This document shows positions 1 to 64,000 of a stretch of DNA of 64,000 nucleotides, piece by piece; within the stretch, counting starts at the first letter, position 1, and the number at the start of each line of letters is the position of its first letter. The translations under genes and the position numbers were made by a program. Under the pieces are notes generated by a model. It did not search any database and was not told where the DNA came from. It worked only from the letters and a program-made list of their open reading frames with translations. Source of the stretch: Nitrospira sp. (GTDB lineage: Bacteria > Nitrospirota > Nitrospiria > Nitrospirales > Nitrospiraceae); the NCBI GenBank assembly GCA_016788465.1, contig JAEURV010000186.1, forward strand, positions 988 through 64,987, read 5' to 3'.

Positions 1-245
1 CTGACGATAATCTCCAGTTCACATGACTCAGTGCAGAATAGGCGGGCGGTTGCCTCTGATGGTTGAGCGTAAGTGCTAAGATTGCAATGGCTTGTCGGGG
101 TCGTGGGTGCAGCGGGTGAGATTCTCTGAGGTCTGAATCTTACTGAGGGAGATGGACAGGGGTTTCAACTCAACGGACTATCCACTGAGAAACAATTTTT
201 TTGGGGTGGAGCACGTTGTGTTGCGCACTGCAGGGTTTATCCCGA

Positions 246-905
246 CTACTTCTGAGAGTCTCGGAGGTTCCTCAGCCCGCCCACGCCTAGCCCAACCAAC
301 GCAACGAGTCCAGCGCCAAATAGAAGAACTGCCGGGGGCAACGGTACGGCTGTCAGACTTGCGATCGACCCGATAGAGGCAAAGGGAGTACCTTGTGCAT
401 CTTCAAAGAAGAGTCGCCATCTTGCCTGAGTCAGCTTCCCAAAACTTGGCGGATCTTGGAGCGCGGTACTTGTAAATAGCCCTCCCCCCGCACGGTCAAG
501 ATGGAGATCAAAACTATATGGCACGGTCCCATTCAACATAGGTCCGGTCGCTGCAGATACGAGCGCCCAACGATCGCCACTGGGCCCTCCTCCCAGAGCA
601 GTGCCCTGCGAAAGCGTAACCCCATTGATCCCTGGGGCAAAGACCGAGGTATATCCTCCAATCGTTATACGGAAATTCGTCACGGCGCCATTGTAGACGC
701 CACCATTACCATCCGTTGCCTTATTAAGTTGAAAGGAGCCTAGAACCGGAAGCGAGTCGGCAGGGTCCTGTGCGTCGGTCATGCCAGTGAACGAGTAGGA
801 CACGAATGCTGCGTGCGCTGGAGTGATGGAGAACGCCAGGGCGCAGATCACAATCGAAGCTGGTAGCCCGATTCCTCGCTTAAGGTGTTGATTTATCATT
901 GACAT
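246..905 (-). CDS. Secreted protein with PEP-CTERM-type C-terminal sorting signal
   Basis: ORF 246..959. The likely start is the internal ATG at 905, which gives the signal peptide MSMINQHLKRGIGLPASIVICALAFSITPAHA. The C-terminus VPLPPAVLLFGAGLVALVGLGVGGLRNLR is a P-x-P motif, a hydrophobic helix and a basic tail, which is the exosortase-substrate architecture. Confidence 0.7.
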   Translation of the reverse strand: MSMINQHLKRGIGLPASIVICALAFSITPAHAAFVSYSFTGMTDAQDPADSLPVLGSFQLNKATDGNGGVYNGAVTNFRITIGGYTSVFAPGINGVTLSQGTALGGGPSGDRWALVSAATGPMLNGTVPYSFDLHLDRAGGGLFTSTALQDPPSFGKLTQARWRLFFEDAQGTPFASIGSIASLTAVPLPPAVLLFGAGLVALVGLGVGGLRNLRDSQK

Positions 906-1216
906 GACGCGGCTCCTTGCTCGTGAGTCGTATAAGAGACACACATGTGAATGAATCATAGGTCAGCAAATCACAGACCAAAGTCCATACTGCTATGTTT
1001 TTGAAAAATAAGGCTTAGTTTAAGGCTCAACACGAAGCCTCTGTCACTATTGGTACAGGGGTGTTCAAATATGCATGAGCCGGGAGCAGTCGTAGGATGT
1101 GACGCTTCTATAAATGTAGGGAATGAAAGTTAGAGATTGAAGGATGTAGTGTTGAGCGTTGGCCCGGGAATGAGTGGGGTGAGCCGCTTCATGGTCAAGC
1201 GGATCACCGAGGGTGT

Positions 1217-2635
1217 TCAGTAGTGTGATTCCAGACTCGTCGGTGTCTTATTCAGCACGGTCGCAGCGGCTTGTGAGAGGGCAGCGTCATTGGCATGGTC
1301 TGGTGAGTAGATCCGAAACTGGACCAGCCTTGTGGGCAATAAATCTAAGGATTCTTCCACTAGCTCGGTCGAAACTTGGCCTGTGCCGGGATCGTAGACG
1401 TACAAGGGATTTCCGCGTGAATCTTTGGGGTCGGGCCGTGGATCCAGCAGGGCCATATCCACCCGAAAGGGAAATCGCTTCAGACGGGTCGGTAGCTCCT
1501 TGATAATTTGCTGCTCAAAGTGTCGATGGTTGGGAAAGGCCATACCGCGCTCCTGTCCCTTTTCTTTCAAGGTCGTGCTGTAGGCCATCTTCCATTTGAT
1601 GTCGCGATTTAGGATCCGCAGCCATTCCTGCCCTAATTGTTGGCGGGACTTGTTGCGGCTCTCCGTCCATCTTCGGACCTCCTCCAACAGCGACCAATCG
1701 GTCAATCTGCAATACTCATCCATATGTTCTCGCGGATCGTGGGGACAAATGAGCCTCATCGTCTCCCCAAAAATATCGCGAAGATGAATGTCGATGGCTC
1801 TGGTTGTGCGATGGAAATACACATTGGAATAGAGGTACATCCGGGTGTTGAGGAACATCTGGAGCGCTGGAAGTCCGGTCTTATGAATGGTGAATCCCTT
1901 CTCGGTCACGATGGTGTAGTGAATCAATCGTGTGAGATCGACTGGCCCTACCGCAACTCCGCACATGTACGAGTCCCGTAAGACGTAGTCCAGATTATCC
2001 CCAGTGTAGCTCCCGGAGATGACGGGTTGGAGCATGTTGAGCCATCGAGGGAGCTGGGAGTTGTCCTTGCCCTTTTCTTTGAGGATCAGATGGGCAATCT
2101 GGTCCGGGTTCAACTCTTCACCCTTGGCGAAGGGACCGGAGGGACTTCGGCGGATTTTCTTAATCAAGGGAGCGAGATGGTCTCGGATGATAAGTTGTCC
2201 CAATCGTTCATGGGTCAAGCCAAATCCATGGAGAAAATTGTCATCAAAGAAATGGCAGAACGGCCCATGTCCGATGTCGTGCACCAAGGCCGTGATTCGT
2301 AAGAGCTCCTCCACATAATTGGCCGACGGTACGTCTTTGACGGTTTTCTTAAGAAAAGGATACAAATGTCGAGCGAATCGCCCTGCCACATGCATGGTCC
2401 CTAAAGAGTGGACGAATCTGGTGTGTTCGGCTGACGGATAGACCCAACGGGCACTTTGCAACTGATAGATGTATCGTAATCGCTGGACCCAGGGGGAGTC
2501 GATCAGGTCCTTCTCCGTATGTTCTTGTGGGTCGGGGGTTGCAAACGGGACCGTAAAGGTGACGTACTCGTGAATCGGATCTGCGATGAGGGCGGAGCCA
2601 TCGTAGGGGGCATCAGGACGGTCTAATGGTTCCAT
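1217..2635 (-). CDS. HD-domain phosphohydrolase, dNTP triphosphohydrolase (SAMHD1/dGTPase)-like
   Basis: 472-aa ORF with HSLGTMHVA and ALVHDIGHGPFCHFFD (HD metal-binding signature). Overall length and layout match dGTPase-like HD proteins. Confidence 0.75.
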   Translation of the reverse strand: MEPLDRPDAPYDGSALIADPIHEYVTFTVPFATPDPQEHTEKDLIDSPWVQRLRYIYQLQSARWVYPSAEHTRFVHSLGTMHVAGRFARHLYPFLKKTVKDVPSANYVEELLRITALVHDIGHGPFCHFFDDNFLHGFGLTHERLGQLIIRDHLAPLIKKIRRSPSGPFAKGEELNPDQIAHLILKEKGKDNSQLPRWLNMLQPVISGSYTGDNLDYVLRDSYMCGVAVGPVDLTRLIHYTIVTEKGFTIHKTGLPALQMFLNTRMYLYSNVYFHRTTRAIDIHLRDIFGETMRLICPHDPREHMDEYCRLTDWSLLEEVRRWTESRNKSRQQLGQEWLRILNRDIKWKMAYSTTLKEKGQERGMAFPNHRHFEQQIIKELPTRLKRFPFRVDMALLDPRPDPKDSRGNPLYVYDPGTGQVSTELVEESLDLLPTRLVQFRIYSPDHANDAALSQAAATVLNKTPTSLESHY

Positions 2636-2649
2636 AGCTGGTGAATATC

Positions 2650-3162
2650 TTAGCCCAGCCCGTTCGAGGGCGGCAATGGTTTGGCCGAGTCGGATGCCGA
2701 CTCAGCCCTGTATTTTGTAATAAAGAAATACGCAGCGGGGTACGAAACCAAGGTGCCGAGTACACTGAGGATGACACCTCCCAGTACAAATGGGCCAGCG
2801 TAAGGGAGGACTTGGTCATAGATACCGCTAAAGCTCAAGTCGTGCCAGTCGAAGGTCGGTGTATCGGTGCGTCCTAGGATATAGGCTCCGGTCCAATAGG
2901 TTGCGCCTAAGATCGGAATGATGGTCCAGGGGTTATTGATTAACGCTCCGGTTAACAAGGCGATAAAGTTGAGACCGAACAGCCAGGTGCACAGCGCGAC
3001 CATGGCCGTATGCAGACCATACGCGGGTGAAAAGGCAATAAAGACACCCAATGCAAAGGCCAAGGCCGTCCGGCGCGGGGATTCTTGCAGATGAAGGACT
3101 TGGCGCAAGAGAGCACGGAACGATCGGCCCCCTTTCACCGGATGTTTGCTGAGTTCAGACAT
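2650..3162 (-). CDS. Small integral membrane protein, DUF2062-like
   Basis: 170 aa with a basic N-terminus followed by several hydrophobic helices (ALAFALGVFIAFSPAYGLHTAMVALCTWLFGLNFIALLTGALINNPWT). Its start abuts the thiL stop. Confidence 0.6.
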   Translation of the reverse strand: MSELSKHPVKGGRSFRALLRQVLHLQESPRRTALAFALGVFIAFSPAYGLHTAMVALCTWLFGLNFIALLTGALINNPWTIIPILGATYWTGAYILGRTDTPTFDWHDLSFSGIYDQVLPYAGPFVLGGVILSVLGTLVSYPAAYFFITKYRAESASDSAKPLPPSNGLG

Positions 3163-4205
3163 TAATGAAAATGCTCATAGCTGGTAACCGGCAGTGGTTG
3201 CGTCTTCCCGCCGGATGACATTTGAATTCCAAATCGCTTCGGACGAATTGTGCCGATGCAGGTTACGTGATAGCCGCGCGTACGAGCTTGGTGTTCAATC
3301 ATACTTCGGGCGCTCGGAGCGGCGGTGAAGAGCAGCTCATAGTCTTCTCCTCCTGTGAGCGCGAGCTGAACGGGTGAGGTACCCGCTGCATGGCCGTAGG
3401 CTTGGCAGGCTGGCGAGATTGGTAGGCTCTCGATCTCGATTTCAGCGCCGACTCGACTGGCCTCACACAAGTGCCGAAGATCTCCCGATAGACCATCAGA
3501 TACATCGATGGCGGCAGAGGCCAGCTGTTGCTGATTCAACCACTGTCCTTCAGCCACTCTTGCCGTTGGGTGGAAGTGGCGGTCTATCAGAAACCGTTGA
3601 TGCGCGGAGGACAAGGGTATCCTGCGCCTGATCGAGCGTCGCCCTCTGTGGACCGGCAGCACGAGGCGAAGGCCAGCGAGAGAGTCTCCGAGTGTTCCGG
3701 TGACGTAGATGAGGTCTCCAACGTGAGCTCCATGACGAAATAGCGCTTGCTGTGTGGGGGTGGTGCCGATAAGCGTAATATTGAGAAAGAGCCCGGTCTT
3801 GGAGGCGGACGTATCACCACCAATGAGCGCAACGCGATCATGATGACATGCGTCCATCAAGCCACTGTAGATCTTGACGATGTGCGATGAGTTCAGGGTT
3901 TTTGGAATGGCGAGTGAGACGACCATATAGCGAGGGACTGCTCCCATGGCGGCAAGATCGCTCAGGTTGGCCATGCCAGCCCGATACCCAATAGACTGAG
4001 GAGACGCAGATTTGAAGTCGAAATGGATGCCTTCAGCGAGCAGGTCTGTTGTGATGTGCCACCAGGTCTGGGAAGTTGGTTCCACAACCGCCGCATCGTC
4101 ACCGATACCTTTGATAAGTCCTGGCGCGTGGCGAGCGAACTGACGCGCCAGTCCACGGATCAGCGGGAACTCCTGGATGGTTGAGTTGGCCTTGCGATTG
4201 GCCAC
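3162..4205 (-). CDS. thiL: Thiamine-monophosphate kinase
   Basis: 347 aa carrying the AIR-synthase-like motifs GIGDDAAVV, ALIGGDTS and AIDVSDGLSGDL. Confidence 0.85.
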   Translation of the reverse strand: MANRKANSTIQEFPLIRGLARQFARHAPGLIKGIGDDAAVVEPTSQTWWHITTDLLAEGIHFDFKSASPQSIGYRAGMANLSDLAAMGAVPRYMVVSLAIPKTLNSSHIVKIYSGLMDACHHDRVALIGGDTSASKTGLFLNITLIGTTPTQQALFRHGAHVGDLIYVTGTLGDSLAGLRLVLPVHRGRRSIRRRIPLSSAHQRFLIDRHFHPTARVAEGQWLNQQQLASAAIDVSDGLSGDLRHLCEASRVGAEIEIESLPISPACQAYGHAAGTSPVQLALTGGEDYELLFTAAPSARSMIEHQARTRGYHVTCIGTIRPKRFGIQMSSGGKTQPLPVTSYEHFH

Positions 4206-4214
4206 TAGGTGATC

Positions 4215-6713
4215 CTATGAGCGAGCTGGGCGCCGGCCAGCCATCACTGTGGCTGGGAGCTCGGGAGACCGCCGCCCTTTGCCAGATCGGAGAGGGCGGA
4301 TACGGGCTGGTGCCGGAGGGGCTGGTTGTTTTTTTGAAGCCGGCGGCGTGTTCCTACGTCGACGGAGCGCGACCTTTATGACATCGTCCATGGTATCGAC
4401 AAACGCCAACTGAATGCCTTTCAGGAGGTGTTTGGGAATTTCTTCGAGATCTTTTTTGTTCCGGCGAGGCAGGATGACAGTCGTCAGCTTAGCCCGTTTG
4501 GCCGCCAGGATCTTTTCTTTCAACCCTCCGATGGGAAGGACACGGCCGCGGAGAGTAATTTCTCCCGTCATGGCTAGGTCCCGCCTTGTGGGAATACCAG
4601 AAAAGGCCGAGGCAATAGCCGTAGCCATTGTGATGCCGGCTGAAGGCCCATCCTTTGGAATGGCACCAGCGGGGACATGAATATGCAGGTCTTGCTTGCT
4701 GAACATGGAGGGATCGATGTTCAGGCTTTTCTCCCTCGAACGGACATAGCTGAGGGCAGCTTGAGCGGACTCTTTCATGACATCCCCCAGGTGGCCGGTG
4801 AGGGTCAACTGGCCTTTGCCCTTCATGACGGTCGCCTCGATATACAGCACATCGCCACCTGCTTCGGTCCAGGCCAGACCGGTAGCGACACCGGTCTCAT
4901 CTTGTTCGAGCTCAGCTTCCGGAACATATTTTGAGACACCAAGGTACTTATTGATATTGGACGGATCAATGGAGAAGCCCTGTCCCTTACCCTCAGCCAC
5001 TTTCTTCGCGACCTTGCGCATGACGTTTGCGATCTCACGCTCGAGATTCCGAACCCCGGCTTCCCTGGTGTAGTGCGAGATGATTTGTCTGATGGCAGGT
5101 TCCGTGAGCTGAACATGCTTGCTTGTGATGCCGTGTTCTTCCAGCTGGCGTGGAATCAAGTAGCGCTGAGCGATACCGAGTTTCTCTTCTTCGGTGTACC
5201 CTGGGATTTCGATGACCTCCATCCGGTCGCGTAGTGCAGGCAGAATCGGATCGATCAAATTAGCCGTAGTGATGAACATCACTTCGGTTAGATCGAACGG
5301 GACTCCGAGGTAGTGGTCGGTGAAGGCCGTGTTTTGCTCTGGGTCGAGCACTTCGAGTAAAGCCGCCGAGGGGTCGCCTCGGAAATCCATTCCCACTTTA
5401 TCTACCTCATCCAGCATGAACACCGGATTGCTGGTACCTGCCTGCTTCATGCCTTGGATGATACGGCCGGGTAATGCTCCGACGTAGGTGCGGCGATGGC
5501 CGCGGATTTCTGCCTCGTCCCGCACGCCGCCCAGACTGATGCGTACAAACTCGCGGCCGAGGGCTTTGGCAATCGATTTGCCCAACGAGGTTTTCCCCAC
5601 GCCGGGTGGGCCGACGAAACACAAGATCGGTCCCTTCATTTTCTCTTTAAGTTTCCGAACAGCCAGATATTCAAGGATGCGTTCTTTGACCTTTTCAAGA
5701 TTGTAGTGGTCTTCGTTCAGTACCTTAGCAGCGGCTTTCAACTCAAGATTGTCTTTCGAGCGCTTCGACCATGGCAATTCGACCATCCATTCCAAATAGG
5801 TACGGACGGTGGCGGACTCAGCGGTGTCGGGATGCATTTTCTCAAGGCGTTTCAGCTGTTTTTCTGCTTCCTTTAGAACCTTTTCTGGCATCTTGGCGTC
5901 TTTGATGCGTTTGCGGAATTCCGTGATTTCTTCCGCGCGTTCATCCAGTTCACCCAACTCCTTCTGAATCGCCTTCAGCTGTTCCCGGAGGAAGTATTCG
6001 CGCTGGGTCTTGTCCATCTCGCCTTTGGCCTGCGCTTGGATTTTCTGTTGCATGGAGAGAACTTCAATTTCTTTCCCGAGAATGTCGCTGACCTGGCGAA
6101 GCCGCTGAATCGGGTCTGCACTTTCCAAGACGGCTTGGGTCGTATCGACTTTGAGTCCAAGATTGGAAGCGACCATGTCGGCCAAGCGTCCCGGCTCCTC
6201 GAGATTTTCAATGACGACCATGACATCGGGGATCAAGACCTTGCCCAAGCTGACGATTCGCTCGATCTGTTCCTTGACGGTCCGCATCACGGCTTCGGCC
6301 TCTAGGGGCGTGGCCGTGGGCTTCGTGTCGGGGACTTTGTCGATTCGAACGGAATAGTATGGGTCGGTTTGGATATATTTATTGATCTTGGCTTTGGCGA
6401 TACCTTGGACCAAGATTTTGATGCGTTCATCCGGTAGTTTCAGCATTCGCATGATGATGCCGACGGTCCCAACCGTGTGAATATCCTTAGGGGTTGGGTT
6501 CTCGACATCCAGTGCTTTTTGGGTGGCAAGGAATATCATCCGGTTGCCGGCCAAGGCGGCTTCGATGGCCTTGATCGACATGTCGCGTCCAACGAACAGG
6601 GGAAGGACCATGTAGGGAAAGACGACAATGTCTCGAACCGGTAGCAGCGGGAGCTGGCTAGGAACCTCAATATTTTGGGGCGCCTGGATATCTTGCTCGT
6701 TTGGGTCAGTCAT
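4215..6713 (-). CDS. lon: ATP-dependent Lon protease (LonA type) with a ~49-aa basic/Pro-rich C-terminal tail
   Basis: 832 aa. N-terminal LON domain ([23 protein letters not shown]), Walker [10 protein letters not shown], and protease serine motif [13 protein letters not shown]. Confidence 0.95.
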
Positions 6714-6749
6714 AATATATGGGCCTGTTCTGTTGATCTACATATGGAA

Positions 6750-6770
6750 CCCTGGTTCAACGAACCAGGG
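6750..6770. promoter_or_regulatory. Perfect 8-bp inverted repeat (CCCTGGTT-N5-AACCAGGG) upstream of lon
   Basis: Read directly: ccctggtt caacg aaccaggg, about 40-60 nt upstream of the lon start codon (6713, minus strand). No T-run follows on either strand, so an operator or 5'-UTR hairpin is more likely than a terminator. Confidence 0.3.
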
Positions 6771-6954
6771 CGCTGTTGCCGCTATCATATTCTTGGGATG
6801 GTCTATTCCCCTCATTGCCGTACGCCGTGTTCAGGAAGAAGCGTCAATAGAGATTGTGCGAAGTGCTGAGCGAACAATCCGCTCACCATAAAATTTGGTG
6901 CCGATGGCCGTTGCTGCGATCCGTGTGTCTGGGTGCCCATCAGGGCCGACAGGA

Positions 6955-7851
6955 TCATCCGCGACGGTTCGTCGATGTGGTGTGCATTCTGGTCGAGAGA
7001 TAGTCGCGGAATTCCGCCCCCAATGCTGGGTTCTTTAAGGCAAACTCCACGGTGGCGATCAAAAAGCCTAGTTTGTCTCCAGCGTCGTGGCGCTGACCCT
7101 CGACCTCGAGTGCATACATCGGAGATTTTTTTGCCAGTGTCTTGAGCGCATCAGTCAACTGAATTTCTCCGTTCTTTCCTGGGGCTGTTTTTCTCAGGAT
7201 AGGAAAGATTTCCGGAGGAAGCACATAGCGGCCGATCACGGCGAGTGTGGAAGGCGCATCGGCGGGTGACGGTTTCTCAACCAAATCCTCAACGCGGTGT
7301 AAGCCGTGAGAAAGGCGTTTCGGAGTGACGATGCCATATCGGCTGACATCCGTCTTCGGAACATCCTGGACGCCAAGAACCGCCCCGTGTCGTTTCTTAT
7401 AGACGTGGATTAATTGAGCGAGTCCCGGTACATCGGCATCGATGATTTCGTCTCCCAGAATCACCGCGAATGGCTCGTCTCCAATCAGATGCTGGGCACA
7501 CAAAACGGCATGTCCCAAGCCCAGTGCCTCTGATTGGCGGACATAGCAGAAGTTCGCGAGGTTGGAAATCTGTCGAATCTGATGAAGGACCTGGCTCTTT
7601 CCTGTCCCCTTCAAATTCTCTTCTAACTCGACGGAACGGTCGAAGTGGTCTTCAATGGCGCGTTTGCCTCGCCCCGTGACCACAATGATATCTTCGATGC
7701 CTGAGGCCACCGCTTCTTCAACCGTATATTGAATGAGCGGCTTGTCGACCAGGGGCAACATCTCCTTAGGAGAGGCTTTGGTTGCAGGAAGGAATCGTGT
7801 GCCAAGACCAGCGGCAGGGATGACGGCTTTTCTGACTCCAAGTCGAGACAT
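6955..7851 (-). CDS. galU: UTP-glucose-1-phosphate uridylyltransferase
   Basis: The family signature begins at the internal Met: MSRLGVRKAVIPAAGLGTRFLPATKASPKEMLPLVDKPLIQY. The 49 upstream in-frame codons (to 7998) have no family counterpart, so the start is placed at ATG 7851. Confidence 0.85.
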   Translation of the reverse strand: MSRLGVRKAVIPAAGLGTRFLPATKASPKEMLPLVDKPLIQYTVEEAVASGIEDIIVVTGRGKRAIEDHFDRSVELEENLKGTGKSQVLHQIRQISNLANFCYVRQSEALGLGHAVLCAQHLIGDEPFAVILGDEIIDADVPGLAQLIHVYKKRHGAVLGVQDVPKTDVSRYGIVTPKRLSHGLHRVEDLVEKPSPADAPSTLAVIGRYVLPPEIFPILRKTAPGKNGEIQLTDALKTLAKKSPMYALEVEGQRHDAGDKLGFLIATVEFALKNPALGAEFRDYLSTRMHTTSTNRRG

Positions 7852-8440
7852 GTGAGGATAGTATGTGATGAATTGAGTGAAGTCAAGAAACAGGCGAACA
7901 GATTGCACGGAATCTGAATCGAGCACTAAGTGATCGCCGAGGGTAGTGAGAATGAGTTCAGGTGCTGTGATGGCCGACTTCTGTGTGGTGTCAATCATGA
8001 CTCGTTGAGGTGCAGCATTCCGTCATGAATCATCTTTCGTTGGGCAAGAACCGCACGATGTCACGCGGGTGATTGCTTGATATGGAGTAGTAGGGAAATC
8101 AAACTGAATCGACATGTATAGGTGGTTGGGACTCGTTGCGCATGGTTCAACAGATAACGAGCGCGGGCACCGGCGAGTCTCGCGGTAAGGAGGAGGTCGC
8201 TGCTTTACAATGTGTGACGACCTCAATATAATCCGGAAGTTTTGCAATCCTGTGGTGTGTCCAGAGACTGACAGGATTACTGCCTGTGCGAGGAACCTGT
8301 GTAAGAACGCTGCCAGTTGGTGACTGGTACGTTATCTGTGTCAAATCAAAAGCCGGGCTTGTTACGTATTCTGCGGAACCTATTATTTTGATGATGTCGC
8401 CCCTACCGTCCATCTCCGCTTTGTATCAAAGGAACCCTCA

Positions 8441-10777
8441 TTGGTGACCGGGCATGCCGTCTACAGATCCCGATCACTGATGGTTGTGGCTCTAGTGGCT
8501 TCTGTCTTTTGGGGTGTGCTCGATGTTTTGGGACAGGGGGTTGAGCCTAAGGTGGCCTCGATCGACATCCGGGGGGCTAAGCGAATTGAGGTCCCGGCCA
8601 TTGTCGGGCGTCTCACACTCAAGCCTGATGATTCGTATACCTCTGAACGTGTGCGTGGTCAGATTCGAATTCTGTACGACACGGGATTTTTTGAAGATGT
8701 GCAGGTGGAAACCGAGTCGGTTTCAGCCGGGGTTGCTGTCACGTTTGTCGTGCGGGAAAAGCCCTTCATCAGTGAGGTCGTCTTTGATGGAAACGAGCAC
8801 CTGAGTGACGAGAAATTGAAGGAAAAAACGACCATTAAGAGCCAGACTTTCCTCGATCAGCAACAGGTGAAGGAAAGTGCCGAGCGATTGCGCCTCGTCT
8901 ACCAGCAGGACGGTTACTATAGTGCGCAAGTCATTCCAGTGATTCAGGCAATCGACGAAGATCGGATGCGCCTGATCTTTCACGTGACGGAGGGAGAGAA
9001 GGCGAGAGTCAAAACGGTGATTTTCGACGGACTGACTGGAACCAGCAAGGCGGAGTTGCTCAATGTGATGGCGACCAGAGAATGGGTCCCTTGGTATGGC
9101 CTAGTCACGAAATTGAAACTTCCCTCTTTCTTCTCTGATGCCGGTGTGTTGAAACGTGAAGAGATGGGGAATGACGTCGAGCGGATCAAAGAGGTCTTGT
9201 TGAACAAAGGGTATTTCAATGCCCGAGTCAGCCAACCCTCCGTTGAATTGACCGAAGATAAGAAGTGGTTCACTGTCACCTACGCGATTTCTGAAGGCGA
9301 ACCATTTACGGTCGGAGAGGTCGGGTTCCGCGGGCAGACGGTGTTCGAGGATCCCGAGCTTCGAGCCGGGTTGAAGATTAAGGATGGGGAGATCTTTCAA
9401 CGGGCAAAAATCAGGGATGAGATGACTCGGTTGACCGATCTGTACGGGAGTAAGGGGTATTCCTTCGCCGAGGTGGTGCCCAGCGTCAATCCGAACAATG
9501 AAGAGCGGACGGTCAATATCATTCTCAACATCAAAGAAGGCGAGATGATGCGCATCCGGCAAATCAATATCTACGGGAATGATAAGACGCGCGACAATGT
9601 CATTCGACGGGAAATACGGGTTGATGAGCAAGATGTGATCGATACCGCCTCACTGAAGCGCAGTTTTCAGCGATTGAATAACCTGAACTTCTTCGAGACG
9701 GTTGAGATTCTGCCGAATCAGGTTGCGCCGGACAAGGTGGATCTGAACGTACGGGTGAAGGAAAAGCCGACCGGCATGTTCAGTCTAGGCGGAGGTTTCA
9801 GCACTCTCGACCGGCTCGTGGCAATCGCCGATATCACGCAGGGAAATTTGGGCGGGTATGGATATCTCGGTCGCATCCGCGGACAGCTGGGCCAGCGCCG
9901 AAGCCTCGGCTCCATCACCTTCCGCAATCCCTATCTCTATGACTCGTTAACGTCGCTTCAGGTGGACGGTTACCGCAGTATGACGAACTATCTTTCCTAT
10001 TTTGAAGAACGGACGGGTGGAAATGTCACACTTGGTCGATGGCTATCGGAATATGTGACGGGGAGCGTTAGCATCTTTGGGGAACAGATCACGTTCAGGG
10101 ACCCACAAGCAGGTATCTGTACGCCTGGGGCTGAGCTTGTACCAATTGTCTGTCAACAGTTAGGGACACAGTCGTCGACGGGGTTTCGATTTGCGCTGTT
10201 CCGAGATACCAGAGACTACTACCTCGATCCCAGGACCGGTTGGCGAATCGGCGGTGGGTTTGATATCGGGACACCTCTGATGGGTGGCACCAACAATTTC
10301 ATCAAGTACCATGTCGACGTGATTAAAGTCACCCCATTGCCTTTCGATATGAGGGTTTCGCTGCGGGCTCGCTACGGTGAGGTTCAAGCACTTGGCGGAA
10401 CCACGCGGATTCCACTCAGCGAACGCTTTTTCGTGGGCGGAATCAACACCATGCGCGGGTTTGCTTTCGGACGAGCTGGTCCCGTCGTTCCCACGACTCG
10501 TGCTCCCATCGGTGCCGCGAAGCAGTTGATCTTCAGCAGTGAGTTGATCTTCACGATCTCGGCGGAGGCCAAATTGAACGGGGTGATCTTTTTCGACTAT
10601 GGCAAAGGGTTCGATGAGGATGAACCGTTGTCGATCAATTTGCGGCCTGCAGCAGGTCTCGAAGGGCGGTGGATCTCTCCCTTCGGTCCCTTGAGAGTAG
10701 CCTATGGAATTAATCTTGACCCCCGGACTGGTGAACGAGCCGGCGTGTTCGAGTTTACGATCGGAACCTTGTTCTAA
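8441..10777 (+). CDS. bamA: Outer membrane protein assembly factor BamA
   Basis: 778 aa. Signal peptide, repeated POTRA-like units (IDIRGAKRIE.., VVFDGNEHLS.., VIFDGLTG.., VGFRGQTVF.., INIYGNDKTRD), and a C-terminal beta-barrel ending in an aromatic residue (..FEFTIGTLF). The start is uncertain: TTG 8441, GTG 8444 or ATG 8480. Confidence 0.9.
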   Translation: MVTGHAVYRSRSLMVVALVASVFWGVLDVLGQGVEPKVASIDIRGAKRIEVPAIVGRLTLKPDDSYTSERVRGQIRILYDTGFFEDVQVETESVSAGVAVTFVVREKPFISEVVFDGNEHLSDEKLKEKTTIKSQTFLDQQQVKESAERLRLVYQQDGYYSAQVIPVIQAIDEDRMRLIFHVTEGEKARVKTVIFDGLTGTSKAELLNVMATREWVPWYGLVTKLKLPSFFSDAGVLKREEMGNDVERIKEVLLNKGYFNARVSQPSVELTEDKKWFTVTYAISEGEPFTVGEVGFRGQTVFEDPELRAGLKIKDGEIFQRAKIRDEMTRLTDLYGSKGYSFAEVVPSVNPNNEERTVNIILNIKEGEMMRIRQINIYGNDKTRDNVIRREIRVDEQDVIDTASLKRSFQRLNNLNFFETVEILPNQVAPDKVDLNVRVKEKPTGMFSLGGGFSTLDRLVAIADITQGNLGGYGYLGRIRGQLGQRRSLGSITFRNPYLYDSLTSLQVDGYRSMTNYLSYFEERTGGNVTLGRWLSEYVTGSVSIFGEQITFRDPQAGICTPGAELVPIVCQQLGTQSSTGFRFALFRDTRDYYLDPRTGWRIGGGFDIGTPLMGGTNNFIKYHVDVIKVTPLPFDMRVSLRARYGEVQALGGTTRIPLSERFFVGGINTMRGFAFGRAGPVVPTTRAPIGAAKQLIFSSELIFTISAEAKLNGVIFFDYGKGFDEDEPLSINLRPAAGLEGRWISPFGPLRVAYGINLDPRTGERAGVFEFTIGTLF

Positions 10778-10791
10778 AGGGAGAAGTTGTT

Positions 10792-11367
10792 GTGACGGAG
10801 CTGAGGGTGAAGAGAATGCGGCCACGCTGCTCGGGTTGGCGACTGAGCTGGATGTTGGGCCTGATGGGCATCCTGTTGGTTGTGGGCGGGTGTTTGAGCT
10901 CGGGCGCAAAAATTGAGAGTAAGATCGGGGTGATCAACGCGCAGCGTCTTCTGAACGAAACGAATGTGGGAAAGCGGGCGAAAGACATTCTGGCCTCCTT
11001 CTCCAAGAACCGGCAAGCATTGATGGAGTCGGAGGAACGGGAGTTGCGGCGGATGGAGGAAGACTTTGCACGGCAGGCATCCATTCTGAGTCCCGCGGCG
11101 AAACGGGAGCGCGAGGAGCAGTTTCGTCGACGCATGCAGGAGTATCAACAAAAGGCCGCGGAATTGAATCGCGAGGTTCAAGAAAAACAGAAGGAAGTCT
11201 TGGAAGGGTTTCGTGACAAAGTCGAAGCGGTGGTTGCAAAGGTAGCAAAGGGTTTGGGAGTGCAGGTGGTTGTTGATAAAAGTAAGGGAGGTCCGACCAT
11301 CTATCATGAAGAGGGGTTGGATATCTCAAATCAAGTGATCGAAACGTTTAACCGCGAATACCCGTAG
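10792..11367 (+). CDS. OmpH/Skp-family periplasmic chaperone, possibly lipidated
   Basis: 191 aa, Lys/Glu/Gln-rich coiled-coil body typical of Skp, directly after bamA. The N-terminus MLGLMGILLVVGGCLSSG resembles a lipobox. GTG start, with an alternative ATG a few codons downstream. Confidence 0.75.
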   Translation: MTELRVKRMRPRCSGWRLSWMLGLMGILLVVGGCLSSGAKIESKIGVINAQRLLNETNVGKRAKDILASFSKNRQALMESEERELRRMEEDFARQASILSPAAKREREEQFRRRMQEYQQKAAELNREVQEKQKEVLEGFRDKVEAVVAKVAKGLGVQVVVDKSKGGPTIYHEEGLDISNQVIETFNREYP

Positions 11368-11387
11368 CGTGTGCGGGGAGGTAGGGC

Positions 11388-11930
11388 ATGATGAATCGTA
11401 TCAATATGATCGTGCTGGCCGTTCTGTGGTGCACAACTCCATGGGCGACGCCGCTGTATGCAGGAGACTCGGCTAGGGTAGGGGTGATGGATCAGCAGCT
11501 CGTCTTTGAGCGAAGCAAGGCGGGGAAGGCGGCTTTGGAAGATATGGCTGGCTATGCCCAGACCAGACAAAAAATTATCACTTCTGATGAGCAGGAGCTC
11601 AAGGAATTACAGCAATCCTTGGAGGATCCTAATACCAAGCTTACCGATGCTGTCCGTCAAGAGAAGGAAGAACAGCTGCGGGGCAAGGTCGAGGCTTATC
11701 AGCATCGGGTGCAGGACTTCAATCGAGAAGTGCAACAGAAGCGAGGGGAAATGGTTGCGGAATACTCGCGGAAGATCGCGGCAGCTGCGCAAGCCGTCGC
11801 TCAAAAGGAAGGCTATGCGGCCATTCTGGACAAGGGCACGGACTCGATGCTCCGCATCGTCCTCTATCACCAGGCGACGTTGGATGTGACGGAGTTGATC
11901 ATTAAAGAATTTGATCGGCAAAACCCTTAG
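11388..11930 (+). CDS. skp: OmpH/Skp-family periplasmic chaperone (second copy)
   Basis: 180 aa. Signal peptide [25 protein letters not shown] followed by a charged coiled-coil body ([26 protein letters not shown]). Confidence 0.8.
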
Positions 11931-11956
11931 GTCAGAGACAGAGAGGAGGCAGGGCA

Positions 11957-12409
11957 ATGGCATCGGTCGAGCAGGCTGAAATTCAAGCATTACTTCCCCA
12001 CCGGTATCCCTTCCTGTTGGTGGATCGAGTAAAAGAGTTTGAACCTCACAAGCGGATCATCGGGATCAAAAATGTGACGGTCAATGAGCCTTTCTTTCAA
12101 GGGCATTTCCCGGGGCGTCCTGTCATGCCCGGGGTGTTGATTATCGAGGCCATGGCACAAGCGGGGGGCGTGCTGGTGTTCAAATCGGGAGGGACGGTCG
12201 GCAAAACCATCATGTATTTGACGGGTATTGAGGAAGCCAAATTCAGGAAACCGGTCGTTCCGGGTGATCAGCTTCGGTTTGAGATTGACGTACTCAAGAA
12301 GCGTCCGCCGTTCTGGAAGATGCAGGGAAAAGCATTCGTAGACAATGAGGTAGTGTGTGAGGCGGTGGTGACCGCGATGGTAATGGAAGAAAAGACCGAA
12401 GCGCAATAA
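11957..12409 (+). CDS. fabZ: 3-hydroxyacyl-ACP dehydratase
   Basis: 150 aa with [14 protein letters not shown] and [23 protein letters not shown], the hot-dog fold catalytic His motif. Confidence 0.95.
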
Positions 12410-12522
12410 TCAATCATTGTCACGTGTCAACCTCCACGCCGCAGGGTCCGATGGGTGCACGGTCTGGGGGGCGTGGTCGAAGGATCGTGGTTGACGGCTG
12501 ACGAATCTTAAAGGGGGCAGGT

Positions 12523-13341
12523 GTGAAGATACATCCATCAGCGATTGTCCATCCCAAGGCCACGCTCGATACTGATGTCGAGATCGGGCCCTTCTGTGTC
12601 GTTGGAGAACACGTGACCATTGGAAAGGGGAGTCGCCTCCTCTCTCATGCGAACATTGATGGGTGGACGGAGATTGGGGAGCGAAACGAAGTGCACCCGT
12701 TCGCTTCCATTGGAGGGCCTCCTCAGCACCTGGCGTATAAGGGGGAACCGACAAAGGTCATTATCGGCGATGACAACGTGATCCGTGAGTACGTCACGAT
12801 CAATCGGGGAACCGTCCAAGGTGGGGGGGTGACCTCTCTCGGGTCCAAGGGCATTCTTATGGCGTATGTACATGTGGCGCACGATTGCCGGCTCGGCAAC
12901 AACATTATTATGGCCAATGCAGCGAGCTTGGCCGGACATATCACGATCGGAGATCATTCCGTCATCGGAGGGTTGACCGGCGTGCTTCAGTTTGTGCGTA
13001 TCGGAGACTACGTCATGGTCGGAGGGTGTTGCGCGATCGGTCAGGATATTCCACCATTTACGTTCGCGGCCGGTGGGTATCGTGCGCATCTCTACGGTCT
13101 CAATACGGTGGGGTTACAACGACACGGCTTCTCGACGGACCGTATTGCGTCGTTGAGGAAGGCGTTTGATCTGCTCTTCCGAACAGGTCATCGAACGGCT
13201 GAGGCGATCAAATTAGCGAGGAAGGAGTTCAAGGGACAGGAGGATGTGGCCAAGATTCTTGCGTTTATGGAGGGGACTAAGCGCGGAATCTCGAGGGCTG
13301 TCAGCTCGGACCTTGAACGTGAATTCGATCAACCGGTATGA
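12523..13341 (+). CDS. lpxA: Acyl-ACP:UDP-N-acetylglucosamine O-acyltransferase
   Basis: 272 aa. GTG start preceded by AAGGGGG. Contiguous hexapeptide repeats (IHPSAIVHPKATLDTDVEIGPFCVVGEHVTIG...) plus the LpxA-type helical C-terminal domain. Sits in fabZ-lpxA synteny. Confidence 0.92.
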   Translation: MKIHPSAIVHPKATLDTDVEIGPFCVVGEHVTIGKGSRLLSHANIDGWTEIGERNEVHPFASIGGPPQHLAYKGEPTKVIIGDDNVIREYVTINRGTVQGGGVTSLGSKGILMAYVHVAHDCRLGNNIIMANAASLAGHITIGDHSVIGGLTGVLQFVRIGDYVMVGGCCAIGQDIPPFTFAAGGYRAHLYGLNTVGLQRHGFSTDRIASLRKAFDLLFRTGHRTAEAIKLARKEFKGQEDVAKILAFMEGTKRGISRAVSSDLEREFDQPV

Positions 13342-14207
13342 CATCGAGTACGATGGCTCTCCCCATGCCTATAGTGGACGGTCGAATCGGGGTGATTGCG
13401 GGGAATGGGCGATTTCCGATCATCTTTTCCGATAATGCCCGCAAGATGGGTCTTCACGTGTCTGCGGTGGCCCATGAAGGCGAAACAGAACCGGAGCTCG
13501 AGCAGCATGTTGACCGTATTCATTGGGTCAAAATCGGGCAACTCAATAAATTGATTAATGCCTTCAAGGCCGATGGCATACGTAATGTCGTGATGCTGGG
13601 AGGTATTAAAAAGACGCATATCTACAGCAACGCTCGTCCCGATTTTCGCGTGTTGGCGTTGGCGACGAAATTGGTTCTCTGGAAAGATGACGATATTCTT
13701 CGTGCGTTGGCGGCGGAGCTCGAAAAGGATGGCATCACGATCTGTGAGTCGACCTTCGGCCTCGACGGGATTTTGGTCACCGAAGGCACCTTGACTTCTC
13801 GCCAGCCTACGAAAAAAGAGTGGGTCGATATCCGGTACGGGTGGGATGTTGCGAAGGAGACCGGGCGTCTTGATATCGGGCAATGCGTGGTCGTCAAGGA
13901 CCGAACCATTGTGGCTGTCGAAGCGGTTGAAGGAACCGATGAGGCGATCAAGCGCGGAGGCGCACTCGCTAAAGAGGGTGTGGTGGTCGTGAAGCGCTGC
14001 AAACCGCAACAGGACCTTCGATTTGATTTGCCAGCTGTGGGACCGAGGACGATTGAGATCATGCGGTCCGTCAAGGCATCCGTGCTTGCCGTTGAGGCTG
14101 GTCGGTCGGTGATGCTGGATCGAGACGTGCTTCTTCGTGACGCTGAAGATGCAGGGATCGCCGTTGTCGGCGTGGCTCGTGAAGCAGAGTCCAGTGCGTC
14201 GACCTGA
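13338..14207 (+). CDS. lpxI: UDP-2,3-diacylglucosamine hydrolase, LpxI type (DUF1009)
   Basis: 289 aa with GVIAGNGRFPIIF, VVMLGGIKK and VEAVEGTDEAIKRGG. ATGA overlap with lpxA. Occupies the lpxA-lpxI-lpxB position known for LpxI-type lipid A clusters. Confidence 0.8.
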   Translation: MTSSTMALPMPIVDGRIGVIAGNGRFPIIFSDNARKMGLHVSAVAHEGETEPELEQHVDRIHWVKIGQLNKLINAFKADGIRNVVMLGGIKKTHIYSNARPDFRVLALATKLVLWKDDDILRALAAELEKDGITICESTFGLDGILVTEGTLTSRQPTKKEWVDIRYGWDVAKETGRLDIGQCVVVKDRTIVAVEAVEGTDEAIKRGGALAKEGVVVVKRCKPQQDLRFDLPAVGPRTIEIMRSVKASVLAVEAGRSVMLDRDVLLRDAEDAGIAVVGVAREAESSAST

Positions 14208-14312
14208 GTCAACGAAGACGTTTCGGAAGCCGGAGATCTGTTGATCGCTTGGTTTCAGCGACTCAACAATTCAGTCGAATCAAGAGATTCCCAGGTTCAG
14301 TTTGAGAGAGAT

Positions 14313-15248
14313 ATGGTCAAACTTCGCGCCGGTGTGATAGGGGTCGGACATCTCGGGCAGCATCATGCGCGTCTCTATGCCGCATCGCCGGATACGACGC
14401 TGGTTGGTGTCGTGGATCAAGATGGCGAACGGGCCTCAGCCATCGCTCAGAACCACCGTACACAGGCATTCCGTGAACTACCTGAGCTTCTGAAGCAGGT
14501 TGATGTCGTCAGCATCGCCGTACCTACCTCCGGTCATTACGCTGTTGCAAAGGCTTGTCTCGAAGCTGGAAAGCATGTCCTTGTAGAAAAGCCGATTGCA
14601 GTCTTGCCGAGTGAGGCGTGGGCCCTCGTCGAGTTGGCTAGCCGTCGCGGCTGCACTTTGCAAGTCGGGCACAGTGAACGGTTCAATCCCATCATGTCGT
14701 TGATGCGCCCCCATCTACACACTCCGATATTGTTCGAATCTCATCGATTGGGCACGTATAGTGAGCGGGGCACCGATGTCGACGTTGTGCTCGATCTCAT
14801 GATTCATGATATTGATCTTGTGCTTTCTTGTAACCCTGGCTCCGTCGAGACGGTGTGGGCTACTGGTGGGGTTCTGCTTTCTTCAACCCATGATGTCGCC
14901 AATGCACGCATCCAGTTTAGCGAAGGTAGTATCGCACAGCTGACCGCCAGCCGGATCTCGCCAAAGGCTATGCGACAATGGCGAGTCTTCCAACCTGATG
15001 GGTGCGTCACGATCGATTTTCAATCTCGGCAAGGGGTGGTGGGGCGCCGATCGGTTGCTTCTGATGGAAAATCGACGATGGCAATGGAAGAGATTCAAGC
15101 CGGCAACGCAGAACCGCTCAAATTACAGCTTGAATCGTTTCTCCATGCCGTCCGTGAGCGATCTTGCCCCGTCGTCTCTGGTGAAGATGGAGCCGCGGCG
15201 GTAGAACTGGCGCATCGCGTGCTGTCCGTCATGAAGAAGGCGGGGTAG
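14313..15248 (+). CDS. Gfo/Idh/MocA-family NAD(P)-dependent oxidoreductase
   Basis: N-terminal Rossmann motif MVKLRAGVIGVGHLGQHHARLY, plus EKP (VLVEKPIA) and the family C-terminal domain. The start is placed at ATG 14313 rather than the TTG at 14241. Confidence 0.75.
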   Translation: MVKLRAGVIGVGHLGQHHARLYAASPDTTLVGVVDQDGERASAIAQNHRTQAFRELPELLKQVDVVSIAVPTSGHYAVAKACLEAGKHVLVEKPIAVLPSEAWALVELASRRGCTLQVGHSERFNPIMSLMRPHLHTPILFESHRLGTYSERGTDVDVVLDLMIHDIDLVLSCNPGSVETVWATGGVLLSSTHDVANARIQFSEGSIAQLTASRISPKAMRQWRVFQPDGCVTIDFQSRQGVVGRRSVASDGKSTMAMEEIQAGNAEPLKLQLESFLHAVRERSCPVVSGEDGAAAVELAHRVLSVMKKAG

Positions 15249-15351
15249 TAGAAGCGGCCCGAGCCTCCTTGACCGAATCGACAGGATCAGGTTTCATCGG
15301 CGGGGCTCTTCCAACCACGATACTCGTCTCAAACCTGTTTAATGGGCCACC

Positions 15352-16482
15352 ATGGCACGCATTCTGATCGTAACGGGTGAAGCCTCGGGTGACCTTCATG
15401 GGGCCAATCTGGCCAAGGCGCTCAAGGCCTGTGATCCTCATGTCTCTGTGGCAGGAATTGGCGGCCATGCTATGGAGGTCGCCGGGGTGGAGTTGGTCTG
15501 CAAAATGGGGCAATTCGATGTCATGGGTATGGTCGGGCCCCTGGCATTGTTGGCCATCATTCGGCGATTCTTCTTTATGCGACGATTGTTTCTGTCTGAA
15601 CCTTGGGATGCGGTCATCTTTGTCGATAACCCAGGGTTGAATCTACGGTACGCCTATTTTGCCAAGAGTGCGGGGCTAAGGGTGTTCTATTATATTGCGC
15701 CGCAGATTTGGGCCTGGGGACCTTGGCGGATGTACTGGATCAAGAAACGAGTCGATCAAGTGTTGGTGATCTTGCCGTTTGAGCAACCTCTTTTTGAGAA
15801 AGCGGGTATGCGATGTACGTTTGTCGGCCATCCCATCCTTGATGCGGTCGGCGGGCCCTATGATCGGGCGGTGCTACGCAGGAGGTTTGGCTTCTCTGAT
15901 GAGGAACGCGTGATTGCGTTGTTGCCAGGAAGTCGGGCCCATGAAGTCCAGGTTCTACTGCCGATCCTGCTCTCTGCTGCGGAAAAATTGGTGCAGCATA
16001 GACCAGGAACGAAGTTTCTCCTGGCACAAGCCTCCACAATTCGGGATAATCTGCTACAACCGTTCCTCCAACAGGATCGAGTATCGGTCACCGTGGTCAA
16101 AGAGCAGACCACCGAAGTGCTGGCGGTGTCCGATTTTGCATTGGTCAAGTCTGGTACAGCAATATTGCAAGCAGCCGTGGTGGGAACCCCTATGGTGTTG
16201 CTCTATCAGATCAGTGCACTGGAATGGTGGATCGCGAGTTTCTTTAAGCGAGTCAAATGGATCGGGCTGGTGAATTTGGTGGCCGGTCGATCCCTTGTGC
16301 CGGAGTTGTTACAGCATGAGGCCACGGGCCAGCGGCTCTACGAAGAGGCGCTGCGGATTTTGGAGGATCCGACGGCCTATGCTGAAATGAAGCGGAGCTT
16401 GGCGCAGGTACGAGCAGCGTTAGGCGAACCCGGCGCATCAGCGAGAGCAGCCGAGGTGGTATTGGCGGCATGTCGGGCTTAG
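15352..16482 (+). CDS. lpxB: Lipid-A-disaccharide synthase
   Basis: 376 aa. The N-terminus ILIVTGEASGDLHGANLAKAL and overall GT19 layout match LpxB. Conserved neighbourhood. Confidence 0.9.
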   Translation: MARILIVTGEASGDLHGANLAKALKACDPHVSVAGIGGHAMEVAGVELVCKMGQFDVMGMVGPLALLAIIRRFFFMRRLFLSEPWDAVIFVDNPGLNLRYAYFAKSAGLRVFYYIAPQIWAWGPWRMYWIKKRVDQVLVILPFEQPLFEKAGMRCTFVGHPILDAVGGPYDRAVLRRRFGFSDEERVIALLPGSRAHEVQVLLPILLSAAEKLVQHRPGTKFLLAQASTIRDNLLQPFLQQDRVSVTVVKEQTTEVLAVSDFALVKSGTAILQAAVVGTPMVLLYQISALEWWIASFFKRVKWIGLVNLVAGRSLVPELLQHEATGQRLYEEALRILEDPTAYAEMKRSLAQVRAALGEPGASARAAEVVLAACRA

Positions 16483-18218
16483 AACGATTCAAACGACTGA
16501 TGGGGTATGTGAAACCGTATCGGACGCGGTTTCTGGCGGCCTTTGTCTGTTCAGGCTTGGTAGCGCTCTTAAGCGGGGCCTATGCATGGCTCGCCAGACC
16601 GGTATTGGACGATATCTTCATTCAGAAGAATGAGCAGATGCTAATGGTACTGCCGCTGGTGCTCTTAGGCGTTGCAACGTTGAAAGCCGTGTTCAGTTAT
16701 GGCGTGGGATATTTGATGGCCTATGTCGGAAACCGGGTTGTGGCGGACATCCGACAGGAATTATTCCAGCAGCTTATGCGGCAATCGGTTGGGTTTCATG
16801 ATGCCCATACATCAGGGCGCCTTGTGTCACGTGTTGTGAACGATGTGGGAATCATGGCAAATGCTGCATCGAGTGTCGTGAAAGATATCTTCCAAAACGG
16901 ACTCACCTTTCTCGCGATGGTCGGAGTCATTCTCTATCAGAACTGGAGGCTGGCGGCGATTTCGATGGTTGTCATTCCCCTTTCGGGATTGACCATGGCG
17001 CGGGTGGGAAAGAGGTTGAAACGACTAGCGACCAGCGGACAGGAGCAGATGGGGGACTTGTCCTCGACGCTTCAAGAAACCTTTTCCGGGATCAGGGTTG
17101 TGAAAGCCTTCGGTCGGGAGGAGGCAGAGGCTGAACGGTTTCATCGGAGAAACCATGCATTTCTTTCCACGACATTGAAGTCCAATCAGGTGTGGTCGCT
17201 CGGCCATTCACAGATGGAGATCATCGGAGTCATCGGTGTTGCCACGATTATTTGGTACGGAGGGTACCTGGTTATTCAGGAGCTGATGACACCAGGAGCA
17301 TTTTTTTCATTTATGGCTGCCATGTTCATGGCCTATACACCGATCAAAAAACTCTCCGGCTCCAATAATCTGATCCAGCAGGCGCTGGCAGCGGCTGAGC
17401 GGGTTTTTGACATGCTGGATTTGGAAACCGAGCAGTCTCAGAACCGTGGGACGATTTCGCTGATCCAAATCAGTCAGGCGATCGAATTTCGGAACGTCTC
17501 CATGCGGTATGAGAATCAATCGGTTCCTGCGCTTACCAATGTGGACTTTTCCATTAAACCCGGTGAAGTCATCGCACTTGTCGGAGGCAGTGGAAGCGGG
17601 AAGACGACGCTGGTCAGTTTGTTGCCACGGTTCTATGAACCAACATCCGGGGCTATTTTCATCGATGGTGTTCCTTTGACCTCCTACGAATTACGATCGT
17701 TGCGGGCACATATCGGAATTGTTTCGCAAGAGGTTGTCTTGTTCGATGATACGATCAGCAACAACATTGTGTTTGGAAGAACCGGTGCCGATCAGGCCGA
17801 TATCGAACAGGCTGCCAAGCTGGCCTATGCGCATGATTTTATTCTTCGTCTCCCGAAGGGGTACGATGCGGTGATCGGGGAACGGGGACTCAAGTTATCG
17901 GGTGGTGAACGGCAACGGTTGGCCATTGCCAGAGCCCTACTGCGGGACCCTCCATTGCTTATTTTGGATGAGGCAACCTCGGCGCTTGATACCGAGTCTG
18001 AACGGATTGTGCAGTTGGCCTTGGCTAATTTGATGAAGAATCGAACAACGGTGGTAATTGCTCATCGGCTGTCGACGATTCAGAACGCGGATCGAATCGT
18101 TGTCTTGGATCGAGGCATGATCGTTGAGGTTGGCTCCCATGAAGAACTGATTCGACAGGGCGGGGTGTATCGCCGTTTGCATGCGTTGCAGTTCCAATCC
18201 GAAGAGTTGACACGCTGA
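16470..18218 (+). CDS. msbA: Lipid A export ABC transporter (ATP-binding/permease fusion), MsbA-like
   Basis: 582 aa. Six-helix TM domain, Walker A GGSGSGKTT, signature LSGGERQRLAIARA, Walker B LLILDEATSALD. Located between lpxB and waaA. Confidence 0.85.
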   Translation: MSGLERFKRLMGYVKPYRTRFLAAFVCSGLVALLSGAYAWLARPVLDDIFIQKNEQMLMVLPLVLLGVATLKAVFSYGVGYLMAYVGNRVVADIRQELFQQLMRQSVGFHDAHTSGRLVSRVVNDVGIMANAASSVVKDIFQNGLTFLAMVGVILYQNWRLAAISMVVIPLSGLTMARVGKRLKRLATSGQEQMGDLSSTLQETFSGIRVVKAFGREEAEAERFHRRNHAFLSTTLKSNQVWSLGHSQMEIIGVIGVATIIWYGGYLVIQELMTPGAFFSFMAAMFMAYTPIKKLSGSNNLIQQALAAAERVFDMLDLETEQSQNRGTISLIQISQAIEFRNVSMRYENQSVPALTNVDFSIKPGEVIALVGGSGSGKTTLVSLLPRFYEPTSGAIFIDGVPLTSYELRSLRAHIGIVSQEVVLFDDTISNNIVFGRTGADQADIEQAAKLAYAHDFILRLPKGYDAVIGERGLKLSGGERQRLAIARALLRDPPLLILDEATSALDTESERIVQLALANLMKNRTTVVIAHRLSTIQNADRIVVLDRGMIVEVGSHEELIRQGGVYRRLHALQFQSEELTR

Positions 18219-18222
18219 ACTG

Positions 18223-18893
18223 ATGAAACACTCGATTCTCCTGAAATGGTTGAAGCTTTCCGTGCTGCCTCCGGTGGCGGCAGCGCTCATTCGAGGCGTC
18301 GCTGGTACGATACAGTGCGAGACTCGCGGCCACGAAGCGGTCGATGCATTGTATCGGGAGGGCCGCCGCGCGATTTTTGCCTTTTGGCATGCGCAGCAGC
18401 TGATGATGTTGCATGGGTACCGTGGTATCGGAACGCAGATGTTGATCAGCCAGCATGGCGACGGTGAGATTATCGCGCGGATCATCGCGCGATTCGGCCA
18501 CCAGGCTGTGCGGGGGTCGAGTACGAGGGGTGGGGCGACAGCGTTACGGACGTTAATCAAGCGGGGACGGTCGGGCTGGGATCTTGGTGTGACGCCGGAT
18601 GGTCCGAGAGGGCCTCGCCAGGTGGCCAAGCTGGGGGTGGTGCAGTTGGCCAAGGCCACTGGGCTTCCAATTGTGCCCATGATCTTCGCCTGCTCAAAAA
18701 AAAACTCTTTGCGAGCTGGGACCGCTTCATGGTCCCATACCCATTCTCCCGAGGACTATTCCTCTATGGAAAACCGCTCTGGGTCCCGCGCGAGGCGGAT
18801 GGGGGCATGCTTGAAACGCTCCGGGTGGAACTTGAGACAGCCCTCAATCAGCTGACCGATCAGGCAGAAGAAGATGTGAAACGTGAGACGTGA
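18223..18893 (+). pseudogene. DUF374 (lysophospholipid-acyltransferase-like) gene interrupted by a frameshift at an A9 tract
   Basis: The annotated frame reads ..PIVPMIFACSKKNSLRAGTASWSHTH.. and stops at 18855. Shifting frame at A9 (18696..18704) restores ..SWDRFMVPYPFSRGLFLYGKPLWVPREADGGMLETLRVELETALNQL.., the expected family C-terminus, with a stop at 18891..18893. Confidence 0.65.
18696..18704 (+). repeat. A9 homopolymer at the DUF374 frameshift site
   Basis: Counted directly: tgctc-aaaaaaaaa-ctcttt. A +1 or -2 change restores the reading frame. Confidence 0.95.
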
Positions 18894-18960
18894 AACGTAG
18901 AAGGTTCAGAAGTTTTTCAGGACGTTTCACCTTTTACCTCGTACGTCTACCTTCGTTCCC

Positions 18961-20298
18961 ATGTGGAAGCTTCTCTATAACCTCGGTCTTCTTCTCGCGG
19001 CGCCCATGATTATCGGGGTGCTTCTTGCCAAGCCACGTTGCCGTCCTGGGTTTCTTCAACGAATGGGGTGGGGAAGCCATCCCTCTGATGTCGGTGCTCC
19101 ATCTCGACCGCTTGTATGGATTCATGCTGTGTCGCTCGGTGAAGTGGTCGCGGTTACGCCGCTTGTGAAGGCCTTGCATGCGCGGCATCCGGAGTTTCGT
19201 TATATCGTCACGACGGTGACTGAAACCGGCCGCGAAGCGGTTGAGCAGCGATTGGATGGCGTTGCCGAACATTGGTACGCGCCCCTTGATTTCTCATGGG
19301 CCGTAGCCGGTATGATCAAACGCCTGCAACCAGTGCTCTACGTATTTGTCGAGACTGAACTGTGGCCGAACATATTGTGGGCCTTACACGAACACAATGT
19401 GCCCTCGGTGTTGGTGAATGGGCGGTTATCGTCTCGTTCGTTTCAGCGGCAGGACATCCCTCTGATTCGCTCGTTCTATCGATCTGTGCTGCAGACATTG
19501 ACACTGTGCTTGATGCAAACCGAGAGAGATCGACAACGGATCGTGGCATTGGGGGCCAAGCCGGACTGTGCACATGTGACGGGCAATATCAAGTTCGATC
19601 AGCCGGTGCCGGATGTTCAATCGGATACGTCACTGCGTCGCAGTTTGGGACTGGCTGCGAATGAGCAGCTGATTCTCGCCGGGAGTACGCATCAGGGCGA
19701 AGAAGAACTGCTGGTATCCGCCTATCAGAAAATTGTTCAGACCTATCCCAATGCCGTCTTGATGTTGGCTCCCCGTCATATTGAACGGGTGGACCGAGTT
19801 GAGGCGATGTTGCGAGAAGCTAAGTTTGTGGTGCAGCGCAAGAGTCAGATTGGAGAGAGCCTCTCTGGTCCACGTGTGGTGATTCTGGATACCAGGGGAG
19901 AGCTGGCCCGAGCCTACCGGGAGGCTGTCGTGGCCTATGTGGGAGGGACCTTAGTTCCGGTGGGGGGGCACAATTTGCTGGAACCGGCCGTGTGGGGCAC
20001 CCCAGTCATGTTTGGGCCCTATACGGATCACTGTGCCGAGATTGCGATGCTCTTATCCAAGGCCGGAGGGGGACGTCGGGTGATGGGAGTGGAGGACCTC
20101 GTTGTTTCAATAGAGGAATGGTTACGGCAGCCTGACAAACGAAATCGAGACGGACAGGTGGCCAAACAGGTGGTGTTGGACAACCAGGGTGCGCTCATGC
20201 GGAGCCTGGAGCAGATAGAACATTGCCTCCGTACCGTTCCATCATACTCCGACCATTCGGTGACAACGGGGGCAGGGCCTCTGATAGCCAAATTCTGA
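18961..20298 (+). CDS. waaA: 3-deoxy-D-manno-octulosonic acid (Kdo) transferase
   Basis: 445 aa. N-terminal membrane anchor, WIHAVSLGEVVAV motif, GT30 layout, between msbA and lpxK. Confidence 0.9.
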   Translation: MWKLLYNLGLLLAAPMIIGVLLAKPRCRPGFLQRMGWGSHPSDVGAPSRPLVWIHAVSLGEVVAVTPLVKALHARHPEFRYIVTTVTETGREAVEQRLDGVAEHWYAPLDFSWAVAGMIKRLQPVLYVFVETELWPNILWALHEHNVPSVLVNGRLSSRSFQRQDIPLIRSFYRSVLQTLTLCLMQTERDRQRIVALGAKPDCAHVTGNIKFDQPVPDVQSDTSLRRSLGLAANEQLILAGSTHQGEEELLVSAYQKIVQTYPNAVLMLAPRHIERVDRVEAMLREAKFVVQRKSQIGESLSGPRVVILDTRGELARAYREAVVAYVGGTLVPVGGHNLLEPAVWGTPVMFGPYTDHCAEIAMLLSKAGGGRRVMGVEDLVVSIEEWLRQPDKRNRDGQVAKQVVLDNQGALMRSLEQIEHCLRTVPSYSDHSVTTGAGPLIAKF

Positions 20299-20299
20299 T

Positions 20300-21391
20300 A
20301 TGGCATTTCTGTCTCCAGGACAACCGGTCCGTAGAGGGCTGTGCTGGGTTGCAGGGTTGTACGGCCTCGTCACCGGAGTTTCGCGATGGTGCTATCGACA
20401 GCGTTGGCTGCTTACCACACGATTGCCTTGTCCCGTCATCAGTGTGGGAAACCTGACGGTCGGAGGAACCGGAAAGACTCCGTTCGTGATTTTTCTGGCC
20501 CAACGATTGCTGGCGAAGGGATGGAGAGTGGCGATTTTGAGTCGAGGCTATAAGCGGACGGGTCATGCGCCGCAGGTACTGGTATCGGATGGAGTGCATA
20601 TCTTGGCTGATCCCTTGGACTCGGGGGATGAACCGTTCTTAATGGCTCAGCGCTGTCCCCAAGCCGTGGTCGCGGTGGGGGCTGATCGTGTTGCACTCGG
20701 TCGCTGGGTATTAGAGCGGCATCCGATCGATTGCATGATTCTGGATGATGGGTTTCAGCATCGTGCCCTTCATCGGGACGTTGATCTGGTGTTGCTGGAT
20801 GCCACTGATGCAGCCGGACTCGATGCAATGGTTCCGGCGGGAAGACTGCGAGAACCATTGACTGAACTGGATCGGGCGAGTGCGGTGGTCATCACCCGAG
20901 CCGATGTTCGCCACGAGGTCGATGCTATTCGAAGCCGTTTGAGTAGGACTCATTGTCCCCCCAACGACGCTATTGAAGTTGTGTTTCGACCGGAGTTTTT
21001 CATCGCAATCGTGTCCGGATCCTCACAGGCCATTGAATGGGGGAAAGGGAAAAAGGCTTGGTTGGTAAGCGGGATCGGCAATGGCTCTTCGTTTCATCGA
21101 TCGGTGGAATCTGTCGGGGTCGAGATTGTGGGTGAGACTATGTTTGACGATCATCATCGATACGATCATCACGAGATCGAGGATGTTCGCGCCAAGATGA
21201 AGCGGAGCGGGAGCGACATCGTGTTAACGACAGAAAAAGATGGTGGGAAACTGACTCCCTTGCTTGAGGCCAATGATCCTTGGTGGATGCTTCGTCTGGA
21301 AACATATGTTGTTCAGGGAGGAGATCGGTTGACTCGATTGATTGATGAGTCGTTATCACGAAGGTGCGATACGCCGGAAACCCATGAGTAG
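20300..21391 (+). CDS. lpxK: Tetraacyldisaccharide 4'-kinase
   Basis: 363 aa. P-loop ISVGNLTVGGTGKTPFV, then SRGYKR and ILDDGFQH motifs. Confidence 0.88.
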   Translation: MAFLSPGQPVRRGLCWVAGLYGLVTGVSRWCYRQRWLLTTRLPCPVISVGNLTVGGTGKTPFVIFLAQRLLAKGWRVAILSRGYKRTGHAPQVLVSDGVHILADPLDSGDEPFLMAQRCPQAVVAVGADRVALGRWVLERHPIDCMILDDGFQHRALHRDVDLVLLDATDAAGLDAMVPAGRLREPLTELDRASAVVITRADVRHEVDAIRSRLSRTHCPPNDAIEVVFRPEFFIAIVSGSSQAIEWGKGKKAWLVSGIGNGSSFHRSVESVGVEIVGETMFDDHHRYDHHEIEDVRAKMKRSGSDIVLTTEKDGGKLTPLLEANDPWWMLRLETYVVQGGDRLTRLIDESLSRRCDTPETHE

Positions 21392-23102
21392 AGAGCAACC
21401 TCGAAGAATCTTGCTGCGAGCTCCGAATTGGATCGGTGACGCCGTCATGTGCGAGCCTGCTCTGCGAGGTTTGAGGTCACTCTTTCCTGAGGCGGATGTC
21501 ACGATGTTGGCCAAATCGGCCGTTGCTGAGCTGTTCCGTGCCGCTCCGGAGTTGAATCGGGTGCTGATCTATGAGGACAAGGGAGCTCATGCCGGGATCT
21601 CGGGGAAGTGGGCGCTGGCTGGTCTGTTGCGGCGGCATGGATTCGACCTCGCCGTGCTGTTTCAGAACGCTTTTGAGGCGGCATTTATTGCATGGCTTGC
21701 CGGTATCCCACAACGGTATGGTTACGCAACTGATGGGCGAGTGTTCTTTCTGACCAAGCCTGTTGCTGTGCCTGCACGTCGCCAATCGGTTCATCAAGTC
21801 GAGTACTATTGGAATTTGTTGAAGCCCTTGGGCCTGTCCGGGAGTGCTCCGCTCCCGACATTGTGTGTGACTACGGACGAGACTCACGCTATGGAGGCGA
21901 GACTCGCTGCCCACGGGAGTGGGTCGTCGGATCTCGTGATCGGTATCAATCCTGGGTCGACCTACGGCAACGCGAAGCGATGGGTGCCTGAGCGGTTTGC
22001 CGAAGTCGCACAGCGACTTTCGGAACGAGTAGGCCGTGATGCAAGAAGGCAAGTGGTCGTGGTCATTCTAGGGGCGAAGGGCGAGGAGTCTTTGGGGAGG
22101 GACATCGCAGATCGAATCCACGGACGATCGGTAGTACTGTCCGGCCAAACGACGATTCGCGAGTTGATGGCAGTGGTCAAGCGATGTCACATTTTGATTA
22201 CTAATGATACTGGACCGATGCATGTGGCAGCTGCGTGCGGTGTACCAGTCGTTGCGGTCTTCGGCCCGACGGATTCGCGTACGACCGCTCCCTATGGGCA
22301 GGAGCAGTCGGTTGTTCGGGAGACTGTGGATTGTGCGCCTTGCCTACTTCGGGAATGCCCAATCGATCACCGGTGCATGACCCGCATTTCAGCCGACCGA
22401 GTGTATGAGGTGGCAGCGCAACAGCTGGACGGTCTGTCTCGTCCGTCTGGTCTATTTCACCTTTCTGGTGCAGACCAGACAGACCGGATAGACAAGACAA
22501 ACCAGTCAGGCCAGTCAAACATTCTTTCAGGGTACACCGTCTTTCTCGATCGTGACGGCACGCTCAATCCGGATCCTGGATACATCAACTCCCCGGACCA
22601 GTTTGACTTGTTCCCAGGAGTAGCGGAGGCACTTGGCCGTCTGAAACTGGCTGGTGCCCGATTGATCCTTGTGACGAATCAATCGGGTATCGCGAGGGGG
22701 TTCCTCTCGCGATACAATCTTGATGCCATTCACCAAAAGCTTGCTCGCTTGCTCGATCAGACGGGCGTGAGGCTGGATGGTATCTACTTCTGTCCTCACC
22801 ATCCGGATGACGGGTGTGGGTGTCGAAAGCCAAACCGTGGGATGATTGACCTGGCAGTCCAAGAACTGGGGGTGGATCTTGAGCGGTCCTATGTGATCGG
22901 TGATCATCTCCGTGATATCGAATTGGCTAAACGGGTGAGGGCACGAAGTGTCCTCGTGACCACCGGGGTGACTCGGCTGCAAGAACTTGACGAGTTGACG
23001 GAGTCTCCTCTCGCCCCTGACAGGGTTGCAACCTCCCTTGCTGAGGCTGTGGACTGGCTGTTGTCCGACGTGAAACAGAGAGCGCTATTGCACCATGAAT
23101 AG
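21384..23102 (+). CDS. Fusion protein: GT9 ADP-heptose:LPS heptosyltransferase (WaaF-like) and D,D-heptose 1,7-bisphosphate phosphatase (GmhB, HAD family)
   Basis: The N-terminal ~360 aa are GT9 (ILLRAPNWIGDAVM.., ITNDTGPMHVAAACGVPVVAVFGPT). A low-complexity linker follows. The C-terminal ~185 aa are HAD/GmhB (VFLDRDGTLN, VTNQSGIARG, CPHHPDDGCGCRKPNRGM, IGDHLRDIE). The start is chosen at ATG 21384 (MSREQPRRILL), overlapping the lpxK stop. Confidence 0.8.
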   Translation: MSREQPRRILLRAPNWIGDAVMCEPALRGLRSLFPEADVTMLAKSAVAELFRAAPELNRVLIYEDKGAHAGISGKWALAGLLRRHGFDLAVLFQNAFEAAFIAWLAGIPQRYGYATDGRVFFLTKPVAVPARRQSVHQVEYYWNLLKPLGLSGSAPLPTLCVTTDETHAMEARLAAHGSGSSDLVIGINPGSTYGNAKRWVPERFAEVAQRLSERVGRDARRQVVVVILGAKGEESLGRDIADRIHGRSVVLSGQTTIRELMAVVKRCHILITNDTGPMHVAAACGVPVVAVFGPTDSRTTAPYGQEQSVVRETVDCAPCLLRECPIDHRCMTRISADRVYEVAAQQLDGLSRPSGLFHLSGADQTDRIDKTNQSGQSNILSGYTVFLDRDGTLNPDPGYINSPDQFDLFPGVAEALGRLKLAGARLILVTNQSGIARGFLSRYNLDAIHQKLARLLDQTGVRLDGIYFCPHHPDDGCGCRKPNRGMIDLAVQELGVDLERSYVIGDHLRDIELAKRVRARSVLVTTGVTRLQELDELTESPLAPDRVATSLAEAVDWLLSDVKQRALLHHE

Positions 23103-23225
23103 TATGGCTCGGGTCGAGGGATGATCCATGGGATGGACAAGAGGTCCGGAGCGGCTGGGCTTGTGTTGGTGAGACAGCCGGAGTAAGTTGTCTGGGACTG
23201 GGGATGTTGTTCGATTCGGGGAGAA

Positions 23226-24233
23226 ATGGTGACGGTAGTGAACCAGGGTACGAAGGATTGTTCCATCCCTTGTAACCTCTGTGGGGGAACCGAGGTTTCG
23301 ATTCTTTCCAGTCGAAGTCGGAGCGGGAATCCGCTGCGAACCGTCATCTGCCGAGTCTGTGGGCTCGTATGGTCGGATCCCCGTCCACATGATGCCAGAC
23401 GGTTTTATGAGGAAGAGTATCGACTCGCGTATAAGAATACCTATAGTCCGAAACCCAAGCATGTTGTGCGTGCGGGAAAGGTTGCCCTATCACGGTTTGG
23501 AAAGATCGCGCAGCTGTTGTCGAGTCGGAAAACGATGTTGGATATCGGTACGGGGGGCGGAGAGTTTGCCTATTTGCTCCAGTCGCTGGGGCATGCCGTA
23601 AACGGGATTGAGCCGAATCGAGGGTATGCCGACCATTCGATCCAACAGTATGGGCTGGCGGTTCAAGTTGGGTTCGTACAAGACGCGACATTTGCTCCGG
23701 CCTCGTTCGATATCGTGACGATTTGGCATGTCCTTGAACATACGGAAGACCCTGGTTTCATCCTGGCACGTCTGCGCTCCTGGTTAAAACCAGATGGGGT
23801 GCTCGTTGTCGAGGTGCCGAATGTGGAGGCGACCTGTCAGGCCCCTCGTAGTACGTTCCACGAGGCCCATCTCTACAATTTCAATGTCGTGTCATTGCGC
23901 CGGTTGGCCCAAAAGCAGGGGTTGTATGAAACCTCCCATCTCATCTCCCAGGACGGTGGAAACATCACGATGTTCTTCACTCAAACAGAGCCCCTGATCG
24001 CAGATCCTTTCTCCGCTGAGATTCCAGGAAATTGCGAGTGGATTTCGAGGATCGTACGCCAACACAGTGCCCTGCGGCATCACCTCAGCCCAGCCCCGTA
24101 TGTGCGCGCGTGGAAACGTCTCTGTCGATCGCTCCAAGAGCGACGGGAAACGGTCGATCTGGGTAGCGGTAAGTCGATACTCGATAAACTCTATGCCCCT
24201 CATCTGCGGCCCCATTCCCTCACCGGTGCATGA
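23226..24233 (+). CDS. Class I SAM-dependent methyltransferase with N-terminal Cys4 zinc-ribbon
   Basis: CNLCGG..CRVCGLVW, followed by the SAM motif MLDIGTGGGEF and IVTIWHVLEHTEDP. Confidence 0.7.
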   Translation: MVTVVNQGTKDCSIPCNLCGGTEVSILSSRSRSGNPLRTVICRVCGLVWSDPRPHDARRFYEEEYRLAYKNTYSPKPKHVVRAGKVALSRFGKIAQLLSSRKTMLDIGTGGGEFAYLLQSLGHAVNGIEPNRGYADHSIQQYGLAVQVGFVQDATFAPASFDIVTIWHVLEHTEDPGFILARLRSWLKPDGVLVVEVPNVEATCQAPRSTFHEAHLYNFNVVSLRRLAQKQGLYETSHLISQDGGNITMFFTQTEPLIADPFSAEIPGNCEWISRIVRQHSALRHHLSPAPYVRAWKRLCRSLQERRETVDLGSGKSILDKLYAPHLRPHSLTGA

Positions 24234-24361
24234 AGAGACATGGTGTAGGCACGGATGAGGGAGCTGCATCATGACCGAGTATCCTGATGCCGCCTCAGCT
24301 GCGTAGGCAGGAAGGTTATCCGGTGGCACCTGTCACATCTTTTGTTGCCTCTTCTTCCGCC

Positions 24362-25396
24362 ATGGGGAATACCATTCGCATTCTTCTGATCAAGCCAAGT
24401 TCACTGGGAGACATCATCCATACATTTCCTGTGGTGTCGGCGATCAAGGAGCAGTGGCCCGGAGTGCACCTGACATGGGTGGTGAAGCGTCAATGGGCTG
24501 AGCTTGTTGGGCAAGCAGAGGGAGTTGATCGTGTCTGGCCGGTCGATAGGACGGTGAGCAGTTGGGTGCGGGAAGGGCTGGCGCTCAGAGACGAACGGTT
24601 TGACCTCGCCCTCGATTTGCAAGGGCTGTTTCGAAGCGGTGCCTTGGCATGGTTCAGTGGTGCCCGGAGACGGGTCGGGTTCGCGAACGGACGGGAGGGA
24701 AGTCCCTGGTTCTATACCGACCGTGTTCCAGTCCCACACCCGGATATTCATGCAGTCGATCGATATCTCTCTTTGGTGGGTGCCTTGGGGGTGAGGCGTC
24801 CTGAGAAACCTCAGTTTCGCTTCAAGTTCGTGGAAGAAGATGTCGCCGCTGTTCGAGCAATCTGTCGCCGCCAAGGCCTTCTAGTAGATCGACCATGGAT
24901 CGCGATGAATATCGGGGCTCGGTGGCCGACGAAACGTTGGCCGCTGACAGCATTTGCTGCAGTTCTGGATCAATTGCATGCTTCGCAGCTTGAGCCGGTC
25001 GTGGTCATAGGAAGTTCGGACGAGCGTCGTTCCACGAATCAGCTCAGAGCTCTGACCGCGAGCCCGTTTATCGATTTGTGTGGGGAGATCTCGTTGACCC
25101 ATCTGCCGGCATTGCTTTCCACCGCATCCGCTATGGTGACCAATGACTCTGGGCCGATGCATATCGCGTCGGCACTGCATGTTCCTGTGGTCGCAATGTT
25201 CGGACCGACCAGTGCGATTCGAACCGGACCCTATGGCGACGGCCATCACGCCCTGAGCGGTCAGGTTCCCTGTAGTCCTTGTTTCAGCCGTGTCTGTCGA
25301 CATATTCCCGAATTGGAGTGCCTTCACCGTATTTCACCGACTCACGTCGTTGATGCCATTCGTCCGTTGTTAATGGCTCATGCTCCATGCCCATGA
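24362..25396 (+). CDS. GT9 heptosyltransferase (WaaC/RfaC-like)
   Basis: The start is placed at MGNTIRILLIKPSSLGDIIHTFP. The C-terminal motif is VTNDSGPMHIASALHVPVVAMFGPT. The stop overlaps the next ATG (ATGA). Confidence 0.8.
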   Translation: MGNTIRILLIKPSSLGDIIHTFPVVSAIKEQWPGVHLTWVVKRQWAELVGQAEGVDRVWPVDRTVSSWVREGLALRDERFDLALDLQGLFRSGALAWFSGARRRVGFANGREGSPWFYTDRVPVPHPDIHAVDRYLSLVGALGVRRPEKPQFRFKFVEEDVAAVRAICRRQGLLVDRPWIAMNIGARWPTKRWPLTAFAAVLDQLHASQLEPVVVIGSSDERRSTNQLRALTASPFIDLCGEISLTHLPALLSTASAMVTNDSGPMHIASALHVPVVAMFGPTSAIRTGPYGDGHHALSGQVPCSPCFSRVCRHIPELECLHRISPTHVVDAIRPLLMAHAPCP

Positions 25397-25607
25397 ACGT
25401 TTTGATCGCTTGTGCCAAACAGTATCGGCGATGGGCTCCGTCCAGCTTGGTCTGTCGATACGTTCCCGAATTGGACTGTCTTCACTTCAATAGGCTGACC
25501 TCCGTGGGTGATATGATTCGGCCAAGGTTGACGGCTCAGGCTTCAGACCCATGAATGTTTTGATCGTTCGTCCCGACGGTATCGGCGACGTGATTCTCTC
25601 GCTTCCG
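25292..25607 (+). repeat. Diverged tandem duplication, period 158 bp, spanning a GT9 gene-end/gene-start junction
   Basis: gtctgtcgacatattcccgaattggagtgccttcac (25292) versus gtctgtcgatacgttcccgaattggactgtcttcac (25450) is 31/36 identical. cccatgaacgttttgatcgct (25390) matches cccatgaatgttttgatcgtt (25548). Both pairs are offset by 158 nt. Confidence 0.7.
25393..25554 (+). pseudogene. 53-codon relic of a GT9 heptosyltransferase (N-terminal and C-terminal fragments joined, body deleted)
   Basis: Translation: MNVLIACAKQYRRWAPSSLVCRYVPELDCLHFNRLTSVGDMIRPRLTAQASDP*. The first 5 aa and the DNA match the start of the next gene (MNVLIVRPDGIGD). The last 33 aa parallel the end of the previous gene (CRHIPELECLHRISPTHVVDAIRPLLMAHAPCP). 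ATGA overlaps are kept at both ends. Confidence 0.55.
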
Positions 25608-26570
25608 GTGGCGACGCAACTTCGGCGACTCATCCCGGACGTCAGAATCGGGTTCTTGACAAGTCCTGTCGTGGGGCCGTTGCTCGATCAGCATCCTGAT
25701 GTGGACGAGGTTCGCTCTATTCGCTTGACTGATCCGTTGATGGAACTGCGCCATGCCTTTTTGCATGGAGTTGATGTGGCGGTGTTCCTCAAACCCTTTC
25801 GCCGTGTGATGTGGGCGGCCTGGTTGGCTCGGGTGCCCATTCGAATCGCGACGGGCTATCGGTGGTATAGCCTCTTGGCGAATCGGCGGATCTACGAACA
25901 TCGCAGCGAGTTTTCCAAGCATGAGTCAGAGTACAACGTTGAGATGCTGAGAGGACTAGGGTTGAATCCACAAAAAGTTCAACCTCCCACTCTCTTCATG
26001 ACGGAGCATGAACGAGCTATCGGGGCATCATTTTGGGAGGATCTTCCAGGTCCACGAGTCGTGATTCATCCTGGGGGATTTTCTGCACGTCGATGGCGAC
26101 CGGAGTATTACCGGGATTTGGCTCTTGAGTCGGCACAAGCCGGTTATGGAGTGATATTGACCGGCAGCGAGTCAGAAAAGAAACAGTTTGAAGCCAATGC
26201 TCCGTTACCTACACCGATTCCAGCCCAGATCATGAACTGCATGGGGCAACTGTCTCTTCGCCATCTCATGGCAGTGATCGGCAGTGCCCATGCGGTCGTT
26301 TCCGGGGCCACAGGACCGGCTCATATAGCGGCAGCATTAGGTATCCCTACGGTCAGTTTGTTCGATCCTCGACGAAACAATTTGCCGGTGAGATGGAAAC
26401 CCCTCGGGACAGGCATTGTGCTACGCCCGGATGTTCCCACCTGCGACAAATGTATCGGTGAAGCGTGCTCGTATTGGGATTGTCTTGATCGATTGACGGT
26501 CAGCAAGGTGATGGCTGCTACTAGACAGGTGATTGATACCGCTTCGACCCTCGTCATCCACCACGTATGA
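25551..26570 (+). CDS. GT9 heptosyltransferase family protein
   Basis: 339 aa with MNVLIVRPDGIGDVILSLPVA and SGATGPAHIAAALGIPTVSLF, the GT9 N- and C-terminal signatures. Confidence 0.8.
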   Translation: MNVLIVRPDGIGDVILSLPVATQLRRLIPDVRIGFLTSPVVGPLLDQHPDVDEVRSIRLTDPLMELRHAFLHGVDVAVFLKPFRRVMWAAWLARVPIRIATGYRWYSLLANRRIYEHRSEFSKHESEYNVEMLRGLGLNPQKVQPPTLFMTEHERAIGASFWEDLPGPRVVIHPGGFSARRWRPEYYRDLALESAQAGYGVILTGSESEKKQFEANAPLPTPIPAQIMNCMGQLSLRHLMAVIGSAHAVVSGATGPAHIAAALGIPTVSLFDPRRNNLPVRWKPLGTGIVLRPDVPTCDKCIGEACSYWDCLDRLTVSKVMAATRQVIDTASTLVIHHV

Positions 26571-26675
26571 GGGTAAGTAGCGGGTGAAGACATGATCGGT
26601 CCTAGGTAGTGCTCTTGACTCCCTTATTCGTATGTGTTCATATCCTGAACGGTCGGTACGTTCCTTCATAACTCT

Positions 26676-27260
26676 ATGAATCTCCGAGGCCAACGGGATC
26701 TGCTCTTGCTGACTGAGGTAGAGCGCGATGGCGGGGTCACACAGCGGTCCCTTGCGGCAAAGCTCGGGGTCGCGTTGGGACTCACGAATTTGTATCTGAA
26801 GCGATTGGTGCGGAACGGATACATTGCCATTATTACGAACCCCTCCCACCGTGTTCGATATGGGTTGACGCCACAGGGGTTTGTTGAGAAATCGAGGTTG
26901 GCGTCTCTTCATTTGAAGCACGCACTGTCTCACTACCGCGATATGCGCGCGCGACTCCGGGATGCATTGTCCCACATGACTCAGAATGGAATGAAACGAG
27001 TTGTGATTTGTGGAACCAGTGAGCTTGCGGAGATTGCCTATCTCTCCCTCCGTGAGATGCAGATGACGTTGGTCGGATTTGTGGATGATGGGCGGCAGGA
27101 GTCATTTCTCTCGTATCCGGTCAGGCAGTTGGATGTCCTGCAAGAGTGGGAGTTCGATGCGGTCCTGCTGGCAAACCTTGATGATATTGCCGGGCTCCGA
27201 TCGAGGTTGAAGCGGTATCAGATTTCAGACAGCAAAATCCTAGAGCTTTCGCCGGTATAA
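26676..27260 (+). CDS. Winged-helix (MarR-like) transcriptional regulator with C-terminal Rossmann-like domain
   Basis: The N-terminus LLLLTEVERDGGVTQRSLAAKLGVALGLTNLYLKRLVRNGYI is wHTH. The C-terminus RVVICGTSELAEIAYLSL..LVGFVDD resembles the nucleotide-binding-like module seen in EPS-locus regulators. Confidence 0.6.
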   Translation: MNLRGQRDLLLLTEVERDGGVTQRSLAAKLGVALGLTNLYLKRLVRNGYIAIITNPSHRVRYGLTPQGFVEKSRLASLHLKHALSHYRDMRARLRDALSHMTQNGMKRVVICGTSELAEIAYLSLREMQMTLVGFVDDGRQESFLSYPVRQLDVLQEWEFDAVLLANLDDIAGLRSRLKRYQISDSKILELSPV

Positions 27261-27431
27261 GGGCAAAAGAAGAGGGTTTTCTCTTCACTGTAAGTGAGAG
27301 GGCGAAGCTGTGTCCGTCAGGCGCGTGACATGCGAAACTCGCGGGAGTGGAGTGAAAAGCAGGATAGGCGGAATCTCATCTCCGTTGAATTATATGGTTC
27401 GCGCTCGGCCTGCTTGTCTAGCAGCGACCCT

Positions 27432-27782
27432 ATGTCTGTAACCCGATTTGAAGACCTCAAATGTTGGAAACATGCTAAGAATTTTGCGGTCGAACTGTAT
27501 CAGACCTCCGATAATGGGGAGTTTGGTAAAGATTTCGGTTCCAAGGATCAGGTGAGGAGGGCGGCGGTCTCCATTGCTTCCACTATCGCGGAGGGAAGAG
27601 AAAGAGAAACAGTCTCGGAGTTCATCAGATACTTGTATGTTGCCAAAGGATCTGCCTGTGAGTTGAAAACTCAGGTGTTGATTGCAGCCGACATTGGCTA
27701 TGTGAGTCGGGAGCGTGCCGAGGAGTTAAGGGCGAAGATCGAGGCTCTTAGTGCCATGCTCAGCGCACTAATTGAAAAATGA
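27432..27782 (+). CDS. Four-helix-bundle protein (23S rRNA intervening-sequence protein / Avd-like family)
   Basis: 116 aa from ATG 27432: FEDLKCWKHAKNFAVELYQ.., IASTIAEGRERETVSEFIRYLYVAKGSACELKTQVLIA, the characteristic family pattern. The upstream in-frame 46 codons were judged non-coding. Confidence 0.7.
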   Translation: MSVTRFEDLKCWKHAKNFAVELYQTSDNGEFGKDFGSKDQVRRAAVSIASTIAEGRERETVSEFIRYLYVAKGSACELKTQVLIAADIGYVSRERAEELRAKIEALSAMLSALIEK

Positions 27783-27861
27783 AAAGCTGACGCTAAAGTG
27801 AGTGTGAAGGAGCAACTCGCGCCAATCTCGCTTCTCTTGTGAGTCGCGCATCGGATGCATC

Positions 27862-28386
27862 ATGAATGATCAGGCAGACCAGATGGACCAGACAGACAAT
27901 TTCAATTGGTATGCGCTGCGAACAAAGTCCCGTCATGAGAAGGTGGTGCGCGATCAGCTAGAGAAACAAGGAATCGAGCCCTTGCTTCCGACGGTCAAAC
28001 GGTTGAGTCAATGGAAGGACCGAAAGAAAGAAATCGAGGTCCCTCTGTTTCCCGGTTATTGTTTCGTCCGGCTTTCCCAACAAGAGAAGCTGCCGGCACA
28101 GAAAACGGCAGGTGTTGTCGAAATCGTCGGAAGCGGAAGTCGGCCTGAACCGATTCCGGACGCAGAAATCGAGGCACTGCGGCGTCTGATAACCAGTGTC
28201 TTGCCCTATGATCCGCACCCATATCTCCACGAAGGCATGAAAGTGGAAGTCATTCGTGGCCCCCTTCAAGGAGTGCACGGCATTCTGCTGAGAAAAGAAA
28301 AGCGTCATCGGCTTGTCATCGGTGTGCACCTGATTCAACAAGCGGCAGCGGTTGAAATCGATGTAAATGATGTAGTGGGCGTCTAA
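27862..28386 (+). CDS. NusG-paralog transcription antiterminator (RfaH/UpxY-like)
   Basis: NGN domain WYALRTKSRHEKVVRDQLEKQGIEPLLP..PLFPGYCFVR and a KOW motif GMKVEVIRGPLQGVHGILL. Located at the head of the polysaccharide gene block. Confidence 0.8.
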   Translation: MNDQADQMDQTDNFNWYALRTKSRHEKVVRDQLEKQGIEPLLPTVKRLSQWKDRKKEIEVPLFPGYCFVRLSQQEKLPAQKTAGVVEIVGSGSRPEPIPDAEIEALRRLITSVLPYDPHPYLHEGMKVEVIRGPLQGVHGILLRKEKRHRLVIGVHLIQQAAAVEIDVNDVVGV

Positions 28387-28507
28387 GCAGTCTGGAATTT
28401 GATGAGAGCCACGTTCCCCATTCATGCAGTGCCGGTGCCGAGGGGTATTCAAAATTGTCCGCGAGCACGAACGACTTGCCGATGATCATGAAATCTGAGG
28501 GGCTGAT

Positions 28508-28984
28508 ATGAGTGCGTCCGAGATTGATTCCATGTACGGGAGTGCCGTCGTGGAAGGGATGAGGGTGCGCGCCGGAGTCGGAGTAGTTGTTCGCGGGCAG
28601 GGTGACACCATACTCCTTGAAAAGCGTCGCGATTGTGGCTGGTGGGGATTGCCTGGAGGAAGGGTGGAGCCTGGAGAGTCACTTGTCGAGGCTGCCGTAC
28701 GGGAAGTGTGTGAAGAGACGGGCCTCACCGTGGAAGTGACCCATCTCATCGGCGTGTATTCAAGCCCGGAAGGTCGTATCGTCACGTATCCGGATAACGG
28801 CGATGTCGTTCAACTTATCGATGTCGTCGTTGGCGCGCGAGTCCTATCCGGTCAAGTTACCTGCAGCGAGGAGAGTGAAGAGGTCCGTTTCTTTTCTCCA
28901 TCTCAATTGCCGGAACAGATTGTGCCTCCCGCTCGGCAACCACTTGCGGATGCGTTGGAAGGCCGATGCGGACTATTGAGATAG
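28508..28984 (+). CDS. NUDIX hydrolase
   Basis: Nudix box [27 protein letters not shown]. Confidence 0.85.
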
Positions 28985-28997
28985 GAGCGATGCGTTC

Positions 28998-30455
28998 ATG
29001 ACACCAGTTCGTGTTCTCGTCATGCTCGGTCTCGGCAGAGGATTCCAAGTACTTGCGGGGTTAATTACGATCAAAATTGCGACGACGATGCTGTCACCCG
29101 GGGAGCTGGGAAGCATGAACCAGGTAATGAGTCTGGCTATTCTCGGGACCTCCGCTTTGTTGATCCCGCTGTCTGCCTACATTACTCGTGGTTGTTTGGA
29201 GTGGATCGATGCAGGTGTCTTAACCCAACGGCTTAGTTCTTACCTGCGTATTGTCATAGCTGTTGCAGTGGGGCTTGGTTTAGTCGCGTGGGTCATGCAG
29301 AGCCAGTTTTCAGTGGTCTTGGGGATTACCCCAGGTTGGGTTGCAAGTTTGGTTTCGCTCTATACGCTGGGGTTTGCACTTCAGACGATGGGGACCTCAG
29401 GGCTCAACCTGATAGGGCATCGATTGCTGTATGTGCTGTTTGGAAACATTGCTGCATGGGGAGGTCTTTTCTTTGCGATATGGTGGTCGACCTACCAGGC
29501 AGGCCCAGAGGTGTGGTTGCTTGGAGTCTTTTGTGGATTTCTTCTCTCGTCTCTTTCTTATGTGCTGTTTGATCGATATACAAGAACGTCGGTTCCCATG
29601 CATGCCTCTCCTCTGCACAGAGTACTCCCGTTCGATTGGTGGACCCTGTTCATGTTTGTGGGGCCTCAAGCCGTGGCATTCGTATTTTGGTGGATCCAAT
29701 CCCAGAGTTATCGCTTTATTCTCAGTTGGGTGGCCGATATTACGACCGTCGGCTTGTTTGCGGCAGGGTATATGATTTGCTCAATGCCGATGCAGACCTT
29801 CGAAAACCTTTTCAATGAGTTTTACAGCCCGACATTGTTTCGAGCGCTGAAAGGACAAGATACTGATGGCATTGCGAAGGCTTGGAGCGCCTATGCGGCG
29901 GCCTACATTCCGGCCGTCATTCTGTTCGGCGCGTTCTTGATCGGAAACGCCGCCTTCATGGTGAAGCTTCTGTTAGGCGAACAGTTTCAAGCGATCGCGT
30001 CGATTCTCATGTGGCCCGCGCTGACGGAGACGTTTCGGGCTATGTCTTCGACGTTACACCAGCTGGGTATGGCGAAGGTCGATATGACAGTCACTATCTA
30101 TCCCCTTATGATGGGGGCGCTTCTGGCCCCGATGCTCGTGTATGTTCTGGCGTCCTACGAACCCCTTCTGGGGACGGCGCTGGCGCTTCTGATGGCAGGA
30201 ATAGTCGTATTTGCGATGGCCATCCCGATCAGTTGCCGAGCGTTACCGATTGCCTGGCCTATTCGAAGGATTCTCTATGCTGTGGCCCTCGGGCTTCCAT
30301 TATACTTCCTGGGATCGATCATGACTGCGGGGTTTGGAGACCTGTCCACAGGGAAGGCCGCTGTCGCTCTCTTGATTTCTGGATTGACGATGGCGATGTT
30401 TCAGTATCTGATGGCAAAGGAATGGCTTCATCAGATCGTGTGGAAACAGGCATGA
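28998..30455 (+). CDS. Polysaccharide flippase, Wzx/MOP-superfamily-like membrane protein
   Basis: 485 aa with roughly 12-14 hydrophobic helices. The N-terminal pattern IKIATTMLSPGELGSMNQVMSLA is typical of polysaccharide-biosynthesis (Wzx) proteins. Confidence 0.7.
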   Translation: MTPVRVLVMLGLGRGFQVLAGLITIKIATTMLSPGELGSMNQVMSLAILGTSALLIPLSAYITRGCLEWIDAGVLTQRLSSYLRIVIAVAVGLGLVAWVMQSQFSVVLGITPGWVASLVSLYTLGFALQTMGTSGLNLIGHRLLYVLFGNIAAWGGLFFAIWWSTYQAGPEVWLLGVFCGFLLSSLSYVLFDRYTRTSVPMHASPLHRVLPFDWWTLFMFVGPQAVAFVFWWIQSQSYRFILSWVADITTVGLFAAGYMICSMPMQTFENLFNEFYSPTLFRALKGQDTDGIAKAWSAYAAAYIPAVILFGAFLIGNAAFMVKLLLGEQFQAIASILMWPALTETFRAMSSTLHQLGMAKVDMTVTIYPLMMGALLAPMLVYVLASYEPLLGTALALLMAGIVVFAMAIPISCRALPIAWPIRRILYAVALGLPLYFLGSIMTAGFGDLSTGKAAVALLISGLTMAMFQYLMAKEWLHQIVWKQA

Positions 30456-31456
30456 AGACGCCGGGCCTTGTGACCATCATGGTGCCGGTTCTCAACGGCG
30501 AACTATTTCTCCCGTCGGCGCTGGAGTCCTTGCTGGCGCAAGACTACTCACAGTTTGAAATTGTGATTCTTGATAATCAGTCGACTGATCGGACGGCCGA
30601 GATTTGTCGTGAGTATGCACGTCGTGATCCGCGGGTGAAGTATGTGTTGGATGCCGTCAATCGGATTTCGCACGATGCTGCAAATCATCTGGCTACTTTT
30701 ATTACGGGTGAGTTCTGCATGATCGCCTGCGATGACGACCTGTGGGAGCCGAATTTTCTGGGGACTATGGTCAGGTATCTTCAGCTCTACCCCGATGTCG
30801 GATTGGTATTTCCTAACGCCTGCTATGTGGATGTCGACGGTAATCGGGGCGCGCAGCGGTTGTTGGCCGGTCGCCATTTATATAGGAGGGAGGATTCCGC
30901 TTTTCGAAATGTGTGGAGGTATCTCGGGCAACGCCGGGTGGTTCCGACAATCTTCGGGGTCTATCGGAGCGAGGCGTATATGGCGGCGCTCCCGTTCGAT
31001 ACATTCGACGAAACAATTGCCGATGTGGATAATCTTTTTCTTATCAAGCTATTGACGCTGACGAAGGTGCAAGGGCTTGATGCGGTCCTTTTTTACTATC
31101 GGAATAAATTCCGCGGGTTTGACCCGTCCAATGGGAAAAGTTGGTCTTCTGCCTGGTCGTTCTACACCGGACATCAATGGAGATTTCTCCGGAAAAGTCT
31201 CAACGTGGTGGATCATGCACCGCTGTCCAATGTGGAACGGTTCTTACTTCGGGTGCGTTCCTGCTATGCGTTCGTCGCGGTCGTTTCATTTTTGCGAGTC
31301 AGGTCTAACCTCGGGAAGATCTTGGTTCGTCTTAAATTTCGAGAAGGACCGTCGATCGCGAAGGATATCCACACGGACATTCGCTCAACGGCCTTGCAAG
31401 CAGCGCACGGTGATGTGAAGGCGGTCGGGGATGCCAATATTGGTTTCAAAAGTTAA
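30452..31456 (+). CDS. Glycosyltransferase family 2
   Basis: VTIMVPVLNGELFLPSALESLLAQDYSQFEIVILDNQSTDRT and ACDDD (DxD). The true start is ATG 30452 (ATGA overlap with the flippase stop). The 29882 upstream extension overlaps the flippase gene. Confidence 0.8.
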   Translation: MKTPGLVTIMVPVLNGELFLPSALESLLAQDYSQFEIVILDNQSTDRTAEICREYARRDPRVKYVLDAVNRISHDAANHLATFITGEFCMIACDDDLWEPNFLGTMVRYLQLYPDVGLVFPNACYVDVDGNRGAQRLLAGRHLYRREDSAFRNVWRYLGQRRVVPTIFGVYRSEAYMAALPFDTFDETIADVDNLFLIKLLTLTKVQGLDAVLFYYRNKFRGFDPSNGKSWSSAWSFYTGHQWRFLRKSLNVVDHAPLSNVERFLLRVRSCYAFVAVVSFLRVRSNLGKILVRLKFREGPSIAKDIHTDIRSTALQAAHGDVKAVGDANIGFKS

Positions 31457-31541
31457 AATTAGTAAGCCTCACTCTTGTAAACTTTTCCAAAGTGTAGGAT
31501 AACACGATTGGCAATTCCCTGATTCTACGAGTCACGAACCA

Positions 31542-33089
31542 ATGCCCATCGCAACTCGACAGCTTGATGTGCTCTTCGTCAATGCCGACTCTTCCTTGCA
31601 AGCCTATCAAGGACTAGCGAAGACCTATTCGGCGATCGAACCACCGACATGGGCGCTGTTGTTGGCACAGTCATGTCGGGCCAAGAGTTTTGGCGCGGCG
31701 ATTTTAGATTGTGACGCAGAGAAGCTGCCATTATCTGAGGCAGTGAGTCGGATTCAGGATGCGAATCCGCGGCTGGTGGTATTTGTCGTCTATGGGCAAA
31801 ATCCCAATTCGGGGACGACCGGAATGATCGGCGCCAGTGCCCTTGCGAAGGAGGTCAAGCAACAGCATCCACATTTCCCGATCTGTTTTGTAGGATCTCA
31901 TACCAGCGCGTTGCCCATGGAGGTCCTGCAACTCCCGTTCGTCGACATCGTACTCCTGAATGAGGGAGTGTATGCGCTGCATAATCTTTTACAGACAGAT
32001 CTCCGTTCTGGGCTACAAGCCGTGAAGGGCATTGGATATAAAGTCGTTGAGTCTGATGGAAAGAGTCGCCCGATCCTGAATGAGCCGCAATCGGTAGTTC
32101 CACAAGATCGTATGGATATCGACATGCCTGGCTACGCATGGGATCTCCTGCCGTACCGATCCCGACCGCTCGACTTATATCGTGCGCACTTCTGGCATGC
32201 CGAGTTCGACCATGAGAAACGTACCCCCTTCGCGGCCATTTATACATCACTTGGATGCACGTTTGCCTGCGATTTTTGCATGATCAATATTGTCAACCGG
32301 GTGGATAACGGCAATGGGGTTGATGCGTCCCATTCACGCGGGATGCGGTTTTGGAGCGCGAAGTTGATCACGGCTGAACTTGAGAAGCTCGCAAAACTGG
32401 GGGTGCAGACCATCCGGATCAGCGACGAAATGTTCTTCTTGAATCGAAAGTACTACGAGCCTCTCTTACGGGACATCATCGAACGAGATTTGCGATTAAG
32501 GATGTGGGCCTACGCGCGAGTCGATACCGTACGACATGAGTACATCAATTTGTTCAGGCAGGCCGGTATTAATTGGTTGGCGCTTGGGATAGAAGCCGGT
32601 AACCAAACCGTGAGGCAGGAGGTTTCGAAGGGCTCTTTCCAGGAGGTCAACATCCGAGCCGTCTGCGATAAGGTGCGGGCCGAGGGAATGAATATCATCA
32701 GTAACTACATTTTCGGATTCCCTGACGATACGCTGGAGACGATGGGAGAGACCTTGAATTTAGCGCTTGAGCTGAATACCGAGATGGCGAATATGTATCC
32801 CTGTCAGGCCTTGCCGGGAAGTCCGATGTATCATCTGGCCAAGCAGCAAGGCTGGAAATTGCCGGATAACTATAGTGGATATGCGTTCTTGTCCTACGAC
32901 AGCCAGCCGCTTCCCACCAAGCATGTTACGGCAGCGGACGTGTTGCGGTTCCGTGATGACGCGTGGCAGCGATACTTTTCGAGTGCGGCGTATCTCAAGC
33001 TGGTTGAGACGAAGTTCGGTCAGAAGGAACGGGCAAATGTTGAAGCCATGGCCAAGGTGCCGTTGCGCCGAAAACTGCTCGGTGATTGA
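31542..33089 (+). CDS. B12-binding-domain radical SAM enzyme (class B, methyltransferase-like)
   Basis: 515 aa. N-terminal Rossmann-like B12-binding region (VLFVNADS.., VVFVVYGQNP), then the canonical cluster motif CTFACDFC (C239/C243/C246, nt 32256..32279) and a TIM-barrel-like core. Confidence 0.8.
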   Translation: MPIATRQLDVLFVNADSSLQAYQGLAKTYSAIEPPTWALLLAQSCRAKSFGAAILDCDAEKLPLSEAVSRIQDANPRLVVFVVYGQNPNSGTTGMIGASALAKEVKQQHPHFPICFVGSHTSALPMEVLQLPFVDIVLLNEGVYALHNLLQTDLRSGLQAVKGIGYKVVESDGKSRPILNEPQSVVPQDRMDIDMPGYAWDLLPYRSRPLDLYRAHFWHAEFDHEKRTPFAAIYTSLGCTFACDFCMINIVNRVDNGNGVDASHSRGMRFWSAKLITAELEKLAKLGVQTIRISDEMFFLNRKYYEPLLRDIIERDLRLRMWAYARVDTVRHEYINLFRQAGINWLALGIEAGNQTVRQEVSKGSFQEVNIRAVCDKVRAEGMNIISNYIFGFPDDTLETMGETLNLALELNTEMANMYPCQALPGSPMYHLAKQQGWKLPDNYSGYAFLSYDSQPLPTKHVTAADVLRFRDDAWQRYFSSAAYLKLVETKFGQKERANVEAMAKVPLRRKLLGD

Positions 33090-33130
33090 CGTGACCACGG
33101 TTCTCATGGCGGAACAGTGAGGCACGAAGG

Positions 33131-34132
33131 ATGATCATCACGAGAACTCCGTTCCGCATCTCGTTTTTCGGCGGCGGGACCGACTATCCGGCTTGGTATC
33201 AGGAGCATGGCGGCGTGGTCTTGGCCACCTCGATCGACAAATACTGTCACATCAGTTGCCGCTATCTTCCGCCTTTTTTCGAACATAAGCATCGCATCGT
33301 CTATTCCATTATCGAGAATGTGCGGCGGATCGATGAGATCAAGCATCCTGCCGTTCGAGCCATTCTGTCTTGGGCCGAGTGTGACGATCCGGGGCTTGAG
33401 ATTCATCACGACGGCGATCTGCCGGCTCGGTCCGGTCTCGGATCCAGTTCCTCGTTTACGGTGGGGCTGATCCATGCCTTAGCAGCCTTGCGCGGAAAAT
33501 ACATTTCGAAGGACGAGCTTGCGGCCCAAGCGATCAATATGGAGCAACATATCATCAAGGAGAATGTCGGGTCGCAGGATCAGATTTCGGCTGCCTTCGG
33601 AGGGTTCAATCGAATTGATTTCAAGAAAAACGATACGTTTCAGGTTTCGCCCATTATTTTGGCGAAGGACCGGTTGCATGAGTTTCAGTCGCATCTCATG
33701 CTGTGCTTTACCGGGTTTTCTCGCATTGCATCAGAAGTCGCCAAATCGAAGATCGACAACTTCAAGAGGCGAGAAGCCGAGCTCCACCGAATGAAGGAGA
33801 TGGTCGATGAAGCGATCAAGGTCCTCCAAAACTCACGGACTTCGATCGACGAAGTCGGCAGGTTGCTTCACGAGAGCTGGGTCTGTAAGCGTAGCCTTTC
33901 GGACAGAGTCTCGACGCCGGAAATTGATCAGTTATACGAAGAGGCGGTACGCGTCGGCGCGCTAGGCGGGAAGATTCTCGGAGCAGGCGGCGGAGGCTTT
34001 CTGCTGTTGTTTGTGAAGCCGGAATTACACCTAAAGGTTCAAGAGCGATTGAAGCATTTGGTGCATGTGCCGTTCCGGTTTGAAAGTTCGGGAAGTCGTG
34101 TGGTCTTGTACCAACCGAATGGGCTTTCTTGA
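33131..34132 (+). CDS. GHMP-family sugar kinase, D-glycero-D-manno-heptose 7-phosphate kinase (HddA)-like
   Basis: 333 aa with RTPFRISFFGGGTDYPAWY and the GHMP ATP motif PARSGLGSSSSF, plus GAGGGGFLLLF near the C-terminus. Confidence 0.75.
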   Translation: MIITRTPFRISFFGGGTDYPAWYQEHGGVVLATSIDKYCHISCRYLPPFFEHKHRIVYSIIENVRRIDEIKHPAVRAILSWAECDDPGLEIHHDGDLPARSGLGSSSSFTVGLIHALAALRGKYISKDELAAQAINMEQHIIKENVGSQDQISAAFGGFNRIDFKKNDTFQVSPIILAKDRLHEFQSHLMLCFTGFSRIASEVAKSKIDNFKRREAELHRMKEMVDEAIKVLQNSRTSIDEVGRLLHESWVCKRSLSDRVSTPEIDQLYEEAVRVGALGGKILGAGGGGFLLLFVKPELHLKVQERLKHLVHVPFRFESSGSRVVLYQPNGLS

Positions 34133-34133
34133 G

Positions 34134-35141
34134 ATGACGATGAAACAAGATGCCGTCACGTATGTCGCAGGACATGCCGGCCTTATCGGATCGGCGGTTG
34201 TTCGGCGATTGGAGCGGGAGGGGTATCGAACGCTCATCACGAAACGGCGGAATGAGTTGGATCTACAGAATGCCGCGGCAGTCGATGAATTTTTTGAGGA
34301 GGTTCGTCCAGAGTATGTGATTCTTGCCGCAGGGCGAGTCGGCGGAATTATGGAAAATCAGTCATTCCCCGCCGACTTCATGGACGAGAATGTCGCCATT
34401 CAGCTGAATGTGCTGAAGGCGGCCCGGAAAACTGGGGTGCGAAGGATGATTCTATTCGGCTCCTCCTGCATGTATCCCAGGGAATGTCCTCAACCAATGG
34501 CCGAAGCCGCTCTTCTCTCCGGCAAACCCGAACCAACCAGTTTGCCCTATGCCGTTTCCAAGCTCCTCGGTACGTACATGTGCCTGGCGTATAATAAACA
34601 AGATCGGGAGGCCCGATTTATTCCGGTGATTCCCAATAGCGCTTATGGGCCTTATGACAATTTTGATCCGAAGTCGGCCCATGTTCTTTCAGCGCTTCTC
34701 GCGCGCTTTCATGAAGCAAAGGTGACCGGCGCCCAATCGATCTGCTTGTGGGGCACCGGCTCACCGAGACGGGAGTTTATTCACGCCGACGATATTGCGG
34801 GTGCGTGCGTTCATCTCTTGCTCGAGGAAGATCTCACGGTCGAGTTCCCGATTAATATTGGGATCGGGGAGGATGTTTCAATCAAAGAATTGGCCGAGTT
34901 GATCGCCGGTGTCGTCGGCTATAGAGGAGAGCTCAATTGGGATTCGACCAAGCCCGACGGTGCTCCTCGGAAACTCCTGGATAGCGCCCGCATCAGGTCC
35001 TTAGGGTGGAAGCCCCGTATCGGGCTTCGTGAGGGACTTACGGAGACATACCGGTGGTATGTGAATCATCTAAAGACCGCGCCTGTCCCGATGCAGGTGG
35101 GGGGCGATAATCGGACTGGAGCTCAGGTTTCTTGCGCTTGA
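34134..35141 (+). CDS. GDP-L-fucose synthase family epimerase/reductase (Fcl/ColC-like)
   Basis: From ATG 34134: VAGHAGLIGSAVVRRL, AAGRVGGIMENQSFPADF, LFGSSCMYPRECPQPMAE, PYAVSKL, YGPYDNFDPKSAHVLSALLARFHEAK. Close colinear resemblance to E. coli Fcl as I recall it. Confidence 0.85.
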   Translation: MTMKQDAVTYVAGHAGLIGSAVVRRLEREGYRTLITKRRNELDLQNAAAVDEFFEEVRPEYVILAAGRVGGIMENQSFPADFMDENVAIQLNVLKAARKTGVRRMILFGSSCMYPRECPQPMAEAALLSGKPEPTSLPYAVSKLLGTYMCLAYNKQDREARFIPVIPNSAYGPYDNFDPKSAHVLSALLARFHEAKVTGAQSICLWGTGSPRREFIHADDIAGACVHLLLEEDLTVEFPINIGIGEDVSIKELAELIAGVVGYRGELNWDSTKPDGAPRKLLDSARIRSLGWKPRIGLREGLTETYRWYVNHLKTAPVPMQVGGDNRTGAQVSCA

Positions 35142-35168
35142 TACGCCTGGCATACGAAGGATGAAACG

Positions 35169-35768
35169 ATGACAAAAGAAGAGTTGATTGAATTCGAGGA
35201 AGAAGTCGCCGCGTTATTCAACGCAGGGAAAATTCGCGCCCCCATTCATCTGTACTATGGGAATGAGGAGGCCATCATTGAAGTCTTTCGCGCCATTCGA
35301 GCTCAGGACTGGGTGTTCTGCTCATGGCGGTCTCATTATCAGTGTTTGCTGAAGGGAGTACCGAAGGATCGCGTCCGGGACGAGATCTTGGCCGGACGGT
35401 CGATCTCGCTGTGCTTCCCGGAGCAGCGGGTCTTCTCTTCAGCGATTGTCGGCGGAGTGTTACCGATTGCCGTCGGAGCAGCCATGTCGATTCAGCAGCG
35501 TGGGGAGGACGCCATGGTCTACTGCTTCATGGGAGATATGACGGCTGAGACGGGTATTGCGCATGAATCAATCAAATACAGCCGAAACCACCAGTTGCCG
35601 ATCCGCTTTATCATCGAGGACAACGCAAAATCGGTCTGTACCGATACCAGGGAGACGTGGAATCAGCCTCGACTGACTTATGAAGAAGTCAATGATGAGT
35701 ACATCAGCTACTACCGCTACGAAACGAAGTATCCGCATGCTGGTGCCGGCGTGCGGGTCCAGTTTTAA
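35169..35768 (+). CDS. Thiamine-diphosphate-dependent enzyme, short E1 alpha-like subunit
   Basis: 199 aa. The ThDP-binding GD-x(~27)-N motif is FMGDMTAETGIAHESIKYSRNHQLPIRFIIEDN. Confidence 0.7.
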   Translation: MTKEELIEFEEEVAALFNAGKIRAPIHLYYGNEEAIIEVFRAIRAQDWVFCSWRSHYQCLLKGVPKDRVRDEILAGRSISLCFPEQRVFSSAIVGGVLPIAVGAAMSIQQRGEDAMVYCFMGDMTAETGIAHESIKYSRNHQLPIRFIIEDNAKSVCTDTRETWNQPRLTYEEVNDEYISYYRYETKYPHAGAGVRVQF

Positions 35769-35776
35769 GGTGACCT

Positions 35777-36313
35777 ATGAAATATTTTGATGAGCTGAAG
35801 CGGTCGATGAATTTCTTGGCACAAGATCCACGGACGGTGTTTCTGGGCCAGGCGGTGGCCGTTCCGGGAACAGCCATGAGTAACACGCTCAAGGAAGTGC
35901 CCTCTCATCGATTGATCGAGCTGCCGGTGGCCGAGGAAATGCAAATGGGGATGACGACGGGCCTTGCCCTCACCGGACTTATACCCGTCAGTGTCTTCCC
36001 GAGATGGAATTTTCTGATCTTGGCGATCAACCAGTTGGTCAATCACCTGGACAAGATTCACCTGATGTCCAACGGAGGATACAAGACGAAGGCCATTATC
36101 CGGACGGGAATCGGATCTCAGCGTCCGCTCCATCCGCAGCATCAGCATGTCGGAGACTTTACGGAGGCGATCCGCATGATGTGCAGCACGGTAGAAATCA
36201 TTCGTTTGGAAGAACCCAAAGATGTCTTCCCGGCCTATGAGTGGGCGTTGCAGCGTGAGGATGGACACAGCACGATCATTGTTGAGTACGGAGACTATTA
36301 CAACGAGAAATAA
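35777..36313 (+). CDS. Short E1 beta-like (transketolase pyrimidine-binding domain) subunit
   Basis: 178 aa with RLIELPVAEEMQMGMTTGLALTG (catalytic Glu region). It lacks the C-terminal domain of canonical E1 beta. Sits 8 nt after the alpha-like gene. Confidence 0.7.
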   Translation: MKYFDELKRSMNFLAQDPRTVFLGQAVAVPGTAMSNTLKEVPSHRLIELPVAEEMQMGMTTGLALTGLIPVSVFPRWNFLILAINQLVNHLDKIHLMSNGGYKTKAIIRTGIGSQRPLHPQHQHVGDFTEAIRMMCSTVEIIRLEEPKDVFPAYEWALQREDGHSTIIVEYGDYYNEK

Positions 36314-36469
36314 CAGGGCAGTGAAACAACCAGCCGGATTCGTTCTCGTAGTACTAGTCAGTACCTAAAATCTTAGCAGGGCGGCATTCTTGAGCCGTCT
36401 AAATTGTCCGACCACAACTTGGAGTGGCGAAATTGGATCGATGGCTCCCATGAATGTGAATAGGTCGTT

Positions 36470-37639
36470 ATGAAATATCCTCTTATGCGGAACAATATTC
36501 TCCGGGAAGATTTGGATGCGGTGATTGAGCATCTCAAACAGGACGATCCGATCTTGACGCACGGTCGAAATGTGCGGGACTTTGAGTCTGAGTGGTCCGC
36601 CTGGTTGGGTGTGAAACACAGTGTGTTCGTCAATTCCGGCGCATCTGCGAATCTCTTGACGATGGCGATTCTGAAAATCCGCTATCCCGAAGGTGGTGAA
36701 GTGATCGTTCCGCCGTTGGCCTGGGTTTCCGATATCGCCTCGGTGCTGCAGAATGGATTCACTCCCGTTTTCGTCGACATCGATCCCAGGACATTGGGGA
36801 TGGATCCAGCAAAAATTTGTGCTGCCATCACGGAGCGGACCCGTGCAGTATTCTTGACTCATGTGCAAGGGTTCGATGCGCTGGACGATAGGTTACTGAA
36901 AGAGTTGCAGCAGCGAAGAGTTCCGCTGATCGAGGACGTCTGTGAGTCTCATGGGGCCACGCATCAAGGACGGAAATTGGGAAGTTTCGGCTGGATATCA
37001 AATTTCTCCTTCTACTACGCGCACCATATGAGCACGATCGAGGGGGGCATGATTTGCACGGACGACCCGGAGGTGTATCAGCAGGTACGCATGTTGCGCT
37101 CGCACGGGATGGTTCGAGAGGCCAGCGATCCGGCGGTGCTTGCGGCCTATCGCTCGGAGAATCCTGAGTTGAATCCTGATTTCATCTTTGCGTTTCCCGC
37201 GTATAACACACGTAATACGGAAATCGGGGGTATCCTTGGCCGAAGCCAGCTCAAGCGTCTGGATCGCAACGTGAGGCGACGGACGGACAATCTGTTACGG
37301 TTTATGAAACAGCTTGATTCAAGCAAGTACCGAACTGATTTCAAGATGGAAGGGTCCAGTAACTATGCGTTCAACCTTATCTTGAAACGTCCGGACAATG
37401 CCTTGGTTGAGCGTCTGATGAATGTGATGCGTGAGGCGGGGATCGAGTTCCGACGAGGAAGTGCGGGTGGTGGTAATCAGATTCGCCAGCCGTATCTGAA
37501 AGGTGTTGTTCCCAAGGACCACCATCTGGAGTTCCCCGAAACCGAACATATCCACTTTTATGGTTTCTACATCGGCAACTATCCGGATTTGCGCGATGAA
37601 GAGATCGATGGACTGTGCAAGGTTTTGAATTCCGCATGA
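36470..37639 (+). CDS. PLP/PMP-dependent sugar 3-dehydratase of the DegT family, ColD/E1-like (His replaces the Schiff-base Lys)
   Basis: 389 aa. NFSFYYAHHMSTIEGGMICTDDPEVY aligns with ColD FSSFYSHHIATMEGGCIVTDDEEIY as I recall it. His186 (nt 37025..37027) occupies the Lys position of DegT aminotransferases. Confidence 0.8.
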   Translation: MKYPLMRNNILREDLDAVIEHLKQDDPILTHGRNVRDFESEWSAWLGVKHSVFVNSGASANLLTMAILKIRYPEGGEVIVPPLAWVSDIASVLQNGFTPVFVDIDPRTLGMDPAKICAAITERTRAVFLTHVQGFDALDDRLLKELQQRRVPLIEDVCESHGATHQGRKLGSFGWISNFSFYYAHHMSTIEGGMICTDDPEVYQQVRMLRSHGMVREASDPAVLAAYRSENPELNPDFIFAFPAYNTRNTEIGGILGRSQLKRLDRNVRRRTDNLLRFMKQLDSSKYRTDFKMEGSSNYAFNLILKRPDNALVERLMNVMREAGIEFRRGSAGGGNQIRQPYLKGVVPKDHHLEFPETEHIHFYGFYIGNYPDLRDEEIDGLCKVLNSA

Positions 37640-37646
37640 GAGTGCC

Positions 37647-38390
37647 ATGCCTTCGGCCGTGATTCTGGCTGGTGGGCTGGGGACTAGGCTGCGGAGCGTC
37701 GTGTCCGACCTTCCGAAGCCCATGGCTCCCATCCGTGGCCGCCCTTTTCTTGAACATCAGCTCGATTATTGGATCAACCAGGGGATCAGCCGGTTTGTGT
37801 TGTCCGTAGGATACCGGCATGAAGCTATTACCGGTCATTTCGGGTCTCGCTATAAAGGTATTCACCTTGAATATGCCGTCGAGGAACAACCGTTAGGAAC
37901 CGGTGGCGGATTGTTGATGGCTGCGGAGAAACTCGACCCGGATAAGCCGTTCTTGCTTTTGAACGGCGATACGTACTTTGAGGCCGACTGGACGGTGTTG
38001 GATGCCTTTGCCATGGAGCATGGGGCCGACTGGTGTTTTTCATTGTTCAGGACGAGTGAGAAGGGGCGATACATGGGCATCGAGATGTCCGCTCAGGGAC
38101 GGATCACCTTGTTGAAGTCCGGGGTTGAGCAGGGGCCTCGCCTTGCCAATGGGGGAGTGTATTGGGTGCATCCGCGTGCGTTGACTGGGGCTGGCAGATT
38201 GGGTGCAAAGTTATCGTTAGAAGACGATCTGTTTCCCCAGGCGCTCGCGGCCGGACACCGATTATTGGGGATAGAGTTTCGTGGGACCTTTATCGATATC
38301 GGGGTCCCTGATGATTATCATCGGGCATCAAGCTTGTTGGTGGGTAGGGACGATAGGACCGCACAATCAACGGAGAGGACACGACGATGA
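37647..38390 (+). CDS. Sugar-1-phosphate nucleotidyltransferase, D-glycero-D-manno-heptose 1-phosphate guanylyltransferase (HddC)-like
   Basis: AVILAGGLGTRLRSVVSDLPKPMAPIRGRPFLEHQLDYW, SVGYRHE and EEQPLGTGGG, a pattern close to HddC-type enzymes. Confidence 0.8.
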   Translation: MPSAVILAGGLGTRLRSVVSDLPKPMAPIRGRPFLEHQLDYWINQGISRFVLSVGYRHEAITGHFGSRYKGIHLEYAVEEQPLGTGGGLLMAAEKLDPDKPFLLLNGDTYFEADWTVLDAFAMEHGADWCFSLFRTSEKGRYMGIEMSAQGRITLLKSGVEQGPRLANGGVYWVHPRALTGAGRLGAKLSLEDDLFPQALAAGHRLLGIEFRGTFIDIGVPDDYHRASSLLVGRDDRTAQSTERTRR

Positions 38391-39325
38391 GCTATAACAT
38401 TCTTGTGACCGGTGGCGCAGGCTATCTCGGCTCCACTCTGGTGCCGGACCTTCTGCAGCAAGGCCACAACGTCACGGTGCTGGATAACTTCATGTACAAG
38501 CAGGCCAGTCTGAATCATGTGTGCCATCATCCCAAGTTTTCAGTCGTAAAAGGTGATATCCGTATCGAAAGCGTGATGGCTCCGTTGATCAAGAAGGCCG
38601 ATGTCGTGATTCCACTAGCCGCGCTGGTGGGGGCGCCGATGTGCAGCCAAGACCCGGTGGGGGCAACCACCGTCAACCATGATGCCATTTTGTTGATGCT
38701 GAAGCTGTTGTCGAAGCAGCAGATGGTCCTCATGCCTACCACCAACAGCGCCTACGGTACCGGGGATAAGGATAACTTTTGTACGGAAGAGTCTCCGTTG
38801 AATCCCATTTCCCTCTACGCCAAGGAGAAGGTCGGCATTGAAAAGGAGCTGATGCAGCGGGAAAACGCCATCAGTTTTCGTTTGGCGACCGTATTCGGGA
38901 TGTCGCCGCGCATGCGGATCGATTTATTGGTGAATGATTTCACCTATCGGGCGGTGTACGATCGCTTCGTGGTGCTGTTCGAGAGTTCCTTTAAACGAAA
39001 TTATGTTCACGTGCGTGATATCTCACGCGTCTTTCAGCACGGCATCGAACATTTCGGCAAGATGAAAGGTCAGATCTACAATGTCGGTCTGTCCGACGCC
39101 AATGTGTCGAAAAGAGAGTTGTGCGAGCATATCCAGAAACAGGTTCCTGACTTTGTGTTCGTTGATGCTCCGGTCGGTAAGGATCCGGATCAACGCAACT
39201 ATATTGTGTCCAACGCCAAAATCGAATCGACCGGGTTCAAGCCGATCTACGCACTCGATGCAGGCATCAGTGACCTGATTAAGGGTTACACGATGATCAA
39301 GAACACACGCTATGGGAATGTGTGA
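38387..39325 (+). CDS. NAD-dependent epimerase/dehydratase (extended SDR)
   Basis: ILVTGGAGYLGS Rossmann motif and catalytic YAKEK (YxxxK). ATGA overlap with the upstream gene. Confidence 0.8.
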   Translation: MSYNILVTGGAGYLGSTLVPDLLQQGHNVTVLDNFMYKQASLNHVCHHPKFSVVKGDIRIESVMAPLIKKADVVIPLAALVGAPMCSQDPVGATTVNHDAILLMLKLLSKQQMVLMPTTNSAYGTGDKDNFCTEESPLNPISLYAKEKVGIEKELMQRENAISFRLATVFGMSPRMRIDLLVNDFTYRAVYDRFVVLFESSFKRNYVHVRDISRVFQHGIEHFGKMKGQIYNVGLSDANVSKRELCEHIQKQVPDFVFVDAPVGKDPDQRNYIVSNAKIESTGFKPIYALDAGISDLIKGYTMIKNTRYGNV

Positions 39326-39391
39326 GGGAAGGCTCTAAAAGCGTGAGGCTCTCTCACCGGGTGCTGGAATGATCCTCTTCTCAATCACGGA

Positions 39392-40192
39392 ATGATGCTG
39401 ATTGTTAGACTGTTACATAATGTATATCGTTACCAGTCGATGATCCTGGCTCTTGCAGGTCGAGAGTTACAGAGCCGATACGTGGGGACATTGGGTGGAA
39501 TTCTATGGACGTTCGCACATCCGTTGGCGATCATCACCATCTTTTATTTCGTATTTGCGTTGGGGTTTCGGTCGCAAGGCCCCGATGGCGCTCCCTTCAT
39601 GCTCTGGTTTGTGTGTGGATTGGTTCCCTGGTTTTTTTTTAATGAAACATTGTTGGCTGCGACCGATTCAATTACGCGACATGCTCATTTAATAAAAAAA
39701 ACTGTCTTTCCTTCTGAGATTCTTCCGATGGTGAATATTACTGCGGGTCTTATTCCTCATGCGATCTTTATGCTCATTGTGGCAGGCTTGCTGGTGTGGT
39801 TTGAGGTTTCATTGCTGGCAGGTAGATTGCTGGTCGTCTATTTTCTTCTCTGTACGTGTGTCTTACTTATTGGTCTCAGTTGGCTGCTCTCTGCAATACA
39901 GGTTTTTTATCGTGATGTTTCACATGCCGTATCGATTTTGCTTAACTTGTGGTTCTGGTCGACCCCGATTGTCTGGTCATCGGACATGATACCGGCGGAG
40001 TATCGTGGGTTATTGTTCTATAATCCTATTTACTACATCACTGAAGGGTATCGAGGCTCGTTGGTCTTCGGTGAGCTCGTGTGGCCGAGTGCAGCTCACA
40101 CAGTCTACTTCTGGTTCATTGTGATTGCGATGTTTCTAGTCGGCGCGTACGTATTCAGCAGATTGAAACCAGAATTCGCCGATGTAATGTAG
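39392..40192 (+). CDS. wzm: ABC-2-type polysaccharide export permease
   Basis: 266 aa with six hydrophobic helices. The N-terminal LAGRELQSRYVGTLGGILWTFAHPL signature is typical of Wzm/TagG permeases. Confidence 0.85.
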   Translation: MMLIVRLLHNVYRYQSMILALAGRELQSRYVGTLGGILWTFAHPLAIITIFYFVFALGFRSQGPDGAPFMLWFVCGLVPWFFFNETLLAATDSITRHAHLIKKTVFPSEILPMVNITAGLIPHAIFMLIVAGLLVWFEVSLLAGRLLVVYFLLCTCVLLIGLSWLLSAIQVFYRDVSHAVSILLNLWFWSTPIVWSSDMIPAEYRGLLFYNPIYYITEGYRGSLVFGELVWPSAAHTVYFWFIVIAMFLVGAYVFSRLKPEFADVM

Positions 40193-40200
40193 TTCTTCCC

Positions 40201-41553
40201 ATGCGGCCTTCTCCCGTCGTTCAGGTTCAGAGCGTATCTAAGAAGTTCAGACTCTTCGCTTCTCCGAAGGAGCGTCTTTTTGAAGCACTACACCCGTTTC
40301 GCAAACAGTATCATCACGAGTTTTGGGCGCTACGTAATATTTCCTTTGAGGTTCGGCCAGGGGAAGTTGTCGGTATTCTAGGGAGAAATGGATCCGGGAA
40401 GTCAACCTTGTTGCAGATCGTTTGCGGGGTGATGCAGCCAACGAACGGTGAAGCTCGGGTTGATGGACGAATTGCTGCTTTGCTTGAACTCGGCGCTGGA
40501 TTCAATCCGGAGTTTACAGGGAGAGACAATGTCATTTTGAACGGCGCGATTATGGGATTCTCTCGAAAGGAGATGCTGCGACGGTTGCCAGAGATCGAGG
40601 CCTTTGCTGACATCGGAGAGTTTTTTGACCAACCGGTCAAAACCTACTCATCTGGAATGTTCGTGCGGGTCGCATTTGCAGCCGCAATTCACGTCGACCC
40701 GGATCTCTTGGTGGTGGATGAAGCTCTCGCTGTCGGTGATGCAAAGTTTCAACGCAAATGTCTGCTGCAACTCGAGAAAATTCGCGCAAACGGTGCGGCC
40801 ATTCTCTTTGTCTCCCATAGTTTGGAGACCATTACAAGTCTTTGCAGTCGAGCGATTATCTTGGAAAATGGATCACTCGTTTGCGATGGCCAACCGAAGG
40901 TGGTCGCTGAACAATATCTGACTCTTCTCTTTTCCGAGTCACGAGTGGAGAAACGGAGTGGGTCTTTGAAAGGAGAGCCTGCTTCGGTATCAGATGGTCA
41001 ATATCTTGAGGCAGTCCAATCAACTGGCGGTTCAGTTTGTATTGACGAGTCTATATGGACGGATGTCCCGATTTCTCAAAGGTTTGGGTACAACCGTCAT
41101 GAAATCCGTACAACGAATGGCGGTGCAACCATCATCGACTATGTGATGATGGCAAATGGCCGTACTGACTTCCCGTGCATTGTTTCAGGAACCGCGTTGA
41201 CGATTTTCGTGAAGGCTCAGTTTATGGAGAGTGTCACACAGCCCATTGTCGGGTTTGATTTAAAAACGGACAAAGGAGTTACCATTATATCTTCCAATAC
41301 CTTTCTGTCTCAGACTCCGCTGCGGCATGCTCAGTATGGTGAGACAAGAATTTATCAGCTTGACCTAAGTACACCGTTGAATGAAGGCGATTACTTTATT
41401 GATCTAGGAATAGCTAAGTACGATGGGAGCCAAGGAGGAGCCGTCTTGGACGTCCGACGGTCTATTATACATCTGGTAATCAGTCCTGTGTCGGAGAAGA
41501 GATTCAATGGAATCGTGGATATTGGATTTAGGTTTGGAGAGATCCCTCGATAA
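40201..41553 (+). CDS. wzt: Polysaccharide export ABC ATPase with C-terminal glycan-terminus-binding (Wzt_C-like) beta-sandwich domain
   Basis: Start at ATG 40201 (MRPSPVVQVQSVSKKF). Walker A GRNGSGKST, signature YSSGMFVRVAFA, Walker B LLVVDEALAVGD. A further ~200 aa beta-rich extension (TIIDYVMM..TIFVKAQF..YFIDLGIAKY..IHLVISP) follows. Confidence 0.85.
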   Translation: MRPSPVVQVQSVSKKFRLFASPKERLFEALHPFRKQYHHEFWALRNISFEVRPGEVVGILGRNGSGKSTLLQIVCGVMQPTNGEARVDGRIAALLELGAGFNPEFTGRDNVILNGAIMGFSRKEMLRRLPEIEAFADIGEFFDQPVKTYSSGMFVRVAFAAAIHVDPDLLVVDEALAVGDAKFQRKCLLQLEKIRANGAAILFVSHSLETITSLCSRAIILENGSLVCDGQPKVVAEQYLTLLFSESRVEKRSGSLKGEPASVSDGQYLEAVQSTGGSVCIDESIWTDVPISQRFGYNRHEIRTTNGGATIIDYVMMANGRTDFPCIVSGTALTIFVKAQFMESVTQPIVGFDLKTDKGVTIISSNTFLSQTPLRHAQYGETRIYQLDLSTPLNEGDYFIDLGIAKYDGSQGGAVLDVRRSIIHLVISPVSEKRFNGIVDIGFRFGEIPR

Positions 41554-42871
41554 CACGAGGATCGCCATAGAGCCGCTGTATTCACTTGCCGAAGCATTAG
41601 AGGCAGGAAAGCCTTATTTTGGCCGACGACTATCGGCTTTTCAGAGTCCTCCCATACGGTATGCTTTATTGGCTGGTGTGGCTATTGACGCACTGAAAGG
41701 GAAGCCAAAAATTAGGGTGTTGGAGATAGGTTCGTGGGCGGGAGCATCCTCGATTACATTGGGAACGGTGATTCGCACCCTCGGCATTGCGGATGGTGTC
41801 ATTACTTGCGTCGATCCGTGGGAGCCATATTTTGTGCCGGGAGATGCAGCCATGCACTACAAGAGCATGAACGTCGCGGCTGGGACAGGGGCTATCCAAC
41901 AGTTGTTTCATCACAATATTAGGGCTTGTGGGCTTGTAGGTATGGTCGAGGTCATAAAAGCTGGGGCGCAGGATGTTCTACCATCGTTTGCAGCTGAGTC
42001 ATTCGACTTCATCTATATCGATGGGTCGCATAAGAAAGAAGATGTTTCCCATGACATTGAACAAGCCATGCGGCTGGTCCGTGACGGGGGGACTATTTGT
42101 GGAGACGACTTGGAGTTAGTCAAGGGGGAGATCGATGAGGCCACGCATCGGGACGCGGTGGCACGGAACGTTGATTATGTGGCTGACCCGCGAACAGGAG
42201 CTTCCTATCATCCTGGCGTCACTGAGGCAGTTTGTTCTGCGTTCGTTGACCTCTGGCATGACAAAGGCCTGTGGTGTGTGAAGCGTTCTGGTGGCGAATG
42301 GCATGCTCCTGTCATGCCTATCAAGGATTTAGATATTCCAGTGCACTTGCAACATACAGCGGAAATTCCCTATGGTGTATTTAAGGGGCATGAATTGTTT
42401 CAATTGGGAGAACGGTTCGTGGCCTATCCCGTCAGTCAGCCGCTCTGGTTTCAAAATCGCCTTGTGCAGCGATCACTTGAGGACTTGGTTCTGATGATTG
42501 ACGCGATTGATTGTATAGACCGGCGCAGGGCATCTCGGGAAACAGGTTGTCCGAAGCTAATCGTCGAGGGCTATTGCGGTTTCAATATCGTTCAATACAA
42601 TAACGGTTGGTATGGTTTCGATCAAGCACTAGGCCCGACAGATATCAGAACTCTTGTCGAGTCAGAGATAGAAGTCATGAAGTGTAAGGGAAGTTGCGTG
42701 TCTGGCATAAGTATTGACGATGTTAAGATGGAGGTCCTTCGTATCGTAATGGAGCAACAGGACAGAAAACTTTCAGTTTTCCAGACAGAGGTAGGTGATC
42801 TTAATCAGGCATTTCGGGAGGTGTCCTCAAAAGCTGATTTCGATTCGAGCCTTCACCGAAAAAGAGCTTAA
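41507..42871 (+). CDS. Class I SAM-dependent methyltransferase (Methyltransf_24-like) with two copies of the island-specific C-terminal module
   Basis: IRVLEIGSWAGASSITL and FDFIYIDGSHKKEDVSHDIE. The C-terminal ~165 aa carry GVFKGHELFQLGERFVAYP and GFNIVQYNNGWYGFDQALGPTDI. Overlaps the wzt end by 47 nt. Confidence 0.7.
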   Translation: MESWILDLGLERSLDNTRIAIEPLYSLAEALEAGKPYFGRRLSAFQSPPIRYALLAGVAIDALKGKPKIRVLEIGSWAGASSITLGTVIRTLGIADGVITCVDPWEPYFVPGDAAMHYKSMNVAAGTGAIQQLFHHNIRACGLVGMVEVIKAGAQDVLPSFAAESFDFIYIDGSHKKEDVSHDIEQAMRLVRDGGTICGDDLELVKGEIDEATHRDAVARNVDYVADPRTGASYHPGVTEAVCSAFVDLWHDKGLWCVKRSGGEWHAPVMPIKDLDIPVHLQHTAEIPYGVFKGHELFQLGERFVAYPVSQPLWFQNRLVQRSLEDLVLMIDAIDCIDRRRASRETGCPKLIVEGYCGFNIVQYNNGWYGFDQALGPTDIRTLVESEIEVMKCKGSCVSGISIDDVKMEVLRIVMEQQDRKLSVFQTEVGDLNQAFREVSSKADFDSSLHRKRA

Positions 42872-42874
42872 GTT

Positions 42875-44152
42875 ATGACGGCGTTTGTTCACAAGAATGC
42901 ATCACCATCCTCGCCTCGTCTGTCCATTATTCTATTGGACTGGAGCTGTCGCGAGAGGTTCACCACTCTGGATTGGCTGCTGCGGCAGGATGTGCCGAAG
43001 GATCAGTATGAGCTCATCTGGGTGGAGGTTTATGACCGTGTCGTTGATGAAGTGATGGAAAAAGCCGATGTCGTCATCACGTGCAATCAGCAAGGCATGT
43101 ATCACAAGCATGTGGGGTATAACGCCGGCCTGCTGCAGGCGCGTGGTGACTTGATCTGTGTGTGTGACAGCGATGCGGTGTTCCCTCCTAATTTTGTGCG
43201 ATCGGTACTTCACTCGTTTCACATGGAAGATGGGAGATCGGCTGTTCCGTTGGTGCTCATGCACTACGAATGGCGTACGTCTCTCCTCTATCCGGATGGG
43301 TTAATTGATACTGCGACACTCAAGGACCATGCTCGTTGGAAATGGTGGCCTCTCATCGTGAACGAGGGCGCTTGCATGACTGTGCGTAGGGCTGACGCAA
43401 TCCGGTTTGGAGGTTTTGACGAACATCCCAGTTACAAGGGGTATTTGTGCGGTCCATATGATTTGGGCTGGCGCCTGATTAATGCCGGTTGGCCGGAAGT
43501 GTGGCACGATGAGTCTGTAGCGTTGTGGCACTTTGCGCATCCTGACCCCATTGGGACGAATGGCCAGCGAGCCTCATTGAAGCAGTTGCTGGAAAAGGCC
43601 CACCCTCATATTAATGGCCATGCGTTGACGGCCGTGGAAGCGTTTTCAACGGGGCGATTCCAGCCTCTTCAGGAAAACTTAGACATCTGGAAGTTACGGA
43701 TGAAGAGTCGCCGAATCGGATCCGAACTTGAAACTCGGTATGCCGATTTGACCGGACCAGGTGGATATTCTCCCCGCGCTGTATTGTCCTTGTGGATGTC
43801 TCTGGTGAGAGAGATTGTCGGGCGGTATCTTGCGGATCGCTGGTGGAATCCTATCCGTGAGGTCTTAGTCTCCTTGATGGGACCACGCATCGCGTCAAAA
43901 CTTCGTGCCGTTATTAGAGATCACATTGCTCCGCGCAGAGTCAATCATGAGGTGGCGGCTGACCACCCGACACTGCTCTGTTCTCTACGAGGATATAACA
44001 TTGTGAAGGTTAAGAATGAGTACTATGCTGCTCCTCAGAGTGTTGGAGATCTCGATCTATCGACGGAGGAAGGAAAGGTTCACCCTGATCTACTAGTTGC
44101 TGAAGACTACAAAGTGTTGCTGGAAAAGGTCCATGTAGCATCAAGAGGATAG
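42875..44152 (+). CDS. GT2-like glycosyltransferase with C-terminal island-specific module
   Basis: LSIILLDWSCRERFTTLDWLLRQDVPKDQYELIWVE and CVCDSDAVFPPNF (GT-A/DxD-like). The C-terminus is LRGYNIVKVKNEYYAAPQSVGDLDL. Confidence 0.55.
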   Translation: MTAFVHKNASPSSPRLSIILLDWSCRERFTTLDWLLRQDVPKDQYELIWVEVYDRVVDEVMEKADVVITCNQQGMYHKHVGYNAGLLQARGDLICVCDSDAVFPPNFVRSVLHSFHMEDGRSAVPLVLMHYEWRTSLLYPDGLIDTATLKDHARWKWWPLIVNEGACMTVRRADAIRFGGFDEHPSYKGYLCGPYDLGWRLINAGWPEVWHDESVALWHFAHPDPIGTNGQRASLKQLLEKAHPHINGHALTAVEAFSTGRFQPLQENLDIWKLRMKSRRIGSELETRYADLTGPGGYSPRAVLSLWMSLVREIVGRYLADRWWNPIREVLVSLMGPRIASKLRAVIRDHIAPRRVNHEVAADHPTLLCSLRGYNIVKVKNEYYAAPQSVGDLDLSTEEGKVHPDLLVAEDYKVLLEKVHVASRG

Positions 44153-44184
44153 ACGAAGTATGTATCGAATCAGAGAAGCTTAAG

Positions 44185-44646
44185 ATGGGAACCTCGAGAA
44201 ATTATGATCTTTTTGTGACTCATGCGTGGCGTTTTCATGAGGATTGGACAAAGTTTACGGAACTCATGGACAAGGTGCCGGGAATCTTGTGGCGGAACTT
44301 CAGCTTGCCTTGGCATGATCCTGCAATAAGCCCAAATACGGAAGCAGGGGGGCGATTCATCCGCAGTTCCTTGGAAAGCCAGATCATTCCCGTGCACGTC
44401 GTGGTTTTGCTTGCGGGGGTGTATGAGACGAGGAGCGCTCGAGTGTGGGTCGACATGGAGGTCGAAATGGCAAGGAAACACCGCAAGCCCATTATTGGTA
44501 TGCCTCCTATCAATAAAGAGTCAATTCCGGATGGACTATTGGCACTGTGTGATGCGAGCAGTACTTGGGAGGCGACCAGATTGATAGCCGTTATTGACGA
44601 AGTGCGGTCCCTTCCAACGTATGCATCCAAGCTTTCCGACAGATGA
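44185..44646 (+). CDS. TIR-like domain protein (DUF1863/ThsB-type)
   Basis: 153 aa. YDLFVTHAWRFHEDW at the N-terminus and SARVWVDMEVEMARKHRKPIIGMPP, the S-x-W-x(3)-E-x(2)-A...KPII pattern of TIR-like/DUF1863 proteins. Confidence 0.65.
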   Translation: MGTSRNYDLFVTHAWRFHEDWTKFTELMDKVPGILWRNFSLPWHDPAISPNTEAGGRFIRSSLESQIIPVHVVVLLAGVYETRSARVWVDMEVEMARKHRKPIIGMPPINKESIPDGLLALCDASSTWEATRLIAVIDEVRSLPTYASKLSDR

Positions 44647-44853
44647 TTTCCTTATCGCTGCTGGGAAGCCGGTCAATGAAATGAGAACGGGGCAACCCGG
44701 TATGGTTTGATCAGATACAAACAGTTGATCAATGCCGGACATGGGATTATAAGTAATTATCCAGTCATCATTTCCGACCCTGACAAAGCATCTTCCCGAG
44801 GAAGCACATAACAGTTGTCACACCTATTCACCAACTTGGATATGAGGTGAGTG

Positions 44854-47800
44854 ATGGCCGATACATCCGTCGTTCTGACTCTTCAGAGAGAGCATGCAAC
44901 CACCAAGGTGGAGGGGACACGCGTCGTATTCAGTCCTCATCAATGTTTTGCCTTTGATAATGGGCCAGAGGATGTTGCCTGTCTACATGCGCTTGGGGCG
45001 CACCTCATGACATTGCCGGGCCTTGCCTTGGTCGGTTCGAAGAGATTTATCGATTACCTCCTGCGGCACGCTCCTGATCTTAGGAGTAGGATTGTCGGCA
45101 TGATTTCATATGAAAATCTACCGGAGACTCAGTATCCGCATGGCCTAGCCAGCGTCAAGCTTGGAAGCTTGCCCGTCGAAACGCAAAGCGCGTTTCTCTG
45201 TGAAACGTTGGCGTTCCCACGAATGCAAATGATGAGGCAATTGCCTCAGTCGGTTACTACTATCGATCTCACGGTGTTGGCCGACATTGCGCCCGACGTC
45301 ATTCCTGCCCGAGGCTGGACCCCGTTACCACGCAATATTTATCCAATCGACATTCCAGAGATCCAACTCAGGCAGGAACTGGATGTGGCCATTGTCGATT
45401 GTCCATCACGCAATTTATCCCTGATGCCCAATGGGTTGGGATATTTGAACAATGCGCTGAAGAAGACGTCGGTCTCTTTTCAAATTGTTGATCTCGATAT
45501 CATTTCCTATCATCGGTTTCATGTTCATCGACTGTTCGATATGGGTGGCTGCATCTCGTTACCGGGAGATTTAGTTTTACCGGAGGATCCTTGGCAGGCA
45601 GAGCACTACGATCTTTGGACGGCAACTGGTGGAGGAGCTTCGGGCTCAACGGGGCGCAACGAAGTATTAGAGTTCTTCAGACCGGTCATCGACGAGACGA
45701 TAGCAGCGTTGGTTGCAGCGCGACCAAAAGTTCTGGGGCTCTCTATCCAAGGATGCAATGAGGCTGCGGCGCGCGAGGTTGCGCTTGGAGTGAAGGCTCA
45801 ATTGCCGGATATCATGATCGTGGTGGGTGGGTTCAGTTGCTACAATGCGGATGTCGGGCGCCGCGCATTCCCAGAATGCGACTACATGTGCATCGGTGAA
45901 TCTGATCTCACTGCTGGTCCATTATTAGAAGCATTGGCCAGAGGCGAGCGACCTTTCAATCAGCCTGGTGTACTGTCTCGCTTTGATACGCCCGAATATT
46001 CTTATATCCCCGCACCCATGATTCATAATCTTGATCAGATCGAATTCCCTAAATACGAATGGTGCGATCTGAATGTGTACAGAAACTTCAATGACTACCA
46101 GCTGACGCCCATTATTGCCAGCCGTGGTTGTCGCTGGTCCCGCTGCACGTTCTGCGCTGAACGGTTCTATTGGCGCATTCGCACGAAAGAGAATTTTGTT
46201 GATGAGCTGGAGTGGTTGGTCGGACAGGGCTGCCATCTGTTCATGTTTAACGAGAGCGATCTCGGCGGCATGCCTGAGCGTGTCATGGAAATCTGTGATG
46301 AGATTATTCGTCGTGGACTCCATCGCAAGGTAAAGCTCACCGGCCAATTGCGGGTCAATAAGAAACAAAACCGAGCCTTCTTTGAAAAGCTGCGAGAAGC
46401 CAATTTCGTTGCGCTGCGGTTCGGCATCGACGCTTTTTCTGAGCGCACGTTGCGATTGCAAATGAAGGGGTACACGGTCGATATGATTACCCAGAACCTG
46501 AAGGACTGCTGGGAGGTAGGAATCTTCACTGAGGTCAACTGGGTCATTGGTGTTCCCGGAGAAACCGATCAAGACGTCGAGGAGGGAATCGAGCTTATCC
46601 TGAAGAACCGAAAGTATATCGGACGTCTGGCAAACATCAATCCCCTCATCTTAGTAAACGGCAGCGTTTACTGGATTGATCCGGCATCTCACAACATTGT
46701 GCTCAAGGAACCCAAGGAAATCATGTATGAGAAGTATCCGCGAGCCCTTCCTGCAGATCAGTGGTACAGCACCGATCCCTATATCGATGCACAGGTTCGC
46801 AAAGAGCGCTTTGAGCGTATTGTGCTTGCGCTGCACGACGCGGGATTTCACGTTGGAGCATGGGCCAACCGTGTGATTGAGGACGTGAAACTCAATCGTG
46901 ACAAGGCACGGACCGGGACGTCTGGCACGTCGGTCAGTGCCGGTGAGTTTGAAATTGCTGGCGGAGACAAGGTCCATACTGCTCCCATAGATTCCGAAGA
47001 ACAAACGGCGCTAGAGACTTCAAGCCAGCGAGCGCCTATCACCGACCTTAAACCATCACGGACTACCAAGTTACTGCCGATGCTTCAAGAAGTGGAGATT
47101 GAATCGGAGGATGCAGCTAGACCTTCCGCAGAGCCACCGTTGTTTCAGGTTGCTGGTCAAGCGCCCCGCATGGTGCGTAGAACGGAAACGCATACGATTA
47201 TTTTCTACAATGGCTGGTACTACGGCGTTCCCGCCGCATTAGACAGTATTGACGTGACAAGTCCAGAATCAACCGCAATCGCAGGGCTTCTTCGGTACCC
47301 AACTGAAGAGGAAGTCGTTGCAGCTATAGAGGAGAGCGCCAGATGGGCGAATTCCCGCGGCCAATACGATGATCAGAAGAAACAGCGAACGTCCGGATCC
47401 TACATGCGAGCGGATAGTGTTGGTGAAATGTCTGCCCCCGTCGCGACCGTCACCAAGCCGCGTATTCTGCGGTTCGGCAAGATGTATATCGCCGTGGATC
47501 AGGATGCTCTGAAGGATCCGTTCAGCCGGAGGTCATTTGCCCGAAGAAGAGCTAATGGACAGAAACAGAACAATCGTGATGTCAGTGTCTGGCGACGAAT
47601 GATTGAATTGCTGCCTCCATCTTTTGAAGAGGAGTTGCGTCGTCTCATCCGTCAGGAACGTATTACTAGGGGGAACGGAGCGCACTTAAGCGATCTACAA
47701 CTCGCTGTTATGCTGCCGCGTGCTGTTGCCAAGGCGTATATCAAAGAGCCACTCAGACGTAGTATGCACTTTCTGTCTGGTCGAGGCACCGGTAATGAAT

Positions 47801-48333
47801 CCAGGGTGGGGGTAGACGTGGAAGGAGAAGATTTCTCCATCGTGTCTGTCGTAACGAAGAATGCTCAACCGGAATTGTTGTGGACTATCGGGAATTACAA
47901 TCTCGTGAGGTTTGACGGCCTATTCTACGGGGTTCCGCATGGAGCCTACGTGGAATGGGATTCGGGCTTAATCGCTTCGGTTCCCGGCATGTTGGTCGGT
48001 GACAGCATTGCCGAAGTGGATACTATGATGCGGAAACTTAGAGGGGAAGTGGGTGAGATATCTGTTGCTACAAGCGATGGAGGTTCCCACGCATCGGCTT
48101 TTACGAAAAAACCAATCTTGCTTCGCAGTATGCCGGAGGAAGGGTACGACGTGATCTCATATGAGGGGTGGATCTACGGCATGCCGCATGCTTTAGGACC
48201 TATTGATCTGACCGAGATTGACGTTTTGGAGATGCCGGGTGTTATTCGTGATGTTTCTCGGGATGCGGTAGAAAATGAGATTCTTGCTCTGGCTAGTAAC
48301 AATAACAGGTCGTGCAGTACCGTTGAAGCATGA
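44854..48333 (+). CDS. Giant multidomain B12-binding-type radical SAM protein (unknown N-domain, Rossmann-like domain, radical SAM core, and a long tail with 3-4 island-specific modules)
   Basis: ATG 44854 is preceded by GAGGTGA. VLGLSIQGCNEAAAREVALGVKAQLPDIMIVVGGFSC is B12-domain-like. The radical SAM cluster motif is SRGCRWSRCTFCAE (C-x4-C-x2-C, nt 46129..46155). Tail repeats lie at ~47167, 47455, 47872 and 48124. Confidence 0.8.
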   Translation: MADTSVVLTLQREHATTKVEGTRVVFSPHQCFAFDNGPEDVACLHALGAHLMTLPGLALVGSKRFIDYLLRHAPDLRSRIVGMISYENLPETQYPHGLASVKLGSLPVETQSAFLCETLAFPRMQMMRQLPQSVTTIDLTVLADIAPDVIPARGWTPLPRNIYPIDIPEIQLRQELDVAIVDCPSRNLSLMPNGLGYLNNALKKTSVSFQIVDLDIISYHRFHVHRLFDMGGCISLPGDLVLPEDPWQAEHYDLWTATGGGASGSTGRNEVLEFFRPVIDETIAALVAARPKVLGLSIQGCNEAAAREVALGVKAQLPDIMIVVGGFSCYNADVGRRAFPECDYMCIGESDLTAGPLLEALARGERPFNQPGVLSRFDTPEYSYIPAPMIHNLDQIEFPKYEWCDLNVYRNFNDYQLTPIIASRGCRWSRCTFCAERFYWRIRTKENFVDELEWLVGQGCHLFMFNESDLGGMPERVMEICDEIIRRGLHRKVKLTGQLRVNKKQNRAFFEKLREANFVALRFGIDAFSERTLRLQMKGYTVDMITQNLKDCWEVGIFTEVNWVIGVPGETDQDVEEGIELILKNRKYIGRLANINPLILVNGSVYWIDPASHNIVLKEPKEIMYEKYPRALPADQWYSTDPYIDAQVRKERFERIVLALHDAGFHVGAWANRVIEDVKLNRDKARTGTSGTSVSAGEFEIAGGDKVHTAPIDSEEQTALETSSQRAPITDLKPSRTTKLLPMLQEVEIESEDAARPSAEPPLFQVAGQAPRMVRRTETHTIIFYNGWYYGVPAALDSIDVTSPESTAIAGLLRYPTEEEVVAAIEESARWANSRGQYDDQKKQRTSGSYMRADSVGEMSAPVATVTKPRILRFGKMYIAVDQDALKDPFSRRSFARRRANGQKQNNRDVSVWRRMIELLPPSFEEELRRLIRQERITRGNGAHLSDLQLAVMLPRAVAKAYIKEPLRRSMHFLSGRGTGNESRVGVDVEGEDFSIVSVVTKNAQPELLWTIGNYNLVRFDGLFYGVPHGAYVEWDSGLIASVPGMLVGDSIAEVDTMMRKLRGEVGEISVATSDGGSHASAFTKKPILLRSMPEEGYDVISYEGWIYGMPHALGPIDLTEIDVLEMPGVIRDVSRDAVENEILALASNNNRSCSTVEA

Positions 48334-49202
48334 GGTTATTTCAGAAAAGCAGTTCCACGACTAGTATTTTACAGAACGCCCATCCCTCGTCTTGGCGGGA
48401 GCATCGGTTCGGTTTATCAGGATCCAGATGGGAACGGCTCAAGGGAAAGGATTTTTGGGTGACAGGTGCGGGTACTGGATATGGCCGATGCATTGCGCTT
48501 GCGCTTGCTGCAGCTGGTGCTCGGGTCTTTCTTTCAGGACGACGAGTCGAGAAATTACGTGAAACGGTGGATGAGGGTACGGCACTTGGTATTGATGTAC
48601 GACAGTGTATTGAAGTCCCAGTAGATATTCGATCGGAGGAGGATCTTGTCCGTGCAGTAAAAAATATCCAGCTTGTTACTCCGAGTCTCTATGGGCTGGT
48701 GAACAGCGCCGCCCTTCCTCAATCGGGAGAGGCTGCATTCCCGCTAACCGCTCAAAGTGGGGCCTGTTGGACGAATCTCCTGAACACAAACGTAACCGGT
48801 CAATGGCTGACGTGTAAGGCGGCCATGCCTTTATTAAGTCATGGTGATGGGTTTCGGATTCTCTTTCTGTCCTCATTCGCAGGCTGGGCGTCGACGCCTG
48901 GCTTTGGCCCATACAATATCAGTAAGTCGGCGGTCAATACGCTTGGCGTGTCTCTTGCGGCCGAGTGTGGCGTCAGATATCCCGAGAAGGATGTGCAGAT
49001 CAACGTGTTGGTGCCAGGCGAAGCACGTACTGAAATGAATCAGGGATCAACAGAGAGCCCGTATGCGGTGGTTAGCATGGTGCTGGTTTTGTTGTCGCAT
49101 CCACCGGGAGGTCCCAATGGGTATTTTTTTAGTCGGGATGGACGTCATCTCGCATTTGCCTACACTTCAGAATATCCTCGGTCTCTGTTGACTGTGCACT
49201 AA
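48330..49202 (+). CDS. Short-chain dehydrogenase/reductase (classical SDR)
   Basis: VTGAGTGYGRCIALALAAAGARV (TGxxxGxG) and YNISKSAV (YxxxK). ATGA overlap with the radical SAM gene. Confidence 0.8.
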   Translation: MRLFQKSSSTTSILQNAHPSSWREHRFGLSGSRWERLKGKDFWVTGAGTGYGRCIALALAAAGARVFLSGRRVEKLRETVDEGTALGIDVRQCIEVPVDIRSEEDLVRAVKNIQLVTPSLYGLVNSAALPQSGEAAFPLTAQSGACWTNLLNTNVTGQWLTCKAAMPLLSHGDGFRILFLSSFAGWASTPGFGPYNISKSAVNTLGVSLAAECGVRYPEKDVQINVLVPGEARTEMNQGSTESPYAVVSMVLVLLSHPPGGPNGYFFSRDGRHLAFAYTSEYPRSLLTVH

Positions 49203-49408
49203 TCCCTCACTGTAGCGTATCACATACAACTAGAACCATAGAGTGGTTATCACAGCATGCGTGACGGCTTGGTAATGACATGCGGTGGTGTTGTAGGTAT
49301 GTTGTCAAACTAAAAACGAGGTGTGATGGAGAAGTGTTGCCGGCCATATGGCGATGGAGTTGCGAAGGTGAGGCTTGCGAAAAGGCTTGTGAAGTAACGG
49401 GGAAGTAA

Positions 49409-51403
49409 ATGGCTCGACAATCTTTAAACGTCGCGATTCCTTGGAGCCTTAGTCACTATATTCCGTTGGACGGCTTCCATCCACTGTATCGCCCGTTATT
49501 CGATTATGTCCCGGATAACGTTAAGCTTTCTGCCTGGGATAATGCAAAGCTGTGCGAAAGGTTATCGAGTAACGCCTTCACTCGCAAGAGGGTATTGCAA
49601 GCAATAAAGAGAAAAGAGGACTGCTTTCATCAAGACGAGGGAAGTTCTGTCAAACGAAGGTATGAAGAATACTTCTGGCTGCCCAATCAGGTTCTCACGG
49701 CTGCGCTTGAGGGGGACTTAGAAATTCATCATACAGCTCCGTTCGCATCGCTTACGCGCCCATTTGTTCTGTGCTGTGAGTCGTTCGCACCGGTATTGTT
49801 CCCGTTTGCTCAGCAAGGGAGCGGAACAATAGAGAATGCTGAAGCAGTCAGGGAACTCTATAGAAGGATTCTTGCCAACCCTCTATGCTTGGGAATTTTT
49901 TCTCACGTGCCTGATACCTTGAAAATGCTCAGCTCGTTCTTGTCTGATCCGACTGTCGACCGCAAGCTGTTCCCCTTTGTAGGGGAGGGTGCCGCTGATA
50001 TGAATTCGGTGGTGGACGTCAGTCCAAAAGCGTCTCTCGCTCGACCGCGATTCTTATTTGTTAATTCAGCCAACCAGAATCCGGTGAATTTTTTCCATCG
50101 AGGAGGACATCTCGTCTTGCGTTTTTGGAAGGAGTTTGTCGCAAGTGGCCGTGATGGCCTTTTGATAATGCGATGTGCAAAACCGACGGACTCGAACTTG
50201 TGTGAATATGGTGTGGATGTATCATGGGCACAGACCGAGATTGGCCGGAGCATCATTTGGGATCAAGGCTATCTTGCCGGTCATGAAATGCGTGCGCTGA
50301 TGGAAAGTGCACATTTTTTTCTCCTGCCCAGTGTGTCATTACATTCCGCCTCGATCATGGAGGCTCTGAGGGTGGGTGCAATTCCGGTGGTGTCGGACAC
50401 GGTGGGTACATCCGCCTATATTACGGATGAGGAGCATGGGATTGTACTCCATGGTATGCAAAATGAGGTCTGGCAGAAAGATGAACGAACAGGGATTCTA
50501 GTCGATCAGTATGGTTGCAGGCCGGAGCTCGACCGGTGGCTTGTCGATCAAATGGTCAGGCGCATGTGTGTACTTCTAGAAGATCATGCTATGTATTGGC
50601 GCATGCGAAGCCGTGCAATTGTCCATGCGCAGAGGCGGTTTTCTGATCAGAGATTCGCCGAGCACTTCTGGAACTCTGTTTTTGATTTATTTGCAGAATT
50701 TAGAGGAATGTCCAGGATTGGTAAATCCGTTTCAGGGCCGCTCAGGCCGTTGTTGCGCGAGTGTACGATTCAGAGTGGCGAATGGGCGCGAGTATTTGAG
50801 AGTCCTACGCAACCAATGCTACGAATCAGAACGGGATATGGTACCGTCTGGGAATTGGGCGGTACACTCATTCATGCGTATGGGAATCCGTACATGCGTC
50901 TGAATGATTGGTCGGTATTGGCTCGGTACTGTACCGCCGATGCTCCAGCTACGACCTTTGCTCGAAACTTGAGTGAGCTGGGGGGGAAATACCTACACTC
51001 GCTTCAAGGAAATTCTAAAGGAGTAGGTAGCAAGTTTGTCCGATGGGTTTCACAGGCCCTTCGGCCGTTCCCATCATTCTATACCTATGCTGCTCGAATG
51101 CTAGCCCTTTATCGCCGACATGGAAGATTTAAATTCTTCAAGCCCAGGGTAGAGCCAGAGATTGAGCTAGTACGACAGGGCGTCAAAGGCTACAATGTTA
51201 TTCGCCATCGTGATCGGTTTTACGCAATCCTCCAAGGAGAAGGAGAGTTTTCCCCGGAAAAAGTCGAGGCTGGTGGGTATTCGTCTTATTATTGCGGGCA
51301 ATCTGTCGAAGAGATCATCCGAAGTATCATGATGGCTGATTCAGCTCCCAGGATTGTTTTCAACGACAATGATAGTGAGAGCGCTACCGTAGCAGTAAAG
51401 TAG
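49409..51403 (+). CDS. GT-B-fold glycosyltransferase-like protein with C-terminal extension carrying the island-specific module
   Basis: 664 aa. HFFLLPSVSLHSASIMEALRVGAIPVVSDTVGTSAYITDEEHGIVL resembles the GT1/GT4 nucleotide-sugar-binding region. The tail contains VKGYNVIRHRDRFYAILQGEGEF. Confidence 0.6.
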   Translation: MARQSLNVAIPWSLSHYIPLDGFHPLYRPLFDYVPDNVKLSAWDNAKLCERLSSNAFTRKRVLQAIKRKEDCFHQDEGSSVKRRYEEYFWLPNQVLTAALEGDLEIHHTAPFASLTRPFVLCCESFAPVLFPFAQQGSGTIENAEAVRELYRRILANPLCLGIFSHVPDTLKMLSSFLSDPTVDRKLFPFVGEGAADMNSVVDVSPKASLARPRFLFVNSANQNPVNFFHRGGHLVLRFWKEFVASGRDGLLIMRCAKPTDSNLCEYGVDVSWAQTEIGRSIIWDQGYLAGHEMRALMESAHFFLLPSVSLHSASIMEALRVGAIPVVSDTVGTSAYITDEEHGIVLHGMQNEVWQKDERTGILVDQYGCRPELDRWLVDQMVRRMCVLLEDHAMYWRMRSRAIVHAQRRFSDQRFAEHFWNSVFDLFAEFRGMSRIGKSVSGPLRPLLRECTIQSGEWARVFESPTQPMLRIRTGYGTVWELGGTLIHAYGNPYMRLNDWSVLARYCTADAPATTFARNLSELGGKYLHSLQGNSKGVGSKFVRWVSQALRPFPSFYTYAARMLALYRRHGRFKFFKPRVEPEIELVRQGVKGYNVIRHRDRFYAILQGEGEFSPEKVEAGGYSSYYCGQSVEEIIRSIMMADSAPRIVFNDNDSESATVAVK

Positions 51404-51644
51404 TCATACGTCTTATCGATACTTCTTCATGCTCAGGCATTCCACGGGCACAGGGAAAGACCTTCACGAGACCGAAGAGAGATCCTGTTTTTCGAAGCTT
51501 CCCTTGAGGAAATCCAGCAGAGCATCCTGTTGATACTGCCAGGTGCATCAAATTCAGTAGGCATGCCACGAGGAGATCGCACTGAATAGTCCTTCTATTC
51601 ATATCTGGATTTATAATCATCAATTCCATGGGATTGGTGATCAA

Positions 51645-52547
51645 GTGAGTTTTGCGATGTCAGCGTTTCGGCAGCACGGATATTCGGTTTCCGTTGGAAA
51701 ACAGCCTCGTCCGGATTCGTTAAATGTGGTCATCGAGGGCTTTGTGTCTGAAGGCGCTAGGGATGTGTTGGTAGAGTTTTGCCGTTCATCCCGAAAGCGG
51801 GTAGCGGTGATCATGACAGAACATATGGATTTGGAACATGGGCAGATATTTTTTCATGGCGCACCACTCGGCAGCGAAAACGATTACATGCATCCAGCTT
51901 CGATCGTGGTTCGGACTCAGTACTTATTGGAATGTCTCCCGTATGTCCGATGTTTTTTTGTATTGGGTGATCTGCCTAGGCTGAGCAATCTTTCTTCCAT
52001 GTTGCCGGACCTTGAAGTGCGTACGATCCCATTTCCAGCCCTCACTTGTGACCAATATCAAGTCCATGATTCGCCGGCTCAGACTATTCATGATGTGATA
52101 TTCACAGGCGCCGTGACGGAATATCGTGCCAAGCTGTTGGCGTTGTTGAATGAAGAGGGATTATCTGTGGGGTGTCCACGGAAATTCATATCGAGAAATC
52201 GCCGCAATGCAATCAATCGATTCGGAAAGGTAATCATAAATATTCCTCAACGTGAAGGTTGGCAGTGGTTGTCGTTGATGCGCATTATTGCAGGGCTTCA
52301 AACCGGCCGAGCCACTATCTCGCTAGGTACACACGATCATTCTCAAATATCATCCTGTTGTACTCAGTTGGACATTAGGGAACAGGATTGGGTGAGTAAG
52401 GTCAAGGAGTGTGTCGATGACTGGAAGTCGCTATACATCCGAGATCTGGTGAACTATTCAGTTATGGCCAAAAGGTTTGAGGAGGCCCGACCATTTCCCC
52501 ATGATGTCTTTGAATACTGGAGTGTAACAGATCGGGTCTGCCACTAG
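51645..52547 (+). CDS. Hypothetical protein, weakly GT-B/CgeB-like
   Basis: 300-aa ORF starting at GTG 51645 or ATG 51657. DVIFTGAVTEYRAKLLALLNEEG resembles the CgeB-type D-x-x-F-x-G...R pattern. No firm family assignment. Confidence 0.45.
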   Translation: MSFAMSAFRQHGYSVSVGKQPRPDSLNVVIEGFVSEGARDVLVEFCRSSRKRVAVIMTEHMDLEHGQIFFHGAPLGSENDYMHPASIVVRTQYLLECLPYVRCFFVLGDLPRLSNLSSMLPDLEVRTIPFPALTCDQYQVHDSPAQTIHDVIFTGAVTEYRAKLLALLNEEGLSVGCPRKFISRNRRNAINRFGKVIINIPQREGWQWLSLMRIIAGLQTGRATISLGTHDHSQISSCCTQLDIREQDWVSKVKECVDDWKSLYIRDLVNYSVMAKRFEEARPFPHDVFEYWSVTDRVCH

Positions 52548-52787
52548 AAATGTGGTTTTCCTCTTATCGGCTTAGTAAATTCATTCAGCATCCAGAGTGA
52601 AATGGCAATCGTAGCTTTCCCACCGACTTTATGCGAGCGCGTAAGCGTGGGTGGAAATGTCGGTAGGATTACCGATTTGCTAAGGCAGCGCTGGTAGTCA
52701 CATCAAGGCGTTGCCGTTATCGAAACCGGTAGCCTAACCGGACGGTATCGTAGGGCAGGTGAGAGTTCAGCGTATAGTCATCGCATC

Positions 52788-53549
52788 TTGAGGAATCTTT
52801 TCCGTAACAGCGTCATCGCTCGGTGGGGTGCGGCTTTTCTTGGACCCCACTTCTTTACAAGCGTCGGAGCATTACCACGCTATCTTTCGGATTGGGGTGT
52901 CTACCAAAGCGCTTCGACACACCCGCTCACTTTGCGCGATTCCTACCCGTGCCTTGCAGATCGTGTCCTCGCCACACCATTCGATCCACACTATTTTTTT
53001 CAGGCTGCGTGGCTCGCCCGGCGGCTGTGCCGGACGACGCCTTCTTTGCATGTTGATGTTGGTTCGAGTGTCATGATGCTCAATGTGTTAAGTGCCGGGA
53101 CCAAGACCGTCTTCGTGGATTACCGTCCGCTGAAGGTTCAACTCTCCAACCTCATCCCGCTTGCTGGAGATATCCTTCGACTGCCGTTTCATACCGGAAG
53201 CATCGCATCATTATCGTGTTTGCATGTGATCGAGCATGTGGGCCTTGGTCGATACGGTGATCCGATCAATCCGTTTGGGAGCCAACTTGCCGCCGCGGAG
53301 CTTCAGCGTGTGCTCGCGATCGGCGGGAAACTGTTTCTGTCAGTGCCGGTTGGTCGTGAGCGGGTCTGTTTCAACGCCCATCGGGTATTTGAGCCAAGCA
53401 CGGTTCGTGGGCTCTTTCAGGGACTTCAGCTTACGTCATTCTCGCTCGTCGACGATGCCGGACGGTTTCATGAGGAGATCTTGCCTGAAGCAATTGATTC
53501 TCTCGATTATGGATGCGGCTGTTTTGAGTTGGTGAAGACGCGTGAGTAG
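52788..53549 (+). CDS. DUF268-type class I SAM-dependent methyltransferase
   Basis: TTG start. LHVDVGSS.., LPFHTGSIASLSCLHVIEHVGLGRYGDPINPFG and GGKLFLSVPVG. Confidence 0.7.
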   Translation: MRNLFRNSVIARWGAAFLGPHFFTSVGALPRYLSDWGVYQSASTHPLTLRDSYPCLADRVLATPFDPHYFFQAAWLARRLCRTTPSLHVDVGSSVMMLNVLSAGTKTVFVDYRPLKVQLSNLIPLAGDILRLPFHTGSIASLSCLHVIEHVGLGRYGDPINPFGSQLAAAELQRVLAIGGKLFLSVPVGRERVCFNAHRVFEPSTVRGLFQGLQLTSFSLVDDAGRFHEEILPEAIDSLDYGCGCFELVKTRE

Positions 53550-54288
53550 CGTACTGCGCACCTGGTTCGCAAAGAGCGACGTATTTTCCTACAACGTCGT
53601 GTTGCGTGACCATTGGATTGCGCAACAGGCTTCGAAGTTGCAGGCCGGAACGAAGCTGCTCGATGTGGGGGCGGGATCTTGTCCCTACCGAACCCTATTC
53701 TCACATTGTGAGTACCGCTCACAGGACTTGCGACCGCTACAGAGTGAGCAATTGCGGTTCGGCGGCTATGGCCACATCGACTACGTGTCAGATCTGGCGG
53801 CCATTCCTGTTCCTGAGAACAGTTTTGATGCGGTACTTTGTACCGAAGTGCTGGAACATCATCCCGAACCGATTAAGGTCGTCCACGAGTTGGCGAGAAT
53901 TGTGCGGCCAGGAGGAACCTTGATCCTGACGGCACCGCTGGGATCGGGAATCCACCAAGAGCCGTACCATTTCTATGGTGGATACACACCCTGGTGGTAT
54001 GAGCGGTTTCTAACGGCTGCTGGATTTGAGGAAATCACGATCGAGCCGAACCAAGGCTCGCTTCGTTTTTTCAGTCAGGAATCGTTGCGCTTCATTCGGT
54101 CGACGAGTCCGTTCGGTTCCGCTATCCCGATCTGGACGCGGGTGTGGTGGCTCCCGATATGGATTGTTTTGTTGCCCGTCCTGGGCGTGATCATACCGGT
54201 ATCATGCACATGGTTGGATCGATTTGACCGCGAGCGACGCTTTACGGTCGGCTACCATGTCACCGCGCGGCGTGCTCGGTCAACGTAA
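53542..54288 (+). CDS. Class I SAM-dependent methyltransferase (Methyltransf_11-like) with C-terminal hydrophobic segment
   Basis: GTG start. LLDVGAGSCPY, FDAVLCTEVLEHHPEP and VRPGGTLILTAP. The C-terminal WWLPIWIVLLPVLGVIIPV is a likely TM helix. Confidence 0.75.
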   Translation: MSSVLRTWFAKSDVFSYNVVLRDHWIAQQASKLQAGTKLLDVGAGSCPYRTLFSHCEYRSQDLRPLQSEQLRFGGYGHIDYVSDLAAIPVPENSFDAVLCTEVLEHHPEPIKVVHELARIVRPGGTLILTAPLGSGIHQEPYHFYGGYTPWWYERFLTAAGFEEITIEPNQGSLRFFSQESLRFIRSTSPFGSAIPIWTRVWWLPIWIVLLPVLGVIIPVSCTWLDRFDRERRFTVGYHVTARRARST

Positions 54289-54291
54289 CTC

Positions 54292-55497
54292 ATGAAGATC
54301 CTCTGTGTCTTCGGAGAGCATGCTTACGGCGATCCTTCGCGTGGAGAAGGGGTCGAACATGCGAATTTTCTTCCGGCGTTGCGGCGACTCGGGCATCACG
54401 TAACGTTCTTTGAATCGTTTTCCCGAAAACCGTACGAAAACTTTGCCGAGCTGAACCGTGCGTTGCTGAGACGGGTGGAGGAAACAGGACCTGACGTCGT
54501 TTTCTGTGTGCTGATGCAATACGAGGTGTGGATTGAAACCATCCAGCTGATCCGGAACAGTGGCGTCGCCATCCTCAACTGGTCGACCGATGACTCATGG
54601 AAGTATTCGATGTTTTCTAAGTTGATCGCTAGGGAGTTTGATCTCTTTGCGACCACATATCCGGAGTTGGTCGATCGATACCATCACGATGGGATCGGAA
54701 GCGTGTATGTATCCCAGTGGGCCGCGAATGCCGAAACACTTGTGCCACCGGTTTCTGCGCCTTCGTGCCGGTATCAGGTGAGCTTCGTCGGGGCGGCCTA
54801 TGGAAATCGCCCCGCTCTGATCGAAAAACTCCGTCGCGAAGGGATCACTGTCGCCTGTTTTGGTCACGGCTGGCCGGAAGGGCCGGTTGAGGCTACGCGG
54901 GTTGGCGAGATTGTCCGAGCATCTCAGGTGAGTTTGAATTTCAGCGAAGGGGCGCACGGGAACACTCAAGGCCTGTCCGGTCGACAGATCAAGGCCCGTG
55001 TCTTCGAAGTCCCTGGTTACGGAGGATGTCTCTTGACGGAGCAGGCTCCCAATTTGGAGCGATATTTTGATGTCGGTGAAGAAATACTGTCGTTCGAAGG
55101 AGAGGACGAATTGGTTCGAAAGGTCAAAACCCTTCTTGCCTGCCCCGATCGCCGGGACCATGTTGCGCAAAAAGGTTTTGAGCGGGTGCGACGCGAGCAC
55201 ACCTACGATCATCGTTTCGAGGCCATGCTGGAAGCGCTCACCACACGGGTGAAAAAGCAGTCCCGTTCGCCCATCGGGTGGCCTGTGTTTGAGGTCGCAG
55301 CCGATGGCCACCGTCTGGGTCCCGTGCTGACGATAATTCGATCCGCATTGATCGGGATGGCATCTCTCATCTGGGGTAGGCATCGGGGTCCACGAGCAGC
55401 CCGTCGCTTGGTTTTTGAACTGTCTTGGCGTCTTCGAGGCGCCTGGACCTATCGCGCGGCCGGGTGGCCCGGGCGACTCTTTTATCGAGAAAGCTGA
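54292..55497 (+). CDS. CgeB-like glycosyltransferase (Glyco_trans_1_2-type)
   Basis: MKILCVFGEHAYGDPSRG.., VSFVGAAYGNRPALIEKL and IKARVFEVPGYGGCLLTE. Confidence 0.7.
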   Translation: MKILCVFGEHAYGDPSRGEGVEHANFLPALRRLGHHVTFFESFSRKPYENFAELNRALLRRVEETGPDVVFCVLMQYEVWIETIQLIRNSGVAILNWSTDDSWKYSMFSKLIAREFDLFATTYPELVDRYHHDGIGSVYVSQWAANAETLVPPVSAPSCRYQVSFVGAAYGNRPALIEKLRREGITVACFGHGWPEGPVEATRVGEIVRASQVSLNFSEGAHGNTQGLSGRQIKARVFEVPGYGGCLLTEQAPNLERYFDVGEEILSFEGEDELVRKVKTLLACPDRRDHVAQKGFERVRREHTYDHRFEAMLEALTTRVKKQSRSPIGWPVFEVAADGHRLGPVLTIIRSALIGMASLIWGRHRGPRAARRLVFELSWRLRGAWTYRAAGWPGRLFYRES

Positions 55498-55499
55498 CG

Positions 55500-56375
55500 G
55501 TGCCGGATCCCCTGGTTTCAGTGGCCATGTCGGTGCATAACGGAGCGGGAACGGTCGCTGCGGCCATTCGCTCGATTCTCTGGCAGACGTTTCCTGATTG
55601 GGAACTGCTCCTCGTGAATGATGCATCAACGGACGAAACCGGTGACATCTGCCGTCGGTTCCAAGATTCGCGCATCCGTTTGATCGATGGATCCGAACAG
55701 AGAGGGTTGGCCGTGAGACTCAACCAGGCGGTCGACTCCGCAAGGGGCAAGTATATTGCTCGCATGGACGCCGACGATATTGCCTTTCCTGAGAGGTTTG
55801 CCAGACAAGTCAACTATCTCGAATCTCATCCCCTCGTGGACTTGGTAGGGCACGGAGCTGTCTTGTTCAAGCGCAATGGAGAGGTCGTCGGACTCTATCC
55901 AAGGGCGATCAGTCACGAAGACATTTGTCGGCGACCTTGGTGGGGGTTCCCACTTGCCCATCCGACGTGGATGGGTAAACGATCTTGGTTTCTGAATGAG
56001 CGATACGATGAACGGCTGATGAAGGGACAAGATCAGGAGCTACTTCTCCGAACCTATCGGAAGAGTCGATTCGCCTCCCTCCCGGAATGCTTGCTGGGAT
56101 ATCGGATAGAAAACATATCCATCCAGAAATCGACGAGGGGGCGTGTGGCCTACTGCCGTCGGCTTCTGGCTGAGATAGGCAATCTCTCTTCGTTGATCCA
56201 TGCGGTGAGGGGTATTGGGATCCATAGTCTCGCGCTCGCCAGAGATTTCGTATTCGACCTGGCCGACACAGTCGGGGAAAAATCCCGCCGGTCGTATCTT
56301 TCCGCAGATCAGTCGGTCCGGGCAGAGTGGGACGCAATTTGGCGCCGCTCAGTATCCGAACAAGCGGGTTCATGA
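55500..56375 (+). CDS. Glycosyltransferase family 2
   Basis: PLVSVAMSVHNGAGTVAAAIRSILWQTFPDWELLLVNDASTDET and RMDADD (DxD). The start is uncertain: GTG 55500 just after the upstream stop, or ATG 55425 with a 73-nt overlap. Confidence 0.75.
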   Translation: MPDPLVSVAMSVHNGAGTVAAAIRSILWQTFPDWELLLVNDASTDETGDICRRFQDSRIRLIDGSEQRGLAVRLNQAVDSARGKYIARMDADDIAFPERFARQVNYLESHPLVDLVGHGAVLFKRNGEVVGLYPRAISHEDICRRPWWGFPLAHPTWMGKRSWFLNERYDERLMKGQDQELLLRTYRKSRFASLPECLLGYRIENISIQKSTRGRVAYCRRLLAEIGNLSSLIHAVRGIGIHSLALARDFVFDLADTVGEKSRRSYLSADQSVRAEWDAIWRRSVSEQAGS

Positions 56376-56415
56376 CGTAGTCAGCCGTTCTTTCTCTTGA
56401 TATCCGTATATCACG

Positions 56416-58380
56416 ATGTGTGGACTTGCCGGTGTCTTCAAATACAAGAAATCGGATCTCAGTCGGGTCGTGTCCGAGATGATTGGGGCGATTCGTTACC
56501 GGGGACCGGATGATTCGGGTGTGTGGTGTGAGCCGTTCGTCGGCCTTGGTATCGGGCACACCCGATTGTCGATTCTAGACCTGTCCCCTGCCGGTCATCA
56601 GCCGATGGCTTCGACGTCCGGTCGATATGTGCTTGCGTTCAACGGTGAAATTTACAACCACCTGGACCTGCGTGTGCAGCTCTCAAATGGATCATGGCGT
56701 GGTCACTCGGACACGGAGACACTTCTGACCGCCTTCGAGACGTGGGGGGTCGAAAAAACTCTTCAGTCCAGTGTCGGGATGTTTGCCTTGGCCTTATGGG
56801 ATCGGGTTGAGCAACGGTTGATCTTGGCTCGTGACCGGGTCGGGGAGAAGCCGCTGTATTACGGATGGTGCCAAGGAACTTTTCTGTTTGGCTCGGAACT
56901 GAAGTCGCTGGAAGTTCACTCGAGTGCAAGTTTTGAAATCGATCGAGACGCGTTGGCCTGTTACATGCGCTATGCTTATGTGCCTGCACCGTACTCGATT
57001 TATGTCGGCATACGGAAACTCCTGCCCGGAACCTACCTCAGCATCTCGCCTGCCGATTCAGCCGGGCATTGGCCGCACCCTCAAACGTATTGGTCTGCAG
57101 CGGCGGTTGCCGCACCGGACAGCATGGATCACTGGAACGATGAGACCGCCGTCGAGGAGCTGAGCCGGCTCTTGAGTACAGCAATCAAGGGGCAGATGGT
57201 TGCGGATGTGCCGCTTGGCGCATTCCTCTCGGGCGGTATCGATTCATCCACGATCGTGGCGCTGATGCAGGCGCAGTCAAGCAGGCCGGTCAAAACGTTT
57301 TCAGTCGGGTTTGCTGAAGGTGACTACGACGAGGCGAAATATGCGAGAGAGGTTGCGACGCATCTCGGTACCGATCATACCGAGTTGTATGTCACACCGG
57401 GCGATGCGCTGGCCGTTATTCCGCAGTTGCCGGCCATCTATGATGAGCCGTTCGGCGACTCGTCGGGCATTCCCACACACCTGGTGGCGAAATTGGCGCG
57501 CCGGCAGGTCGCCGTGTCGCTGTCCGGCGACGGCGGTGATGAACTGTTCGGAGGCTACAACCGTTATTTTTGGGCGCGATCCATCTGGGATCGGATCGGG
57601 ACGGTACCGGTGGGGATACGCCGGTTGATAGGGCGTGTGCTGACCCTCTACCCGCCTGAGTGGTGGAATCAAGCAGGACTGGCGATGCGGACCCTATTGC
57701 CGAGCCGTTTCCGGATGTCAGCAGTAGGCGATAAAATCCACAAGCTGGCCGAAGTGATTGATGTCGCCAGTCCGGAGGATCTCTATCGGCGTCTGGTATC
57801 TCAGCACCGAGATCCCATGGCATTGGTCATCGGCGCAGAAGAACGTCCGATCTGGGCGGATGAGCAGGCTGCAAGGTTGAAGCGGCAAGACTTCAGCGAG
57901 AACATGATGTTTCACGATCTTGTCGGCTATCTTACGGATGATATTCTGACCAAAGTGGATCGTGCGGCGATGGCGGTGAGCTTGGAAACACGAATTCCGT
58001 TTCTCGACCATCGTCTCGTGGAGTTCGCCTGGAGGCTGCCCCTGCATCTGAAAATTCGCAACGGACAAGGGAAATGGCTCGTGCGGCAGGTGCTGGACCG
58101 GTATGTGCCGCGTGTATTGATCGATCGCCCGAAGATGGGATTTGGGATTCCGCTCGATTCATGGCTGCGAGGTCCTTTGCGTGATTGGGCGGAAGAGTTG
58201 CTGGGTGAGCACCGTCTTCATCAGGAAGGGTATGTCTCTCCGACAGTGGTTCGGCGCAAATGGGAGGAGCATTTGTCGGGCCAGCGGAACTGGCAATACT
58301 GGCTGTGGAATGTGCTGATGTTTCAAGCCTGGTTAAGGAATCATGACCGGTCGCCCGCGGCTGCTGTATCTGATTACTGA
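56416..58380 (+). CDS. Asparagine synthase (glutamine-hydrolysing) paralog / amidotransferase
   Basis: 654 aa. N-terminal nucleophile MCGLAGVF, with GAFLSGGIDSS and SGDGGDELFGGY (PP-loop ATP pyrophosphatase domain). Confidence 0.9.
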   Translation: MCGLAGVFKYKKSDLSRVVSEMIGAIRYRGPDDSGVWCEPFVGLGIGHTRLSILDLSPAGHQPMASTSGRYVLAFNGEIYNHLDLRVQLSNGSWRGHSDTETLLTAFETWGVEKTLQSSVGMFALALWDRVEQRLILARDRVGEKPLYYGWCQGTFLFGSELKSLEVHSSASFEIDRDALACYMRYAYVPAPYSIYVGIRKLLPGTYLSISPADSAGHWPHPQTYWSAAAVAAPDSMDHWNDETAVEELSRLLSTAIKGQMVADVPLGAFLSGGIDSSTIVALMQAQSSRPVKTFSVGFAEGDYDEAKYAREVATHLGTDHTELYVTPGDALAVIPQLPAIYDEPFGDSSGIPTHLVAKLARRQVAVSLSGDGGDELFGGYNRYFWARSIWDRIGTVPVGIRRLIGRVLTLYPPEWWNQAGLAMRTLLPSRFRMSAVGDKIHKLAEVIDVASPEDLYRRLVSQHRDPMALVIGAEERPIWADEQAARLKRQDFSENMMFHDLVGYLTDDILTKVDRAAMAVSLETRIPFLDHRLVEFAWRLPLHLKIRNGQGKWLVRQVLDRYVPRVLIDRPKMGFGIPLDSWLRGPLRDWAEELLGEHRLHQEGYVSPTVVRRKWEEHLSGQRNWQYWLWNVLMFQAWLRNHDRSPAAAVSDY

Positions 58381-59509
58381 AGACTGGTATTTCTGGTCTC
58401 ACCGTCTGGATCTGGCTCGTGCTGCCCGAGACGCAGGGTTCGACGTGACGATCGCCACCCGCGTGACGGATCATGGAAAACAGATTCAGGAAGAAGGATT
58501 TCACTTGGTCCCGATCGCACTGTTTCGACGGAGTCGCAACCCCCTTCGAGAGTTGCGTGCCATCGCGGAATTAGTCGGTATTTATCGGCAGGTTCGCCCG
58601 CATCTGGTTCATCATGTGGCGATGAAACCCATTCTCTACGGATCACTGGCGGCGTGGGTAGTCCGGGTGCCGGCGATTCTCAACGCGTTTGCTGGGCTTG
58701 GGTATCTGTTTGCAAATTCTGAGCGACAACGAGGAGGGCTGCATTGGGCCCTGACCTCGGCGTTACGGTCGGTCATTGGATGGAGTGGATCGACGGTGCT
58801 ATTCCAGAATGAGGCCGATCGCGATGAGTTGGTTCGGGCAGGTCTTGTCCGATCGTCGCACACACGGATCATCGCTGGGTCAGGGATCGATGTCATGGCC
58901 TTCTCGGTGAAACCCACTCCTCAGGGAACTCCGCTCGTCGTGTTACCGTCGAGGATGCTCTGGGACAAAGGTATTGGAGAGTTTGTTCAGGCGGCCCGCG
59001 ATCTCAAGAAGAAGGGAGCGGATGCCCGGTTTGTGCTCGTCGGTCGTTGTGACGAAGATAATCCGGCCGCCATAGGCCGGGAACAATTGGCTCGATGGGT
59101 TGGTGAGGGAACCGTCGAGTGGTGGGGGCATCGGGACGACATGGCGGCTGTTTATGAAGGTGCGACACTGGTCGTGCTGCCTTCCTATCGGGAAGGCTTG
59201 CCGAAAGTGCTTCTTGAGGCAGCAGCCTGTGGAAAAGCGATCGTTGCAACGGATGTTCCAGGTTGTCGAGATGTCGTGAAGGATGGGATCAACGGCGTTC
59301 TTGTCCCGCCGCGCGATTCATCCACCCTTGCCAGGGGTATTGCCAATCTACTGTCGGACCGACAGACGCGTGAGGCGATGGGAGTCAGGAGCCGTGAGAT
59401 AGCCGTGGCCGAGTGGGCTGGTCCCAGGATCAGTGAGCAAGTGCTTGGCTTATACCATGAGTTGTTGAATGCATCCTCTGTGATAAATCGTTCTCCCAGG
59501 TACGCGTGA
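58343..59509 (+). CDS. Glycosyltransferase family 4 (GT-B)
   Basis: RLLYLITEDWYFWSHRLDLARAA and PSYREGLPKVLLEAAACGKAIVATDVPGCRDVVKDGINGVLV (E-x7-E region). Confidence 0.85.
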   Translation: MTGRPRLLYLITEDWYFWSHRLDLARAARDAGFDVTIATRVTDHGKQIQEEGFHLVPIALFRRSRNPLRELRAIAELVGIYRQVRPHLVHHVAMKPILYGSLAAWVVRVPAILNAFAGLGYLFANSERQRGGLHWALTSALRSVIGWSGSTVLFQNEADRDELVRAGLVRSSHTRIIAGSGIDVMAFSVKPTPQGTPLVVLPSRMLWDKGIGEFVQAARDLKKKGADARFVLVGRCDEDNPAAIGREQLARWVGEGTVEWWGHRDDMAAVYEGATLVVLPSYREGLPKVLLEAAACGKAIVATDVPGCRDVVKDGINGVLVPPRDSSTLARGIANLLSDRQTREAMGVRSREIAVAEWAGPRISEQVLGLYHELLNASSVINRSPRYA

Positions 59510-60504
59510 TCAGAGTCTTGGTGACTGGAGCGGGAGGATTTTTAGGAACGGCTCTCATTCCGGAACTTGTCCGGGCCGGATTCAGGGTGCGGGCGTTCCT
59601 ACGAGGGAGGCCTGCAACTCCCTCCTTTCAGCCCGAGGTTGAGGCCGTTGTGGGTGATCTGTGCGATGAACAGCGGGTGAAGGAGGCCATGGTTGATTGT
59701 GATGCCGTGGTGCACCTGGCGGCCAAGGTCCATGCGATGGATGATCATGGTCATGAGCGGGAGTACGATGCAGTGAATGTACAAGGGACCAGGCATGTGT
59801 TGGATGCGGCTGTAGCCTCGGGAGCGACCCGTGTAGTGTTCGTCAGTTCGACCAAGGTATTTGGTGAAGAGACTCAAGGGTGTGTCGACGAAACCTGTTC
59901 CCCCTGTCCTCAAACCCCCTACGGGTGGTCCAAGTGGAAAGCGGAACAGCTAGTCTCCGAATACGCGAAACGCGGTGATGTGACCGCCGTATCGCTCCGT
60001 TTGCCGATGGTGTACGGCCAGACTACGAAAGGCAATCTGTTTCGGATGATTGCGGCAATAGACGTCGGATATTTCCCTCCATTGCCACCACTTCCGGCCT
60101 TCAGGAGTCTTCTGCACATCGACAACTGTGTACAGGCGGTGCGACGGTGTCTGCAGGTTCCTCGGTTTGATCGTGCTGCGTACATTGTGACGGATGCCGA
60201 CCCCTATTCGGTGACCGATCTCTATGATGGCATAAGGATTGGATTAGGCAAAGGTCTCCCGGGCTGGCGGATACCGCTGTGGGCTCTCAAGGGTGGTGCG
60301 CGATGCGGGGATGTGTTACAGGCTGTGACCAGGCGGCGTGCGCCGTTGACGACGGAGCATCTGATGAAGTTGATCGGGAGTGCCTGGTACAGTCCGGCTG
60401 CACTTATCCGTGACGTAGGGTATCGGCCGCTGTATTCATTCGAGAAAACCGTTCCCGAGTTGATTGCGTTTTATCGGCGATCGATGAGTGCGGACTCGTG
60501 TTAG
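59506..60504 (+). CDS. NAD-dependent epimerase/dehydratase (extended SDR, WbpK/GalE-like)
   Basis: GTG start. VLVTGAGGFLGTAL and catalytic YGWSK (YxxxK). Confidence 0.85.
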   Translation: MIRVLVTGAGGFLGTALIPELVRAGFRVRAFLRGRPATPSFQPEVEAVVGDLCDEQRVKEAMVDCDAVVHLAAKVHAMDDHGHEREYDAVNVQGTRHVLDAAVASGATRVVFVSSTKVFGEETQGCVDETCSPCPQTPYGWSKWKAEQLVSEYAKRGDVTAVSLRLPMVYGQTTKGNLFRMIAAIDVGYFPPLPPLPAFRSLLHIDNCVQAVRRCLQVPRFDRAAYIVTDADPYSVTDLYDGIRIGLGKGLPGWRIPLWALKGGARCGDVLQAVTRRRAPLTTEHLMKLIGSAWYSPAALIRDVGYRPLYSFEKTVPELIAFYRRSMSADSC

Positions 60505-60697
60505 TCCTGCTCAGATCGCTACTGGTATCATCGGATGTATCGGAAGTTCCTTGTGCCATTTCTAAAGATGGCTGATAATGGCCCCATCACTTTTACGTAT
60601 CACTAATTGGTCCGGCTCGATGGCGCTGTGGTAGAGCCGCATCGGCGTTACCCATCATGTTGAGTCGTCTGAACTGGATGACGGTGCACCTATACCC

Positions 60698-61852
60698 ATG
60701 ATGATGTTTGTCCTTCCTGCGCTTTTGGCTTTTGTGTCTGCCTGGTGGCTCACTAAGAACTTGTGCTCGCCGAACTCATTTCTCTCCATTCTCGCTCATC
60801 CCAACGAACGGACATTGCATGAGAGGCCAACTCCACAGACCGGAGGGTTGGCCGTCGTCGGCAGTGTCGTGATCAGTCTTATCCTAGCCGCGAGTATTTT
60901 GGCCATCACTCAACCAGCGAAACCGGTGTTGCCGAAGGGAATGGCGTCCGGGAGTGTGTGGATCGTGATCTCTATGCTCCTCATCTTTGTCGTGTCCTTC
61001 ATCGATGATTGGGTTGGGCTTCCCGCTGTTCTGCGGCTGGGTGTCCAAGCCGGCTCTGCCTGCATCATTGTCGGAGGGGTCGGGTTGACATTGTCTTCTA
61101 TTCCAATACCAGGGGGACCAACCATCTCATTGGGGATTGTTGCCGTTCCCATCAGTGTCTTTGTCCTACTGTGGATGGCGAATCTTTATAACTTTATGGA
61201 TGGGATGGACGGCTTTGCCGGTGGAATGACGTTTTTTGGGTTCGGCTTTCTTGCGTATTTCGGGTGGCAGGCACAGTTTCCGATCATGCTCATTATCACG
61301 GTATTTGTGGCGATGAGTGCGTTGGGGTTTCTGCTCCATAATTTTCCGCCGGCGCGCATTTTTATGGGGGATGCGGGGAGTATCACCCTCGGGTTCTTGG
61401 CAGGGACCTTGATGATTCTTGGGGTTCGCGAGCGAGTGTTCGAGATATGGGTGCCGATCATGATCTTCTCTCCATTTATTGTGGATGCGACGGTGACATT
61501 GACCCGTCGGCTGTTACGCCGAAGGAAGATCTGGGAAGCGCATCGGGAACACTATTACCAACGTGTGGTGCTGAGCGGATGGAGTCATCGTCGGACCGTC
61601 CTCTCAGAATATGCAATCATGATTCTGTGTGGGGGATTGGCCCTGTGGTATCACCACTCAACGGAGAGTCTCCGACCGTTCATTCTTGGAGCATGGATGA
61701 TCTTGTTTGTTTTTCTTGGGGTGTTCGTGTCGAGGCTGGAGCGGAGGGTAAGGCGTAGGTCTCCTGTTCCGGGCCAGACTGTGAGAGAGGGGAAGAAAAA
61801 GATGCAAGCTGTTTCTGCTGAAGACTCTTCAAGGGTACCAGTCAAGGCATAA
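60698..61852 (+). CDS. Polyprenyl-phosphate HexNAc-1-phosphate transferase (WecA/WbpL/MraY family), initiating enzyme
   Basis: 384 aa, about 10-11 TM helices, ANLYNFMDGMDGFAGG and FPPARIFMGDAGS motifs. Confidence 0.88.
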   Translation: MMMFVLPALLAFVSAWWLTKNLCSPNSFLSILAHPNERTLHERPTPQTGGLAVVGSVVISLILAASILAITQPAKPVLPKGMASGSVWIVISMLLIFVVSFIDDWVGLPAVLRLGVQAGSACIIVGGVGLTLSSIPIPGGPTISLGIVAVPISVFVLLWMANLYNFMDGMDGFAGGMTFFGFGFLAYFGWQAQFPIMLIITVFVAMSALGFLLHNFPPARIFMGDAGSITLGFLAGTLMILGVRERVFEIWVPIMIFSPFIVDATVTLTRRLLRRRKIWEAHREHYYQRVVLSGWSHRRTVLSEYAIMILCGGLALWYHHSTESLRPFILGAWMILFVFLGVFVSRLERRVRRRSPVPGQTVREGKKKMQAVSAEDSSRVPVKA

Positions 61853-62201
61853 CGTTCACGGCCTCGACATGTCCTATCTTGATCACTGGACGGGGGAGCG
61901 CTTGTGCTTTACGGTTCAGCAACGCAATGCAGGATGCCTCTCTTGTCGTAGCGATTCTCAACTCGAGGAACTGTTTCAGGAAAGTATCGACGAGTTGTGT
62001 GAGGTCGCGTTTGGTCTGACCGATACCACGAAGTGGGCTAGTGCTCGTGGTGAACCTGTCGAACGGTAGCACCGCACCACAAGTTGTTGCCGACATCGCA
62101 GCGCATCGAGAGGGAGTTCAAAGCTTCTGGTCTGTGGGCATGGTCATCGAAGACCTTATTCCTTCCTTTTCCAAGTCTCCGATCTCTTTTGCAGATACAC
62201 G

Positions 62202-63428
62202 ATGAGTGTGAAGCTCGAACGGTTACAATTTGAAGCGAGGCGGGCAGCAGGTTGGACGACAACCGCACTTGGCTTCACCATTCCGATTTGGGTTGTGGCG
62301 GACAGTATTCTTGTCGGGCTGCTCATCGTATGCTGGGCTGTTTGCGGCGAATGGCGCGAGAAAATTCGCCGGATTACCAGGAATCCTGTGGCCGTAAGCG
62401 CTATCCTATTGTTCGTCTGGTTGTTGCTTGGAACCTTGTGGGGAGATGGGGATTTGGAAGAACGTGCCGCGTGGGTCAAGAAATACGCCAGTCTTTTGTT
62501 CATCCCCTTGTTGATTTCCCTATCGGTTGACGATCGAGAACGAAAACGTGCACTCCTCGCGCTTGCGCTGTCACTGGTTGTCACGCTGATATTGTCTGTT
62601 GTTTTGAGTGCCGGGTTGCTTCCACCGAAAGAAGGCCTTACGTGCGATTCAGATAACCCATGCGTATTCAAGAAGCATACGACGCATGGTCTACTGATGG
62701 GGTTCGGTGCCTTATTGTTTGGTGTATTGGCTTGGAAGGCCTCAGAACGCTGGAAGCGATGGGGTTGGGCGGTGGCTTCATGCCTGGCCGCAAGCAATGT
62801 CTTATTAATGGTGCAGGGCCGCACAGGATATGTCGTGTTGGCCGGATTGGCCATGGTGGCCTTCCATAGCTATTTGGGGTGGCGAGGCATGCTGGCAGCA
62901 ACCATTGCCCTTAGTGTGATGTTTACGATGGCGTATTATGCCTCGACCGCTTTTCACGATAGGATTGATCTTGTTGCAACCGGTGTGGCGCGGTGGAATC
63001 CTCAGATGGCCACGTACGACGGGGTGACCGAGCGAATGGAATTTTTTTATCACACGGCCGAGATCATCCAAGACCATCCGTTGACGGGTGTCGGTACTGG
63101 GGGGTTTGCGAAGGCCTACGCGGTACAAGTCCGAGACCTTGGTTTACCCGTCCCAACTCATCCTCATAACCAGTATCTCCTGGTCATGGCACAAGTCGGC
63201 GTGGTTGGAATCTGCCTGCTGCTTTGGCTGTTTGTGCAACAATGGCGATCAACATCCGTTTCCGTCGATGCGGCCGATGCACTGCTTGCCAGAGGGGTGG
63301 TGGTCACCATTGCGATCAGCTGTCTGTTCCAACCTGCGCTTACCGATCATACCGAGAAGCTGTTCTACTGTTTATTTTCCGGTCTCATGTTTTCCGGCAT
63401 GAATCCACCAGTTGAGACGAAGATATGA
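62202..63428 (+). CDS. O-antigen ligase family protein (Wzy_C domain, WaaL-like)
   Basis: 408 aa, polytopic. The periplasmic-loop motif is GTGGFAKAY...THPHNQYLLVMAQVGVVG. Confidence 0.8.
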   Translation: MSVKLERLQFEARRAAGWTTTALGFTIPIWVVADSILVGLLIVCWAVCGEWREKIRRITRNPVAVSAILLFVWLLLGTLWGDGDLEERAAWVKKYASLLFIPLLISLSVDDRERKRALLALALSLVVTLILSVVLSAGLLPPKEGLTCDSDNPCVFKKHTTHGLLMGFGALLFGVLAWKASERWKRWGWAVASCLAASNVLLMVQGRTGYVVLAGLAMVAFHSYLGWRGMLAATIALSVMFTMAYYASTAFHDRIDLVATGVARWNPQMATYDGVTERMEFFYHTAEIIQDHPLTGVGTGGFAKAYAVQVRDLGLPVPTHPHNQYLLVMAQVGVVGICLLLWLFVQQWRSTSVSVDAADALLARGVVVTIAISCLFQPALTDHTEKLFYCLFSGLMFSGMNPPVETKI

Positions 63429-64000
63429 AACTTTCCGCCTACATCATCGCTTACAACGAGGCCAAAAAAATTGCCGTTACTATCAACAGCGTGCTCTGGG
63501 CGGACGAAATCATTGTGGCTGATTCACACAGCACAGATGAGACTGCTCAGATCGCAAGGGACTTAGGCGCCCGCATCGTCCAGATTCCATTCCGGGGCTT
63601 TGGCCATCTGCGAAATCAAGCCATTCAATCTTGTACTCATGAATGGATTTTCAGCCTCGACACGGACGAACAGTGTACGCCGGAGGTTCGTGACGAAATC
63701 CTGAAGATCCTGTCCGGGACACCAATCCACGATGCGTATCTTGTGCCCAGGAAAAATTACTTCATGGGACGCTGGATCAAGCATTCCGGCTGGTATCCGA
63801 ATTTCCGCCAACCGCAACTATTCAAGAAAGGATGCATGAAATATCTGGAGTCGCCCGTCCATGAAGGCTACGAATTACTGACGGCCAAACCGGCAGGACG
63901 ACTGGAACATGCTATTTGGCAGATTCCGTTCAGAGATTTCGAAGAAGTTGTAAAAAAGGCCAATCGTTATTCGTCGCTTGGGTCAACCAAACTCGCCGAT
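63425..64000 (+). CDS. Glycosyltransferase family 2 (LPS-core WaaE/KdtX-like), 3'-truncated by window end
   Basis: My own translation from ATG 63425 (ATGA overlap with the ligase stop) is open to position 64000: MKLSAYIIAYNEAKKIAVTINSVLWADEIIVADSHSTDETAQIARDLGARIV..SLDTDEQ... Not in the ORF track because there is no stop within the window. Confidence 0.8.
   Translation, partial: MKLSAYIIAYNEAKKIAVTINSVLWADEIIVADSHSTDETAQIARDLGARIVQIPFRGFGHLRNQAIQSCTHEWIFSLDTDEQCTPEVRDEILKILSGTPIHDAYLVPRKNYFMGRWIKHSGWYPNFRQPQLFKKGCMKYLESPVHEGYELLTAKPAGRLEHAIWQIPFRDFEEVVKKANRYSSLGSTKLAD

Follow-up and report, generated by a model that had tools for sequence, protein, structure and literature searches.

Which nucleotide sugar is made by the run of genes that lies directly upstream of the Wzm/Wzt O-antigen exporter genes in this Nitrospira genome? 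The stretch of 64,000 nucleotides that was analysed (the window) is an LPS super-locus, and the gene set described at 33131-39325 by the initial annotation is present there, with correct coordinates. All seven ORFs could be confirmed together with their domains, all on the plus strand and in operon-like packing, with intergenic gaps of −4 to 41 nt and a single gap of 156 nt between the E1 beta and the ColD-like genes. Wzm/Wzt, which follow 3′ of the cassette in most Nitrospira loci, presumably form the ABC exporter of the polysaccharide bearing the cassette sugar, and the best model overall, held with moderate confidence, is that the cassette is a nucleotide-sugar pathway supplying an ABC-transporter-dependent O-antigen. 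A survey of the features is compiled in Table 1. The NUDIX gene is loosely associated with the cassette and kept upstream of it in Nitrospira loci; at loci L034, L025, L026 and L037 a different NUDIX gene is found 3′ of the cassette.

Table 1. Genes of the cassette and associated genes in the Nitrospira window.
Feature	Position	Strand	Basis
WaaF-GmhB fusion	21342-23102	+	Glyco_transf_9 plus HAD (HAD domain about 22539-23090)
NUDIX hydrolase, possibly nucleotide-sugar hydrolase	28508-28984	+	Pfam NUDIX
B12-binding radical-SAM enzyme	31542-33089	+	Pfam B12-binding plus Radical_SAM
HddA-like GHMP kinase (putative D-glycero-D-manno-heptose 7-phosphate 1-kinase)	33131-34132	+	GHMP N and C domains
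Fcl/ColC-like SDR: putative C5 (3,5) epimerase, possibly ketoreductase; accessory member	34134-35141	+	GDP-fucose synthase model
Mini-E1 alpha, ThDP diphosphate-binding (PP) domain only	35169-35768	+	Pfam E1_dh positions 6-176 of 300
Mini-E1 beta, ThDP pyrimidine-binding (Pyr) domain only	35777-36313	+	Transket_pyr positions 17-167 of 174
ColD-type PMP-dependent C3-dehydratase	36470-37639	+	DegT family; ColD PDB matches
HddC-like heptose-1-phosphate guanylyltransferase (putative)	37647-38390	+	Nucleotidyltransferase, HddC top model
Cj1427-type GDP-heptose C4-dehydrogenase (predicted), extended SDR	38387-39325	+	PDB 6vo6/6vo8 match
Wzm + Wzt (Wzt with C-terminal carbohydrate-binding domain)	39392-41553	+	ABC2_membrane; ABC_tran plus Wzt_C

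The last gene of the run, previously listed as a second SDR, is indeed present and, judged by its sequence, can now be assigned as a GDP-heptose C4-dehydrogenase of the Cj1427 type. It matches PDB 6vo6/6vo8 at 2e-110, and the alignment with Cj1427, the 313-aa Campylobacter jejuni protein of entry 6vo6, whose structure was solved with GDP-heptose, runs end to end and gap-free over 311 residues at 52% identity; Y144/K148 are invariant among orthologues. The Gmd-type motif GxxGQDG is absent from the window, as is any SIS homologue, in line with the earlier remark that neither GmhA nor Gmd/DmhA is obvious there, and no Gmd-type gene occurs within the cassette gene run in any locus examined. One Gmd-type gene was seen at a SAR11 locus (L048), outside the cassette and on the opposite strand. 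Since a Cj1427-type SDR supplies the 4-keto group and keeps O-6, the 4,6-dehydratase would be replaced, not missing, and the sugar is predicted to be 3-deoxy rather than 3,6-dideoxy or a deoxyheptose of the colitose type.

For the GDP-heptose precursor, the HddA/HddC/GmhB route proposed at the outset is supported by PDB matches and by the SIS and HAD genes of orthologous cassettes. The closest PDB structures of the kinase are the heptose-7-phosphate kinases 3k85, 4n3o and WcbL 4usk (~1e-34), those of the transferase Yersinia pseudotuberculosis HddC 6jq8 and 5xhw (3e-31). HddA and HddC are also the top NCBIfam models of the two proteins, with 148 bits vs a cutoff of 600 and 160 bits vs a cutoff of 300, respectively; as these proteins and the Fcl-like protein all score below the NCBI equivalog cutoffs, their substrates could depart from the textbook ones. 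The fusion of GmhB to WaaF was confirmed. It is the sole GmhB-type phosphatase within the window, its HAD part shares 37% identity with a cassette-encoded HAD of Massilia, and it probably serves the cassette. SIS (GmhA) and HAD (GmhB) genes are encoded within the orthologous cassettes of Massilia, Herbaspirillum, SAR11 and cyanobacteria, and in SAR11 the HddC-like transferase is fused to a HAD phosphatase. Most cassettes, including the one in this window, have no SIS and HAD genes of their own and have to rely on the housekeeping GmhA and GmhB that serve core-heptose synthesis, which argues for an ordinary heptose precursor.

The assignment of the DegT-family protein as a ColD-type 3-dehydratase is borne out by its closest PDB relatives, the ColD entries 2gms (8.6e-55) and 3b8x, 2r0t and 3gr9 (~1e-54), and by H185, the equivalent of ColD His188, which lies in the motif YYAHHMST (AHH) and is invariant in 50 orthologues. 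This diagnostic histidine of ColD-type enzymes stands where aminotransferases have a lysine. The Fcl/ColC-like SDR reported beside it belongs to an ORF open from 34065, with its ATG immediately after the kinase stop. It scores 392 bits against the GDP-fucose synthase model (cutoff 500) and 2e-95 against PDB 8du0, and 40 orthologues all share S110/S111/C112, Y139, K143 and H183, such that both the epimerase and the reductase residues are retained, including all those needed for C4 reduction. In SAR11, an RmlC-type cupin epimerase takes its place.

A ThDP-dependent E1 alpha/beta pair had also been noted; it is present, reduced to the PP and Pyr domains. With 199 and 178 aa, the two proteins are truncated, alpha by its C-terminal half and beta by its Transketolase_C domain, and they resemble 2-oxoacid-decarboxylating E1, not transketolase. 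Alpha conserves G122-[D/E]123...N152 across 58 sequences, the Mg-binding Asp being replaced by Glu in half of the family; in beta, all of 55 sequences have the cofactor-activating Glu (E53). Mini-E1 alpha represents a distinct family of proteins of ~200 aa, which comprises 122 clusters at 50% identity when E ≤ 1e-30 is required and >6600 clusters at 90% identity with a threshold of E ≤ 1e-60; no curated family matches it at cutoff. Domain annotation of the window and of the related loci examined showed no E2 or E3 gene. The pair may be a ThDP carboligase that works on its own, having lost the portions through which a canonical E1 cooperates with E2.

The cassette of eight genes recurs almost gene for gene in bacteria of many phyla. 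In 39 well-flanked mini-E1 alpha loci from Nitrospira, Burkholderiales, cyanobacteria, SAR11, SAR116, Verrucomicrobia and others, E1 beta (always adjoining alpha) and the Cj1427-like SDR are found without exception (39/39 each), the kinase in 38/39, the nucleotidyltransferase in 37/39, the ColD-like dehydratase in 36/39, the B12 radical-SAM enzyme in 33/39 and the Fcl-like SDR in 29/39; the association holds even at 47% identity (L061). The radical-SAM gene, formerly placed just upstream of the set as a neighbour, is where it was reported and is a core member of the cassette. The combination, which the initial annotation did not recognise, is widespread and highly conserved, not peculiar to one genome; no paper describing it was found, and it is apparently unstudied. 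In the compact SAR11 cassette L052, comprising SIS, E1 alpha/beta, kinase, ColD, radical SAM, cupin epimerase, Cj1427-like SDR and the HAD-transferase fusion, there is no reductase, so that something besides reduction must consume the C4 ketone; L053 is likewise free of a reductase. The end product probably differs among loci, the radical-SAM gene being missing in 6/39 and the Fcl-like gene in 10/39. The CxxxCxxC motif of the radical-SAM enzyme (C239/C243/C246) is invariant in 44 orthologues. For four divergent versions the top NCBIfam models are HpnJ, then BchE, all far under cutoff, and the top PDB match is AprD4, within the radical-SAM domain only; C-C ring closure or C-methylation of a branched sugar would be a plausible role.

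A pathway of six steps can be proposed. GDP-heptose would be provided by the HddA-like kinase, the WaaF-fused GmhB and the HddC-like transferase, together with a GmhA from another part of the genome (step 1); the Cj1427-like SDR would oxidise C4 and leave C6 untouched, giving GDP-D-glycero-4-keto-D-lyxo-heptose (step 2), from which the ColD-like PMP enzyme would remove the 3-OH to yield GDP-D-glycero-3-deoxy-4-keto-heptose (step 3). After C5 epimerisation by the Fcl-like enzyme in this cassette or the RmlC-type cupin in SAR11 (step 4), the mini-E1 pair would add an activated C2 unit, most likely hydroxyethyl-ThDP from pyruvate, at the C4 ketone (step 5), giving a 4-C-acetyl tertiary alcohol by the logic of yersiniose, with other enzymes and on GDP-heptose. 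Radical-SAM chemistry and the reductase activity of the Fcl-like enzyme could then close a ring, C-methylate the product and/or reduce the acetyl ketone (step 6). Steps 1-3 are well supported by close homology to characterised enzymes and by gene context; steps 4-6, including donor and acceptor in step 5, we infer from enzyme class, co-occurrence and the reductase-free cassettes, and a product of the caryose type is speculative. To our knowledge, a natural sugar of the 3-deoxy-4-C-(acetyl or hydroxyethyl)-heptose type has not been described, and a literature text search found no hydroxyethyl-branched heptoses in O-antigens. The product of step 3 has been obtained in vitro with Cj1427 and a C. 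jejuni C3-dehydratase (PMC10680097), and E1 alpha/beta-type enzymes of the alpha-KADH2 class place C2 branches from pyruvate onto keto sugars of actinomycete antibiotics (PMC12247030).

The closest known systems each share a part of this scheme. The capsular GDP-heptose pathways of C. jejuni, studied in the Raushel and Holden laboratories (PMC10680097), have the same precursor route (GmhA, HddA, GmhB, HddC), the C4-dehydrogenase family (Cj1427), PMP-dependent 3-deoxygenation (the HS:5 C3-dehydratase) and subsequent C3/C5 epimerases and Fcl-like C4 reductases; there, however, the 3-dehydratase acts after a 4,6-dehydratase to give 3,6-dideoxyheptoses, and reports of its pairing with the C4-dehydrogenase are confined to mixing in vitro. 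Unlike the cassette, these pathways contain neither a ThDP enzyme nor a B12 radical-SAM enzyme. In the yersiniose A pathway (YerE, then YerF; relatives ErwE and MygE; PMC9306805), a 2-oxoacid-derived acyl anion is likewise added by ThDP chemistry to C4 of a 3-deoxy-4-keto nucleotide sugar, CDP-3,6-dideoxy-4-keto-hexose, with optional reduction of the branch ketone. YerE, however, is a single-chain flavoenzyme of the acetolactate-synthase type (decarboxylase superfamily) and not a split E1-type pair, and the cassette differs further in its GDP carrier, its heptose keeping O-6 and its ColD-type, not E1/E3-type, 3-deoxygenation. The actinomycete alpha-KADH2 enzymes act on TDP-deoxyhexoses and are near full-length E1 proteins. 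Those of aldgamycin, kosinostatin, avilamycin and kibdelomycin (KbDH-alpha/beta) are, like the mini-E1 pair in the proposed pathway, E1 alpha/beta heteromers without E2/E3 that form a tertiary alcohol (PMC12247030); they belong to antibiotic gene clusters, whereas the two-domain pair resides in LPS/CPS loci, in Gram-negative bacteria among others. The colitose pathway (Gmd, ColD, ColC) shares the His-containing 3-dehydratase and the Fcl/ColC-like SDR acting on a GDP-linked 4-keto sugar; in the cassette there is no Gmd, the substrate would be a heptose and O-6 would be retained.

The Fcl-like enzyme retains every residue for C4 reduction and might just turn the keto group of the 3-deoxy-4-keto sugar into an alcohol, leaving no ketone for the ThDP enzyme. 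The Cj1427-like, ColD-like and Fcl-like enzymes would then yield GDP-D-glycero-3-deoxy-L-heptose, the 6-hydroxymethyl analogue of colitose, with mini-E1 and radical SAM making or attaching another substituent of the polysaccharide. We consider this rather unlikely. In its favour, the distance of the Fcl-like protein from true bifunctional GDP-fucose synthases is about what one would expect for ColC, and the same 3-deoxy-4-keto intermediate is converted in vitro to GDP-3-deoxy-heptoses by reductases of C. jejuni (PMC10680097). On the other hand, mini-E1 is tied more closely to the C4-dehydrogenase (39/39) and the 3-dehydratase (36/39) than the Fcl-like gene is (29/39), nearly every locus has the E1 genes in the middle of its sugar genes, and the reductase-free cassettes L052/L053 exist.

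With a Gmd/DmhA 4,6-dehydratase encoded elsewhere in the genome, a 3,6-dideoxy GDP-heptose or GDP-hexose resembling colitose would account for ColD and Fcl/ColC homologues side by side and has a precedent in the C. jejuni 3,6-dideoxyheptoses (PMC10680097); with the O-6-keeping C4-dehydrogenase at every one of the 39 loci and Gmd absent from all cassette runs examined, it appears very improbable. Least probable of all is that mini-E1 acts first, like transketolase or DXS, forming an octulose or nonulose phosphate that SIS, kinase, HAD and transferase convert into a GDP-octose or GDP-nonose. The lincosamide route does use a GDP-octose, ThDP enzymes do extend sugar phosphates, and kinase and transferase lie far under their equivalog cutoffs. 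Against this, most cassettes depend on core-heptose GmhA and GmhB, the SDR is close to an enzyme solved with GDP-heptose, the mini-E1 proteins are not transketolase-like, and an acetyl donor would yield a 1-deoxyketose unusable by a GmhA-type isomerase.

The branched-heptose pathway therefore remains preferred, and the core of the original reading is supported: first a GDP-heptose route, then 3-deoxygenation, with two-carbon branching as a probable addition and tailoring by radical SAM. If it is true, the cassette converts GDP-heptose into a 3-deoxy sugar on which a miniature thiamine enzyme and a B12 radical-SAM enzyme make further modifications.

The genes named in the initial annotation were all recovered at the positions assigned to them, and their domain assignments stand. 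The window covers a lipopolysaccharide super-locus of a Nitrospira, and public records give the name Nitrospira sp. to near-identical proteins. From the gene order, with Wzm and Wzt following downstream (compiled in the table), it follows that the cassette, consisting of a B12 radical-SAM gene and the seven genes behind it, lies at the head of an ABC-transporter-dependent O-antigen operon.

Table. Features of the lipopolysaccharide super-locus in + strand order, followed by coordinates of related loci in other genomes
Feature	Coordinates	Strand	Remark
BamA, LpxA, LpxB, MsbA, KdtA, LpxK		+	start of super-locus, in this order
WaaF-GmhB fusion	21342-23102	+	WaaF-type GT9 (Heptosyltransferase II) fused to GmhB-type HAD phosphatase
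Two further family-9 heptosyltransferases		+	
MarR-like regulator, "23S rRNA intervening sequence" (23S-IVS) four-helix protein, NusG paralogue (RfaH/UpxY-like)	26676-28386	+	O-antigen operon immediately downstream
NUDIX protein		+	
Protein without known family	28998-30455	+	485 aa
GT2	29882-31456	+	
B12 radical-SAM enzyme	31542-33089	+	cassette
HddA-like kinase	33131-34132	+	cassette
Fcl-like SDR	34134-35141	+	cassette
Mini-E1 alpha	35169-35768	+	cassette
Codon of mini-E1 alpha residue 123	35535-35537	+	
Mini-E1 beta	35777-36313	+	cassette
ColD-like DegT protein	36470-37639	+	cassette
HddC-like nucleotidyltransferase	37647-38390	+	cassette
Cj1427-like SDR	38387-39325	+	cassette
Wzm		+	3' of the cassette
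Wzt with Wzt_C carbohydrate-binding domain, then Methyltransf_24 protein	40081-42871	+	
Methyltransferases, glycosyltransferases		+	beyond Wzm/Wzt
Small ORF with TIR domain	44185-44646	+	
Second B12 radical-SAM protein	44851-48333	+	1160 aa
Classical SDR	48330-49202		directly after the 1160-aa protein, within the O-antigen locus
AsnB		+	beyond Wzm/Wzt
WecA-type initiating transferase, O-antigen ligase		+	beyond Wzm/Wzt
L048 (SAR11)	5039-11143		mini-E1 pair beside a longer E1 pair
L065	492-9508		distant mini-E1 relative
L066	1799-3472		distant mini-E1 relative
L068 and L069	7851-9942		Cj1427-like dehydrogenase loci

The WaaF-GmhB fusion, which contains the only GmhB of the window, probably serves the core-heptose and O-antigen heptose routes alike, and the MarR-like/23S-IVS/NusG-paralogue trio looks like a dedicated antitermination module. 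Of the two ORFs directly preceding the cassette, which lie in different frames and overlap by 574 nt, the first has no family match and is kept beside the cassette in Nitrospira loci; the true start of the second is probably near 30455, because its GT2 domain begins only at residue 198. Where, as here, a Methyltransf_24 protein comes after a Wzt with a C-terminal carbohydrate-binding domain, a terminal methyl cap usually sets the chain length of the O-polysaccharide. Between O-antigen glycosyltransferase and radical-SAM genes, a small ORF encodes a ThsB-like TIR domain, of a type typical of anti-phage defence systems. The 156-nt gap between the E1 beta and ColD-like genes is kept in the closest Nitrospira loci only, and no second copy of its sequence was found within the window.

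The key reassignment concerns the last gene of the cassette, initially described simply as an SDR, which is predicted to encode a GDP-heptose C4-dehydrogenase of the Cj1427 type. Its product matches PDB 6vo6/6vo8 (2e-110), which we take to be Cj1427 of Huddleston et al. (2020), at 52% identity with 311 of 312 residues aligned and no gaps; the 6vo6 sequence is that of a 313-aa Campylobacter jejuni protein. The SDR catalytic Tyr-x3-Lys (Y144 and K148) is invariant in 50 of 50 orthologues, and the Rossmann glycines G9, G10, G12 and G15 are found in 49, the remaining one being gapped there. As observed initially, neither GmhA nor a Gmd-type dehydratase is encoded in the window. Gmd, the source of the 4-keto-6-deoxy substrate of ColD, is absent from the cassette gene runs of the related loci as well, the sole Gmd-type gene seen lying outside the cassette of the SAR11 locus L048. 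The supposed lack of a 4,6-dehydratase thus holds for the gene itself, but the step would not be missing: a C4-dehydrogenase would give the 4-keto group without C6 deoxygenation, which would explain the gap. The Cj1427-like family is larger than that of the miniature E1 pair (mini-E1) and is also found without it. L068 (from a Bacillota MAG) and L069 (on a JGI metagenome contig) are near-identical loci whose dehydrogenases are 66-67% identical to Cj1427; a GHMP kinase, methyltransferases and a DAO-family oxidase are encoded alongside, but no mini-E1. Therefore, the C4-dehydrogenase route to modified heptoses extends far beyond Campylobacter.

Judging from sequence, the keto sugar of the ColD-like enzyme would be supplied by the C4-dehydrogenase in place of Gmd. 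The closest structures to this DegT protein are those of ColD (8.6e-55). Its H185, which replaces the Schiff-base lysine of aminotransferases, aligns with ColD His188, located through the H188N mutant (PDB 3b8x), and is invariant in 50 orthologues; it is this histidine that sets 3-dehydratases apart from aminotransferases. The Fcl-like protein matches GDP-fucose synthase structures (2e-95) and reaches 392 bits against the GDP-L-fucose synthase (Fcl) model NF047922, the cutoff of which is 500. Its catalytic residues (Ser/Cys, Tyr-x3-Lys and His, presumably equivalent to those of the E. coli enzyme after which they were assigned) are all retained and invariant. Homology to characterised enzymes underlies the prediction of all steps as far as GDP-D-glycero-3-deoxy-4-keto-heptose. 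Cj1427 and the C3-dehydratase of C. jejuni yield this compound in vitro, and the GDP-3-deoxy-heptoses were presented by the authors as novel, from new enzyme mixtures (PMC10680097). Whereas that pairing was made in vitro, here both enzyme types share a natural operon.

Regarding the heptose precursor, the top model of the kinase is HddA (NF049969; 148 bits, equivalog cutoff 600), and the nucleotidyltransferase reaches 160 bits against HddC (NF049965; equivalog cutoff 300); the best PDB relatives are heptose-7-phosphate kinases and HddC structures, respectively. While GmhB function is provided in the window by the fusion with WaaF, the GmhA gene lies outside. A SIS (GmhA-type isomerase) and a HAD (GmhB-type phosphatase) occur inside orthologous cassettes of Massilia, Herbaspirillum, a cyanobacterium and SAR11, and GmhA, HddA, GmhB and HddC are all united within one cassette in Massilia (L004), SAR11 (L052) and the cyanobacterium (L038). 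Cassettes devoid of SIS and HAD must borrow the housekeeping GmhA and GmhB of core heptose, which speaks for ordinary D-glycero-D-manno-heptose as the precursor and against a longer sugar.

In the mini-E1 pair of the cassette (199 + 178 aa), both subunits are cut to their ThDP-binding cores. The alpha subunit covers positions 6-176 of the 300 in the E1_dh profile (full-length E1 alpha has about 320-400 aa), the beta subunit consists of the Transket_pyr (pyrimidine-binding) domain only, with Transketolase_C absent, and every score against E1 equivalog models falls far under the cutoff. Missing are the parts that E1 uses with E2, in alpha the C-terminal half and in beta the Transketolase_C domain; no E2 or E3 genes were found in the window or in the related loci examined by domain annotation. 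The alpha subunit retains the ThDP/Mg motif G122-[D/E]123...N152, and beta the activating Glu E53. Because of these cofactor residues, and of the precedent of the alpha-KADH2 class (E1 alpha/beta without E2/E3), which in the making of aldgamycin, kibdelomycin and antibiotics related to them transfers the C2 unit of pyruvate to keto sugars (PMC12247030), the mini-E1 pair would be expected to add a two-carbon unit from pyruvate to the C4 ketone. Like alpha-KADH2 enzymes, it is encoded among genes predicted to generate a keto nucleotide sugar. The proposed route also resembles that to yersiniose, with a 3-deoxy-4-keto nucleotide sugar, an acyl anion at C4 and an optional reduction, but it employs other enzymes at every step (PMC9306805).

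The ThDP "GDG" motif of E1 alpha reads G-D-M here; its Mg-binding Asp, residue 123, is replaced by Glu in 30 of the 58 family members, an uncommon substitution for ThDP enzymes. Five SAR11 loci (L048, L049, L050, L051 and L057) have, next to the mini-E1 pair, an additional E1 alpha/beta pair that is longer (279 + 305 aa) and was confirmed in each of them. Just upstream in L048, a 566-aa acetolactate-synthase/YerE-like protein brings three ThDP systems side by side, in a neighbourhood that also holds a separate DegT aminotransferase and the Gmd-like gene.

The combination of enzymes was initially considered unfamiliar; in fact, the cassette is widespread and strongly conserved. At E<=1e-60, mini-E1 alpha has relatives in more than 6600 clusters (90% identity); in a 50%-identity library, E<=1e-30 is reached by 122 clusters, nearly all of about 200 aa. 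A genome scan gave 56 loci with an E1 alpha identity of 65 to 99%, distributed over Nitrospira, Massilia, Herbaspirillum, other Burkholderiales, cyanobacteria, SAR11, SAR116, Verrucomicrobia, Acidobacteria and Desulfatiglandales. Co-occurrence was counted in those 39 loci whose flanks extend for 7 kb or more on both sides: E1 beta is present in 39/39, the mini-E1 pair being accompanied by the Cj1427-like C4-dehydrogenase in 39/39 and by the ColD-like 3-dehydratase in 36/39, and further neighbours are the kinase (38/39), the transferase (37/39), the B12 radical-SAM enzyme (33/39), the Fcl-like SDR (29/39), HAD (13/39) and SIS (12/39). Loci without the radical-SAM enzyme (6/39) or the Fcl-like enzyme (10/39) probably make variant sugars. 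Even a relative at just 47% identity (L061) belongs to the same cassette type. At 35-37% identity, the mini-E1 relatives of L065 and L066 adjoin radical-SAM genes (SPASM-type and B12-type) and glycosyltransferases, with no heptose genes visible. These distant pairings suggest a broader ThDP/radical-SAM partnership, and thus a link that runs deep in polysaccharide loci.

Cultured carriers are Herbaspirillum seropedicae, H. lusitanum and Massilia spp.; we know of no LPS structures of these strains. Among 5,426 complete E. coli genomes, the cassette version of an enterobacterial MAG found no match, and the plasmids searched contained canonical E1 only, at ~30% identity. An incomplete searchable library of the literature contained no paper on this cassette or on the mini-E1 family, and nothing relevant joining GDP-heptose, thiamine and radical SAM, or on hydroxyethyl-branched heptoses.

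Compact cassettes in two SAR11 loci (L052/L053) comprise SIS, E1 alpha/beta, kinase, ColD-like enzyme, radical-SAM enzyme, an RmlC-type cupin epimerase, the Cj1427-like SDR and a HAD-transferase fusion, with glycosyltransferases on the flanks. No reductase is found in them, and therefore the C4 ketone would have to be consumed otherwise than by reduction, carbon-carbon bond formation being the obvious candidate. A pure epimerase taking the place of the Fcl-like gene suggests that C5 epimerisation is the conserved need, and reduction optional.

For the cassette radical-SAM enzyme, an N-terminal B12-binding domain (PF02310, 45 bits, cutoff 32) and a CxxxCxxC core (PF04055, 61 bits) with three invariant cysteines point to class B, the cobalamin-dependent enzymes. 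Among solved structures, that of the diol dehydratase AprD4 comes nearest to it, over the radical-SAM domain only. NCBI models rank HpnJ first and BchE second for four of four divergent cassette versions, over nearly the full length, at 100-176 bits (cutoff 578) and 82-134 bits (cutoff 481), respectively. BchE is thought to form a five-membered carbocycle. The same is thought of HpnJ (PMC9092360). As a control, the other B12 radical-SAM protein of the window favours a C-methyltransferase model, and unrelated B12 radical-SAM proteins beside distant mini-E1 genes also match HpnJ first. The signal is weak because the models draw such unrelated proteins, and these matches were rejected as evidence of ring formation; methylation, ring closure and dehydration are all possible reactions. 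The second protein of this kind, of 1160 aa, has its B12-binding radical-SAM core at about residues 270-630, between long N- and C-terminal extensions without family match, and scores best, with 104 bits, against the NCBIfam model of a RiPP-type radical-SAM C-methyltransferase.

Among known branched sugars, erwiniose (3,6,8-trideoxy-4-C-hydroxyethyl-octose) was considered as heptose plus C2 plus a radical-SAM methyl group, and rejected since the literature route differs, proceeding from a CDP-3,6-dideoxyhexose and a C4 donor via the YerE-like ErwE (PMC9306805). Bradyrhizose was discarded too: its candidate cluster is centred on a dTDP-glucose 4,6-dehydratase, while thiamine, transketolase and radical-SAM enzymes go unmentioned in the paper describing it, where heptose appears as a sugar abbreviation only. 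It is conceivable, if rather unlikely, that the cassette is the biosynthetic route to caryose-type carbocyclic sugars. The biosynthetic origin and mode of formation of caryose were called unknown in a 2022 review (PMC9092360), and its features map one-to-one onto the enzymes of the minimal cassette. The GDP-heptose route would supply the backbone, O-6 would be kept with the C4-dehydrogenase standing in for a 4,6-dehydratase, the 3-deoxy position would stem from the ColD-like enzyme, and the Fcl-like or cupin epimerase would give C5 the configuration opposite to that in D,D-heptose. Pyruvate would be the source of C8 and C9 (the methyl group), which the mini-E1 pair would join to the C4 ketone, and the radical-SAM enzyme would form the C7-C8 bond through addition of a C7 radical to the acetyl carbonyl, closing the cyclopentane so that no reductase would be needed. 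By our own derivation from the systematic names, C2 and C6, which this chemistry would leave untouched, have the same configuration in caryose and D-glycero-D-manno-heptose. On the other hand, Trinickia caryophylli did not appear in the genome scan, which hung almost wholly on one 8-mer (QDWVFCSW), with an expected recovery of about 81% for close relatives and nil for distant ones, nor was Trinickia among the best 120 of >6600 protein matches to a Burkholderiales seed sequence; this speaks at most mildly against the caryose assignment. If true, the caryose assignment would possibly explain how carbocyclic LPS sugars of this kind are made.

All enzyme superfamilies involved are known, and the system is nucleotide-sugar tailoring, not a new category. 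What is new is that a C4-dehydrogenase and a C3-dehydratase are paired in nature, that a miniature E1-type branching enzyme is predicted to act on GDP-heptose, and that in bacteria abundant in the environment the mini-E1 pair is constantly associated with a B12 radical-SAM enzyme. The published C. jejuni substrates and assays are suited to reconstituting every pathway step. If the proposed C2 branching of a GDP-3-deoxy-4-keto-heptose is right, the cassette would constitute a naturally occurring route to 3-deoxy, 6-hydroxy heptoses, reports of which have been confined to in vitro mixtures of C. jejuni enzymes, and the first E1-type ThDP sugar branching outside actinomycete antibiotics, performed on GDP-heptose by so small a pair. 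It would also be a concrete candidate for ThDP and radical-SAM chemistry paired on sugars, and would shape the surface polysaccharides of the environmentally dominant nitrifying Nitrospira, SAR11, SAR116, cyanobacteria and Burkholderiales.

What the first reader, a model, noticed from the sequence alone, without database searches (positions are those of the whole stretch)
42371..51331. Unassigned ~50-aa module (GYN[IV][IV]-x6-[FWY]Y[GA]xP-x2-LG-x2-D ... acidic helix) recurs 8-9 times on four different enzymes of the island
Copies, read directly from the translations:
- Methyltransferase 41507..42871: EGYCGFNIVQYNNGWYGFDQALGPTDIRTL (~42560..42748), plus a weaker copy GVFKGHELFQLGERFVAYPVSQPL (~42371..42505).
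- GT2-like 42875..44152: LRGYNIVKVKNEYYAAPQSVGDLDLSTEE (~43976..44134).
- Radical SAM 44854..48333: THTIIFYNGWYYGVPAALDSIDVTS (~47167..47334), GNYNLVRFDGLFYGVPHGAYVEWDS (~47872..48036), EGYDVISYEGWIYGMPHALGPIDLTEIDV (~48124..48294), and a degenerate PRILRFGKMYIAVDQDAL (~47455..47520).
- GT-B 49409..51403: VKGYNVIRHRDRFYAILQGEGEFSPEKVE (~51176..51331), and possibly TGYGTVWELGGTLIHAYG upstream.

Most copies run about 20 aa later into a helix-like acidic stretch (TEEEVVAAIEE, SIAEVDTMMRKL, SRDAVENEILALA, SIDDVKMEVLRIV, EDYKVLLEKV, SVEEIIRSIM). The module always lies outside and C-terminal to the catalytic fold. I cannot place it in any named domain family.

One add-on shared by a methyltransferase, two glycosyltransferases and a radical SAM enzyme, all encoded next to wzm/wzt, suggests a common docking or targeting device. 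It could assemble a multi-enzyme O-antigen tailoring complex on the transporter, on each other, or on the glycan terminus.
Basis: seen in the sequence. Interest (0 to 1): 0.8.

Follow-up and report, generated by a model that had tools for sequence, protein, structure and literature searches.

The report
Unannotated repeat module on glycan-assembly enzymes
A real, previously unannotated ~60-residue protein module recurs on four different sugar-polymer-building enzymes in this island and on more than a thousand related protein families elsewhere, including the polymer exporter itself, so it probably holds the assembly line together or onto its product.

Summary
The window holds exactly six significant copies of a ~60-aa module: one each on the methyltransferase, GT2 and GT-B enzymes, and three on the B12-radical-SAM enzyme. 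Two degenerate copies are probable. One proposed copy (GT-B aa 475-492) is not supported.

The module is not a local oddity. A profile of the six copies finds 1,157 protein-cluster representatives, with up to 13 tandem copies per protein. Named hits come from Nitrospirota, Nitrospinota, Alpha- and Gammaproteobacteria. Partner domains are nearly all glycan-tailoring enzymes, and neighbours are Wzm/Wzt(+Wzt_C) and sugar-nucleotide genes.

Pfam, NCBIfam, PDB sequences, and Foldseek against PDB and BFVD give no significant match to a confident AlphaFold2 model (pLDDT 87; three strands, loop, fourth strand, helix).

New facts bear on function:
- The module also occurs in exported lipoproteins and on multi-pass membrane proteins.
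- In some Wzt exporters it sits between the ATPase and Wzt_C.
- It forms the connector in fusions of the window's own enzymes (GT2-modules-GT-B; MT-modules-GT2).

The best reading is a non-catalytic assembly/docking module of glycan assembly lines. A glycan-binding tether is a close rival. Function is untested.

The parts
42551..42742 (+). Module copy on the Methyltransf_24 methyltransferase (ORF 41507-42871, aa ~349-412). It contains a ~10-aa insertion before strand 4.
   Evidence: A4 HMM E=5.3e-13; leave-one-out E=1.6e-5; 0/1000 shuffles reach the real score.
42380..42514 (+). Probable degenerate module copy on the methyltransferase (aa ~292-336).
   Evidence: Not found by HMM search. hhalign against the 136-copy profile aligns 45 columns, hairpin plus helix, P=7e-5, probability 63%.
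43967..44134 (+). Module copy at the C-terminus of the GT2-like glycosyltransferase (ORF 42875-44152, aa ~365-420).
   Evidence: A4 HMM E=2.5e-17; leave-one-out E=1.5e-4; 0/1000 shuffles.
47164..47340 (+). Module copy 1 of the B12-binding radical SAM enzyme (ORF 44851-48333, aa ~772-830). It is of the 'HTIxFY' subtype and is followed by a conserved W-x-N-SRGQYD extension.
   Evidence: A4 HMM E=4.2e-16. Positional orthologues at 44-61% identity in many rSAM relatives.
47428..47505 (+). Probable half-module (three-strand part only) of the radical SAM enzyme (aa ~860-885).
   Evidence: hhalign of a 31-orthologue profile against the module profile matches positions 1-26, P=2.4e-5, probability 76%. 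Not detected by HMM search.
47866..48039 (+). Module copy 2 of the radical SAM enzyme (aa ~1006-1063), 'PHG..DW' subtype.
   Evidence: A4 HMM E=2.7e-16. Conserved as the penultimate copy in orthologues.
48112..48291 (+). Module copy 3 of the radical SAM enzyme (aa ~1088-1147), 'PxALGxxDL' subtype. This copy was used as the target for the structure model.
   Evidence: A4 HMM E=4.7e-18. 53-81% identical in relatives that are <50% identical overall. AlphaFold2 pLDDT 87.2.
51164..51337 (+). Module copy near the C-terminus of the GT-B (GT1/GT4-like) glycosyltransferase (ORF 49409-51403, aa ~586-643), 'QGEGxF..GGY' subtype.
   Evidence: A4 HMM E=2e-17; leave-one-out E=0.035; 0/1000 shuffles.
39392..41553 (+). 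Context: wzm (ABC-2 permease, 39392-40192) and wzt (ABC ATPase + Wzt_C glycan-terminus-binding domain, ~40198-41553), directly upstream of the four module-bearing genes. This Wzt has no module.
   Evidence: Pfam ABC2_membrane 9.5e-14; ABC_tran 3.2e-22; Wzt_C 7e-24. No module hit.
44185..49202 (+). Context: conserved cassette of a TIR-like small protein (44185-44646), the B12-rSAM with modules (44851-48333) and an SDR (48330-49202, overlapping the rSAM stop codon).
   Evidence: Pfam. The same order on one strand recurs in many external loci.

Best explanation
The module is a previously unannotated, autonomously folding ~60-residue domain. Its predicted layout is three antiparallel strands, a conserved L-G-x-x-D loop, a fourth strand and a C-terminal helix. 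Its signature is P-x-L-[VLI]-x5-[YFH]-N-[ILV]-[VI]-x-[YF]-x3-[FY]-Y-[GA]-[IVL]-P-[QH]-x-L-G-x2-D ... [ST]-x2-E-V-x3-I.

It is a non-catalytic accessory module of polysaccharide assembly lines, mostly of the Wzm/Wzt ABC-exporter type. The most likely mechanism is that modules contact one another, or a common partner protein. This would hold separately encoded tailoring and extension enzymes (here the methyltransferase, GT2, B12-radical-SAM and GT-B enzymes) together as one membrane-proximal complex, and in some systems attach them to the Wzt exporter. On this view the module does non-covalently what tandem module arrays do covalently in organisms where the same enzymes are fused.

Shown: the module is real, widespread, of unassigned fold and restricted to glycan contexts, and the fusions and the Wzt insertion exist. 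Inferred: that it binds protein rather than glycan, and that the contacts are module-to-module.
For: - Real and recurrent. The six-copy profile finds 1,157 representatives at E<=1e-3 and 487 at E<=1e-10, with up to 13 copies per protein.
- Partner domains among 103 informative hits are GT2 12, Methyltransf_24 10, radical SAM 11 (9 with SPASM), GT1/GT4 9, sulfotransferase 2, acyltransferase_3 2, pyruvyl transferase 1, YfhO 1.
- 27 of 73 module loci encode 2-4 different module-bearing proteins.
- Neighbours are Wzt_C-type ABC exporters and sugar-nucleotide enzymes.
- Rosetta-stone fusions join homologues of the window's own enzymes through module arrays: GT2-(3 to 7 modules)-GT-B in P0029, P0031, P0032 and P0099, and MT-(4 modules)-GT2 in P0101.
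- Wzt homologues in L028 and L058 have ATPase-module-Wzt_C. A dedicated glycan-binding domain is already present there, which makes a second glycan binder less necessary.
- Complete module-only proteins exist and could act as adaptors.
- Each copy position in the rSAM family keeps its own conserved identity. The terminal copy is 53-81% identical, which suggests specific partners rather than generic avidity.
- In the window, only the four enzymes encoded next to wzt carry the module. Nucleotide-sugar enzymes and other GTs and MTs of the island lack it.
- Established background: enzymes of ABC-dependent O-polysaccharide pathways form multiprotein complexes with catalytic modules variably split or fused (PMC11231755).
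Against: - No interaction was tested; no multimer prediction was available.
- Every line of evidence above is also compatible with a glycan-binding tether. CBMs likewise sit between catalytic domains, come in variable tandem numbers and occur as stand-alone proteins.
- All six window copies are acidic (net -2 to -8), so they show no charge complementarity with one another.
- Copies on different genes of one locus are no more alike than random pairs (27.4% vs 28.9% identity), so there is no sign of cluster-level co-adaptation.
- Some long loci show only one module-bearing gene (L090, L099, L109).
- The module occurs on both sides of the membrane, and the glycan is the only component obviously common to both sides.
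Confidence: 0.4

Rival explanations
1. Glycan-binding tether (CBM-like). The module binds the nascent or exported polysaccharide, or a common epitope of it. This keeps tailoring enzymes, the exporter and periplasmic factors on their polymeric substrate.
For: - Carriers of unrelated folds share only that they act on a glycan.
- The module is found in the cytoplasm (rSAM, MT), in exported lipoproteins and signal-peptide proteins, and on 8-12-TM membrane proteins. In an ABC-exporter pathway the same polymer is present on both sides of the membrane.
- Copy number varies from 1 to 13 in tandem arrays, as with polymer-binding repeats.
- Conserved aromatic and polar positions (Y13, N14, Y18, F/Y22, Y23, Q/H27, D33 in model numbering) are of the kinds used for sugar binding.
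- Enzymes acting on soluble nucleotide sugars lack the module.
Against: - The small alpha/beta fold is unlike the beta-sandwich typical of known CBMs, and there is no structural match to any CBM in the PDB.
- In L028 and L058 the module sits next to Wzt_C, which already binds the glycan terminus.
- One subtype is very strongly conserved across many organisms, although O-type glycans usually vary.
- The conserved residues may simply be core or turn residues; no coordinates were available to check exposure.
Confidence: 0.3
2. Rigid spacer or molecular ruler. Tandem modules form a rod that sets the distance between catalytic domains or from the membrane, like the coiled coil of WbdD/WbbB that sets chain length.
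For: - Long arrays have 3-5-residue linkers and a regular 60-65-aa period (P0009, P0012).
- Arrays lie between two catalytic domains in the fusions.
- The L028 sulfotransferase combines modules with a long coiled coil.
- Rulers are a known feature of these pathways (PMC11231755).
Against: - Single copies at the extreme C-terminus, as on the window's GT2 and GT-B, have nothing to space.
- Module-only lipoproteins exist.
- A strongly conserved motif with polar residues, and position-specific subtypes, are not needed for a spacer.
- Long disordered linkers precede the window's rSAM copies.
Confidence: 0.1
3. Chance similarity or low-complexity artefact; not a real domain.
For: Pairwise identity between window copies is only 15-32%.
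Against: - Leave-one-out detection and 0/1000 shuffles.
- A 12-order E-value gap to background.
- 1,157 external protein clusters.
- A confident AlphaFold2 model.
Confidence: 0.01

Closest known systems
Wzt C-terminal carbohydrate-binding domain (Pfam Wzt_C, PF14524)
   Same: A non-catalytic add-on in Wzm/Wzt O-polysaccharide pathways. It is cytoplasmic and couples the finished glycan to the machinery. It is present in the window's Wzt and in 7 neighbour ORFs of module loci.
   Different: Wzt_C is a ~140-aa domain found on the exporter only. The module is ~60 aa, gives no HMM match to Wzt_C, occurs on many enzyme classes, and co-exists with Wzt_C in one polypeptide in L028 and L058.
WbdD / WbbB-type coiled-coil scaffold and polymerase-recruitment region of ABC-dependent O-antigen assembly (E. 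coli O9a, Klebsiella O12/O4/O7)
   Same: It provides protein-protein assembly of terminator and polymerase modules that are variably split or fused between species (PMC11231755). The module arrays occupy the same inter-enzyme position in the fusions.
   Different: Those scaffolds are coiled coils plus an amphipathic helix. The module is a beta-rich globular repeat, sits on several enzymes at once, and also occurs in exported proteins.
Accessory modules of carbohydrate-active enzymes (CBMs; dockerin-cohesin of cellulosomes)
   Same: Small non-catalytic domains shared by unrelated catalytic folds, in variable tandem numbers and as stand-alone scaffold proteins, joined by flexible linkers.
   Different: No sequence or fold match to any of them. 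The module is mostly cytoplasmic and attached to biosynthetic rather than degradative enzymes. The same module type is on both enzymes and arrays, rather than a two-fold dockerin/cohesin pair.
Docking domains of split PKS/NRPS assembly lines
   Same: Terminal add-ons that replace a covalent link when modules fused in one organism are separate proteins in another. This parallels the logic.
   Different: Those are short helical peptides with no homology to the module. This is a conceptual analogy only.

Membership tests
Any Pfam-A family (2025 copy) | HMM match at or above the gathering score over the module | tested here: not met
   There is no hit over the tails of the four window proteins at E<=1. 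Among 136 diverse copies no family matches more than 3 copies, best E 0.003. The DUF3310, DUF5749 and CD1375-like hits are repeat-summed scores with no individually significant stretch.
Any NCBIfam family (release 20) | HMM match over the module | tested here: not met
   Only the catalytic regions match.
Any solved structure (PDB) | Sequence-profile or fold similarity | tested here: not met
   Profile search: best E 0.024, on a transmembrane segment of KimA, which is spurious. Foldseek with the pLDDT-87 model: best E 0.45, TM <=0.43. Foldseek is weak for 65-residue domains, and the AlphaFold DB was not available.
Wzt_C carbohydrate-binding domain | ~140-aa domain matching PF14524, fused to the Wzt ATPase | tested here: not met
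   The module is ~60 aa with no PF14524 match. In L028 and L058 the two are separate adjacent domains.
Carbohydrate-binding module (functional class) | Demonstrated binding to a carbohydrate ligand | not testable with these tools
   This needs ITC, a glycan array or an affinity gel with purified module and the cognate polysaccharide.
Coiled-coil molecular ruler (WbdD/WbbB type) | Extended heptad-repeat alpha-helical coiled coil | tested here: not met
   The predicted structure has four strands plus one 14-residue helix.
Protein-protein docking module (functional class) | Direct, module-dependent association between carrier proteins | not testable with these tools
   Only indirect support is available: the fusions, multi-gene co-occurrence and the Wzt insertion.
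Small uncharacterised phage proteins (BFVD) | Shared fold | tested here: inconclusive
   The best BFVD matches have E 0.11-0.3 and TM 0.5-0.74, to 50-70-aa uncharacterised proteins. tblastn of a four-module array against 50,697 phage records found nothing.

The most novel reading that the evidence does not exclude
The module is a universal self-associating 'connector' of bacterial glycan assembly lines. Its conserved subtypes (PxxLGxxD, PHG..DW, QGEGxF..GGY, HTIxFY) would form a pairing code that specifies which enzyme docks where. Through the Wzt-inserted copy and the periplasmic lipoprotein and membrane-protein copies, this code would organise synthesis, export and post-export tailoring on both faces of the inner membrane.
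Probability: 0.15. Interest if true: 0.85.

Novelty: new variant of a known kind. Interest (0 to 1): 0.66.

Why it matters
How the soluble enzymes of ABC-exporter-dependent polysaccharide pathways find each other, the membrane and the exporter is only partly understood, even in the E. coli and Klebsiella models. There the known solutions are coiled-coil scaffolds and poorly mapped recruitment sites (PMC11231755).

This module is a discrete, easily recognised domain shared by methyltransferases, GT2 and GT4 glycosyltransferases, radical SAM enzymes, sulfotransferases, membrane glycosyl- and acyltransferases, stand-alone lipoproteins and some Wzt exporters. It offers a concrete, testable handle on that question.

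It would also give an annotation to more than a thousand 'hypothetical' regions. It marks which enzymes of a glycan cluster act on the polymer or in the complex, as opposed to making precursors. It occurs in a cultured, tractable bacterium, Azospirillum lipoferum 4B, where it can be deleted or swapped.

Tried and rejected
- The search for homologous proteins with the module profiles and with a four-module protein returned only a few short fragments, because the word index limits it for such a short, divergent query. It was of little use beyond naming Nitrospira and Nitrospina sources.
- My degenerate DNA pattern for genome contigs had one N too many and was out of frame. Its three hits (L001-L003) are chance matches and the single genome scan was wasted. 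The corrected pattern was validated on the window and used on metagenomes. Of its 101 loci, 28 are chance matches without the module.
- The first structure model, from six sequences with the MT copy as target, was only moderate (pLDDT 76.5) and its fold search was uninformative. It was replaced by the 136-sequence model.
- A chromodomain, SH3 or KOW-like resemblance (three strands plus a helix) was considered and dropped, because Foldseek found no such PDB match.
- Direct membrane binding was considered unlikely. 67% of 713 copies are acidic, and lipoprotein versions are already membrane-anchored.
- Cluster-level co-adaptation of copies was tested and not found.
- Literature searches found no description of the module.
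- hhsearch against Pfam or ECOD and Foldseek against AlphaFold DB could not be run.
Full report
**Observation.**
- a Methyltransf_24 methyltransferase (41507-42871);
- a GT2-like enzyme (42875-44152);
- a small TIR-like protein (44185-44646);
- an 1160-aa B12-binding radical SAM enzyme (44851-48333);
- an SDR (48330-49202);
- a GT-B enzyme (49409-51403).

They lie directly downstream of wzm (39392-40192) and of wzt, which carries a Wzt_C domain. All quoted peptides are present. Aligning the six clear copies gives a ~60-residue unit.

**Statistics.** HMMs built without a given protein's copies recover that protein as the top non-training hit among 1,261 six-frame segments of the window: MT 1.6e-5, GT2 1.5e-4, rSAM 1.6e-5, GT-B 0.035. 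No shuffle out of 1000 per copy reaches the real score. An HMM made mostly of external copies scores the six at 5e-13 to 5e-18, and the next window segment scores 1.5. The window therefore has exactly six significant copies and none outside the four proteins.

Profile-profile comparison gives a graded result:
- MT aa ~292-336 is supported as a degenerate full copy (P 7e-5, probability 63%).
- rSAM aa ~860-885 is supported as a conserved half-copy (P 2.4e-5, probability 76%, 31 orthologues).
- GT-B aa 475-492 is rejected (probability 0.6%).

**What the module is.** Pfam, NCBIfam and PDB sequences give no meaningful match. With a 136-copy alignment, AlphaFold2 gives a confident model (pLDDT 87.2, pTM 0.69). 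It has strands at positions 3-8, 13-18 and 21-26, a loop carrying the conserved L-G-x-x-D, a short strand at 46-48 and a helix at 51-64. Foldseek finds no significant neighbour in the PDB (best E 0.45). In BFVD it finds only weak similarity to tiny uncharacterised phage proteins (best E 0.11). The most conserved columns are P2, L4, [YFH]13, N14, I15, V16, [YF]18, [FY]22, Y23, [GA]24, P26, G30, D33, [ST]50, V54 and I58. The [ST]-x-x-E pattern fits a helix N-cap.

**Distribution.** A full HMMER scan of 1.84 billion cluster representatives with the six-copy profile finds 1,157 proteins at E<=1e-3, 487 at <=1e-10 and 61 at <=1e-30, with up to 13 tandem copies (mapped).

Named sources are Nitrospira sp., Candidatus Magnetobacterium bavaricum, Methylobacter sp., Nitrospina sp. 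and Azospirillum. Most hits are metagenomic 'hypothetical proteins'.

Partner domains among the 103 informative top hits are almost all glycan-tailoring:

| Partner domain | Hits |
|---|---|
| GT2 | 12 |
| Methyltransf_24 | 10 |
| Radical SAM | 11 (9 with SPASM) |
| GT1/GT4 | 9 |
| Sulfotransferase | 2 |
| Acyltransferase_3 | 2 |
| Pyruvyl transferase | 1 |
| YfhO | 1 |
| NRPS-like A-T-TE | 1 |

A corrected degenerate DNA pattern retrieved 101 metagenomic loci. 73 of them have true modules, and 27 encode two to four different module-bearing proteins.

Homologues of window genes occur in module loci but in none of the 31 control loci (28 pattern-only metagenome loci plus the 3 chance genome hits): Wzm 10/73, B12-rSAM 27/73, SDR 19/73, TIR-like 12/73, GT2 14/73.

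Pfam on 126 neighbouring ORFs shows ABC_tran 8, Wzt_C 7, ABC2_membrane 4, SDRs, epimerases, DegT, transketolase-like proteins and more B12-rSAMs.

**Facts bearing on mechanism.**
1. Compartment. Complete module-only proteins exist. Some have lipoprotein or signal peptides (L062/L073 = the P0085 cluster, L069, P0070, P0015, P0053, P0083, P0130, P0152). About 17 of 130 top hits are 8-12-TM membrane proteins with C-terminal modules. The radical SAM and SAM-dependent enzymes are cytoplasmic. The module therefore works on both sides of the membrane.
2. Exporter. Wzt homologues in L028 and L058 have ATPase-module-Wzt_C. The window's Wzt has no module.
3. Fusions. Homologues of the window's separately encoded enzymes are fused through module arrays elsewhere: GT2-(3-7 modules)-GT-B in P0029, P0031, P0032 and P0099, and MT-(4 modules)-GT2 in P0101.
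4. Copy identity. Copies within one protein average 39.6% identity. Copies on different genes of one locus (27.4%) are no closer than copies from unrelated loci (28.9%). In the B12-rSAM family the order rS1-type, rS2-type, rS3-type is conserved, and the terminal copy stays 53-81% identical. Copies are therefore ancient and position-specific.
5. Charge. 67% of 713 copies are acidic, and the window's copies have net charges of -2 to -8. This argues against direct binding to anionic membranes.
6. Selectivity in the window. Only the four enzymes next to wzt carry the module. A second B12-rSAM, a GHMP kinase, epimerases, DegT, the transketolase-like pair, two small methyltransferases and three further GTs do not.

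**Interpretation.** In the E. coli and Klebsiella models, enzymes of ABC-dependent O-polysaccharide assembly form multiprotein complexes. Their catalytic modules are variably split or fused, a coiled-coil terminator acts as scaffold, and a CBM on Wzt checks the capped terminus (PMC11231755).

The module fits into that logic as a different, globular solution. I favour an assembly/docking role, through module-module or module-partner contacts (confidence 0.4). The reasons are the fusions, the multi-gene co-occurrence, the insertion next to an existing glycan-binding domain in Wzt, and the position-specific conservation.

A glycan-binding tether is nearly as likely (0.3). It best explains the presence on both sides of the membrane and the variable tandem copy number. 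A rigid spacer or ruler is possible for the long arrays (0.1) but does not explain single terminal copies or lipoproteins. None of these was tested directly; both structure-prediction jobs went to monomer models.

**Comparison and novelty.** The module is not a member of Wzt_C, of any CBM, dockerin, coiled-coil or other Pfam/NCBIfam family, or of any PDB fold that the tools could detect. Functionally it belongs to the known kind 'non-catalytic accessory module of carbohydrate-active enzymes or assembly lines'. As a domain family, and in its spread across biosynthetic enzymes, the exporter and periplasmic proteins, it appears to be undescribed. I rate it a new variant of a known kind.

**Caveats.**
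- hhsearch against Pfam/ECOD and Foldseek against AlphaFold DB were not available.
- Only the top 150 of the 1,157 hits were examined. They are biased towards multi-copy proteins.
- Signal-peptide and TM calls are heuristic.
- One database scan was lost to my own pattern error.

Noticed in passing
window 44185-49202; also L030, L062, L073, L097, L100 and others: A conserved three-gene cassette lies on one strand: a small TIR-like protein (ThsB_TIR/PF08937 match), the B12-radical SAM enzyme with modules, and an SDR. In the window the SDR start overlaps the rSAM stop (48330-48333). The role of a TIR/flavodoxin-like protein next to a radical SAM enzyme is unexplained.
   Followed up: partly
window ~47340-47505 (rSAM aa ~830-885): After the first (HTIxFY-type) copy comes a conserved extension, W-x-[ND]-SRGQ-[YFW]-[DN] ... 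[YF]-x-[RK]-[AV]-x-S, then a half-module hairpin. The same composite recurs in many orthologues. Its function is unknown.
   Followed up: partly
L028 3191-4222 (-) and L058 514-1323 (-): These Wzt exporter homologues have the module inserted between the ABC ATPase and the Wzt_C glycan-terminus-binding domain. L028 1128-3101 (-) encodes a sulfotransferase with two modules and a long C-terminal coiled coil, which resembles a chain terminator with a ruler.
   Followed up: partly
L112 (Azospirillum lipoferum 4B plasmid AZO_p6, NC_016588.1, 25364-30401): Two adjacent genes in a cultured bacterium each carry two modules. One is the GT2 WP_162488533.1. The other is WP_244442704.1, annotated 'adenylyl-sulfate kinase', which has an unknown ~500-aa N-terminal region, two modules and an APS-kinase domain. 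They lie in a cluster with sulfotransferases, a radical SAM enzyme, GDP-fucose synthase, DegT and transketolase genes.
   Followed up: partly
window 31542-33089 and 35169-36313; L109 12204-14660: The island has a second B12-radical SAM enzyme without the module and a split transketolase-like pair (E1_dh + Transket_pyr). In L109 a transketolase is fused to a B12-radical SAM enzyme (818 aa). Transketolase-like genes recur near module loci, which hints at a branched or two-carbon-extended sugar.
   Followed up: no
window 44851-45660 (rSAM aa 1-270): The radical SAM enzyme has a ~270-aa N-terminal extension before the B12-binding domain, with no Pfam or NCBIfam match.
   Followed up: no
window 52788-53549: A 253-aa ORF matches DUF268 (a methyltransferase-like family named from Caenorhabditis). 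It sits next to another small methyltransferase-like ORF (53542-54288). This gene pair recurs in L035, L038, L087 and L098.
   Followed up: no
P0021 (1270 aa, metagenomic): An NRPS-like adenylation / carrier protein / thioesterase protein ends in four rS3-type modules. It is the only clearly non-glycosyl partner architecture seen, and may acylate a glycan.
   Followed up: no

Follow-up and report, generated by a model that had tools for sequence, protein, structure and literature searches.

In Escherichia coli O8/O9a-type O-antigen systems, the enzymes must gather at the cytoplasmic face of the membrane, and the coiled coil of WbdD organizes them. Among radical SAM enzymes, AprD4 works without cobalamin and has AprD3 as its reductase partner. 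OxsB acts on a sugar ring, in a pathway that closes with a dehydrogenase step. A CX4CX2C cluster motif has been reported for the sugar C-methylase GenD1, and a megacluster with this spacing is catalogued by RadicalSAM.org. Cobalamin-contact motifs have been defined from the OxsB, TsrM, and TokK structures; for base-off/His-off binding, they are G-x-S/T-x-X on β3, Gly-Gly on β4, and Gly-Glu at α5 (PMC9204698). Our search of the literature turned up no relevant account of a radical SAM enzyme in an O-antigen or capsule cluster.

Here, we analyzed a window of 64,000 nucleotides from a Nitrospira sp., by which we mean the whole stretch of DNA examined. It runs from lpxB, msbA-like, kdtA, lpxK, and heptosyltransferase genes through sugar-nucleotide genes to wzm/wzt and glycosyltransferases, and it also holds a WecA-type GT4 and a WaaL-type ligase. 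Judged by these genes, the locus is a predicted ABC-transporter-dependent (Wzm/Wzt) O-antigen pathway beside lipid A/core genes. We give slightly better than even weight to the reading that its large radical SAM protein would depend on cobalamin and modify an O-antigen sugar in concert with a short-chain dehydrogenase/reductase (SDR), while its C-terminal modules would dock it to the Wzm/Wzt line. The radical chemistry is deduced from a distant sequence relationship to OxsB (E = 1.5e-5) and from the gene neighbors.

The ORF is a genuine gene that is constrained from end to end. It could start at GTG 44851 or ATG 44854; the 1159 aa are counted from the ATG, which has a Shine-Dalgarno GAGG upstream and coincides with the start position in homologues. 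At this length, the protein is about twice the size of typical class B enzymes, as the initial annotation had stated. We found more than 100 full-length homologue clusters (50 to 92% identity) and 75 loci with a homologue in genomes of many phyla, the hosts being nitrifiers, methanotrophs, iron oxidizers, rhizobia-like alphaproteobacteria, Acidobacteria, Planctomycetota, anammox bacteria, and cyanobacteria. Every segment of the gene is under purifying selection (dN/dS, 0.004 to 0.28). It had been feared that sequencing errors might split the ORF, but it proved intact, and the full-length conservation together with the selection on each segment excludes a sequencing artifact or a fusion of separate genes. 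The chance that the long ORF reflects a frameshift, a chimeric assembly, or gene decay is negligible: no support for this was found, although core and tail are split into two ORFs in a few loci (adjacent and separate in six), and it is refuted by the full-length clusters, the 75 genomic loci, the conserved three-module architecture, and dN/dS values that stay below 0.3 throughout. The coordinates of all features are given in Table 1.

Table 1. Features of the radical SAM gene and its neighbors (nucleotide positions in the window; aa counted from ATG 44854)
Feature	Position	Strand	Evidence or remark
wzm (39392-40192) and wzt with Wzt_C carbohydrate-binding domain (ORF 40081-41553)	39392..41553	+	O-polysaccharide ABC exporter
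Methyltransf_24 methyltransferase, one C-terminal module (nt 42548-42760)	41507..42871	+	Directly after wzt
GT2-like glycosyltransferase, one C-terminal module (nt 43964-44143)	42875..44152	+	Often precedes TIR-like gene elsewhere
TIR-like protein (MTH538/DUF1863-type), 153 aa	44185..44646	+	PF08937, 1e-5; 1eiw, 1.5e-3
Gene for 1159-aa class B radical SAM protein, stop codon included	44854..48333	+	ORF call, full-length homologues, dN/dS
N-terminal α/β domain, aa 1-170	44854..45363	+	pLDDT ~90, no family match
Cobalamin-binding-type Rossmann domain, aa 176-380	45379..45993	+	B12 profile, motif alignment to OxsB
Radical SAM core, aa 420-665	46111..46848	+	PF04055, Foldseek, OxsB alignment
Predicted [4Fe-4S] motif C426-RWSR-C431-TF-C434, CX4CX2C	46129..46155	+	Invariant; aligned with OxsB CDYSRCTFC
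Ala/Glu/Thr/Ser-rich linker, aa 668-767	46855..47154	+	pLDDT 25-43, composition, variable columns, dN/dS 0.13-0.21
Module copy 1, aa 770-834	47161..47355	+	Profile match; strand-strand-strand-helix in model
Putative degenerate module, aa 866-937	47449..47664	+	β-hairpin then helices; hairpin 869-882 in model
Module copy 2, aa 1004-1065	47863..48048	+	Profile match
Module copy 3, aa 1086-1151	48109..48306	+	Profile match; stand-alone model pLDDT 82.6
Classical SDR (TGxxxGxG, YxxxK), ATGA overlap with radical SAM gene	48330..49202	+	43/63 evaluable loci, adjacent in 33
GT1/GT4-like protein, 664 aa, one C-terminal module (nt 51158-51340)	49409..51403	+	

The domain order read from the sequence at the outset, with an N-terminal domain of unknown type, a B12-like Rossmann domain, the radical SAM core, a linker, and repeats, was correct. 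The first segment (aa 1 to 175), said to belong to no recognizable family, indeed matched none in the Pfam, NCBIfam, and PDB sequence searches, while AlphaFold2 modeled it as a confident α/β domain (pLDDT of about 90). This domain is kept in tail-less homologues, and a homologue search with it alone yielded nothing beyond short fragments from the same family and no other architectures. Foldseek with the whole model matched TsrM (1e-13), AprD4 (2e-11), and OxsB (1e-10), as well as CysS, TokK, and MgmA; as all of these are radical SAM-type matches, the list is silent on the N-terminal domain and the tail. The modeled fold is that of a class B radical SAM enzyme with a cobalamin-binding-type Rossmann domain N-terminal to the barrel. 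Radical_SAM (PF04055) matched aa 420 to 581 with 55.1 bits against a cutoff of 29.5, and B12-binding (PF02310) matched aa 272 to 353 with 29.1 bits, just under its cutoff of 32.1. The cobalamin motifs GxSxQ (G295-L-S297-I-Q299, with G295/S297/Q299 as the motif residues), GG (G325/G326), and GE (G348/E349) line up with their OxsB counterparts and, among homologues, are either invariant or conserved to at least 90%, and an insertion in the same domain (aa 213 to 270) is strongly conserved. In the core, the GGE-type motif is N466-E467-S468, in which E467 aligns with OxsB Glu363, a cobalamin contact.

The CX4CX2C spacing noted for the cluster motif was also correct, with C426, R427, W428, S429, R430, C431, F433, and C434 invariant across 39 diverse homologues, and the canonical CX3CX2C of the other radical SAM gene in the window (31542 to 33089) was confirmed as CTFACDFC. 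C426/C431/C434, at the start of the barrel, form the sole CXnCX2C triad in the whole protein; with no second one present, an alternative Cys triad as the cluster site was rejected. However, the spacing that first attracted attention is not new, as it is already present in the OxsB crystal structure, in GenD1 as reported, and in the RadicalSAM.org megacluster. Because the CX4CX2C motif is shared with OxsB and the GxSxQ, GG, and GE motifs align with it, aa 1 to 690 read as a class B radical SAM core resembling that of OxsB, plus an additional N-terminal domain that matches no known family.

Most characterized class B enzymes are methylases, and a GenK/GenD1-type cobalamin-dependent radical C-methyltransferase that acts on an unactivated carbon of an O-antigen or precursor sugar, with the SDR as a separate pathway step, would share the CX4CX2C motif reported for GenD1 and the intact cobalamin motifs. 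The best NCBIfam match is likewise a C-methyltransferase subfamily (TIGR03975, 104 bits), but all NCBIfam scores are far below the family cutoffs. We consider this reading rather unlikely, as it leaves the tight and often overlapping coupling to the SDR unexplained and as Q299 sits at the position of OxsB Asn186, also a polar amide, where the methylases TsrM and TokK have a bulky Arg or Trp as the lower axial residue. A cobalamin-independent diol dehydratase is less probable still. In such an AprD4/AprD3-like pair, the SDR would reduce the keto product to a deoxy sugar, which suits a reductase directly downstream, and the structural matches place AprD4 near the top (second-highest target TM-score, 0.61). 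This reading is improbable, however, because GxSxQ, GG, GE, and the cobalamin-contacting Glu would be needless without cobalamin and are nevertheless conserved, and because the AprD4 family model NF033070 does not match the 1159-aa protein at E ≤ 1, whereas it matches the small radical SAM protein encoded at 31542 to 33089 at 2e-18.

The translational coupling to the SDR proposed initially is supported by the ATGA overlap, which places the SDR start at 48330, although the SDR is absent from about one-third of the evaluable loci. A methylase has no need of an SDR, yet an SDR does not exclude a methylase. The upstream partner is the TIR-like gene, which accompanies 42 of the 44 close homologues, occurs in 54 of 69 evaluable loci, and is absent from most loci with distant, tail-less radical SAM homologues. 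It was always a separate ORF, so that no Rosetta-stone evidence from a fusion with the radical SAM gene was seen. Both partners are conserved across phyla. An HddA-like kinase, a nucleotidyltransferase, DegT, an epimerase/dehydratase, a TPP E1-like enzyme, and a small B12-radical SAM protein co-occur frequently with the gene, and the substrate could thus be a nucleotide sugar instead of a lipid-linked glycan. Under this alternative, the enzyme would act on a soluble nucleotide-activated sugar and not on the polymer, as OxsB likewise acts on nucleotides, and the tail would only hold it in a metabolon. We regard this as unlikely, since the most constant neighbors are the GT2 with module, the TIR-like gene, and the SDR, since these persist in two loci (L003 and L004) that have no sugar-nucleotide genes within 10 kb, and since the module is otherwise carried by Wzt and by enzymes of the growing glycan. 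A link to bradyrhizose, raised by a homologue in a Bradyrhizobium MAG, was dropped, as the sole paper on bradyrhizose genes names no radical SAM enzyme or transketolase.

The preferred reading, O-antigen sugar modification by a cobalamin-dependent radical SAM enzyme, can be outlined as follows. A cytoplasmic class B radical SAM enzyme would take part in the lipopolysaccharide O-antigen assembly line of Nitrospira, with a catalytic unit (aa 1 to 690) made up of the extra N-terminal domain, the Rossmann cobalamin domain, the CX4CX2C radical SAM barrel, and a short helical cap. The reduced cluster would cleave SAM to the 5'-deoxyadenosyl radical, which would abstract a carbon-bound hydrogen from a sugar residue, probably the one that the neighboring module-bearing GT2 installs. 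The substrate radical, aided by cobalamin, might then be rearranged or oxidized to a carbonyl, and the translationally coupled NADPH-type SDR would reduce it. The TIR-like protein would be an obligatory partner, and the disordered linker would present three modules of about 60 residues with a strand-strand-strand-helix order for docking. Within this explanation, we propose the rearrangement or oxidation followed by reduction only tentatively, and plain C-methylation in its place is nearly as probable.

The tail is non-catalytic. The Ser/Thr/Glu-rich linker described earlier was confirmed at aa 668 to 767, where about 100 poorly conserved residues, enriched in Ala, Glu, Thr, and Ser, are predicted to be disordered (pLDDT 25 to 43). 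Three clear module copies and a degenerate fourth had been proposed; the three stood and are present in 116 of the 118 homologues with profile matches, while aa 866 to 937 had just a 13-column hairpin in common with the module profile (hhalign probability, 69%), and the fourth repeat was therefore rejected as an established feature. Copy numbers range from 0 to 5 across the radical SAM family. The module had no match in Pfam-A or NCBIfam, its best Foldseek match in the PDB as an isolated module was at E = 1 with no informative relative, and a homologue search from its alignment brought up nothing but short pieces of the same family. It is not specific to this island, as had been thought, but a widespread, uncurated repeat family of about 60 residues that spans 1147 representative protein clusters. 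Its fusion partners include GT2, GT4, methyltransferase (MT24), radical SAM-SPASM, and acyltransferase domains, and in two loci (L055 and L080) it lies inside Wzt.

The Nitrospira cluster holds four module-bearing enzymes, and other single loci hold 3 to 7 module-bearing ORFs; an independent Wzm/Wzt locus without this radical SAM gene has 5 or 6 module-bearing proteins. These counts and the Wzt-borne module in two loci fit the initial idea of an enzyme that may act on the polymer while tethered through its modules. Additionally, repeat-only proteins with 4 to 13 copies exist, which are probably cytoplasmic, as no obvious signal peptide was found. One NRPS-like protein bears the module, which thus is not strictly glycan-specific. 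The module is strongly conserved among clusters with different glycan products, which speaks for a conserved partner, in a protein or at the membrane, rather than for binding of the glycan itself. Most likely, it serves to dock the enzymes that bear it, either with each other or with a shared conserved partner at the membrane.

The radical SAM family is conserved, widespread, and uncharacterized, and its defined partner genes make it a concrete target for a new sugar modification. To our knowledge, hardly any work exists on radical SAM chemistry that targets lipopolysaccharide O-antigens, and we know of no description of cobalamin radical chemistry of the OxsB-like, non-methylating kind with a glycan as substrate. 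The module may matter more than the enzyme, with several marked enzymes in each Wzm/Wzt-type locus and sometimes a mark inside Wzt itself; as a docking device, it would give a handle on the physical coupling of cytoplasmic O-polysaccharide synthesis, tailoring, termination, and export. That both hold together, the module being a new and widespread docking domain that links cytoplasmic glycan enzymes with the Wzt ATPase and the enzyme performing OxsB-like non-methylating chemistry on a glycan, is unlikely. If true, O-antigen assembly and export would form one physical machine, comparable to the lines that docking domains build in PKS and NRPS systems, with glycosyltransferases, methyltransferases, the radical SAM protein, and other tailoring enzymes wired together via the module and with the three-module radical SAM protein and the repeat-only proteins as hubs.

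In comparison with known systems, the absence of a close characterized homologue, as initially supposed, was upheld: the best solved sequence relative is OxsB of oxetanocin A biosynthesis (PDB 5UL2/5UL3/5UL4). The two share the CX4CX2C motif (sRGCdYSRCTFC in OxsB and SRGCRWSRCTFC here), the GxSx-amide, GG, and GE motifs, and the GGE-type Glu at a cobalamin-contacting position, and they resemble each other in layout by an extra N-terminal domain. However, the relationship is remote (26.2 bits, confined to the cobalamin domain and a portion of the radical SAM domain), and similarity at the level of orthologues of the OxsB family, with its oxetane-forming ring contraction, was not found. OxsB belongs to a nucleoside antibiotic cluster and lacks the 490-residue linker-plus-repeat tail of the O-antigen cluster protein. 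No HD-domain protein of the OxsA type was found among the window ORFs scanned or the homologous loci inspected; the conserved partners here are a TIR-like protein and a dedicated SDR. GenK and GenD1, the gentamicin sugar C-methyltransferases, are similarly class B radical SAM enzymes acting on sugar carbons, with the Cx4Cx2C of GenD1 known by literature description, but they are secondary-metabolite enzymes of about half the size, for which no extra N-terminal domain or repeat tail is reported. AprD4-AprD3 (apramycin C3' deoxygenation) resembles our system in its class-B-like fold and in the logic of a radical enzyme plus reductase and differs in that all cobalamin motifs are kept in this family and the AprD4 family model does not fit it. 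The E. coli O8/O9a-type WbdD-WbdA/Wzt system shares the pathway logic of our cluster, where Wzm and Wzt (Wzt_C) are followed by a methyltransferase that, by analogy with E. coli, may cap the chain; in place of the WbdD coiled coil, the Nitrospira locus has an uncatalogued module of about 60 residues that is spread over many enzymes.

We placed the large radical SAM gene on the forward strand, in a frame that opens at GTG 44851 or ATG 44854 and closes with the stop codon at 48331-48333. Because a GAGG stands 5' of the ATG and homologues share the same first residue, the 1159-aa product is numbered from the ATG. As the initial annotation had it, the stop codon shares bases with the ATG that starts a classical SDR gene (GCATGAGG). 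When 5.8 billion proteins were searched, more than 100 clusters were recovered at 98 to 100% query coverage and 50 to 92% identity, bearing names of Nitrospira, Chloroflexota, Methylobacter, and Bradyrhizobium. Scanning one genome per species, we found 75 loci, whose hosts were Nitrospira, Methylomonas, Methylomicrobium, Methylobacter, Gallionella, Rhodocyclaceae, many Alphaproteobacteria, Acidobacteria, Planctomycetota, Myxococcota, Scalindua, and one Pseudanabaena; the closest relatives were from Nitrospira MAGs (90 to 92% identity), which assigns the window to a Nitrospira. Cultured hosts of the gene include Methylomicrobium sp. wino1 (L031), Methylomonas rivi WSC-6 (L016), Desertibaculum subflavum (L038), and Hwanghaeella grinnelliae (L051). 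Computed segment by segment against four Nitrospira orthologues, dN/dS was 0.004 to 0.04 for the cobalamin and radical SAM domains, 0.10 to 0.22 for the N-terminal domain, 0.13 to 0.21 for the linker, and 0.09 to 0.28 for the tail. Judged from these ratios, all segments are translated and under constraint. A frameshift or chimera is ruled out by the full-length homologues and the dN/dS in each segment, and the full ORF held up, with a sequencing-error split excluded.

The catalytic core matched Pfam Radical_SAM at residues 420 to 581 (55.1 bits; cut-off, 29.5) and B12-binding at residues 272 to 353 (29.1 bits, slightly below the cut-off of 32.1), while the NCBIfam matches were to class B radical SAM families only, each far under its cut-off. 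The protein has a single CXnCX2C triad, C-RWSR-C-TF-C. In an alignment of 39 sequences, the stretch A422-S-R-G-C-R-W-S-R-C-x-F-C-A-E-R-F-Y-W-R-I442 was invariant, varying only between C431 and F433; therefore, the CX4CX2C spacing is a trait of the family and not an alignment artefact. The contrast originally drawn with the second, smaller radical SAM gene also proved correct, as the latter carries the canonical CX3CX2C (CTFACDFC). Nevertheless, the CX4CX2C spacing is already known and ordinary: it is used by the oxetanocin A biosynthesis enzyme OxsB (Bridwell-Rabb/Li/Drennan review), it is reported as Cx4Cx2C for the sugar C-methylase GenD1 (gentamicin paper), and a CX4CX2C megacluster is listed at RadicalSAM.org. 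OxsB was the best solved sequence relative (E = 1.5e-5), and its motif, sRGCdYSRCTFC, could be aligned position by position with that of the large protein. All three of the cobalamin-contact motifs common to OxsB, TsrM, and TokK (PMC9204698, the same review) are present, aligned with those of OxsB and invariant or nearly so. The GGE-type motif is N466-E467-S468, with E467 aligned to OxsB Glu363, which hydrogen-bonds cobalamin. An AlphaFold2 model of the whole protein (pTM 0.64) contained a confident alpha/beta domain at residues 1 to 165 (pLDDT about 90), a Rossmann domain at 178 to 375, and a barrel at 420 to 660 followed by two helices, and Foldseek matched it to TsrM, AprD4, CysS, OxsB, MgmA, and TokK. 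The N-terminal domain had no match in Pfam, NCBIfam, or PDB sequences and is retained even by distant homologues without the tail. We also observed a densely invariant insertion inside the Rossmann domain (DLD..YH..H..R..D.GG ... P.DPW.AE.YD.W), without counterpart in the OxsB alignment, which may contribute to the substrate site. Separately, C301 and C329 are invariant, respectively two and three residues past cobalamin motifs (GLSIQGC and GGFSC), and C346 is at least 90% conserved; C301 and C329 might be positioned close to the lower face of cobalamin or be ligands of another metal.

The gene has conserved partners. A TIR-like gene was found in 54 of 69 evaluable loci, directly upstream in 40, and in 42 of 44 close homologues (core identity of at least 55%); the SDR was found in 43 of 63, directly downstream in 33, and in 31 of 40 close homologues. 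Of 45 long loci, 22 had a wzm or wzt homologue, encoding the ABC exporter of O-polysaccharide, no more than 10 kb away, and two loci (L003 and L004) kept the block of module-bearing GT2, TIR-like gene, radical SAM gene, and SDR without sugar-nucleotide genes nearby. The SDR is classical, with the motifs TGxxxGxG and YxxxK, and has an Arg pair after beta2 that suggests the use of NADPH; its PDB neighbours were generic and included aldehyde reductases. With fold, cluster motif, cobalamin motifs, partners, and pathway context established for the large protein, its reaction can be outlined as a proposal. The enzyme would cleave SAM, a hydrogen would then be abstracted from a sugar carbon, either of the lipid-linked glycan or of a nucleotide sugar, a cobalamin-assisted step would come next, and a rearrangement or oxidation would leave a carbonyl as substrate for the coupled SDR. 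Within the frame of a cobalamin enzyme we tentatively favour this rearrangement or oxidation, at somewhat below even odds, because the closest solved relative, OxsB, is not a methylase and belongs to a pathway that also requires a dehydrogenase, because both enzymes have an amide at the lower-axial position, and because a reductase is translationally coupled to the gene. Only slightly less likely is plain C-methylation in the fashion of the gentamicin sugar C-methyltransferases GenK and GenD1, as the majority of class B enzymes are methylases. A cobalamin-free dehydratase resembling the apramycin enzyme AprD4 is less likely, given that the cobalamin motifs are invariant and that the AprD4 model did not match the protein.

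Beyond the core, residues 668 to 767 form a variable linker rich in Ala, Glu, Thr, and Ser that is predicted to be disordered, followed by copies of a module of about 60 residues. Three of the copies first described matched the module profile, and the same three were present in 116 of the 118 homologues having profile matches; the degenerate fourth, at residues 866 to 937, matched the profile in just a hairpin of 13 columns (probability 69%) and is unproven. In the predicted fold, three strands lead into a short turn, after which come a short fourth strand and a helix (pLDDT 82.6 for the module modelled alone); Foldseek against the PDB detected no structural relative, the best E being 1. Since copy number within the family ranges from 0 to 5 and core and tail are neighbouring separate ORFs in six loci (L034, L036, L037, L048, L049, and L060), the tail is a separable accessory. 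Strong conservation is also seen just past module 1, in a stretch (WANSRGxYDAQxKQRAxGSYMRA) with invariant W831, R835, G836, Q844, and S855 and at least 90% conserved A832, D839, Q841, G848, and Y850; its AlphaFold2 confidence is very low, and it could serve as a short linear motif for binding.

Contrary to what had been supposed, the module is not island specific. With a profile built from six window sequences, HMMER was run exhaustively over 1.84 billion representatives and matched 1147 proteins at E<=1e-3, of which 485 reached E<=1e-10; as many as 13 stretches were matched in one protein. Pfam and NCBIfam hold no model for the module. Among 58 module-bearing proteins scanned against Pfam, Methyltransf_24 and GT2 occurred on 8 each, Radical_SAM on 6 (4 with SPASM besides), GT1/GT4 on 5, and acyltransferase or NRPS-type domains in single cases. 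Some proteins consist of repeats alone, beginning at the very start with no obvious signal peptide, and thus are probably cytoplasmic. Many of the 75 loci contained three to seven distinct module-bearing ORFs (seven in L032, six in L031, and five each in L004, L006, L008, L016, and L030). In two deltaproteobacterial loci, L055 (6772-8355) and L080 (2-922), one copy lies within Wzt, after the ATPase (nucleotide-binding) domain and ahead of the carbohydrate-binding-type region at the C terminus. An independent locus without the large radical SAM gene, L083 (1-20765), combines wzm, wzt with Wzt_C, PAPS-synthesis genes (APS kinase and ATP sulfurylase), and rSAM-SPASM genes with five or six module-bearing proteins, among them a three-copy GT2 and a four-copy repeat-only protein, which suggests sulfated glycans from module-linked enzymes. 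The consensus, YNIV.Y.G.FYGIPq.LG..DL, is kept in clusters whose glycan products must differ, and we therefore infer that a conserved protein or membrane component is a likelier partner than a glycan. Separately, an NRPS-like protein (P0136, L084:941-4753; AMP-binding, PP-binding, and thioesterase) carries four copies at its end, so the module is not restricted to glycan enzymes.

The window as a whole is an LPS super-locus. The NusG paralogue at the head of its O-antigen region may be an operon antiterminator of the RfaH/LoaP type. A multi-pass membrane ORF of 485 aa, unmatched in Pfam, overlaps the listed start of the neighbouring GT2 by about 570 nt; the Pfam domain of this GT2 begins at residue 194, and its true start probably lies further downstream. 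The small B12-rSAM is of ordinary size, with HpnJ as its best NCBIfam match, and its homologues (22 to 65% identity) occur near the large gene in many other loci. For HpnJ, a role in the contraction of a hopanoid sugar ring has been proposed. At 199 and 178 aa, the ORFs resembling TPP-dependent E1 alpha and beta are shorter than the transketolase-like pair of a Bradyrhizobium locus (L001; 321 and 329 aa); the short forms show 89 to 98% conservation among Nitrospira loci and are probably functional at this length, not recent pseudogenes. Compared with locus L007, positions 34065-44152 had mosaic identity, the epimerases and E1-like genes being 98 to 99% identical to Nitrospira UBA5698 and wzm and wzt 57% and 50% identical in the L007 comparison. 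The module-bearing Methyltransf_24 gene had no homologue in other Nitrospira loci, where different module-bearing ORFs stand between wzt and GT2. This region looks like a variable (serotype-type) cassette.

Features of the window and of the large radical SAM protein
Feature	Window position (nt)	Residues	Remark
bamA, lpxB, msbA-like ABC gene, kdtA, lpxK, heptosyltransferase genes	8441-25396
Three GT9 heptosyltransferase genes	two in 8441-25396; third 25551-26570		one fused to HAD phosphatase
MarR-type HTH protein, 23S rRNA intervening-sequence protein, NusG paralogue	26676-28386		NusG paralogue 27862-28386
NusG paralogue, NUDIX gene, GT2, small B12-rSAM			after lipid A/core genes
Multi-pass membrane ORF	28998-30455
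GT2 ORF	29882-31456
Small B12-rSAM	31542-33089
HddA-like kinase, epimerases, short TPP E1-like genes, DegT, nucleotidyltransferase			next block
E1 alpha-like ORF	35169-35768
E1 beta-like ORF	35777-36313
wzm, wzt with Wzt_C, Methyltransf_24+module, GT2+module, TIR-like gene, large radical SAM gene, SDR, GT+module			following block, in order
Module, Methyltransf_24 protein	42548-42760		at end of protein
Module, GT2	43964-44143		at end of protein
Rossmann insertion	45490-45663	213-270
Cobalamin motif 1		G295-x-S297-x-Q299	Q299 in place of OxsB Asn186
C301, C329	45754-45756, 45838-45840
Cobalamin motif 2		G325-G326
Cobalamin motif 3		G348-E349
Cluster motif	46129-46155
Module copy 1		770-834	profile match
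Conserved stretch	47344-47427	831-858
Module copy 2		1004-1065	profile match
Module copy 3		1086-1151	profile match
Module, 664-aa GT1/GT4-like protein	51158-51340		at end of protein
Further methyltransferases and glycosyltransferases, asnB, WecA-type GT4, WaaL-type ligase			end block
WaaL-type ligase	62202-63428		far end of window

What is new here is the architecture of N-terminal domain, core, linker, and three modules, its setting in an O-antigen cluster, the partner set of TIR-like protein and SDR, and an uncurated family of modules marking assembly lines of the Wzm/Wzt type. Worthwhile leads are offered by the module and by the as yet unexplored glycan chemistry rather than by CX4CX2C. 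Compared with known systems, the core is of the same CX4CX2C type as OxsB, its best solved relative; however, the score is weak and no OxsA-type partner turned up among the scanned window ORFs or the inspected homologous loci, and for these reasons the protein is not an OxsB orthologue. Its core is a new, uncharacterised subfamily of class B radical SAM enzymes with an OxsB-type motif.
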